Shown here: piece after piece, positions 1 through 32,737 of the stretch
How the letters are laid out: the number at the start of each line of letters is the position of its first letter
Position numbering within the stretch: the first letter of the stretch is position 1
Position numbers and translations under genes: made by a program
Notes under the pieces: generated by a model
What the model was told of the DNA's origin: nothing
Database searches by the model: none
What the model saw: the letters and a program-made list of their open reading frames with translations, nothing else
Origin: Macrostomum lignano
Taxonomy: Eukaryota
NCBI GenBank assembly: GCA_002269645.1
Contig: NIVC01001144.1
Coordinates: forward strand, 1 to 32,737
DNA length: 32,737 bases
Direction of reading: 5' to 3'

Positions 1-1
1 A

Positions 2-708
2 GGTACGGAGTTTGTACGCGTCCGCTGTCGCCATGCTGTGTCGAAAAATGTTAAAGCGTCGTGAACGAGAAGGCATTCAAGGATCTCAAGTTAGCTCGGA
101 TGTACAGCGTGCAAGACAAAGCTGTTTGTCCCGTCGAAGCCTTTAAAATGTACGTCTCTCAACTACCGAATGGATGTAAGGTGTTGTTCCCAAGGCTCAA
201 TAAGTCTGGCTTCTCAGCCTGCCAACGACTCGGCAAAGATTCACTTGGAGACTTCATGAAGAATCTGAGTGCGTGTCTGGCTCTGCAGCGGAAGTACACC
301 AACCATTGTGTGCGAGTAACCACGGTGAGTAAAGATTGCATGGCCTACTCACTTCAGTAAAACTGTAAGAATACTGTCTTACCCAACTGCTGAAACTTAG
401 GTGAACTGTTTGGCCAAGGCCGGTTTCGATAATCAAGCGATTACACTAATGACGGACACAAGAATTCGAGCTCAGTGGATGTATACAAGCGGCGAGACAT
501 GGACTGTGTGGCCCGAATGAGCGCTTGTCTGGCTGCCTATGGGTCCAAAGTCACCAAGATTGACGACGATGCGGAATCCACCATCGAAAGTGTGACAACT
601 GGGTCTGATAGAGGAATACTAAAAAGAATCCACAACTATCACTTTCGAGAAAAAGCAGCTGATTCGTTAGAAAACTATACTAGAAATTCTGGTACTAAAC
701 AGCACTGA
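2..708 (+). mobile_element. Crypton-type (DUF3504/ZMYM-KCTD1-like) tyrosine recombinase, C-terminal part, 5'-truncated by the window; one intron (325-400) and two 1-nt frame breaks (~53-55, ~454-455)
   Basis: Spliced and repaired translation: GTEFVRVRCRHAVSKNVK..RMYSVQDKAVCPVEAFKMYVSQLP..LFPR..LGKDSLGDFMKNLS..YTNHCVRVTT|VNCLAKAGFDNQAITLMTGHKNSSSVDVYKR. This has the CPV..Y, YTNHxxR, TGH and catalytic Y motifs of this family. Donor GTGAGT at 325, acceptor TTAG at 400, phase 0. Confidence 0.8.
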
Positions 709-852
709 AAAAAGGATAAAAGGTGGTTCTGGAGATGAAAATGTTATTTAGAAACATTTGACATAAAAAAACAAGAACAATAATAGCAATAGGAAAAATC
801 TATATAATAAAAGAATGTTATAGAGTAGACAGAATGAATAATTTAATATAGC

Positions 853-1467
853 CAGTGTTTGGCAGAGTTATTAAAAACGTTACTTTCGTTAGTGGTACAA
901 AGTGGTAAAGGCAGCCATAGATTCCGTTAAAAATGATAAAAATAACGTACTTTTTCAGAGAGTGAATCCCTAACTCCTTACTTGTTGAAAATAGCTACTT
1001 ACAAATTTGGTGGCTTGCTCATATATTCATATCGACCATTCGGTTTTTTCGCTATCAATTTGATTTAATTCAAAAACATCAAACTCCAAATCACCTGCAG
1101 TCAAGCATGCACACATCATACACCCTAGCTCACTCTGTCCACCAGACTGATTTTAGGGTATGGTCCTCTCAGCGTCATTCTTCACCTAAGCCAATAATGA
1201 AATGAAATGAAATGATTTCTGTTGACAATATGGATTTCTGTATGTTTTGAGAATCATTTTTAATCATTCAAATTGAATGAGACTTAGAAAAATTGTAGAT
1301 AACAAATAATAAAAGTAAAAAAGAGTAACGGAAGTGAACAAAAAGTAACGTATAGTCGTTATTGCGTTACCCTGAAGAAGTAACCATGGTTCGTTAATTG
1401 TTATAAAAGGTAACTTCCGATACCAACGGATCAACGCTTAACAACGGGACCTGCCCATGCAACACTG
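853..1467. mobile_element. Probable non-autonomous hAT-like MITE
   Basis: Ends CAGTGTTTGGCAG (853) and CTGCCCATGCAACACTG (1467) are imperfect inverted repeats. Flanks AATATAGC and AATATGCG resemble a decayed 8-bp TSD. GTAACG/CGTTAC subterminal motifs recur in opposite orientations at the two ends. Confidence 0.45.
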
Positions 1468-1842
1468 AATATGCGAGCGTGACTGTTAAACCAGCGTAAA
1501 ATTGAAGCTGTTTCGAAAAGTACGAGCGTATAAATAATTTGAGATTCTGCAAAGCGTATATAAAAAAAATACTGTGACAGCTTGTAATGTGAAATAGTAT
1601 TCTGCTGGATTAAAAATGTACTGTTTAACTTCATGAATGAAAAAATAAGCGCACACAACACGCTGTGCATGAACCGGTTTTTACACCCAAATCTTGGGAA
1701 AAGGTTTAGCAAAAAAAGAAATTTATGTTTTAAAAAATTTAAACTTTTTTATTTAAACCGATTGTTTAAAATGAGTTTGTTGGTTATCAGCTTTGACTTT
1801 GCTTGTCGGGAGCTACGTGCAGTTTCGGATATTCAGAGGAAG

Positions 1843-2160
1843 GAGGTTGCCGCCTAGTGGTTAGAGAGTCGGACTCGCGCGACTTGAAGGTCGGCGGTTC
1901 GATTCCCTATCCCATTAGAACAATATGTGTGCTTGAGCAAGACAATTAACTCTGCATTGCTTTAGCTCACTCAGCTGTAAAATGGGTGCCAGCATTAGCT
2001 GGGGTAATTGAGGGTGTATGTGGCGCCCCCCCCCCCAGTCCTTGGACTGAACAGCCGTACGCAGCCTTCAGATGCGCCGCGCAATAGCTGCGGCTGGGCT
2101 GTCGGTTGATTGGGCCAGGTGTAATCAATTATTAATATTACTACTAATATTATTATTATT
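1843..2160 (+). mobile_element. tRNA-derived SINE
   Basis: A-box GCCTAGTGGTTAG (1852-1864) and B-box GGTTCGATTCC (1896-1906). Body GTGCTTGAGCAAGACA..CTCACTCAGCTGTAAAATGGGTGCCAGC resembles the conserved central domain of metazoan tRNA-SINEs. (ATT)n-type tail at ~2128-2160. No closed tRNA acceptor stem. Confidence 0.8.
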
Positions 2161-2253
2161 AGGGTGAATAAAAAAGGACAAAGACGAACGCCCTAGCTGT
2201 CAGTAGCTAATCGAAGACGAAAGCAAAAAACTAATACAACAAGGCAGTAGTCT

Positions 2254-5200
2254 CTAACCATCACCAGCAGCCAGCCGGATTTGCTCCTTGAGCGCACTAG
2301 TCAGTTCCAAGCTGAGCTGCATCAGGCGTCTGCAGTAGCCGCTGAGGTTGCCATACCGACCGTACTGTGCCGCCGTCAGCAGCGGCGCTGGGTCAAAGTG
2401 CATCGACAAATCGCACACCGGCTGCGCCTCGAGATTTTGGTCGCCGCCAAAGTGCAGCGAGCCGCTGATGATGCGCAACTCCGGCCAAACATCTTCGGCG
2501 TCGCTGCTCGACGGCGAAATTGACGAACAACCGACCGCTGACGCGTCACCAGGACAGTCAGCGACTTTGGCACCCGGTCGCTGATCACTACTTTGCCAGT
2601 GGTTGGATCTCGGACCAGATAGGGAAACTCTTCACCGTCTGGGAAAAGTTCCCGGTGCATGCTCGGGCGGACTGGTTCGCACGCGGCCAGGTTAATGTGC
2701 AAGTCCAGCTGCTCCAGGTAGCCGGCAGCTGCAGCTCTGCCGCTGGCATCAACTGTGCTCGGTCGTCCGCAGAATTCGGCTTCATTGGCGCACTTTTGTC
2801 TCTGATCGACACTGCTTGAAGATTTGTTGTTCGACGCTGCTTTTCTTTGGCGTCTGCCATCTTTCTTAGTCAACTCGCTGGGAGGCATTGCAGCTGCGGC
2901 ATCTACCACTTCACCACCGACACTCTGTCTGCTTGTTGCTGAGAATTCACTTTCAGGAGTCATCAAAGTGAAGTTTTTATTGGATTTCTTCTCATTCGAA
3001 AAAACGCGTCATTAGTGCTCAATGCATTCACTGCTGCACCTGAGCGTTCCGCGTCGCTTTTGGATTCTGCCAAGGATTCCACACTTTCCGTATCTATTTT
3101 AGCTTCCACTACGCCAGCTGCTTTTGGGCCGCGTTCTTGACCTCTTTGACCCCTCTGGTTGGTCTTAGCTGACGAGCCTTCGTTGCTAGTGCTGCAACCA
3201 GTTGCGACCTCGGTGAAAACTTCAGAGGAGGTTGCACCGTCGGTTGTGCTGACATTTGTAAGATTTTCAGTTCCGCTTTTGACTTTAATGCATGCACCAA
3301 TTTTCTTTCTTGATGTTCGATGTTTTAGTATACTCCAATCGATTTCTGGACATTTGCGCTGTTCGCAAGTAGTTTCCATGATTCCAGCGGTTGCAACAAC
3401 GCCTTTTGACTTCATTTGTGTCTTACCTTGTTTGCCTGCTAAATTGCTACAGGCGCTGTCATCCATCACATTGGTGCTCTGCCTCTGCTCTGTTAAGCCT
3501 GAGCTGACCGTTTGTGTTTCAGCGGCTCCCTGAGTTTCAATGAAATCGTCTCTTCTGTCCAAAGATTGAGTTGCATCCCGAGCAGATTGTTCCGCACCAG
3601 CGAGATAATACTCATCTCCATCTTTTTTATCGCCTTTGCGCTTGCGTTTGAATTTTCTATTCTTTTCTGTTTGTGCGAGTTCGATTTTTCTCGGCGCATT
3701 TTCCAATCCGATGGCTTCACTTGGACTTCCAGTTTCACAGTCAGCTGTGCTGGAGGCTGTAATCGCTGAGTTTCTCTCGCCAGGCCTATCAGAGTCTAAT
3801 AAATTCATGTAAATACAATTCAGCGGTCGCTCGTAGACTCGCACTAGCTGCAATGAAAGATCATGCTGCAGGTGAGCCTGATAGGAAGCGCTCAAGCGCA
3901 CGGACACCTTCCAGCCGGTCAGAGCCGGCTCTGTCTGTTTAGGAATTTCTACATAGCCTAATGATTTCAGGGCCTTCTCGTAGACTTCTACGGTTGCTCC
4001 GGTGCTAATTCGATGCAGATCCGCAACAATTCCAGCTAGAAAGCCAACGCCTAGTTTGTATTTCTTTCGACGGTTTGGCTTCGGAGCCCGTTCCGGTTTA
4101 AGCGGCGGATGAGGCTCTTGAGATGCGCCGCCAGGAGCCGCAAGACTAACCATTTTCTCTGCGCGATGCTTTCTAGTGGCATCGGAGGCATCGCGGCGAC
4201 GAAAGTCGGGTCGCTCGCAACCCTTGCGGAACTTCTTACCGGCCGCCAGTGCTACTGCCAGCTCAGCTAGAGATATGCTACGGCGGTTGTCAGGAAGACC
4301 GTTAGTTGCGTTTAGGAAATAAACTCGGCCAACGCGAACTGAAAGTTCCAGGTCTTTTAGCATTGCAGAAACTTGGCATTCAGACCTGATGATCGCAGGC
4401 GAGAAAACTGGCGACACATCAGAGCGAATAAGCGACGCGCGGCTTCATCTGTCCATGATGTAAAATCAATACCATCCGTCCCGAGACACAGCGGAACGCA
4501 AACATCATGCATTTGATGCTCAACATTCACTGAGCCAAGGTGATCAATTAGCTCGATCCGACAACTGTTTGAAAGACATCGAGTGGCCATGACGGTTCCA
4601 CCTCCCTCCAAAAAGTAGCGCAAACCGTTGTTGTACTTCCTCGTCCAGCTGCCAGACAAGCCAAATCTAGCAGACAGTTCGCGGAGTTCATGTCGAAGGC
4701 GATCGATAGCTGACGGGGCTCCGATTGCCCGTATCAGAAGTCGGCGCGATCCTGTGGTCTCTTCCAGTTGTACAGAATCACATCCGGTAGTCAAGCGCAA
4801 ACGTGTCTCGTGAAAGCGAAGGGATCGCAACATTTCAGTGCTTAAAATTCCGGGCAAACGCTGTGTCAGCCGAATGGCTTTTCCAGAGAGACTTGAAATA
4901 ATTGCGGCGGAAGACACAATGGACGCTGCGCTGTGGGTGTAGACGAGAACGCGAGAGGCAACGTCCGCAAGTTCCGCCACGCCTCTAACGACCTCAGCCG
5001 AAATCTGAACCGATGAAGCGGATTCAACTCTTTGCCACTTGTACGTCACGGCACCGGACAATTCACTGCAAAACCGAACAAAACGTAGTATGCAGCTGCC
5101 CAAAAAGGCAAAATTCGCATCCGAAGCTTTATCAGTCAGCCGGTCCATCAAAAAAGCTAGGCGCTCAGACAATGATAGATCAAGCAGACATTTATTACTT

Positions 5201-8200
5201 TCCTCGAAGTTGCTTGCGACTTCGTCGAACTCAGAAAAGCAATGCAGAACAAGAGCGTAAAACTCGGCTGTAGGCATCAGCCCCTGGCTCTCACTTGATG
5301 ACCGAACGATTCCAGCTGCCCTCGCCCACTGAACCAGCAGCCACAGCAAAGGTAGCCGCCACGGACAGCGACTGTACAAGCTGAGAAGGTAGCGCGTCTT
5401 TCCCAGACCTACACTGTTCATACTGATGTCGCACTCCTGGCCATCATCCACGTCCTCACCGCCGTCCAGTCCAAGACGGCATCGAATCAACGGAACTTGG
5501 CGATCGAGGTATCGAGTCTTTTCCAACACTGCAGCATCCAGTGAGGGCCACACAAGCGTCTCGAGCCAATGACGATGGCGAGCGCATTCTCCCAGTACAG
5601 AAACCTCTGCGGGAAGCCACGGCTCAGAGTACGCTTTATCAAGAGGTAGCACACACAAGTCGATGTCTGATGAAGCCTCATCACACACAAGAATCGAGGC
5701 TGAGCCATACACCTTGCAACTGAGCACTCCTGCACACTGCTGGGACAGGCGACCGCTGACCAGTGCGGCGGCTGCGTCGGCACGACCGACTGCATCGCGC
5801 AGACCCGGAAGAGATTTGCGGAAGAAGGCAAAGACCGAGCGACCGATCGACACTTCGAGACCTTCATCAATTGACTGCAGTGACGCGCTGCCGGTCTGCA
5901 GTACAGAGGTCGACATGCCGTGAGACCGAATTTCACACAAAACGTCGGTCACGACCCACGGGAAACTTAAACCTCGTGGCTTCTTCGCCTTCGAGGTCCC
6001 GACACTTTTGTACGCCACTGCAAACCATGCAGCTGCCTGAGCTCTGCGTTTGTTCTGGTCGTCCCCAGCAAGTTGATCGAATATTCGCCGGTACTTGTTG
6101 CCCAAAGCGTCAAACCCCTGCCGCATGGCTATGTGAGCGCGACCACGATCTGTTCGAAGCAGCGGGTGCCACTGAAAGCAGCGACCGAGCTGCAGCTCCC
6201 TGTCGCTTCTTGCGCCCCACTGCGACATCAGTGCCCGCAGATCAGAGCGGTAGAGCTCAAACAGCCGACTGGCGCTTTTCAAAAACTTCTCCTGACCGGC
6301 CCATGTCACATCGTACTCGTACTGTTGATTTTCTTGATCGATCGAGTCCAGCAGATCCCAATCCAGGTCGCAGGAGCGGCATCTTCGGTACAACTGACCC
6401 AGAAGCTTATCTGAAGGGTAGGAATCAGAGCGCTCCATGAAGTCTGGGTAGCCTTTCTCTTTAACGAATTTTACTGCTGCTTCAGGCACCTCCGGTACGA
6501 TTCCTGTCTTTGGAAAGTCGACTGCGACCGATTGAGCCTTTGCAACTTCGATCGCCAACTGGTTGAGGGCGCCACCAGGCAGCTGATCACAAATGGCCAG
6601 GTGCAAATTCGCTACTCGACCAAGAAAGCTGTTCGCAAAGTTCTGTGCGCAGAAGTTGGCCAGCAAGACTGGGTTCGTAACGTCAGCTCCTTCGGGTAGC
6701 TGTGGCTCGTTTGATGCCAGCTTCGCATAGTCCAGAGGTTCGTGGACTGCCTCTAGAGGCGGCACGAGCTCCGGGTCCCACACAACTCCAAACTGGTCTC
6801 CGTCGAGGTCACCGCCGCTGCAATCGGCAGCCAGTGAGCGGCGGCAGTCAGTGCGCGAAGGAAGCAGCAGCAGGTTAAGCCACCCACACAGCTGCGGTTT
6901 GGCCACGGCCTGCACCACTCGAACGTCTCCCGGATGCAGGCATGGGTTTCGATATATCAGCACTGGACCCTCAATCTGCTTAGCCTGATCACTGGGTTTC
7001 CGCTTGATTCGAAGAAACACCTGGCCCTCAGCCAGCACTTCTAGCGGATCAGGTGCGCCCATTACGCGACAACCGAGGTCGCCCACTGGCAGAGCAGCTC
7101 GCTTCTGCAGGTCGGACAGCCGAAATCGGAAAACGCATCGCAGCAGACCGAGCCAGTGCGGATCGGTCAGAAAGTTGAAGTGTCGCGCAGCTTCCACAAC
7201 ACTCGCTGTTGCCAAGCTCGGTTTGTCAATAAATTCTCGAAGTGCCGCGGTGGCTGCCGAAGGAGTCGCTAGAGACTCGGCTATTTTTCGCAGTTCCGCG
7301 TCGAGAATGTTTCGCAGACGTTGCGACGGGTTCCAGCTGTCACACTTGGAGGCCAGCGCCTCCAGCAGAGTGATGATCTCTCTGTTGAGGCAAAGTCTAC
7401 CGCACTGAGACGTTCCGACAATGCACAAGTTCGTGTCTGAGCTTTTGAACTTCACAGTGGATGGTCTCAGCGAGATTCCTTGCTGAAGCTCTAGCTTTGG
7501 GTCCGTATCGGAGACAGTGGTCAGGACTCCTTTGGCTCCACCAAAGCGAAATTGGAAGGCAAACGGTAGCTCTGGCAGGTCCAGTTTGGATTTAATTGAC
7601 ATAGCGAGTTCTGAGCTGATTTTCCCGCTTCCTGCAATGTGCGAATGCTTTGCGAGGTCAAAATTTGCTGTGCACAATGCACATTAAAGCTCATATACAT
7701 GCACGAACTGATACTCACCGTCCGTCAGAAGGTCGTCATTGAGAGCTCGATGGTCAATACATTTCGATACTTGGTTGGTCTCTAATTTGGCTACCCATGT
7801 GTCAGCTGTATGAAAAAGTCCCAGTCGAGACAGATATTTGGAAACCGATCGGAACTCTGTCGGATTCTCGACCAGCTGGTCTCGCAGTCGCTGCACTTCC
7901 TCGACAGACTCTGCGGCCACAAAGAAGCACCGGCTCGTTCGTAGCTGACCGCTGCTTGCCGAAAAAAACCGGTACATCCGTCCGGCCAGAGTCAGACCGT
8001 CCCGCAGCACTTTGGTGAATCGAGCACCGACTGAAGCAGCAGAGGCAACATTGACGCCGCCGCCTCGCACGACTCCGCATGACTCGTCGGTGAAGGCGAC
8101 CATCACGAGTCTTTCTGGAGGGATCCGACGCAGAAGGCGACTCGATGCTACGGGAGTGGCGGGGAACAATACCACTCTTGTTGGAGTCACAGCAACTCGC

Positions 8201-11200
8201 TTCACGAGCAGTGAGCCACATGCAACTGGCGGACCAACAGCAGCGTCTTCCGCATCCTCATCGGTCACCTCGAGAACACTAAGCGCAGAGTTCAGCCGGT
8301 CTCCAAGCACATCTTCAAAGAAGGCGTCGCCATCCCCAGTAGCCGACAACGTCAACAGTGCGTTGGCCAGTTTAATGAGGTTTGTTGGGCAGTCATTATC
8401 GAGTTCAGAGTCTGCTTGTGCAGCTGCTGCGATTCTATTTTCAATACCTGCAGCTGATTCTTGAGTGATGAGGAAGCGACGGCTGTCAATCAGAGCCTGC
8501 ATTTGCCAGCGGCACTGGAACTCTGCTTTGTCACGGACGGACAATTCCTGGAATGGCTTAACTCTATGACAGTATTCAAAGAGCGTCTCACTTTCCCCTG
8601 GGGAGGCATACTCTTCGGACTCAAGTCGGGTATCGAGCAGCGGCAGAGGAAACGTCGCACGGAGTCTCATCCAGTCGAGGGGCTCAGCTGATCGAGGGGC
8701 TCTTGGTAGATGCAGGATGAGTACAGAATTGGTTTCAAATTTCTGACGAATTTTTCCTGAAAGATCTTCAGTGTTGCAAAAGCTTTCAGAAGAAATCGGA
8801 TTGAAATCCCAGTCGTTTTGCTGATCCTCCTGTTCCACAGTTTTTAGAATAGTTGGCGCTACTGCCAAAGGTAAAGCAATCAATTCTTTGGACCAGTCCA
8901 CCATTGCAAACCCGTTAGTTCCACCAATGCTTGATACTACCAGTGAAACTCCAGCAGCACGAAAAAATACTGAAATGAGATTGCGATTAGAATCTATTTC
9001 TAATTCGATATTTTCTTCCGAAATATGCAACGCCTCAACTACTTTAGTTTTTGTCTGAAACTGGCCAATTGCAACGGAACTGAGAGTCTGAACTGTTCTT
9101 TCGGATTTTTTATGGAATCGTCGTCCGAATCTTCCACTTTTCGCACGTCTGGCATCGCATAAATTGGCTTATTGTTCAGTTCGAATGACCAACGACGCGC
9201 GAATTCGTGATAAATGCCAAGAGGAGAATCTAAAGTTGAGTGCGTTTCCAAGTACACGGCAGCGACTGTTGAGTCTCGTGGAAACAACCCAGAAGGCAAA
9301 GAATGATTCTCACACTGATCAAATAGCAAATCGATGGAGCGAACTTTAACGAAGTTTTCTTTCTCAATACTTAGCATTAAAGCTTCTTTATCACAGTCTT
9401 TCCTCTGCAACTCGGGGCAGCATAGCTGGACCATTATCTGGCCTCCCATTTTGCCTGTCAATCCCATTGAGTAGTGAGCTACAACAGATCGAGCAGCTTG
9501 CACAGGGCTCTTTCGTTCAGCCAAATGCTTTACCATTTGCCGCGTCAGCTCGGATGGAACCCCGTTTTCAAGCGAGTGATCGTCCACCACACGGTTCAGC
9601 ATATTTTCTCTTTCGCTCAAATCAGTTGCAGCGGCCGCTTCGTTTTCATCGACGACCATCAAGAACCGACTGTCCTTTTTGCGCGCCCGGCCGCGGCTCT
9701 GCAACAGCTGCACAAGCGACTTGGCTGCATCGAACCTGATAACAACGTCGCACGCGCTGACGTCGAGACCCTCTTCCAGCACTGCTGTGCTCACAATCAG
9801 ACGACTGCTGCCGTCATTGAAGCTGTCGATAGCCACTGACTGCTCGCCGTCCCAGTCCATGCCGTCTGCGCCACCACGTCCTACGACCAGCTGGGGCCTG
9901 AGGTTCGGGAAGAGCTCGGACAGGCGCGCGTGCAGCAGTCGGGCCGTTCGGCGAGTCCACGTCAGCACGAGAAGTCGAGACTCTTTGTTCTCGACCTGCA
10001 ACAGCGATGCGGCCTCGGCTTCGACCACCCGCATGCGCTCAGAAACATCCAGCTGCCAGTTTGGATCAGAGCGAAATCGCATGGTGGCTGTGGAAATGCA
10101 GCGAAGGTCGTCGAGAAAAGGGGCTGCCTTTGAGACGCCAACAAGTTGGGATGCTTCCATGGCGGCCAGGAGACACAGCAGGTCGCGAATCTCTTCTCGG
10201 TTGTTTCGAAATTGTGGCAGGCCGCTATAGATGAAGCCGCGCAGCTGACCAGCCAGCATGCGCAGCCGGTTGCTTGGCACAGGCATCGACTCTCGGATCG
10301 GTAGGCCAAGGTTCAGTTTTTCGTTGCTATCTGTTAAAAGTTTGCTAAGGTCCTCAGTGAATTGTATCTGCAGCGAGGACGGATGACAGAGCTTGGTCAC
10401 TGTTTGCACGGCCGACTCCTCTGCTTTTGCAGGTCGGAACGCAACGCAATCAGGAGAAAAAAATGATAAAAGACGACGCAGTTTCTTCTGTCCTTCGGAA
10501 TCGCCGTCTCCAGGTTCAACAGGCGATGCAGTCAAGCCTAGCAAACGAGGTCGCATATCCTCTGGCAGTTGGTGGTTCAGCTTAAGGACGCGCGGGAAGT
10601 TGTGCCGCGGGGAACTCGCGTGGTGGCACTCGTCGATTACAATGCATGAAAACGCGCTCAAGTCTGGAATTCGCCGATTAGTAATTAGGGAGAGCAGGGC
10701 GCCTGCCGTGATCACCACCTAAAACGATCCGGAAAAGCTTTTTTGTTAAGGAGAGACGAGACTTGGGTAAATAGTTAAAAATAACAAGATTGCTTACCAA
10801 ATCATGCGCTCCATCAAGAAGTTCTCGAATTTTCCAAGAGGTCATAATTTCTCCGCACAGCGCGGCCACTTTTAGCCCAGTGTCCGCCTCCAGCGCCTTG
10901 GCCTGCTGGAACACCAGCGGCACTCGCTCCACCAGCAGGGCCCCCATCCGTCCCGGGTTCAGAGCTCGCATCCGAGCCAGCAGCAGAGCTGCCACCAGCG
11001 TCTTGCCTGAGCCAGTGGGCAGCACCAGTACAAGATCTCGCTGAAGTGCCTCAACGAAAGCCTCCAGCTGGTAGGTCCGTGGCACTTTGTCCGATACAAG
11101 GAGGTCGGACCAGTCGAAGTGCTCAGGAGCAGAGGGCGAAGCGAACTGAACTGGGACTTGGCGAGCTATTAGACTGGACCAGTTGCCGAAATCAGGGACT

Positions 11201-11589
11201 ATTGATCTGCCATAGAAGGTGTCCATGTTCACCTCATCGATTTGTTTCTTTAGCCGTGGTATCAATTTCTGGGAAACTTTGTCGTTTGGCTCACATTGAA
11301 TCCCTCCAACAATGACTTTTTTCTTTCCTAATGAGATATAATTCGAACCATGCGGTCCGAATGGCAGCTGAACTCCAACACTGGCATTGCAAAATTGACA
11401 TCGTACTTCATCCTTTGCTCCTACCTTTTCAATGTACAAACTAGCCATTGCAGCTACTTTGAATTGGTTTTTCACTGATATATATACTTCATTCTTTGCT
11501 TTCCAGAAAAAGCAAACAAACTTTGCGGGGAGCAAACGTTTGCTACAATTTCCACAATCAACTCCTATGTTTCGATTTTTTGATGGCAT
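2254..11589 (-). CDS. Multidomain RNA-silencing protein: Zn module + Dicer/RLR-type helicase + RNA-dependent RNA polymerase + Cid1/TENT nucleotidyltransferase + KH-like + C-terminal domain (~3,057 aa after repair of four 1-nt frame breaks)
   Basis: Exons 11589-10798, 10718-7719 and 7631-2254. The GT-AG introns join HDL|VVITAG and LTDG|SGKIS in conserved motifs. The remaining ORF junctions (~9110, ~4370, ~3000, ~2518) are overlapping -1 shifts at short base runs. 9336-79-87+4=9174 nt=3058 codons including the stop. No in-frame nonsense codon otherwise. The N-terminus may extend via a splice acceptor at 11616. Confidence 0.85.
4680..4880 (-). other. KH-like segment
   Basis: LRFHETRLRLTTGCDSVQLEETTGSRRLLIRAIGAPSAIDRLRHELREL follows the KH pattern (helix-TG-strand-strand-G-helix) but lacks the GxxG loop. 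Confidence 0.35.
5150..5830 (-). other. Cid1/TENT (non-canonical poly(A)/poly(U) polymerase) family nucleotidyltransferase domain
   Basis: KVYGSASILVCDEASSDIDLCV (GS at 5701-5706, DID at 5659-5667), VPLIR, third Asp in ECDISMN (5428-5430), then TRYLLSLY..LPLLWLLVQWARAAGI..GLMPTAEFYALVLHCF. This matches the pol-beta-like TUTase/PAP signature, with all three catalytic Asp present. Confidence 0.85.
5930..9100 (-). other. Cellular (eukaryotic) RNA-dependent RNA polymerase domain with its N-terminal accessory region
   Basis: VAVTPTR, FTDE, YRFFSASSGQLR, KYLSRLGL, TDGSGKIS, FQFRFGGAKG, LNREIITLL, MGAPD, RNPCLHPGDVR, catalytic CSGGDLDGD (DLDGD at 6796-6810), AVDFPKTG, YPDFME, SDKLLGQLYR and LSFPW all occur in canonical order. 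Confidence 0.97.
7632..7718 (-). other. Intron 2 of the fusion gene (87 bp, phase 1)
   Basis: GTGAGT donor at 7718 and TTGCAG acceptor at 7632. Removal restores the RdRP motif LTDGSGKIS (family xTDGxGxIS). Confidence 0.92.
9560..11090 (-). other. SF2 Dicer/RIG-I-like DExD/H helicase domain
   Basis: Q motif PRTYQLEA; motif I LPTGSGKT (10999-11022); Ia VERVPLVFQQ; II DECH (10623-10634); III LGLTASP; IV LVLTWTR; V STAVLEEGLDVSACDVVIRFD; VI QSRGRAR (~9681-9701). Confidence 0.95.
10719..10797 (-). other. Intron 1 of the fusion gene (79 bp, phase 0)
   Basis: GTAAGC donor at 10797 and TTTTAG acceptor at 10719. Removal restores helicase sequence LDGAHDLVVITAG. Confidence 0.9.
11230..11565 (-). other. 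N-terminal putative Zn-binding domain (CxxC-x48-CxxC)
   Basis: DCGNC (C12, C15) and RCQFCNASVG (C64, C67). Spacing and the CxxCxxxVG motif recall the RIG-I CTD / Yippee-Mis18 / CULT fold. The fold assignment is inference. Confidence 0.45.
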
Positions 11590-11934
11590 TGAATTAGTAC
11601 TGGGTATTATGTCATCTGAAATCAGTAAAAGTATTGAAAGTATAAAGCAATCTTTTTAAACTGTTTTCTACATTAGAAACAATAATGCACAATAGACCTT
11701 TCAAAAAACAAGCTTAAAAGTTATGTCTATAAGATTCCAAAAAGTTAATTGACTATTTATTAAAATTTTCAAATCATAATGTCTGAATTTTCAAAGTTTT
11801 TTATTTTATTTCCATCAAATATTCTCCTACCATTCTGTCTTGTTAACTATATAACTATACATCATGGTAAAAATCTAATATTTTGACAGCTTGCATATAT
11901 TAGGCAAGGCCAAATGAGAAATGAACATAATTGA

Positions 11935-12279
11935 CTAGCAATCTAGTGCCACCTTCAGGGCAACCAAGCAAAGAGCAAAAATGATTAACACAAATCCATT
12001 AAAAAACACAATTTCTTAAAAATAATTTCTTTCTTTGGTTTAATAAATCACCTTATTCAAGTAAAATTGACACAGATAAAGATGTTTGCTATGAATCTCT
12101 TTTTTCTAAAAGTAACAAAAGGACACAACAAAATAAAGCCTTCACAAAGATAGCAGGCATTTCCCTTAAAAAGAAAGTGTCTCCTAGACAGCAAGCATCC
12201 TTCCAAATAGTAAGCATCCCTTACATAGCAAGATCACTCAGCTAGCAAGCATCCTTCAAATAGTAAGCATATCCCAGAT
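11935..12279 (-). mobile_element. Degenerate inverted 3' fragment of the same Helitron family as 13877-24569
   Basis: The reverse complement reads ..AGATTGCTAG|T (end at 11935). 12093-12150 matches the subterminal GAAGGATTTTTGGCTGTCTTTTTGTTACTTTAGAAAACAGAGATTC, and 12150-12279 holds decayed TAGCAAGCATCC units (reverse of the 18-bp repeat). Confidence 0.7.
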
Positions 12280-14344
12280 TGAGTAATTGCTAAAATGGTA
12301 AGTTGGTTTACTTAAAGAGAGCAAGATAGTTAAAAGGCAAGGTGTTGCATAATCAAAATAAAGGCTTTAAAGTCAGTGAAAAACCCAACTTAGATCAGTT
12401 GGTCTGGCTGGCTAACTAAGTATACCCAACCCCCAACTAGGCAAGCTAGTAGTTAAACATGCAGGAATACCAATTATAGACTGACAGGCTACTACAATAT
12501 GCCATTTTATTGCCTGATTTTATGTAGATTTGTTTTTATTTTTGGTTATCTATTTACATAATATCACTTATATAACATAACTTATATTAGATATTTCAAC
12601 ATAATTTAAATGTGCTTTGTTGTGAATTATGACCATGTTGTAATAGTATGATAATCTTTGATATACTTAGCAATAGTCAAAAGTTCCACATGTACAAATC
12701 ACGCATAGTTAGTAAGAAACTTTTCATTTAAAATGCATGGTAAGAGGTGAATAGAAATATATTTGTTTGGTGGATAGAACTTTTGACTGTTGCTAGATAT
12801 ATATCTAGCAAGGGTGGGCAAATTTTTTCTACTTGAAGGCTAGATGAGGTTTTTAGTCTAAGACCACAGGCCACAGGGTGCACCCAGAAGGGGGGTAGGG
12901 AGTGGTTGCCCCCCTTAGGTGGAGACCTGAAGAAAATCAAAGGGAGAACCAAGTGTATTTTTGCCACAATACAGAGCCGCCCCCTCTACCCCCCCCCCTG
13001 GGGTCTTTACCCTCCAGAATTTTCCCCTCAACAAATTTCTGGAATATCTCAGAATATTTGATGCTGAGGAACCAGAATTAAAAAATATTTTATCATAATT
13101 TGATGCATTCTCAGAGAGTCCGATTCCACTGTACAGTCAGCCCTTTCAACGTACATATGTACCCCCGCTGTTGGCCAGCTCCACCACCCCACTTTCCTTT
13201 GCTGCCAGTTCCCCTATTTTTCTATTCTATTCGAAGTTTGAACTGATGTGCTGTCTGTCTAGACTTCGTAAACAGCCACTCACACTTAGTTCGTGTCTCT
13301 ATTATTCATTTGTCATTAAAATTGACAATTGAAGGAAGGAATTCCTTCACAAAGATACAAAGATATGACAGCTCTTAGAGTGCTTTTAGAGTTAATCCTA
13401 CTTTTAATTTTATGCTGAGGTATAGTTTTGCAACATATTTTCAGTTTATATCTTCTTTTTTTGATGTCTTTTAATTATGACAATACAATTACAATAAACA
13501 ATCCATGGCAGGCAAAGGCAGTTTTGGTAAAAACGAAAACTATTTCTTGTAAGCAAGGCAGTTTAAAAAGTTACAATTAAGTGCAAGTTAACAAAACGTG
13601 TCGTAAGTAAAACTTTTCTTAATATATCAAAGGCTGTAAAACTTCTTTTGTCATCAAAGTAGATTAGTTAAAGTCAAATTTATGAAAAATTAGCAAATGG
13701 TTTTTCTTTTTATTTACATTTAAAATTTTGGGATTCGCACTTGACGTGACCATCATGCACATATGCACGTCATGCGAAATCGCGTTGTGGATTGGCGACC
13801 AGTTGATCGCTCGCGCGCAATCCATTAACAGTACTTGCTCGCTTTCAGCAAATAATACCAATTTCTGTAAGCTTTATCCAATATACTAAAAATGAGTTGT
13901 CTGTCGGTATGCGATAGATTTCAGAAAAAATGGCTCAACCGATTTTCTTCAAACTTGCACCATTTGATCAGAAATTTTCCTGGGACGGTACATGCATCCT
14001 GGCTAAGAAATTGCTCAATGTTAAAGGGATTAAATATTCGAAAACATGCTTTTTTGCAAAGGTCAAGCAAAATTTTCGACTTGAAATGCATTGCAAGAAT
14101 GCTAGAGAAAAAACTGACTGGCTGAATTCCGATTGTGATAAAGATTGCATCACAGCAAGTTGAAAACAGTGTCGAAAAAATGCACACAAGACTTGATTGT
14201 AATTGCGTAACCATATTGCTAACTTGAATTGAGACTGATACTGGCTGACTGAGAAATTGATTATGTCATAACTTTTTACTCTAACTGACTTGCTATAAGA
14301 ATTGAATTATAATGGCCACAATTCATGTTCTTCAATTGAAAAGA

Positions 14345-14422
14345 GATAGCCTAGATGCGAACAGACTGGACTGCTAATGTAGCGACCTGAGTTCGAATCT
14401 TGGTAGCGCAAAATGATTTTTT
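14345..14422 (+). other. Degenerate tRNA-like Pol III unit inside Helitron copy 1
   Basis: A-box-like TAGCCTAGATG (14347-14357), GGACTGCTAAT anticodon-loop-like motif (as in tRNA-Ser GCT), B-box GTTCGAATC (14391-14399), T6 run at 14417-14422. Stems do not close, so this is not a functional tRNA. Confidence 0.5.
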
Positions 14423-14469
14423 ATTAAAACACCTTAAAAACAAAAAACTGCTAAACATAAAACAAGCGC

Positions 14470-17400
14470 TATGTCAAACATACAAGAGCCACCATGTCAA
14501 ACATAAAAGAGCCACCATTTCGAACGTAGAGTTACCATTAAGAACATTAAAGAGCCGCCATGTCGAACATTAAAAAGCCACCATGTCAAACATAAAACAG
14601 ACACCATTAAGAACATTAAAGAGCCACCATGTCGAAACATTAAAGAGCCACCATGTCAAACATAAAACAGACACCATTAAGAACATTAAAGAGCCACCAT
14701 GTCGAACATTAAAAAGCCACCATGTCAAACATTAAAGAGCCACCATTTCAAACCTAAAAGAGCCACCATGTCGAACATTAAAGAGCCACCATGTCAAACA
14801 TAAAAAAGCCACCATATCAAACATAAAAGAACTACCATGTCAAACATTAAAGAGCCACCATGTCGAACATTAAAGAGCCACCATGGCAAACATAAAACAG
14901 ACACCATTAAGAACATTAAAGAGCCACCATGTCGAACATTAAAGAGCCACCATGTCAAACATAAAACAGCCAACATTTCGAAAATTAAAGAGCTACCATG
15001 TCAAACATTAAAGAGCCACCATGTCAAACATTAAAGAGCCACAATGTCAAACCTAAAGGAGCCACCATGTCGAACATTAAAAAGCCACCATGTCAAACAT
15101 TAAAGAGCCACCATTTCAAACATAAAAGAGCAACCATGTCAAATATTAAAGAGCCACAAGGTCAAACATGAAAGTGCCACCATGTAAAACATTAAAGAGC
15201 CACCATGTCGAACATTAAAGAGCCACCGTGTCAAACATAAAACAGACACTATTTCGAACATTAAAGAGCCACCATGTCGAACATTAAAAAGCCACTATGT
15301 CAAACATTAAAGAGCCACCATGTCAAACCTAAAAGAGCCACCATGTCGAACATTAAAGAGCCATTATGTCGAACATAAAAAAGCGACCATATCAAACATA
15401 AAAGAACTACCATGTCAAACATTAAAGAGCCACCATGTCGAACATTAGAGAGCCACCATGTCGAACATGAGAGAGCCACCATGTCAAACATAAAACAGAC
15501 ACCGTTCAGAACATTAAAGAGCCACCACGTCGAACATTAAAGAGCCACCATGTCAAACATAAAACAGCCAACATTTCGAAAATTAAAGAGCCACTATGTC
15601 AAACATTAAAGAGCCACCATGTCGAACATTAAAGAGCCACCATGTCAAACATAAAACAGCCACTATGTCGAACATTAAAGAGCCGCCATGTCAAACATAA
15701 AACAGAGCCACCATTTCGAAAATTAAAGAGCCACCATGTCAAACATTAAAGAGCCACCATGTCGAACATTAAAGAGCCACCATGTCAAACATTAAAGAGC
15801 CACCATGTCTAACATTAAAGAACCACCATGTCGAACATTAAAGAGCCACCATGTCAAACATAAAACAGCCAACATTTCGAAAATTAAAGAGCCACCATGT
15901 CAAACATTAAAGAGCCACCATGTCGAACATTAGAGAGCCACCATGTCAAACATTAAAGAGCCACCATTTCAAACCTAAAAGAGCCACCATGTCGAACATT
16001 AAAAAGCCAACATGTCAAACATTAAAGAGCCACAATGTCAAACATTAAAGAGCCACCATGTCGAACATTAAAGAGCCACCATGTCAAACATAAAACAGAC
16101 ACCATTAAGAACATTAAAGAGCCACCATGTCGAACATTAAAGAGCCACCATGTCAACATAAAACAGCAAACATTTCAAAAAGTAAAGAGCCACTATGTCA
16201 AACATTAAAGAGCCACCATGTCAAACATTAAAGAGCCACCATGTCAAAAATAAAACAGACACCATTAAAAACATTAAAGAGCCACCATGTCGAACATTAA
16301 AGAGCCACCATGTCAAACATAAAACAGCAACTATGTCGAACATTAAAGAGCAACCATGTCAGACATAAAACAGAGCCACCATTTCGAAAATTAAAGAGCC
16401 ACCATGTCAAAAATTAAAGAGCCACCATGTCGAACATTAAGGAGCCACCATGTCAAAGATAAAAGAGCCAACATGTCAAACATTGAAGAGACCCCATGTC
16501 AAACAATAAAGAGCCACCATGTCGAACATAAAGAGGCACCATGTAAAACATATACGTAACTCCATGTCAAACATTGAAGCGACACCATGTCGAACATAAA
16601 AGAGCCACCATGTCAAACATTAAAGAGCCACCATGTCGAACATAAAAGAGCTTCCATGTCAAACATTAAAGAGCAACTATGTCAAACATAAAAGAGCCAT
16701 CATGTCAAACATATAAGTGACTTTATGTAAAACATTAAAGAGCTACCATATGTCAAACATATACGTGAATCCATAGTAGACATTAAAGAGCCACCATGTC
16801 GAACATTAAAGAGCCAACATGTTAAAAATACAAGAGCCACCATGTCGAACATTAAAGAGCTAACATGTTAAAAATACAAGAGCCACCATGTCAAACATAT
16901 ACATGACTCCATGTCAAACATTGAAGAGACACCATGTCGAACATAAAAGAGCCACCATGGCAAACATATACATGACTCTATGTCGAACAATCAAGAGCCA
17001 CCATGTCAAAAATATACATGACTCCATGTCAAACATTAAAGAGCCACCATGTCGAACATTTAAGAGCCACCAGGTCAAACATGATAGTGCCACCATGTAA
17101 AATATTAAAGAGCCACCATGTCAAATATTAAAGAGTCACCAGGTCAAATATATACATGACTCCATGTCAAACATTGAAGAGCCACCATGTCGAACATTAA
17201 AGAGCCACCATGTCTAACATAAAAGAGCCACCATGTCAAACATTAAAGGGCCACCATGTCAAACATAAAAAAGCCACCATGTCAAACATTAAAGAGCCAC
17301 CATGTCAAACATATATGTGACTCCATGTCAAACATATATGTAACTCCATGTCAAACAGTAAAGAGCCACCAGGTCAAACATATACATGACTCCATGTCAA

Positions 17401-17867
17401 ACATTAAAGAGCCGCAATGTCAAACATATATGTAACTCCATGTCAAACAGTAAAGAGCCACCAGGTCAAAAATATACATGACTCCATGTCAAACATTAAA
17501 GAGCCGCAATGTCAAACATAAAAGAGCCACCATGTCGAACATAAAAGAACCACCATGTCGAACATAAAGGAACCACCATGTCGAACACAAAAGAGCCACC
17601 ATGTCAAACATAAAACAGCCACTATGTCAAACATAGAAGAGCCACCATGTCAAACATTAAAGAGCCACAATGTCTAACATTATATAGCCACCATGTCAAA
17701 CATTAACGAGTCACCATGTCAAGTATATTCGTAACTCCATGTCAAACATCAAAGAGCTACCATGTCGAGCATTAAAGAGCCACCACGTAAAACATTAAAG
17801 AGCCACCATGTCAAACATAAAAGAGCCATCATGTCAAACATTAAAGAGCCATCATGTCAAACATAAA
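14470..17867. repeat. 23-bp minisatellite array (consensus ACATTAAAGAGCCACCATGTC[A/G]A), roughly 145-150 units
   Basis: Directly visible tandem units with variant classes (..ATAAAACAG.., ..ATATACATGACTCC.., ..ATGAAAGTGCC..). Confidence 0.97.
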
Positions 17868-18539
17868 TGTAGAAAAAATACTAAACTAAAAACTATTTAA
17901 TTGGAGTTAAATTGAAGGAGCAGGAGGAGCAGTAAGTGGGCGCAGGGCCCAAACCGATATATTTATGGAACATTTAACTTTGGGGGGTTAAGCCCAGAAT
18001 AATAGAGAGGGGGTGGAGTGCGCGACTGAGGAAAGAGGCGAGAACGGAGAGCCAATCAGAACGCAGCAAGGGAGAGAGAGATAAGAATAACAAGATTGAG
18101 CTAGACAGAGAGAGAGAAAACGGAGTAAACAGAGACAATTGAAGGTGAACTAAGAAATGACTAGGAAAGTCGCGACACTCCCCCAAAAAATGGAACATTT
18201 TTTGAATTTTTTGAATTTTCGAGTACCAATAGAATTATGAATTAGAGTTCAAGAAACAACTTTAAAAGCAAATTTAACAATGGTGCACAAATACGACTAA
18301 GAATTTCAATACAAAACCTGTGGAGACTAGAGTGAATGCAAATTTGACAAAGAAATTTCACGTGTGCGATTTTAATGAATAAATTGTTACAACCAAAAGA
18401 AAACTGACTACATTTACCTAGAACGCAGCAAGGGAGAGAGAGATAAGAATAACAAGATTGAGCTAGACAGAGAGAGAGAAAACGGAGTAAACAGAGACAA
18501 TTGAAGGTGAACTAAGAAATGACTAGGAAAGTCGCGACA
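17868..18539 (-). mobile_element. Internally deleted LTR retrotransposon inserted in the minisatellite
   Basis: TG..CA termini with a perfect 5-bp TSD ATAAA (17863-17867 and 18540-18544). Full 310-bp 3' LTR at 17868-18177, preceded on the minus strand by PPT GGGGGAG (18178-18184). The truncated 5' LTR (18420-18539) appears identical to 18058-18177 over 120 bp. Confidence 0.88.
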
Positions 18540-20475
18540 ATAAAAGAGCCACCATGTCAAACATTAAAGAGCCACCATGTCTAACATTAAAGAGTCACCA
18601 TGTCGAACATTAAAGAGCCACCATGTCAAACATTAAAGAGCCACCATGTCTAACATTAAAGAACCACCATGTCGAACATTAAAGAGCCACCATGTCAAAC
18701 ATAAAACAGCCAACATTTCGAAAATTAAAAAGCCACCATGTCAAACATAAAACAGCCACCATTTCGAAAATTAAAGAGCCACTATTTCAAACATTAAAGA
18801 GCCACCTTGTCAAAAATTAAAGAGCCACCATGTCGAACATTAAAGAGCCACCTTATCAAACATTAAAGAGCCACCATGTCGAACATAAAAGAGCCACCAT
18901 GTAGAACATAAAATAGTCACTATTACAAACATGAAAGTGCCACCATGTAAAACATTAAAGAGCCACCATGTCAAACATTAAAGAGCCACCAGGTCAAGCA
19001 TATACATGACTCCATGTCAAACATTGAAGAGCCACCATGTCGAACATAAAAGGGCCACCATGTCAAATATTAAAGAGCCACCATGTCGAACATTAAAGAG
19101 CCACCAGGTCAAACATGAAAGTGCCACCATGTCAAATATTTAAGAGCCACCATGTCGAACATTTAAGAACCACCATGCCAAACATAAAATAGCCACCATG
19201 TGAAACATATGCGTGACTCCATGTAAAACATTAAAGAGCTACCATATCAGACATATACATGACTCCATGTCAAACATATACGTGACTCAATGTTAGACAT
19301 TAAAGAGCCACCATGTCGAACATTAAAGAGCTAACATGTTAAAAATACAAGAGCCACCATGTCAAACATATACATGACTCCATGTCAAACATTGAAGAGA
19401 CACCATGTCTAACATTAAAGAGCCACCATGTCAAACATTCAAGAGCCACCATGTCTAACATTAAAGAGCCACCATGTCAAACATAAAACAGCCACCATTT
19501 CGAAAATTAAAGAGCCACTATTTCAAACATTAAAGAGCCACCTTGTCAAAAATTAAAGAGCCACCATGTCGAACATTAAAGAGCCACCTTATCAAACATT
19601 AAAGAGCCACCATGTCGAACATAAAAGAGCCACCATGTAGAACATAAAATAGTCACTATTACAAACATGAAAGTGCCACCATGTAAAACATTAAAGAGCC
19701 ACCATGTCAAACATTAAAGAGCCACCAGGTCAAGCATATACATGACTCCATGTCAAACATTGAAGAGCCACCATGTCGAACATAAAAGGGCCATTATGTC
19801 AAATATTAAAGAGCCACCATGTCGAACATTAAAGAGCCACCAGGTCAAACATGAAAGTGCCACCATGTCAAATATTTAAGAGCCACCATGTCGAACATTT
19901 AAGAACCACCATGCCAAACATAAAATAGCCACCATGTGAAACATATGCGTGACTCCATGTAAAACATTAAAGAGCCACCATGTCAAACATAAAACAGCCA
20001 CCATTTCGAAAATTAAGGAGCCACCATTTCGAAAATTAAAGAGCCGCCATGTTAAACATTAAAGGGCCACCTTGCCAAATATTAAAGAGCCAATATTTCA
20101 AACCTAAAGGAGCCTCATGTCGAACATAAAAGAGCCACCATATCGAACATAAAAGAGTCACCATGTTAAAAATTAAAGAGCCACCATGTCGAACATTAAA
20201 GAGCCACCATGTCAAACAAAAAAGCCACCATTTCAAACATAAAAGAGCTAACATGAAGAACATTAAAGAGCCACCATGTCGACCATTAAAAGAGCCACTA
20301 TGTCGAACATACAAGAGCCACCATGTCGAACATAGAAAAGCCACCATGTCAAACATAGAAAAGCCACCATGGCAAACATTAAAGAGCCACCATGTCGAAC
20401 ATTAAAGAGCCACCATGTCGAACATAAAAGAGCCACCATATCAAACATAAAAGAGCCACCATGTCAAACATTCAA
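18540..20475. repeat. 23-bp minisatellite array, continuation after the LTR insertion (~84 units)
   Basis: Same unit as 14470-17867. Contains a ~500-bp internal duplication with a 736-bp offset. Confidence 0.97.
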
Positions 20476-20575
20476 GATATACAATTTCAAATGTAAAGGT
20501 ATAAAGCGCCATGCCAATTTAAAGGAGCCACTATAAAGCCAAGGAAATTGTCGCTCTAGCTACTTATTGTCTGGT

Positions 20576-20980
20576 GGATGGTTGCTATTTGGGGATGCTA
20601 TCTATCTGGGGAATGCTTGCTATTTGGAGGATGCTTGCTTTCTGGGGATGCTTGCTATCTGGGCGATGCTTGCAATTTGGGGGCAGCTTGCTATTTGAGG
20701 GATGCTTGCTATCTGGTGGATGCTTGCTATCTGAGGGATGCTTGCTATCTGAGTGATGCTTGCTATCTGGGGGATGCTTGCTATCTGAGGGATGCTTGCT
20801 ATCTGAGGGATGCTTGCTATTTGGGGTATGCTTGCTATCTGAGGGATGCTTGCTATCTTGGGGATGCTTGCTATCTGGGGGATGCTTGCTATCTGGGGAA
20901 TGCTTGCTATCTGGGGAATGCTTGCTATCTGGGGGAATGCTTGCTATCTGGAGGATGCTTGCTTTCTGGGGGATGCTTGT
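20576..20980. repeat. 18-bp minisatellite (GGGGGATGCTTGCTATCT), ~22 units
   Basis: Tandem units visible; they explain the spurious GDACYL/GGCLLS ORFs. Confidence 0.97.
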
Positions 20981-21604
20981 GGTCTTGGGAAGATTTCTTA
21001 TTGCAATTCACTTCATTTGAGCAGTTTGTCTGTTGTCTTTGTGAAGGATTTTTTGGCTGTCTTTTTGTTAATTGTAGAGAACAGAGATTCTATCCAGATG
21101 TCCCCCATCGGGGGGCGAAGATTGCTAGTCCTATATACTAAAAATGAAATGTCTGTAACTAACTAGCTATGCGATAGATTTCAGAAAAAATGGCTCAACC
21201 GATTTTCTTCAAACTTGCACCATTCGATCAGAAATGTTCCTGGGACGGTACATGTATCTTGGCTAAGAAATTGCTCAATGTTAAAGGGATTAAATATTCG
21301 AAAAACATGCTTTTTTGCAAAGGTCAAGCCAAATTTTTGACTTGAAATGCATTGTAAGAATGCTAGAGAAAAAACTGACTGGCTGAATTACGATTGTGAT
21401 AAAGATTGCATCACAACAAGGTGAAAACAGTGCCACAGAAACGCACACAAGACTTCATTGAAATTGCGTAACCATATTGCTAACTTGAATTGAGACTGAT
21501 ACTGGCTGACTGAGAAATTGATTATGTCATAACTTTTTACTCTTACCGACTTGCTATAAGTATTGAATTATAGGGGCCACAAGTCATGTTCTCCAATTGA
21601 AAAG

Positions 21605-21683
21605 AGATAGCCGGATGCAAACAGACTGGAATGCTAATGTAGCGACCTTGGTTCGAATCTTAGTGGTGAAAAATGTTTTTTTT
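21605..21683 (+). other. Degenerate tRNA-like Pol III unit inside Helitron copy 2
   Basis: Homologous to 14345-14422. B-box GTTCGAATC at 21651-21659 and T8 run at 21676-21683. Confidence 0.45.
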
Positions 21684-21714
21684 ATTAAAACACGTTAAAA
21701 AACACAAAATTCTC

Positions 21715-23890
21715 AACATTAAAGAGCCACCATGTCGAAACATTAAAGAGCCACCATTTCAAACATTAAAGAGCCACAATGTCAAACATTAAAGAGCCAC
21801 CATGTCGAACATAAAAGAGCCACCATATCAAACATACAAGAGTTACCATTTCAAACCTAAAAGAGCCACCATGTCGAACATTAAAAAGCCACCATGTCAA
21901 ACATTAAAGAGCCGCCAGGTCAAACATAAAACAGACACCATTAAGAACATTAAAGAGCCACCATGTCGAACATTAAAGAGCCACCATGTCAAACATAAAA
22001 CAGCCACCATTTCGAAAATTAAAGAGCCACCATTTTAAACATTAAAGAGCCACCTTGTCAAATATTAAAGAGCCACAATGTCAAACATTAAAGAGCCACC
22101 TTATCAAACATTAAAGAGCCACCATGTCAAACATTAAAGAGCCACCATGTAAAACATTAAAGAGCCACCATGTCGAACATAAAAGAGGTACCATGTCAAA
22201 CATTAAAGACCCACCAGGTCAAACATGAAAGTGCCACCATGTCAAATATTAAAAAGCCACCATGTCAAACATTAAAGAGCCACCAGGTCAAACATGAAAG
22301 TGCCACCAGGTCAAACATATACATGACTCCATGTCAAACATTAAAGAGCCACCATGTCGAACATAAAAGGGCCACCATGTCAAATATTAAAGAGCCACCA
22401 TGTCAAACATTAAAGAGCCACCAGGTCAAACATGAAAGTGCCACCATGTAAAACATTAAAGAGCCACCATGTCAAACATTAAAGAGCCACCAGGTCAAAC
22501 ATATACATGACTCCATGTCAAACATTAAAGAGCCACCATGTCGAACATAAAAGGGCCACCATGTCAAATATTAAAGAGCCACCATGTCAAACATTAAAGA
22601 GCCACCAGGTCAAACATGAAAGTGCCACCATGTAAAACATTAAAGAGCCACCATGTCGAACATTTAAGAAGCACCATGTCAAACATAAAATAGCCACCAT
22701 GTGAAACATATAGGTGACTCCATGTAAAACATTAAAGAGCTACCATACCAGACATATACATGACTCCATGTCAAACATATACGTGACTCCATGTTAGACA
22801 TTTAAGAGCCACCATGTCGAACATTAAAGAGCCAACGTGTTAAAAATACAAGAGCCACCAGGTCAAACATATATATGACTCCATGTCAAACATTAAAGAG
22901 CCACCATGTCGAACATAAAAGGGCCACCATGTCAAATATTAAAGAGCCACCATGTCAAACATTTAAGAGCCACCATGTCAAACATATACATGACTCTATG
23001 TCAAACGTTAAAGAGACACCATGTCAAACATTACAGAGCCACCATGTCAAACATTTAAGAGCCACCAGGTCAAACATGAAAGTGCCACCATGTAAAACAT
23101 TAAAGAGCCACCATGTCAAACATATACGTAACTCCATGTCAAACATTGAAGAGACCCCATGTCAAACATTAAAGAGCCACCACGTCGAACATAAAAGAGC
23201 CACCATGTAAAACATATACGTAACTCCATGTCAAACATTGAAGCGACACCATGTCGAGCATAAAAGAGCCACCATGTCGAACATTAAAGAGCCACCATGT
23301 CGAACATAAAAGAGCTACCATGTCAAACATTAAAGAGCCACCATGTTAAACATAAAAGAGCCATCATGTCAAACATATAAGTGACTTTATGTCGAACATT
23401 AAAGAGCCACCATGTCTAACATTAAAGAGCCACCATGTCCAACATTAAAGAGCCACCATGTCAAAAATTAAAGAGCCACCATGTCTATCATTAAAGAGCC
23501 ATCATGTCAAACATTAAAGAGCTACTTTGTCTAACATTAAAGAGCCACCATGTCAAACATTAAAGAGCTACTTTGTCTAACATTAAAGAGCCACCATGTC
23601 AAACATTAAAGAGCCATCATGCCAAACATTAAAGAGCCACCATGTCAAACATAAAAGAGCCACCTTTTTGAACATTAAAAAGCCACTTTGTAAAACATAG
23701 AAGAGCCCCCATGTCAAACATAGAAGAGCCCCATGTCAAACATAGAAGAGCCCCCATGTCAAACATAGAAGAGCCCCCAAGTCAAACATAGAAGAGCCAC
23801 TATGTCAGACATTGAAAAGCCACCGTATCAAACATAAAAGAGTTACCATGTACGAGCGTAGAACATAAAAGAGCCACCCTGTTAAACATA
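21715..23890. repeat. 23-bp minisatellite array in Helitron copy 2 (~95 units)
   Basis: Same consensus and variant classes as in copy 1. Confidence 0.97.
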
Positions 23891-23983
23891 AAAAGATACA
23901 CAATTTCAAACGTAAAAGTAAGCGAATTTTAAAGGAGCCGCTATAATGCTAAGGAAATTGTCGCACTAGCTACTTATTGTCTG

Positions 23984-24430
23984 GTGGATGCTTGCTATTT
24001 GGGGATGCTATCTATCTTGGGGATGCTTGCTATCTGGGGGATGCTTGCTATCTGGGGGATGCTTGCTATCTGGGGATGCTTGCTATCTGGGGGATGCTTG
24101 CTATCTGGGGGATGCTTGCTATCTGGGGGATGCTTGCTATCTGGGGGATGCTTGCTATCTGGGGGATGCTTGCTATCTGAGGGATGCTTGCTTTCTGGGG
24201 GATGCTTGCTATCTGGGGGATGCTTGCTATCTGGGGGATGCTTGCTATCTGGGGGATGCTTGCTATCTGGGGGATGCTTGCTATCTGAGGGATGCTTGCT
24301 ATCTTGGGGATGCTTGCTATCTGGGGGATGCTTGCAATCTGGGGGATGCTTGCTATCTGGGGGATGCTTGCCATCTTGGGGATGCTTGCTATCTAGGGAT
24401 GCTTGCTATCTGGGGGATGCTTGCAGTCTG
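23984..24430. repeat. 18-bp minisatellite in Helitron copy 2 (~25 units, more homogeneous than in copy 1)
   Basis: Tandem GGGGGATGCTTGCTATCT units. Confidence 0.97.
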
Positions 24431-25936
24431 GGATGATTTCTTTTTGCAATGCACTTCATTTGAGCAGTTTGTCTGTTGTCTTTTTGAAGGATTTTTGGCT
24501 GTCTTTTTGTTACTTTAGAAAACAGAGATTCTATCCAGATGTCCCCCATCGGGGGGCGAAGATTGCTAGTAGCTAACTATAGGTGCATTCTTTAAATATC
24601 TTTTTCACTAATATCTTTTTCAGCTTAAATGGTAAATGATATGCGGACAGTTTAGGCAGCAGGAAGAGTTTTTCATTTTCCTTTATGTTTTTCAATTTTT
24701 TATTATCTCTTTATTCAACCCTTAGGAGGTGAAGGAATAAAATTTATTCAAGCAAGCCATTATGAAAGAAAAAGACTAGTAGGCCACTATCAATATTAGC
24801 TTGTTCTTTTGGTTTGGCCAGACTGAAAATATACAAGGTATTGTGTCTTATATTCGGTTTTAATTATTTTTGTTTTGTTCTTTATTTTTGCAAATACTCT
24901 GGCAGATACTATATTATTTGGTAGATAATGAAAAGCAATATAGGTAATGGCTAATGTTTACTTTTCCTAAATATCTAGTGTTAGAGGAGGCCTATATTTT
25001 GATATTTTGATGACCCCACTTTTCTGCTATATACTATAGTTATCAAACTTAATTTACTAAATAGTCCACTAGAATTATTCAGTTGGCTTAATAGCAACAA
25101 CAATTCTTTAAACTAAAAAGCAATGTTTTTAATTTTTTGTTTAGTTTAAGAAATGCTTAGCGTCAAGGAAAAATGTATATATAGTTAAATAACGTAATAG
25201 TGGTAGTAGTAAAGCAGAGCAATAGTAGTAAGAGCCTTAGTTATGCTATTATGGGATATATGCATTTATTTACAAACTTGATACAATATATATTAAAAAG
25301 TTTTTTAAAAATTGCCAAATCTGGCATTTAATGAGAGTATAGAAGTTTCTAGAATGCTTGTCTATATAATTGCATATATAGGTATACATTAATTTCTTAT
25401 GTTCATAGTTAGAAATCAATATTTCCGTATTTTTTAATGAAAACATAAAAAAGATTTTTTTATTTTAGCTTTTAAAACTTTTTTTGTATATTAATAATTT
25501 CATCTTTAAAATTGTTCTAGCTTTTCCATTATAATTTAAATTTAAATTTCTTTTTTTATCTTAAGAAATAACTAAACTTGAGTTTAGTTATAGGATATAT
25601 TTTGAAGCAAAATATGATTTAGGTATAATTTTATCCCTAGCATACTTTTTTGCCTATCCATAAACCATTTAATTGACATCAGATTATTCAGAATATATGA
25701 TTTTTTATTATTGTCTTTAATTTCCTAGAAATAATTTTAGTGAATAGATATATAATAATAACATTCATTCAAATCAACAAATCAACAAATCATTCAACAT
25801 TTAAAAGCAAACAGCATTTGCTAATTGCTAAAGCTACATAAGTTTTGTTTATTAGAGTGTTTATTTTGAATCAAATTGGTTGTTAAGTGCAAGTGAGTAA
25901 AAACCACAAACCAAAGGTTAATTGTCCATTGATTGT

Positions 25937-25942
25937 TTTATT
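25937..25942 (-). promoter_or_regulatory. Polyadenylation signal AATAAA of CAP gene 1
   Basis: Minus-strand AATAAA about 30 nt after the TAA stop at 25972-25974. Confidence 0.55.
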
Positions 25943-25971
25943 TAAATGTAAGTTTTTACTTTCCATTAGGC

Positions 25972-28120
25972 TTAGTCAGCTTTGATTGCCTTCAATCCAA
26001 TAGCAGAAATGGCTGCATTGATATTTTTCATTGCTGTAGTCCAGGCTGACTTAATTATGGCCTTGCTGACGTAGCTGTTGGTTTTACCTGCAATTGGAAA
26101 GGTTAAAGATAATCGTTTTTAGTAATAGATTTTTATTGATCCCTTTATATCATCTAGCTCGTAGAATAGTGAGAAAGTAGAGCATTGTATGGAGCATTTG
26201 GAGAGCTATTTCTCAAAGGGAACTACTTGTAAAATTTGTTCTAGGGTTGCTTCTTCGAAAGACAATTATATAAATGGAAGGAAGAATTTATTTCAAGAAA
26301 CGTCTTACCATTGCATACATTGTCCATACTTGGCTGCATAGTATAGTAAACGTCAACCCTCATTGATCCATCAATGGCCTGAATCGGATAGGAATCAGCA
26401 ACGTGGAAGTCCTCGCAAGTGGCAAAATGTTGAATTGTTGCTGGCAACGAGCTGGCTGTTGAGCTGGGACAGCAAGTGGAAAAGTTGGCATTGCAGTAGC
26501 TATTTATTGCATCTGTCAGGTGAGTTCTGGTTGACTCCTTTAGCAATGTGTCATTCCACTGAAAGACAAAAAATTGTCAGCTGATTTCCTGGCTTGTTAT
26601 ATCGAAAAAAAGCTGTGTTTTTTGCACTTACGATTGACATTTTAATCGGGTAATAGCTTGAGTATCGCATTTCGCCGCCAAAGTAAATGGCCAAACTGTT
26701 GCTTTCCTGTACCTTGTTAACTGCAGATTGGAGTTGAAAAGGTTTAAGATGCGTTCACTTTCTGGAAGGCTTGGTTCTTTTAGAATAGAGAAGACTGCAT
26801 GCTACTTACTCTGACAACTTTCTCCCTCGAAATTTGCTGGGCAGACGCACTTGCAGGTTGTGCCAGTCATGGTTGGTGAGCCACCATTCTTGCAGGTCAC
26901 CGCCTGTGCCTTGCAGTCATTCGGAATGGTGCTTGCGAAGTAGATGTTCTTTGCTGAAAGTAGATTAGCTACTTAGTTACTCAGCTTTTAATAGTGCTTT
27001 AAGCATCCATTCTCATGACTGGTCTACTTTTCCTTTCGCACTCACTTTCGCATCTGACTCCGTAGTAACCAGCTGGGCATGAACACGAGCAAAATGGCGA
27101 AGTCATCAGCGTGCCATAGTTTAGACAGCTCAGCTTGCACTCTGGAATTTAATCAGTTCGTTTGGATGGGGTTTGTTTGATAAGTTTACTTGGATATAAA
27201 ACAAACATGTTTTAAGCACTGTCTCTCACCGAATGGCCCTGGTATAGGTGGCGTTTCGCCTACTAGAATGGAATAGCAGAGCCCGTCCTTGAAGTAGGTC
27301 GCATAGCCATTGCCACACTTTGTTCCAGCTTCTCCGGTTTGATAAGGAGGCACGTACCACTCCCTGGTTGGTTTGGGAGAAGAATAAACCATCGGGATCA
27401 TGCTTTGCAATCACCTGGCCATTTCTACTGGTAGCATGCTTGACTGCTTGACTAACACATGCACGAGTAGAAACGGCTCGGTGATTGTATGGAATCGCTC
27501 ATCAGTGCACTTCGGCAAAGTAAACGCACCTGTCAAACTCGCAGACGCCCAGGTAGTTCCCGCTGCAGTATTGTATGCCGCAGCCGACCTTATTAACACC
27601 GGCAGTTACAATTTGCAGATAGTGACCGCAGGTAGAAAAGAACGGATACTTGCCCGAGCCCGTGACGCAGGCGCCATTGGTGTAATTATACTGCTCTCGC
27701 TCCAGAAACATAAAGACAAGAATCTCGCTGAAGTTCTGCCTGGAGCCTAGGTACAGGATTTCGCCAAGGGAGGAATAATCGCCACCGTAGTTGTGCTCGA
27801 ATACGCAACTGTTGGCCGCCCTCTGAGCCAAGTTTTCCAGCCTGGTGTCCCAAATCTAGTGATAATGTTAAAAATCAGCAGCTTCTTATGAGTTTCATAT
27901 AAATCCTACGCCAATGTAGCTACTGTTGAGTAAAATAAGTGGTTTTTTCACTCACTAGTCCATTCATGTCGGCGGCCGGTGGCACAGCATTTCGTCTTAA
28001 ATGGTTGATAAAATTGAGCGTATCGTTTCTCTCCTGCTCGGTCAGTTTGCACCTGCCAATTTGGATAGCCAATGCAAAGGCCAGAAATGCGCACAGACAG
28101 AGCGATTTCGTGGTGTCCAT
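25972..28120 (-). CDS. Secreted CAP-superfamily (SCP/PR-1/Ag5, VAL-like) protein with two EGF-like domains and an uncharacterised Cys-containing C-terminal domain (~452 aa)
   Basis: Exons 28120-27956, 27855-27530, 27402-27230, 27141-27046, 26953-26810, 26720-26632, 26558-26309 and 26087-25972, all GT-AG and phase-compatible. Signal-peptide-like MDTTKSLCLCAFLAFALAIQIG. CAP motifs INHLRR, DMNGLIWD..LENLAQ, GEILY, CGHYLQIV, VGCG, VCEF. EGFs CLNYG..CSCPAGYYGVRCE and CKNGG..CVCPANFEGESCQ. An extra small exon between 26308 and 26088 is possible. Confidence 0.85.
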
Positions 28121-28196
28121 GTTGTACCTGGGAAGTTGCTTGCTTGAGCCAGTTGGTCTGTGTGAGTTGGTTTTCGGTGTGCGATTTTCTGCGTTA

Positions 28197-28203
28197 TTAT
28201 ATA
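28197..28203 (-). promoter_or_regulatory. Candidate TATA box (TATATAA) of CAP gene 1
   Basis: Lies about 80 nt upstream of the ATG at 28120; position and motif only. Confidence 0.4.
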
Positions 28204-29389
28204 GACTTGTAAGGTGATGCAAACTGTTTTCCAGAGTGTCGTCCGTAATCAGGAAGCACCTGTTAATAAATGTAATCACGCAAATCGCCAGGAATAAAGG
28301 GGACCGCAACTGTGTGTATCCGGCTCGATTCATGCCAAATAGTTCTGTTTTCGGCGCTTATTGACTTTACACATGTAGTCATTTACTCTCTTGACTCTGT
28401 CGGCTTCTCGAAAATTCAAAAAACTACAAAAAGCTGTTCATTGTACTAAGAGTAGTGTCGAAGTCTAGTAAACATGGGCGGAAATTTGATACAATTCTGA
28501 GCTGTATTTTTATTAACTTTTGACTCACTGTATTTTTCTCCATTGACCTTATTTGCACATCGTAACGGGATAAACAGAAAATAGTAGTCATTCACCGTGA
28601 AATAAGCTATAGTATACATATTTGGTAATAACAAGCCCCTACAAGACCTTTGATAATTATGCGTGAAGTTTTAGCATGCCAGGTACTCGTATAATTAACA
28701 TATCAACCATCGCCCAATTACGAGTAAATAGTTAATTGATCCAAGACAAAAGAATCGTTAGTCTGGACAATCTGTATGCAGTTTGAATACATGCTGCTTA
28801 ACCAATGCGAACCACATTGAGTCCGGACTCCTGCAGCACTGCCTGTTTCAATTCAGTTTCGATTGTCTTCCACGCTTCCAACAAGATGCTTTTGTTCAGT
28901 AATGGCAGTCCACTATCTGGAAGAGTAGAGTATTAATAATGTACAGTTTTGTCAACCTGCGACTAGAAACTTACTATTCACTTGACTCGGGCTTTGGCGT
29001 TTGCAGCACGGAAAATGGCGAATGAATTAAATAATGTAGTACGTAATAGCCTTTACGATCTATTGCTAGCAATGTTTTAAGATTAAACCTAAGGTTAAAA
29101 AAGTCATTACACAAAATCTGTTGCCGCTTCCTGTAGCATGACTAAGTGCACAGTATGCTCGTACAACACAGTGCAGTCCTTTCACTCTTCTCTGGTTGAC
29201 TGAAACGAACTTGTCGTAAAAGTGAGCGAAATTTGTTGGTCAGTTTGTGCAAATGTGCATCTCGATGCGTACTGTAGAGCATGGATGTGCCACTTCAACG
29301 GGGGTTCAATGTAATGACTGGGCAGCGATGATTTAATCGCCCTCTGTAGGCCGCTCCCGGAGTTTTTTCTGTTACAGCAGGTTCTGTTA

Positions 29390-32300
29390 GCCTTCGCTTG
29401 AGAGCTGTCTTGACAGCAGATATTGCCATCTCTGTGCGTTCTCGTCGCAAAGCGTCGTCTGCCTTGTATATGGTTCTTGAAGTGAGGCATTTTTAGCAAG
29501 CATTTGTGTCAGATATTGTGTCGCTAGTTACCATATATGTCGCTTTACCACTTTTGGTTTCGATATAGTAAAGCTACTAGGGCCGTGTATTGCTATAGAC
29601 ACGGCCTATCAATACAATATTATAAGCGGATGCTCCATACCTCCATTGCTATCAATGATTTGAGCGGCAGCTAGAATGCATGATCCGTTATTGATTTTGG
29701 CTTTAGATCAGGCTTTGACGGTCTTCTGTTGGAATCGGTGGAGCCATAAAAGTGTACAATTTAAGTTCAGATGCGCCAGATTAAAACAGAGAAACGGCCT
29801 GAAGGGTTCCGCATTCTCGTATTGATAAGCTGCGTCTCATTTAACTCGACTTACTGCACTGCATTGCCACAGTAGTACTCAGAGTGTAGTGCACCGCAGC
29901 CACCATTGTTCCGTCAATCTCTTGGCTAGGATAGTTGTCAGTGTCGTGAAAATTCTCCGCCTGAACAAATGCACCACCGACAGGTTGGCTGGCGTTCGAA
30001 CAGCACAGCGGTGAATTGCTTAGGCAGTAGTTGTTGATCCCCGAGGTTAGGGCCTGCTTAAAGCTGCCTCGCATTCCGGTTGCATTCCACTGAAAGGGGA
30101 AGCATCTTTTGTTAACCCGGAGCTCATGTCCTTGTGCATCTTAATAAAAGACAAGATTATCAACTCACAAGTGTCAAATTTACTGGATGGTAGCTCTGGT
30201 AAATTGTTTTACCTCCCAAGTAGACGAATAGGCTGCTTTTCATCTGTTGGAGGTTTACTGCAAAGGAGCGAATTCGGTGGGTTTCAGTCATTCTATTGTG
30301 CATTCCACAGAAACAAAGGGATGTCACATGATCAGCTCTGAGCTTTTTCAGGTTACCAGAATGGACTCTGATAGATTTGTCAGTGTCATCTGATAGACCT
30401 AGGCGTAGTCAAGACATAGGCGTATAAGGAACAGAGAGAGGCAAATGGGGCAATGGCTCCACCAGTTTTTTGTTATGAAACCACTTTAATTTTTGTTTTT
30501 AGACTTATTCTGCCAAGCCTGCTAGCCCCGTTCCTATGCTCATGCTGCAAAATGTTTAGCGCGAAAAAATACGCTCGTACTGTGATATATCGGTTGCCGA
30601 TTCGCTGAAGTTAAGTCGTTGTCTAAATGTTATGTGCCTGGGTAATGCCAAAATCCTTATCAGGAATTCTTCCATTGACGCCAGGTAGTTCTTATATCAA
30701 AAACAATTTGACCTTGAAAGATCGTTGTTTTACATCGGTGCAAGTTTCGCTAATGGTTTGATAGAACTCAGTGATTCAGCAACATGCATCATCAATCGGT
30801 CTACTTTGGATAGCCACTTAAAACAGCTTCCATGGCATTCAAATTTTCAATTGTAATTAGCAGGTAGCATAGAACAAACCTTCACAACTCTCGCCGCCAA
30901 AGTTGGTAGGGCAGACGCATTTGCAAGCGCTGCCAAGCATAGTTGGACTGCCACCATTCTTGCAGCTCACCGCCTGAGCAGTGCAGTCGTTGGGAATTGA
31001 ACTCGCGTAGTAGATATTCTTTTCTAAAATATAGAGTCATAGAAAAATCATTTTTTGTAGGGATGGTTAATATTTCGGTGGATCCAAGTGAATACATTTT
31101 TTTATTTTACTCGTACTTTCGCATCTAACACCATAGAAACCCGGTGGACAGGTGCAACTGCAGAACGGCATTGTTGTCAAGTTGCCATAGTTCATGCAGG
31201 TCAGCTTGCAATCTGAAATTAGTTATAAATTGCTCGGTTCGTCATAAGATAAGAAATGTACTTTTCTGCTGTCCAACATGGATCTGTCTACATTTAATTA
31301 CCGAACGGTCCCGGTATTGGCGCTGGCTCGCCGTACATGATGGCGTAGCAAAGGCCCTGTTGAGAGTAGGTGGCGTAACCGTTGCCGCACTTGGTGCCAG
31401 CTCGCCGCTCAAATAGGGCGGACTGGCGTATTGCCTGCGGTTATTATGAATTCGGTAGGCTTGGTATTTGCATGACCTAATTGTTCCGCGGGAGTTGCTA
31501 TCCTATAGAATATTCGACTGTCTACAAGACCTCATAATGACCTCATGTTTTCTTGGGCATAGGTCACTTCAACCTTCGGTAGTCCACGACCTGGTGCATC
31601 TGCAGATTTTCCATGGATCGAGTCCATAGATCTTTGCTTGTCGACGACACGAACCTCAATTTTGTAGTAACACAAACCCTGTACCTACTTACACCCAAGG
31701 ACTACTAAAGTAGAAGGTCGCAACACTCGAAATCTATGAAAATGTTTTGAAGGCACTTTCCAAACAATGTCACTTGAATGGATGCTCGTGGAAATGTTTT
31801 TTTCGCTGGGACCTTCGAAATTATTCCCCTTTAAGATAAAATAGCATTCGCCGCTTTGGCTTAACTTAACTTTTTTAAGCTTAACTTTCTTAAGGCAACC
31901 CATTTTTTTCAACAAATATATGCTTTGCTATCTAAAATTAGTTACATGCCTTAAACTCCATTTCTAACTCTTCGAATGGTTCGATTAGCCGTGTAGAATC
32001 TGTAAACAGTATAAATAAATGTTAATTGCAGTGCGGGAGAATCCAGCAAATATTTATCTTAAGTGGCCTTCAAAACTTTTTTCCCATGAAACGTGAGTGT
32101 CGCGTCCTCTATATACGTTGCTTTAGTTGTTCTTGATTACACCTTAATACATTGTCTCGTTAGTTCAATAGCTTTCTGGGTATTCGATAAATTAAAGTTA
32201 ATTTGGCTTTACCGGCTAAACTCGCACGCCGCCAAGTAGACACCGTTGCACAGCTGCACGGCGCAGCCGATCCTGCTGGGGCGGCGTGTACAAGCTGCAA

Positions 32301-32737
32301 ATAGTGGACCGCAGGTTGTAAAAAACGGATACTTCGCGCCGCTACACTGGCCAGTCGAATAGTTGTAGTTCTCTCGCTCCAAGGAACATGAAGGCCAGAA
32401 TGTTGCTGGAAGTTGCGACTGCCACCGCGGTACAAAATTTCGCCCAGCGAAGCGTACGGGCCGCTGTAGTTGTGCTCAAACAGGCACCTGTTGGCCGCTT
32501 GTTGAGCCAGCATCTCCAAGTTTGTGTCCCAGAGCTAGTTAGAGAAAACAGACTAACGTAAAGAAGTGGGCCGGCTTGTTGGGCCAAGTGTCGGGTTTAC
32601 TTTTCTGAATTTGACACACTTTCATCACATTTCATTTGGTCTATGACAATGTCCTATGCAGCTTTGACGCGATGGTACTCACCAAGCCGTTCATATCGGA
32701 AGCTTTCGGCACCGTGTTCGCCTAAGATAATTGGCAA
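29390..32737 (-). CDS. Paralogous CAP-EGF-EGF-X gene, 5' end outside the window; several 1-nt indels (pseudogene or consensus errors); 3' end approximate
   Basis: Exons 32737-32683, 32534-32213, 31476-31302, 31212-31117, 31023-30880, 30257-30169 and 30089-29855, plus likely exons at ~29726-29636 and from ~29477. Intron phases match gene 1, and exons 4-6 have identical lengths (96, 144, 89 nt). Motifs DMNGL|LWD, GEILY, GHYLQLV, IGCA, CMNYG..CPPGFYGVRCE, CKNGG..CPTNFGGESCE. Confidence 0.78.

Follow-up and report, generated by a model that had tools for sequence, protein, structure and literature searches.

Domain architecture of a Macrostomum lignano gene predicted to join helicase, RdRP and terminal nucleotidyltransferase modules in one chain

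RdRP, nucleotidyltransferase (NTase) and helicase cooperate in the RdRP complexes (RDRCs) of Schizosaccharomyces pombe and Tetrahymena, and in Caenorhabditis elegans RRF-1/EGO-1 act with DRH-3 and RDE-3. Hrr1, the helicase of the S. pombe complex, is of a type other than the Dicer/RLR clade. Fusions of a helicase with an RdRP in one protein have been published for Dictyostelium, oomycetes, Hydra and Nematostella (PMC4791657, PMC3661229), and in Dictyostelium both the 5′ spreading of siRNAs and the silencing of the retrotransposon DIRS-1 depend on the helicase-RdRP protein RrpC (PMC3661229, PMC3950715). A PAP nucleotidyltransferase domain has been noted in two amoebozoan RdRPs in a 2023 preprint, and helicase domains are drawn in the same set (bioRxiv 10.1101/2023.10.19.562841, Extended Data Fig. 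10). Here we analysed a contig of Macrostomum lignano (NIVC01001144.1, 32,737 nucleotides, referred to as the window). Probably, the region under study is one nuclear protein-coding gene, set in AT-rich intergenic DNA, for a fusion product of approximately 3050 amino acids, which belongs to a conserved family and is expected to have a silencing role similar to that of the RdRP complexes.

Gene structure and frame breaks

The coding region is located on the minus strand between the ATG at 11589 and the TAG at 2256-2254 and covers about 9.3 kb with two introns and four one-base frame breaks. After adding four bases the conceptual product comprised 3057 amino acids with no internal stop, and this corrected model gave the best score with the family HMM (1932 bits). 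The HMM alignment runs from 11562 to 3782 and is collinear over all junctions. The corrected product is collinear from end to end with the M. lignano protein P0001 (39% identity), and both gene ends, the ATG at 11589 and the TAG at 2254, agree with the ends of family members. The ORF from 7677 to 4357 (minus strand) is uninterrupted and contains the catalytic part of the RdRP together with the NTase, as a preliminary description of this DNA had reported.

Only two introns are clear in this gene. The first (10797-10719, minus strand; 79 nt, GTAAGC...TTTTAG, GC 0.34) interrupts the DEAD domain, and HMM position 259 is contiguous over it. The second (7718-7632, minus strand; 87 nt, GTGAGT...TTGCAG, phase 1) joins LLTDG to SGKISS, for which the family consensus reads TDGaGKIS, and HMM position 1194 is matched at both flanks. 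An alternative acceptor for this intron (51 nt) scored 19 bits below the 87-nt version.

All four frame breaks, given here in minus-strand order, have the same direction, with one base apparently missing in each; two coincide with A6 or T6 runs and two lie outside long homopolymers. The first (9123-9102) is localized at the junction of helicase and RdRP, where the base is most likely missing from the A6 run at 9112-9107. HMM position 773 is found at 9123 in frame 2 and position 774 at 9102 in frame 1, and placing a 92-nt intron here cost 33 bits. The preliminary description had named a TAG at 9039 as a possible end of separate helicase transcripts; the relevant break between helicase and RdRP is the slip at 9123-9102 instead, and the TAG is out of frame, in the frame abandoned after this slip. 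The helicase fusion that it had proposed is borne out by the homologues, which contain the whole chain, whereas in this copy the frame is broken at the junction.

The second break (4387-4369) separates the NTase/KH region from the C-terminal domain, and the junction between NTase and C-terminal domain that had been singled out earlier is a frame slip and not an intron. HMM position 2260 ends at 4387 in frame 1, position 2262 begins at 4369 in frame 0, and nearby LKDLELSVRVG aligns with LEVTVRVG of the Macrostomum protein; a 47-nt intron in this place cost 18 bits. The third break (3007-2966) is in a low-complexity stretch without homology, and the switch is bounded by stops in both frames. It can be accounted for either by the lack of a single base in the T6 run at 3004-2999 or by a 101-nt GT-AG intron (3039-2939). 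For the fourth (2570-2500), near the C-terminus, the T3 run at 2519-2517 is the best guess for the missing base. Downstream of it DLSMHF (2412-2395) matches DLSLHF of the Macrostomum protein, and the tail alignment has an E-value of 7e-6.

Domains of the predicted product

The product is composed of a four-Cys RIG-I-CTD-like zinc domain, a Dicer/RLR-type helicase, an RdRP, a Cid1/GLD-2-type NTase, a KH-like module and a C-terminal domain, in this order. The domains, their catalytic residues and their order were demonstrated by sequence analysis, which also showed the whole chain to be conserved in distant eukaryotes. The three enzymatic modules with intact motifs that had been described before were recovered on the minus strand by Pfam and motif searches, and their earlier assignment to a Dicer/RLR-type helicase, a cellular RdRP and a Cid1/TENT-type NTase proved correct by Pfam, PDB profiles and Foldseek. 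DEAD, Helicase_C and RdRP domains follow each other on one chain, for which the join requires one added base in this copy.

The helicase core with Hel1, inserted domain and Hel2 (11082-9684, minus strand; Pfam DEAD, ResIII and Helicase_C) contains motif I, PTGSGKT, at 11019-10999, motif II, DECHH, at 10634-10620 and motif VI, QSRGRAR, at 9701-9681. Its best relatives in the PDB were the AncD1D2 Dicer helicase (3.5e-39) and DCL1 (8e-38). LGP2 matched at 2.5e-29 in one stretch (171-627 to 4-490) which includes the inserted Hel2i region; RIG-I and MDA5 were also among the solved relatives, and FANCM and Hef were weaker. Judged by its motifs and closest solved relatives, the helicase is assigned to the Dicer/RIG-I-like class of duplex-RNA-activated SF2 helicases. 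No RLR-type zinc CTD was found after the helicase; a related four-Cys domain is located N-terminally instead. Since this domain precedes the helicase, the protein is not an RLR in its architecture.

The cellular RdRP domain PF05183 extends from 8190 to 6382 (minus strand), and the head region continues to approximately 5960 (LSFPW). The Pfam match (positions 1-165, E 1.4e-18; positions 165-581, E 7.8e-91) is split by intron 2 only, and the catalytic loop DLDGD is present at 6810-6796 in agreement with the DxDGD pattern. RDR2 (1.8e-55) and QDE-1 (1e-11) were matched, and RDR2 residues 1094-1122 matched the start of alignment A1. These matches assign the module to the cellular (eukaryotic) RdRPs, and RNA-templated synthesis is its predicted activity.

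The NTase (palm and central domain; 5823-5104, minus strand) was recognized by profile, fold and catalytic residues. YGSAS with the G-S motif is found at 5709-5695, SDIDL with the DxD motif at 5670-5656 and the third Asp in CDISMN at 5433-5416. Among 16 sequences, G99, S100, S111, D112 and D114 were invariant and D191 nearly so. This copy matched PF22600 with an E-value of 0.0013-0.0018 and 18.8-19.3 bits, below the curated cut-off of 27; all 16 family members matched PF22600 (E<=0.1), and homologues reached 43 bits. With the family profile, GLD-2 (6.2e-13, with an alignment extending to residue 271), Cid1 (2.7e-9), TbTUT4 (4e-9) and CutA (1e-8) were retrieved from the PDB. An AF2 model of the region had an overall pLDDT of 75.7, with 80-94 over most of residues 50-360. 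Foldseek searches with this model, a check proposed in the preliminary description, recovered the Cid1-family fold: CutA (7.7e-7), TbTUT4, Cid1, TUT1, TUT7 and mtPAP were found, and the top 49 matches were all Cid1-family enzymes, with target-normalized TM scores of about 0.5-0.58. Profile and model assign the module to the Cid1/GLD-2 type with a two-lobed fold (palm and central/PAP-associated domain), and tailing activity is predicted for it.

In addition to the enzymatic modules, the family profile revealed an N-terminal zinc domain of the RIG-I-CTD / Yippee-Mis18 (Mss4-like) type (11562-11290, minus strand). Its four cysteines, in CGNC at 11556-11545 and CQFC at 11400-11389, were invariant in 20 family members, 13 of which matched Pfam RIG-I_C-RD (best 5.6e-8) and 15 Yippee-Mis18. 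The N-terminal sequence of this copy alone had no Pfam match. In the PDB, the domain profile retrieved the DRH CTD (6m6r) with an E-value of 0.0047 and LGP2 with 0.49.

The module after the NTase (4875-4657, minus strand; residues 376-448 of the AF2 model) showed a beta-alpha-alpha-beta-beta-alpha topology by DSSP. The KH domain of hnRNP K was matched by profile at a marginal E-value (0.016-0.06), Pfam KH_1 by one of 16 members (E 0.056), and no GXXG loop of KH type I was evident in the family consensus. Model and profile tentatively suggest a KH-like module. The conserved C-terminal domain (4369-3782, minus strand; HMM positions 2262-2446, E 1.2e-26) displays the motifs L-x-x-x-R-x-G-x-x-Y and ERPL-x-W (alignment A3). 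A profile search of the PDB found no relative of this domain, and the pLDDT of its AF2 model (49.9) was too low for use. What is new here is the predicted N-terminal four-Cys RIG-I-CTD-like domain, conserved in the family, and, tentatively, the KH-like domain.

Distribution of the family

The three-enzyme fusion had tentatively been considered undescribed, but many RefSeq/GenBank proteins contain all three domains. A search of the protein database yielded 57 homologues combining helicase and RdRP domains, approximately 46 of which are of the longer form with RdRP_head and/or MTPAP-like domains (2277-3411 amino acids). The profile of the NTase region retrieved 102 cluster representatives at E<=1e-30. 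The same layout, in proteins of 2300-2900 amino acids, occurs in cnidarians, sponges, a flatworm, dinoflagellates, oomycetes and green algae, for example in M. lignano BOX15_Mlig000965g3 (P0001), Hydra vulgaris LOC105846434 (P0004; match E 1.5e-278), Acropora millepora LOC114966061/2, Oopsacas minuta ('RdRP 1-like'), Effrenium voratum, Prorocentrum cordatum, Pythium oligandrum, Bryopsis and Mesotaenium. One homologue is encoded by a single uninterrupted ORF of 7074 nt. The fusion is real at the family level, as seen from the domain order that is shared by dozens of full-length homologues and from the single-ORF homologue. The triple-fusion architecture is not new; it belongs to a widespread, uncharacterized family already in the databases.

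Proposed function and comparison with known RdRP complexes

The likely role of this protein is siRNA amplification as a single-chain analogue of an RDRC, to judge from the systems it resembles. It would correspond to an RdRP complex of RNA silencing whose parts are covalently joined. Starting from a target RNA, the RdRP would synthesize a complementary strand or dsRNA, while the helicase could use ATP to travel along the duplex or clear it, allowing copying to advance on the template. The NTase may extend the 3′ end of template or product by untemplated nucleotides, and the zinc and KH-like domains might grip RNA ends. The product would be passed to Dicer and Argonaute, leading to silencing of transposons or viruses.

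The frame breaks raise the question of whether this copy still encodes such a protein. Residual assembly deletion errors are the more likely cause, compared with real mutations, since each lesion amounts to a single missing base, in two cases within A6/T6 runs, a signature typical of errors in long-read assemblies. A recently inactivated pseudogene, in which the genome itself would lack these four bases and the locus would be the relic of a once-functional fusion gene, appears less likely and still deserves consideration: four breaks fall within about 9.2 kb, two of them outside long homopolymers, a CAP-domain paralogue at 32510-32212 with at least three frame switches points to decaying copies nearby, and the protein database gave no gene model matching the locus. 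This is opposed by the lesion pattern, by the catalytic motifs, all of which are intact, and, as weak evidence, by the 3057 codons with zero in-frame stops after correction. It is very improbable that two or more separate genes are present, with the TAG at 9039 as the end of a helicase gene and an independent RdRP-NTase gene behind it. The ORF 9039-10718 does terminate at this TAG and the next listed one begins at 9030; however, the downstream frame is open and homologous from 9102, where the profile passes gapless from 773 to 774, no start-codon context or promoter-sized spacer lies between the parts, and the listed homologues all have helicase and RdRP in one chain, including the single-ORF contig.

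Origin and function can be read differently as well. A foreign insertion or contaminant, either by horizontal transfer from a protist or by misassembly, would fit the GC content of the gene (0.53, against 0.37 in the flanks, with a sharp step at both ends) and the homologues in dinoflagellates. Yet its GC3 of 0.46-0.58 is similar to that of CAP-domain exons in the same window (0.52-0.67), the introns are AT-rich like the flanks, a search for flanking repeats at the gene found none, and the closest relative is an animal protein (39% identity, compared with 30-33% for dinoflagellates); we regard this origin as extremely improbable. Somewhat more plausible, though still unlikely, is an enzyme that does not amplify siRNAs, namely an RLR-like sensor or effector for foreign RNA, or a surveillance enzyme whose NTase marks RNA for decay and whose RdRP is secondary. 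The helicase is equally close to RIG-I, MDA5, LGP2 and Dicer, the family has the RIG-I-CTD-like domain, Cid1-family enzymes often act in decay and siRNAs are not always made by animal RdRPs (PMC6396948). On the other hand, the RdRP catalytic residues are all retained, and among relatives with a helicase-RdRP fusion, those that have been studied all function in RNAi (PMC3661229, PMC3950715).

The fusion constitutes 'Rosetta stone' evidence that helicase, RdRP and tailing enzyme act on the same RNA. Experiments in fission yeast, Tetrahymena and nematodes have already established this link, and the value of the finding is to be sought in other points. The family has many members in several eukaryotic supergroups and is biochemically uncharacterized. 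A natural RDRC in one polypeptide would be suited to cryo-EM and in vitro reconstitution, and to studying the coupling between tailing, unwinding and copying. For the origin of RIG-I-like receptors, the conserved N-terminal RIG-I-CTD-like domain is relevant. As a rather speculative reading, the family might be an ancient single-chain RdRP complex with an N-terminal RIG-I-CTD-like zinc domain binding RNA ends, distributed over animals, alveolates, stramenopiles, green algae and probably Amoebozoa. If the zinc domain is truly homologous to the CTD of RLR and DRH proteins, the pairing of helicase and CTD would predate animals and would have had its first use in RdRP-based silencing, and a module of RNAi amplification would be the ancestor of RIG-I-like receptors. 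The gene adds one lineage to the patchy record of animal RdRPs; this copy itself contributes little beyond one more member.

By published domain layout, Dictyostelium discoideum RrpA/RrpB/RrpC and the RDRs of oomycetes, Hydra and Nematostella likewise combine an N-terminal Dicer-like helicase with an RdRP (PMC3661229, PMC3950715, PMC4791657). They were published as two-domain proteins, and those papers make no mention of NTase, zinc or C-terminal modules. The database relatives with helicase, RdRP and NTase have domain order, length, N-terminal four-Cys domain, NTase catalytic residues and C-terminal domain in common with this gene; this copy differs from them in its four frame breaks and in the greater length of the low-complexity insert that precedes the C-terminal tail. 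The analogy to the RdRP complexes of S. pombe, Tetrahymena and C. elegans appears apt. The RDRCs of S. pombe (Rdp1, Hrr1, Cid12) and Tetrahymena (Rdr1 with Rdn1/Rdn2) have the same three activities, which are distributed over separate subunits there and predicted in one chain here, so that the resemblance is a functional analogy and not membership. In C. elegans, the RdRP (RRF-1/EGO-1) and the tailing enzyme RDE-3/MUT-2 drive secondary siRNAs, and these enzymes and DRH-3 are again separate proteins. The helicase DRH-3, which is Dicer-related and of the RLR type, possesses a CTD and resembles the family described here, whose N-terminal profile matches the DRH CTD; in DRH-3 and the RLRs, however, the CTD follows the helicase, whereas in this gene it precedes it.

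Domain content of the fusion gene

The fusion gene occupies 11589-2254 of the minus strand as a chain of long ORFs (11589-10678, 10718-9039, 9030-7684, 7677-4357, 4417-2963 and 2966-2376). Pfam searches divided DEAD/ResIII over the first two ORFs and located Helicase_C within the second. The RdRP profile PF05183 was matched by the third ORF at profile positions 1-165 (E = 1.4e-18) and by the fourth at positions 165-581 (E = 7.8e-91), and the fourth ORF also gave a weak MTPAP-like palm match (E = 0.0018, under the curated cut-off). The helicase motifs PTGSGKT (11019-10999), DECHH (10634-10620) and QSRGRAR (9701-9681), the RdRP catalytic motif DLDGD (6810-6796) and the nucleotidyltransferase (NTase) motifs YGSAS (5709-5695), SDIDL (5670-5656) and CDISMN (5433-5416) all read on the minus strand. 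The preliminary description had read three enzymatic modules here. Pfam, profile, fold and motif evidence bear this out; every motif it quoted was found at these positions, and ORF 7677-4357 does carry the catalytic region of the RdRP together with the NTase, without interruption. Antisense to this region, a plus-strand ORF of 225 aa (5763-6440) has no Pfam match; its arginine/proline-rich composition is what chance ORFs facing GC-rich coding DNA typically show.

Gene structure, frame breaks and genomic setting

Our first gene model placed GT-AG introns at all ORF junctions. It was tested with a profile HMM built from 35 full-length homologues and run against the three minus-strand frames, which left two real introns: intron 1 (10797-10719, 79 nt), with HMM position 259 contiguous across it, and intron 2 (7718-7632, 87 nt), whose removal brings LLTDG directly before SGKISS, where the family consensus reads TDGaGKIS. 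The 92-nt intron 9061-8970, the 47-nt intron 4385-4339 and a 51-nt variant of intron 2 were ruled out, costing 33, 18 and 19 bits, respectively, against the same profile. At four further points on this strand the frame changes. At break 1, in the interval 9123-9102, the profile match changes frame from HMM position 773 to 774; the break lies at an A6 run (9112-9107). At break 2 the change falls between 4387 and 4369 (HMM positions 2260 and 2262). Both intervals are too short for any intron. Break 3, between 3007 and 2966, contains a T6 run (3004-2999) and has a 101-nt intron (3039-2939) as an alternative, and at break 4 (about 2570-2500) the downstream frame matches the tail of the Macrostomum protein. 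The TAG at 9039, taken in the preliminary description as the point at which helicase and RdRP might separate, is irrelevant because it belongs to the frame abandoned at break 1, where the real interruption lies.

With one base added per break and the two introns removed, the corrected model has 3057 codons and zero internal stops, and reaches 1932 bits with the family profile; the intron alternatives score 18-33 bits lower each. Its product aligns in one piece with the Macrostomum lignano protein BOX15_Mlig000965g3 (residues 10-2546 versus 1-2662, 38.8% identity), and the C-terminal tail also aligns (E = 7e-6). The four breaks could be long-read assembly errors or the first decay of a very young pseudogene. 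All share one direction, each as though one base were missing. Because the same one-base loss recurs four times, twice in a homopolymer, in a gene whose motifs are all intact, we regard assembly errors as appreciably the more probable of the two. Frame switches in a neighbouring CAP paralogue were set aside as proof of assembly error; they are ambiguous, as the three breaks fall within 300 nt, far denser than in the fusion gene, and the other copy of the CAP gene is intact.

The GC content is about 0.53 across 2000-11000 versus 0.35-0.39 in the flanks. GC3 of the fusion gene (0.46-0.58) is similar to that of the CAP-domain exons (0.52-0.67), and its introns are AT-rich and resemble the flanks, so the GC step is explained by a long coding stretch with hardly any introns and not by foreign origin. 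Horizontal transfer, which the step might suggest, was rejected because GC3 matches that of other coding exons in the window. A mobile-element origin was likewise rejected: no repeats, direct or inverted, were found on either side of the gene.

Beyond the gene, a 23-nt unit (consensus AACATTAAAGAGCCACCATGTCA) is repeated in tandem over about 9.4 kb (14453-23851), its more than 300 copies, with about 80% matches, forming three blocks; the array has a strong A-over-T skew and gives rise to spurious repetitive ORFs on both strands. Inside and at the end of this satellite sit two arrays (20570-20979 and 23980-24432; 23-25 copies) of the 18-nt unit TCTGGGGGATGCTTGCTA, the core of which, GGATGCTTGCTA, is found again in a few scattered copies at about 12170-12300, just upstream of the RdRP gene. 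A very AT-rich trough (25001-26000, GC 0.24) separates the satellite from the CAP genes. The first of these (27502-28333, minus strand) is an apparently intact two-exon CAP/cysteine-rich secretory protein gene; its first exon may code for a segment resembling a signal peptide and its second matches Pfam CAP (E = 5.4e-7). The second paralogue (32212-32718, minus strand) is about 45-49% identical, with at least three reading-frame switches in the exon and the conserved cysteines retained; either a duplicate is decaying here or the assembly has many local errors.

Identity of the individual modules

Among solved structures, the helicase matched a reconstructed ancestral Dicer helicase (3.5e-39) and Arabidopsis DCL1 (8e-38) best. 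LGP2 followed (2.5e-29) in a single alignment (171-627 versus 4-490), which means that the inserted domain is covered, and RIG-I, MDA5 and Dicer-2 were also among the best solved relatives. These relatives place the helicase, on sequence grounds, in the Dicer/RLR clade. The RdRP core matches plant RDR2 (1.8e-55) and QDE-1 (1e-11).

As a lone sequence, the NTase region gave zero matches against the PDB, and a family profile was needed. We aligned the 538 residues C-terminal of the RdRP with 15 homologue segments; G99, S100, S111, D112 and D114 are invariant and D191 nearly so, which is the standard polymerase-beta-type catalytic set. The resulting profile matched GLD-2 (6.2e-13), Cid1 (2.7e-9) and TbTUT4 (4e-9) in the PDB, with CutA, MEAT1, Tailor, URT1 and Trf4 as further matches, and all 16 family members matched Pfam MTPAP-like_central. 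An AF2 model had a mean pLDDT of 75.7 (80-94 across most of the NTase). Foldseek, the per-domain check proposed earlier, returned the Cid1-family fold, all of the top 49 PDB matches being Cid1-family enzymes (CutA at 7.7e-7, TbTUT4, Cid1, TUT1, TUT7, mtPAP, RET1 and Tailor). The profile and the predicted fold make a sound case for a Cid1/GLD-2-type terminal nucleotidyltransferase.

In family members the extreme N-terminus is formed by a domain of some 100 residues. Its four cysteines are invariant; in this gene they belong to CGNC (11556-11545) and CQFC (11400-11389) on the minus strand. Scanned singly, 13 of 20 members matched Pfam RIG-I_C-RD (best 5.6e-8) and 15 of 20 Yippee-Mis18. The best PDB matches of the domain profile were the C-terminal domain (CTD) of a Dicer-related helicase (0.0047), MsrB, Mis18, Yippee and LGP2 (0.49), which we take to have a common zinc-binding, Mss4-like fold. 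These matches suggest that the helicase is paired with an RLR-CTD-like domain positioned before it, whereas in RLRs this domain lies behind the helicase. Such a family-wide N-terminal RIG-I-CTD-like domain appears to be new.

C-terminal of the NTase, model residues 376-448 (4875-4657, minus strand) form a beta-alpha-alpha-beta-beta-alpha module with marginal matches to hnRNP K KH (E = 0.016-0.06). We tentatively call it KH-like, and its presence in the family appears to be new. The same seems to hold for the conserved C-terminal domain (4369-3782, minus strand), recognized by family conservation; its profile gave chance-level PDB matches only and its AF2 model (pLDDT 49.9) was unusable. A low-complexity insert of about 250 residues (3041-3781, minus strand), rich in lysine, serine and threonine, separates this domain from the conserved tail and is absent from shorter family members such as that of Hydra.

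Family, proposed function and known RdRP systems

A search with the whole product retrieved 57 proteins with both helicase and RdRP domains, about 46 of which (2277-3411 aa) are of a longer form with RdRP_head and/or MTPAP-like domains. The closest relative is a Macrostomum lignano protein (39% identity across 86% of the query). Other members come from cnidarians (Hydra vulgaris, Acropora millepora, Dendronephthya, Stylophora, Desmophyllum), the sponge Oopsacas minuta, dinoflagellates (Effrenium, Prorocentrum), oomycetes (Pythium, Globisporangium) and green algae (Bryopsis, Mesotaenium). The database annotation of these proteins goes no further than 'RdRP 1-like' or 'uncharacterized'. When the NTase-region profile was run with HMMER over the full set of 1.84 billion cluster representatives, 1646 matches were obtained at E<=1e-3; the number fell to 258 at E<=1e-10 and to 102 at E<=1e-30. 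Full-length matches are 2300-2900 residues long and have the region at positions of about 1700-2300. One homologue (2357 aa) is encoded without interruption by one 7074-nt ORF on a contig of 8138 nt, so the triple fusion is not a gene-prediction artefact.

The three-enzyme fusion, put forward at first as possibly novel, is a further member of an existing, partly described family. RdRP genes are reported from some free-living flatworms, Macrostomum included (PMC8191739). No published analysis of the triple fusion was found in a search made without the likeliest review (Burroughs, Ando and Aravind, 2014; PMC4066877); the sole mention found is a figure legend in a preprint, noting a PAP domain in two amoebozoan RdRPs (bioRxiv 10.1101/2023.10.19.562841).

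A single chain combines three intact modules, an ATPase/helicase of the duplex-RNA-activated type, a cellular RdRP and a Cid1-type NTase, with activities predicted from their motifs; RNA-binding modules are probable. The helicase-RdRP-NTase arrangement is kept across eukaryotic supergroups. If the gene is functional, an siRNA-amplification-type mechanism is, by analogy, somewhat favoured. The enzyme would be recruited to target RNA, the NTase would lengthen the 3' end of template or product and the RdRP would make the complementary strand, while the helicase would clear the duplex or travel along it, so that synthesis spreads over the template. The products might then enter a Dicer/Argonaute pathway against transposons or viruses. 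The main alternative is that the protein acts as an RLR-like sensor or an RNA-surveillance factor.

Fusions of helicase and RdRP have been reported from Dictyostelium, peronosporomycete oomycetes, Hydra and Nematostella, and their helicase domains form a clade separate from that of Dicer (PMC4791657). The NTase is present in the fusion family but goes unmentioned in the papers on these proteins (PMC4791657, PMC3661229, PMC3950715). The siRNA-amplification mechanism is modelled on the S. pombe, Tetrahymena and C. elegans RdRP complexes and on Dictyostelium RrpC, on which both the 5' spreading of siRNAs and the silencing of the retrotransposon DIRS-1 depend (PMC3661229, PMC3950715).

What the first reader, a model, noticed from the sequence alone, without database searches (positions are those of the whole stretch)
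5150..6000. Catalytically intact tailing enzyme attached directly to the RdRP C-terminus
Seen: the Cid1/TENT core follows the RdRP terminal LSFPW motif after about 60-80 aa and keeps three Asp. The C-terminal lobe lacks an obvious nucleotide-recognition loop (no IEDPF-like motif is visible to me). Established: that loop sets ATP versus UTP choice in Cid1/TUT/PAP enzymes, and RDE-3 pUG tails recruit RdRP in C. elegans. Inference: the domain may add non-templated tails of unusual specificity to RdRP templates or products in cis.
Basis: partly seen in the sequence, partly recalled or inferred. Interest (0 to 1): 0.75.

Follow-up and report, generated by a model that had tools for sequence, protein, structure and literature searches.

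The report
RNA tailing enzyme fused to RdRP
A flatworm gene joins an RNA-copying enzyme to an RNA-tailing enzyme (plus a Dicer-type helicase and RNA-end-binding modules), and the tailing domain keeps its catalytic residues but lacks the usual parts that choose which nucleotide is added.

Summary
On the minus strand of this Macrostomum lignano contig, the RdRP ends in LSFPW (5970-5956). A Cid1-like terminal nucleotidyltransferase (TENT) domain follows at 5877-4888. G660/S661 and Asp673, Asp675 and Asp752 are invariant in 55 non-redundant relatives. An AlphaFold model (core pLDDT about 90) matches only TENT structures, and the family profile hits GLD-2, Tailor, CutA and Cid1.

The nucleotide-recognition loop is missing. 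By alignment, three further nucleotide-contacting positions also depart from the canon:
- The ribose/base-reading Asn is an invariant Lys (K762).
- The stacking Tyr is a small residue.
- One triphosphate-binding Lys is hydrophobic.

The domain belongs to one roughly 3,000-residue gene: zinc-ribbon-like N-terminus, Dicer/RIG-I-type helicase, RdRP, TENT, KH fold, then a Cet1/RESC-like triphosphate-tunnel fold. The helicase-RdRP-TENT order recurs in Hydra, a sponge and dinoflagellates, and relatives of similar length carrying the TENT domain occur in an acoel, a diplonemid and a dictyostelid. The window's frame breaks look like assembly indels.

Best reading: a single-chain version of RdRP complexes such as Rdp1-Hrr1-Cid12 or Rdr1-Rdn1, tailing RdRP-bound RNA 3' ends with unpredictable specificity. 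Activity and specificity are untested.

The parts
10798..11589 (-). Exon 1. N-terminal CxxC...CxxC zinc-ribbon-like region (CGNC 11556-11545, CQFC 11400-11389), then the start of the SF2 helicase with Walker A GSGKT (11013-10999).
   Evidence: ORF and motifs. Pfam DEAD/ResIII. 100% match to P0013/P0214 residues 1-265.
10719..10797 (-). Intron 1 (79 nt, GTAAGC...TTTTAG).
   Evidence: Sequence read. The join DL|VVITAG matches P0013 and P0214.
9114..10718 (-). Rest of the Dicer/RIG-I-like helicase: DECH box 10634-10623, Helicase_C, motif VI QSRGRA 9701-9684. A linker follows.
   Evidence: Pfam. Best PDB sequence matches are the ancestral Dicer helicase, DCL1, RIG-I, LGP2, MDA5 and Dicer-2.
9113..9113 (-). 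Frame break. The window lacks one base that both sister copies carry, next to an A-run.
   Evidence: Three-copy alignment. P0013, P0211, P0213 and P0214 read through.
7719..9111 (-). Linker and N-terminal part of the RdRP (the Pfam RdRP match begins at VTPTRVV, 8190).
7632..7718 (-). Intron 2 (87 nt, GTGAGT...TTGCAG). It contains the in-frame TAA at 7686-7684.
   Evidence: Sequence. The join TDG|SGKISS matches P0001.
5956..7631 (-). RdRP catalytic and head part: DLDGD 6810-6796, terminal LSFPW 5970-5956.
   Evidence: Pfam PF05183, E 7.8e-91. Motif positions.
5878..5955 (-). Short linker between RdRP and TENT, low confidence in the model (ORF aa 577-602).
   Evidence: pLDDT below 50 for model residues 13-29. 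Length varies across relatives.
5416..5877 (-). TENT N-terminal helices and pol-beta palm: G660/S661 (5706-5701), D673 (5667-5665), D675 (5661-5659), D752 (5430-5428).
   Evidence: Invariant in 19/19 and 55/55. Model pLDDT about 90. PF22600.
4888..5415 (-). TENT fingers lobe (PAP/OAS1 substrate-binding type). Features:
- G759 and the invariant K762-T763 in place of the canonical NT motif (5409-5395).
- WAR with R788 (5328-5320).
- T805-A806 at the N-terminus of the helix where TENTs carry Ser-Tyr (5271-5266).
- Strand VQI running directly into a helix where the recognition loop should be (5010-4996).
   Evidence: Secondary structure. Alignments to GLD-2, Tailor and CutA. Residue roles in CutA. 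Conservation counts. No PF03828 hit.
4657..4875 (-). KH-like beta-alpha-alpha-beta-beta-alpha domain without a GXXG loop (ORF aa 937-1009).
   Evidence: Model elements E361-H433. In the homologue model this segment matches hnRNP K KH3 and PCBP KH1, TM about 0.6-0.7, rmsd 2.6-2.8 A.
2257..4620 (-). C-terminal Cet1/RESC1-2-like triphosphate-tunnel fold. It is read across frame breaks at 4388, about 3009 and 2511. A low-complexity insert of about 380 aa (roughly 3790-2650) looks specific to Macrostomum. Conserved strands include LELSVRVGRVYF (4351-4316) and RPLNCIYMNLL (3829-3797).
   Evidence: Alignment A2. Model pLDDT 76. Foldseek RESC1/2 E 1.7e-10 to 3e-9 and Pct1/Cet1 E 1e-5 to 1e-4. Collinear with P0214 to 2257.

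Best explanation
The stretch encodes a divergent but catalytically competent Cid1-type terminal nucleotidyltransferase (TENT). It is one domain of a single giant RNAi-type enzyme with the order zinc-ribbon-like N-terminus, Dicer/RIG-I-type helicase, cellular RdRP, TENT, KH fold, Cet1/RESC-like triphosphate-tunnel fold.

Shown here:
- The fold, and homology to TENTs.
- An invariant GS + DxD + D metal site.
- Loss of the nucleotide-recognition loop.
- Obligate collinearity with an RdRP across distant eukaryotes.

Inferred:
- The domain uses two metal ions to add untemplated nucleotides to an RNA 3'-OH.
- Because it is tethered about 27 residues behind the RdRP, its substrate is the 3' end of an RNA already held by the helicase-RdRP. 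That could be the template, creating or marking an initiation site as Rdn1 does for Tetrahymena Rdr1. It could instead be the newly made strand.
- This makes the protein a one-chain equivalent of RdRP complexes built from separate RdRP, helicase and nucleotidyltransferase subunits.

The usual readers of the incoming nucleotide are gone. These are the Asn of the NT motif, the stacking Tyr, and the His/Asn loop. An invariant Lys (K762) sits in the pocket instead, so nucleotide choice cannot be read from the known TENT code. It is likely either relaxed or set by a new mechanism.

The pocket for the primer's last base looks like Tailor's, with a small residue at 754, Gly759 and a loop one residue shorter than in CutA. 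That would tolerate purine ends, including G.

The C-terminal tunnel fold probably holds 5'-triphosphate ends of de novo RdRP products. If so, both ends of the RNA are handled by one polypeptide. This last point is the most speculative.
For: Fold and homology:
- AlphaFold model with a 19-sequence alignment: mean pLDDT 78, about 90 over the TENT core.
- The Foldseek PDB top 50 are all TENTs, including CutA, TUT1, TUT7, Cid1 (TM 0.60 on target), GLD-2, mtPAP, RET1, TbTUT4 and URT1.
- Family profile against PDB sequences: GLD-2 5e-9, Tailor 1e-8, CutA 2e-8, Cid1 3e-6.
- PF22600 is hit by 19/19 members. The Hydra orthologue passes the curated cut-off, 41 bits against 27.

Activity:
- G660, S661, S672, D673, D675, D752 and K762 are invariant in 55/55 non-redundant members. 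The 19 aligned members are only 19-29% identical to the window copy.

Remodelled pocket:
- No PAP_assoc hit in 0/19 members.
- The strand runs straight into the helix at model residues 316-320.
- K762/T763 align with Tailor and CutA N-T, G759 with Tailor G350 / CutA A400, and T805/A806 with CutA S444/Y445. The roles of those residues come from the CutA paper, PMC7498324.

Linkage:
- The helicase-RdRP-TENT order is seen by Pfam in Hydra vulgaris, Oopsacas and Prorocentrum.
- Proteins of similar length carrying the TENT domain occur in Effrenium, Convolutriloba, Sulcionema and Synstelium. Marchantia and Artemia have shorter models.
- Two apparent stand-alone TENTs sit 60 bp downstream of helicase-RdRP ORFs on the same strand.
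- The Hydra protein aligns collinearly with window 11562->3785.

Precedent:
- Rdr1-Rdn1/Rdn2 and Rdp1-Cid12 complexes, and template tailing by an RdRP-associated uridyltransferase (PMC4066745 and its references).

Intact gene:
- A 3058-aa M. lignano model reads through every break.
- The indels are private to each contig.
Against: - No activity data exist for any member.
- Three or four canonical NTP-contacting residues are replaced, so the domain could bind nucleotide poorly or do different chemistry.
- The residue equivalences rest on HMMER alignments and on the secondary structure of a model. I could not superpose coordinates.
- The window copy alone is below Pfam's cut-off (19 bits).
- Action in cis on RdRP-bound RNA is inferred only from the covalent linkage and from analogy.
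- The window copy carries four frame breaks, which I attribute to assembly error but cannot prove.
- I recall that the annotation's gene models are transcript-based.
Confidence: 0.68

Rival explanations
1. The domain is a pseudo-enzyme. It would be a TENT-shaped scaffold or RNA 3'-end clamp that positions RNA for the RdRP or helicase but transfers no nucleotide.
For: Canonical NTP contacts are missing. There is no recognition loop, the Asn is Lys, the Tyr is a small residue, and the Cid1 K193 / CutA K425 position is hydrophobic. In CutA, N403A abolishes use of ATP and UTP. The neighbouring tunnel fold also seems to have lost its ExE metal site.
Against: All three metal-binding Asp, the GS turn and Ser672 are invariant in 55/55 members spanning animals, dinoflagellates, a diplonemid and a liverwort. 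Dead NTases normally lose these residues quickly. The replacement Lys is itself invariant, which suggests a functional pocket.
Confidence: 0.12
2. The domain is active but is not an RNA tailer. It would be an OAS/cGAS-like or primer-independent oligonucleotide synthase, triggered by the dsRNA the RdRP makes, or a maker of short primers for the RdRP.
For: The fold class is shared with OAS (palm plus PAP/OAS1 substrate-binding lobe; the lobe's name is from PMC7498324). Like OAS, it lacks a recognition loop (from my own knowledge). It is fused to a dsRNA-producing enzyme and an RLR-type helicase.
Against: No OAS, cGAS or Mab21 structure appears among the 50 best Foldseek matches or the 44 profile matches in the PDB. 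All meaningful hits are RNA-tailing TENTs. The primer-base pocket residues align with Tailor and CutA.
Confidence: 0.06
3. It is an active TENT working in trans on other RNAs, for example marking small RNAs or cleaved targets for decay like HESO1, Tailor or Cid1. Fusion to the RdRP would serve only co-localisation or co-expression.
For: Most characterised relatives (Cid1, TUT4/7, Tailor, CutA) tail RNAs for turnover. A flexible, low-confidence linker separates the domains.
Against: The fusion is obligate and ancient. No stand-alone member was found among 74 representatives, and the two candidates were split gene calls. That argues for mechanistic coupling. Separate-subunit RdRP complexes already couple an NTase physically to the RdRP.
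Confidence: 0.11
4. The locus is a decaying pseudogene, a contaminant or a horizontally acquired fragment, so the domain has no function in this animal.
For: The window copy has frame breaks at 9113, 4388, about 3009 and 2511. The annotated protein P0001 is only a fragment. The gene forms a GC-rich island (0.51-0.56) in AT-rich flanks.
Against: - Two canonical GT-AG introns are present.
- Three copies lie on contigs of up to 249 kb in the same M. lignano assembly and are 99.4-99.7% identical.
- Indels are private to each contig. At three of the window's four missing coding bases, the sister copies carry two different bases, which is typical of consensus errors at polymorphic sites.
- The sister copies themselves lack a T at 5155, where the window is intact.
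- An intact 3058-aa model exists.
- There are no substitutions among the copies in the TENT region.
Confidence: 0.03

Closest known systems
RdRP complexes with a separate nucleotidyltransferase subunit: S. pombe RDRC (Rdp1 + Hrr1 helicase + Cid12) and Tetrahymena RDRC (Rdr1 + Rdn1 or Rdn2)
   Same: The same three activities are combined: cellular RdRP, helicase and Cid1-family nucleotidyltransferase. The NTase is physically coupled to the RdRP. In Tetrahymena the associated uridyltransferase tails the template and influences initiation (PMC4066745 and its reference to Talsky & Collins 2010).
   Different: Here all the activities sit in one polypeptide. The helicase is Dicer/RIG-I-type SF2. From memory, Hrr1 is a different helicase type. 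The NTase lacks the recognition loop and has Lys for the canonical Asn. I could not compare it directly with Cid12 or Rdn1 sequences.
C. elegans RDE-3/MUT-2 (pUG tailing) with RRF-1/EGO-1 and the Dicer-related helicase DRH-3
   Same: A TENT makes tails that feed an RdRP, and a Dicer-related helicase works with the RdRP. The RDE-3 and DRH-3 roles are summarised in PMC5594548. pUG recruitment is from my own knowledge.
   Different: These are separate genes in the worm. No RDE-3 orthologue was found in flatworms (PMC5594548). Nothing here indicates that this domain makes UG repeats.
Structurally characterised TENTs: Cid1, CutA, Tailor, GLD-2, TUT7, mtPAP
   Same: Two-lobed pol-beta fold, GS + DxD + D site, the WA[RK] helix and the G...FF helix of the fingers lobe. 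The primer-base pocket has Tailor's one-residue-shorter loop and Gly.
   Different: - No PAP_assoc/recognition loop.
- Invariant Lys for CutA N403 / Cid1 N171.
- A small residue for CutA Y445.
- A hydrophobic residue for CutA K425.
- Always fused to an RdRP.
Helicase-RdRP fusion proteins of Dictyostelium (RrpA-C), peronosporomycete oomycetes, Hydra and Nematostella
   Same: The same N-terminal DEAD/ResIII + Helicase_C followed by RdRP (PMC4791657; PMC3661229). The Hydra protein is collinear with the window gene over about 2,400 residues.
   Different: Those papers describe only the helicase and RdRP domains. A 'PAP_NTPase' domain in two amoebozoan RdRPs is mentioned only in a figure legend (10.1101/2023.10.19.562841). 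I found no mention of the TENT's altered pocket, the KH fold or the tunnel fold in the searched literature.
RESC1/RESC2 of trypanosome RNA editing and Cet1/Pct1 RNA 5'-triphosphatases (for the C-terminal neighbour of the TENT)
   Same: Predicted triphosphate-tunnel barrel: Foldseek E 1.7e-10 to 3e-9 for RESC1/2 and 1e-5 to 1e-4 for Pct1/Cet1. [quoted passage not shown]
   Different: There is no detectable sequence similarity. The ExE metal motif is at best half retained (LE[VIL][ST]xRFG). The module is fused to an RdRP. Binding of 5'-ppp RNA has not been tested.

Membership tests
Cid1-like non-canonical nucleotidyltransferases (TENT / ncPAP, pol-beta superfamily) | Pol-beta palm with the hG[GS] turn, a DxD pair and a third carboxylate | tested here: met
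   G660 S661, D673, D675 and D752 are invariant in 19/19 and 55/55 relatives.
Cid1-like non-canonical nucleotidyltransferases (TENT / ncPAP, pol-beta superfamily) | Two-lobed fold (palm plus PAP/OAS1-type fingers) matching solved TENTs | tested here: met
   Model pLDDT is about 90 over the core. The Foldseek top 50 are all TENTs, probability 1.00, TM up to 0.60 on Cid1.
Cid1-like non-canonical nucleotidyltransferases (TENT / ncPAP, pol-beta superfamily) | Significant sequence or profile similarity to the family's palm model (Pfam PF22600 / solved TENTs) | tested here: met
   The family profile hits GLD-2 at 5e-9 and Cid1 at 3e-6. 19/19 members hit PF22600, best 3.4e-14. The window copy alone scores 19.3 bits, below the 27-bit cut-off. 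The Hydra orthologue scores 41 bits.
Cid1-like non-canonical nucleotidyltransferases (TENT / ncPAP, pol-beta superfamily) | PAP-associated domain with the nucleotide recognition motif (IEDPF...[HN] loop) | tested here: not met
   0/19 members hit PF03828 at E<=1. The model goes from strand 316-318 directly into helix 320-340. No DPF-like motif appears in the alignment.
Cid1-like non-canonical nucleotidyltransferases (TENT / ncPAP, pol-beta superfamily) | Asn-Thr motif reading the 2'-OH and base edge of the incoming NTP (CutA N403/T404) | tested here: not met
   The Lys-Thr pair K762/T763 aligns with N-T of Tailor and CutA. Lys is invariant in 55/55. The role of the Asn is taken from PMC7498324.
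Cid1-like non-canonical nucleotidyltransferases (TENT / ncPAP, pol-beta superfamily) | Ser-Tyr at a helix N-terminus (gamma-phosphate contact and stacking on the nucleotide; CutA S444/Y445) | tested here: inconclusive
   T805 (T/S in 49/55) and A806 (small in 53/55) occupy the aligned positions, and the helix starts at T805 in the model. Aromatic F808/Y809 lie one turn further along. No coordinate superposition was possible.
Cid1-like non-canonical nucleotidyltransferases (TENT / ncPAP, pol-beta superfamily) | Template-independent nucleotide addition to an RNA 3'-OH | not testable with these tools
   This needs a biochemical assay.
RDRC-type RdRP / helicase / nucleotidyltransferase assemblies | Cellular RdRP with an intact DxDGD site | tested here: met
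   PF05183 at E 7.8e-91. DLDGD at 6810-6796.
RDRC-type RdRP / helicase / nucleotidyltransferase assemblies | Associated helicase with intact ATPase motifs | tested here: met
   GSGKT, DECH and QSRGRA are present. The type is Dicer/RIG-I-like rather than Hrr1-like.
RDRC-type RdRP / helicase / nucleotidyltransferase assemblies | Physical association of the NTase with the RdRP | tested here: met
   The link is covalent. They share one reading frame, with a 26-aa linker. This is conserved in every relative examined.
RDRC-type RdRP / helicase / nucleotidyltransferase assemblies | Role in small-RNA biogenesis or silencing | not testable with these tools
   There are no small-RNA or knockdown data for this gene. 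Macrostomum RdRPs are only catalogued (PMC5594548).
Helicase-RdRP fusion clade (Dictyostelium Rrp, oomycete RDR, Hydra/Nematostella RDR) | DEAD/ResIII + Helicase_C N-terminal to the RdRP in one protein | tested here: met
   Collinear with the Hydra LOC105846402 protein. The architecture is described in PMC4791657.
OAS / cGAS-type nucleotidyltransferases | Closest structural or sequence similarity to OAS/cGAS/Mab21 rather than to TENTs | tested here: not met
   None appear among the 50 best Foldseek matches or the 44 profile matches.
Triphosphate tunnel metalloenzymes (Cet1-like), for the C-terminal neighbour | Tunnel-forming beta-barrel fold | tested here: met
   Homologue model pLDDT 76. RESC1/2 E 1.7e-10 to 3e-9 with TM up to 0.65, and Pct1/Cet1 E 1e-5 to 1e-4.
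Triphosphate tunnel metalloenzymes (Cet1-like), for the C-terminal neighbour | Metal-binding ExE (motif A) plus a motif C Glu, required for hydrolysis | tested here: inconclusive
   The candidate motif A strand reads LE[VIL][ST]x[RH]FG. The second Glu is replaced and the first is not universal. No residue-level superposition was possible. RESC1/2 similarly lack two of the three Glu.

The most novel reading that the evidence does not exclude
The protein is a self-contained small-RNA factory that holds both ends of its own product. The Cet1/RESC-like tunnel would grip the 5'-triphosphate of the de novo RdRP strand. The TENT would use a pocket built around an invariant lysine, with no recognition loop, to add a tail. 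The composition of that tail would follow a rule not seen in any known TENT: relaxed, mixed, or dictated by the neighbouring domains. It would then mark or terminate the RNA. This would be a covalent, ancient form of the RdRP complex, present in the common ancestor of animals, amoebozoans and alveolates and since lost from most lineages.
Probability: 0.2. Interest if true: 0.85.

Novelty: new variant of a known kind. Interest (0 to 1): 0.65.

Why it matters
RdRP-based RNA silencing repeatedly recruits a nucleotidyltransferase: Cid12 in fission yeast, Rdn1/2 in ciliates and RDE-3 in worms. How tailing and RNA copying are coupled is still poorly understood, because the partners are separate and loosely associated.

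Here the coupling is hard-wired into one chain. That chain is conserved from protists to animals (Hydra, a sponge, an acoel, a flatworm and a brine shrimp). It offers a single recombinant protein in which template tailing, RNA synthesis, helicase action and possibly 5'-triphosphate capture can be studied together.

It also works as a Rosetta-stone argument that RdRP, Dicer-type helicase and TENT form an ancestral functional unit.

The TENT is a natural experiment in nucleotide selection. It keeps the chemistry but has discarded the loop, the Asn and the Tyr that define specificity in every solved relative. Working out what it adds would extend the known rules for TENT specificity.

For Macrostomum, a regeneration model in which RNAi works well, it identifies a candidate amplification enzyme. 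The public annotation currently splits it into fragments.

Tried and rejected
1. Searching the C-terminal 532 aa alone in the word-indexed protein database found nothing. Searching with the alignment also found nothing. This is a sensitivity limit of word seeding, not absence. The exhaustive HMMER search found 74 representatives.

2. A single-sequence search of PDB sequences gave only a spurious phage tail hit. The profile search was needed.

3. Stand-alone TENT-KH-tunnel proteins (P0146, P0151) would have argued for an independent module. Their contigs show a helicase-RdRP ORF ending 60 bp upstream on the same strand, so they are split gene calls.

4. Pseudogene reading. The window's four frame breaks were compared with two sister contigs and with an intact 3058-aa model. 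The indels are private to each contig, and at three of the four the sister copies differ from each other, so assembly error is the better explanation.

5. Contaminant or HGT reading of the GC-rich island. Rejected because of the spliceosomal introns, and because copies lie on contigs of up to 249 kb in the same M. lignano assembly, one next to a CAP-domain gene.

6. OAS/cGAS-like identity is not supported by any hit list.

7. Within-species dN/dS for the TENT region is impossible, because the three copies have no substitutions there.

8. Pfam found nothing in the KH-like and C-terminal regions. Only structure prediction gave a lead.

9. Literature searches for an RdRP-TENT fusion returned only the helicase-RdRP fusion and one figure-legend mention of a PAP_NTPase domain in two amoebozoan RdRPs.

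Full report
**What is at the coordinates**

The window is a 32.7-kb contig of the flatworm Macrostomum lignano. The annotated protein BOX15_Mlig023635g1 (P0001, 1486 aa) is 100% identical to the query and lies on a contig of exactly this length.

The finding sits on the minus strand, inside a 1108-codon open frame (7683->4360). Pfam assigns residues 16-432 of that frame to the cellular RdRP family at E 7.8e-91.

Motif positions:

| Feature | ORF residues | Window coordinates |
|---|---|---|
| RdRP catalytic DLDGD | 292-296 | 6810-6796 |
| LSFPW | 572-576 | 5970-5956 |
| G660/S661 (in VYGSASILVCDEASSDIDL) | 660-661 | 5706-5701 |
| D673 | 673 | 5667-5665 |
| D675 | 675 | 5661-5659 |
| D752 (in ECDISMN) | 752 | 5430-5428 |

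The GS turn is 84 residues after LSFPW, not 60-80. The domain extends to about 4888, well beyond the stated end of 5150.

**Is it really a nucleotidyltransferase?**

On its own the window sequence is weak evidence:
- PF22600 (MTPAP-like central palm) scores 19 bits against a 27-bit cut-off.
- A single-sequence PDB search found nothing meaningful.
- A word-indexed search with the C-terminal half found nothing.

Searching with the whole RdRP-containing frame changed the picture. It returned a family of proteins that cover 94-98% of the query and carry PF22600 together with the RdRP domains. An exhaustive HMMER scan with the C-terminal 532 residues found 74 representatives. All but the weakest few fall in this family, and no canonical TENT appears among them.

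I aligned 19 members, which are 19-29% identical to the window copy. The invariant columns are G84, S85, S96, D97, D99, D176, G183, K186, G286 and F292. These include the GS turn and all three carboxylates.

The supporting evidence then stacks up:
- All 19 members hit PF22600, best E 3.4e-14. The Hydra orthologue passes the curated cut-off at 41 bits.
- The family profile hits solved TENTs: GLD-2 5e-9, Tailor 1e-8, CutA 2e-8, Cid1 3e-6, then TUT7, TbTUT4, MEAT1 and mtPAP.
- An AlphaFold2 model built on the alignment has mean pLDDT 78, and about 90 from residue 30 to 430.
- The model's 50 best Foldseek matches in the PDB are all terminal nucleotidyltransferases, including CutA, TUT1, TUT7, Cid1, GLD-2, mtPAP, RET1, TbTUT4 and URT1. 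All have probability 1.00, and TM reaches 0.60 on Cid1.

The fold is there.

**Is the active site intact?**

| Window residue | Conservation in 55 | Canonical equivalent |
|---|---|---|
| G660, S661, S672, D673, D675, D752 | 55/55 | GS turn and metal triad |
| K762 | 55/55 Lys | CutA N403 (Asn of the NT motif) |
| G759 | 54/55 | Tailor G350 / CutA A400 |
| R788 | 53/55 R or K | WA[RK] helix |
| T805 | 49/55 T or S | CutA S444 |
| A806 | 53/55 A, G, T or S | CutA Y445 |
| V784 | hydrophobic in 44/55, never basic | CutA K425 |

Absolute retention of the metal-binding residues at this depth argues for a working enzyme. The set includes animals, dinoflagellates, a diplonemid and a liverwort.

The nucleotide pocket, however, is not canonical. 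Using the HMMER alignments to Tailor and CutA and the residue roles described for CutA (PMC7498324):
- The Asn-Thr pair hydrogen-bonds the 2'-OH and base edge of the incoming NTP (CutA N403/T404). Here it is Lys-Thr, with the Lys invariant.
- The Ser-Tyr at the helix N-terminus contacts the gamma-phosphate and packs against the nucleotide (S444/Y445). It aligns with T805-A806.
- The gamma-phosphate Lys (K425) aligns with hydrophobic V784.

The model's secondary structure supports these registers. G759 is at the N-terminus of helix 181-196, with K762 at +3, just as A400 and N403 are placed in CutA. Helix 229-239 begins at T805. I could not superpose coordinates, so the Tyr and Lys assignments remain alignment-based.

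**The missing recognition loop**

The start of the fingers lobe is recognisable, with G286 and F292-F293 invariant or nearly so. After a short hairpin (strands 303-305 and 316-318), the chain enters helix 320-340 directly. Canonical enzymes carry the IEDPF...[H/N] loop at this point, and that loop sets U versus A preference (summarised).

In relatives the same spot reads VVIDESIV, VNLDESKI, ATISPDVV and similar: an N-cap followed by a helix. No member hits PAP_assoc (PF03828) at E<=1.

**A Tailor-like primer pocket**

The segment between D752 and K762 aligns without gaps to Tailor (CDICLNSMGFCNT), but needs a one-residue insertion in CutA. The CutA paper notes that Tailor's loop is one residue shorter. 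It also notes that Tailor's Gly350 and Cys345 replace CutA's Ala400 and Asn394, which enlarges the pocket for a 3'-terminal guanine.

The family has Gly759 in 54/55 members, and S, C, T or A at position 754 in 53/55. This suggests, but does not prove, tolerance of purine 3' ends.

**The gene around it**

The TENT is one domain of a much larger gene. Reading upstream on the minus strand:
- Exon 1 (11589-10798) has a CxxC...CxxC region and the start of an SF2 helicase with GSGKT.
- A 79-nt GT-AG intron follows (10797-10719).
- The helicase continues with DECH, Helicase_C and QSRGRA.
- The helicase's best PDB matches are Dicer and RIG-I-like helicases: ancestral Dicer 3e-38, DCL1 5e-37, then RIG-I, LGP2, MDA5 and Dicer-2.
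- The in-frame stop at 7686-7684 lies inside an 87-nt GT-AG intron (7718-7632).

Downstream of the TENT:
- Residues 937-1009 form a beta-alpha-alpha-beta-beta-alpha unit.
- A second model was built on a homologue's tail with 14 aligned sequences, including three window segments (A2). It has pLDDT 76.
- Its first 67 residues match KH domains (hnRNP K KH3, PCBP KH1; rmsd 2.6-2.8 A).
- The rest matches RESC1/RESC2 of trypanosome RNA editing (E 1.7e-10 to 3e-9, TM up to 0.65) and the RNA 5'-triphosphatases Pct1 and Cet1 (E 1e-5 to 1e-4).

[quoted passage not shown] It lacks two of the three catalytic glutamates (PMC10201420). In this family the candidate motif A strand reads LE[VIL][ST]x[RH]FG, with the second Glu replaced. 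I therefore lean towards 5'-ppp binding rather than hydrolysis. That is a lead, not a result.

**Is the gene intact?**

The window shows frame changes at 9113, 4388, about 3009 and 2511. This is why the public annotation holds only fragments (P0001, and P0211-P0213 on other contigs).

Several lines point to assembly error:
- A 3058-aa UniRef model (P0214) is collinear with the window from 11589 to 2257 across every break.
- Two sister contigs from the same assembly are 99.4-99.7% identical over 9.5 kb.
- At each of the window's missing coding bases at least one sister copy has the base, and at three of the four the two copies carry two different bases. That is the signature of consensus errors at polymorphic sites.
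- Both sister copies lack a T in the T-run at 5155, where the window is intact.

I conclude that the breaks are most likely assembly indels and that the organism encodes an intact protein of about 3,000 residues. There are no substitutions among the three copies within the TENT region, so no within-species selection test is possible.

**Distribution and linkage**

The order helicase, RdRP, TENT was confirmed by Pfam in three proteins:
- Hydra vulgaris LOC105846402 (2566 aa)
- the sponge Oopsacas minuta (2664 aa)
- the dinoflagellate Prorocentrum (2737 aa)

The Hydra protein aligns collinearly with window 11562->3785.

Other members, identified from source names, protein length and the position of the TENT match:
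- the dinoflagellate Effrenium (2612 aa)
- the acoel Convolutriloba (cluster members of 2038 and 2670 aa)
- the diplonemid Sulcionema (2299 aa)
- the dictyostelid Synstelium (2472 aa)
- a Marchantia protein (a weak match, E 2.3e-5)
- Artemia (1256 aa, with precomputed RdRP and PF22600 domains)

Two proteins that looked like stand-alone TENT-KH-tunnel modules sit 60 bp downstream of helicase-RdRP ORFs on the same strand, so they are split gene calls. I found no case of this TENT type without an RdRP.

**Comparison with what is known**

Fusion of a Dicer-like helicase to an RdRP is established for Dictyostelium, peronosporomycete oomycetes, Hydra and Nematostella (PMC4791657; PMC3661229). Macrostomum RdRPs have been catalogued without domain analysis (PMC5594548; bioRxiv 2026.03.11.711021).

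The only mention of a nucleotidyltransferase domain in an RdRP that I found is a single sentence in a figure legend on amoebozoan RdRPs (10.1101/2023.10.19.562841). Public domain tables do list PF22600 on many members. I found no analysis of the domain's active site, nor of the KH or tunnel folds.

Functionally, the nearest systems are RdRP complexes with a separate NTase subunit. These are Tetrahymena Rdr1 with Rdn1 or Rdn2, where template tailing by the uridyltransferase influences initiation, and fission-yeast Rdp1 with Cid12 (PMC4066745). From my own knowledge, the worm pathway is also close: RDE-3 pUG tails recruit the RdRP, and DRH-3 is the Dicer-related helicase partner.

**Mechanism I commit to**

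- Shown: a TENT fold with an invariant two-metal site, covalently and obligately linked to an intact RdRP and an intact Dicer-type helicase.
- Inferred, about 0.7: it transfers nucleotides to RNA 3'-OH groups.
- Inferred, about 0.6: its substrates are the 3' ends of RNAs engaged by the RdRP, making the protein a one-chain RdRP complex.
- Inferred, about 0.5: its nucleotide preference departs from the Cid1/PAP code. The Asn, the Tyr and the loop are gone, and an invariant Lys has taken over.
- Speculative, about 0.3: the C-terminal tunnel captures the 5'-triphosphate of de novo products.

The rivals are a pseudo-enzyme, an OAS-like synthase, a trans-acting decay tailer and a dead gene. Each is addressed in its own section, and none fits the conservation pattern and hit lists as well.

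**Verdict**

This is a new variant of a known kind, a TENT with a remodelled pocket hard-wired to an RdRP. It matters chiefly as a tractable, ancient, single-polypeptide form of the RdRP complex.

Noticed in passing
window 4620-2257 (minus strand; frames change at 4388, ~3009, 2511): The C-terminal third of the gene is predicted to fold as a triphosphate tunnel like RESC1/RESC2 and the Cet1/Pct1 RNA 5'-triphosphatases. The ExE metal motif seems half lost. It may bind the 5'-ppp ends of RdRP products, as RESC2 binds guide RNA. Pfam finds nothing there.
   Followed up: partly
window 4875-4657 (minus strand): A KH-type fold without a GXXG loop sits between the TENT and the tunnel module. It is conserved across the family as the 'LPxSLS...FH..RL..GA.V' segment.
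   Followed up: partly
window 9113, 4388, ~3009, 2511; also 5155 in L002/L003: Single-base indels are private to each of three 99.4-99.7% identical M. lignano copies, and at several of them the other copies differ from each other. They break the frame and cause the public annotation to split a roughly 3,000-aa gene into fragments (P0001, P0211-P0213). An intact 3058-aa model, P0214, exists.
   Followed up: yes
window ~3790-2650 (minus strand): A low-complexity insert of about 380 aa, rich in Lys, Ser, Thr and Glu, interrupts the tunnel module in Macrostomum. It is absent from the other aligned relatives.
   Followed up: no
window 11556-11389 (minus strand): The N-terminal ~165 aa before the helicase carry CGNC...CQFC, a zinc-ribbon-like pair. 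A similar pair is present in the unrelated-source homologue P0015. It has no Pfam match.
   Followed up: no
window 14453-23851, 20570-20979 and 23980-24432: A satellite of about 9.4 kb made of 23-bp units (AAACATTAAAGAGCCACCATGTC, with 46/69-bp higher order) and strong strand skew. An 18-bp repeat array (TCTGGGGGATGCTTGCTA) lies inside it, and a second copy of that array lies just beyond its end. The 18-bp arrays create spurious Cys/Leu/Gly-rich ORFs.
   Followed up: no
window 61-360 (plus strand): By eye, this 99-aa ORF resembles the C-terminal part of a Crypton/DUF3504-type recombinase-derived domain. It has no Pfam hit at E<=0.1.
   Followed up: partly
L004 1282-8339; contig of P0151: In metagenome assemblies the gene callers split homologues of this gene into a helicase-RdRP protein and an 'RdRP_head + MTPAP-like' protein 60 bp apart. 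This mimics stand-alone TENT proteins.
   Followed up: yes
L003 3970-6329: One sister copy of the gene in M. lignano has a CAP-domain (PF00188) gene about 3.7 kb upstream. This fits an ordinary nuclear location.
   Followed up: no
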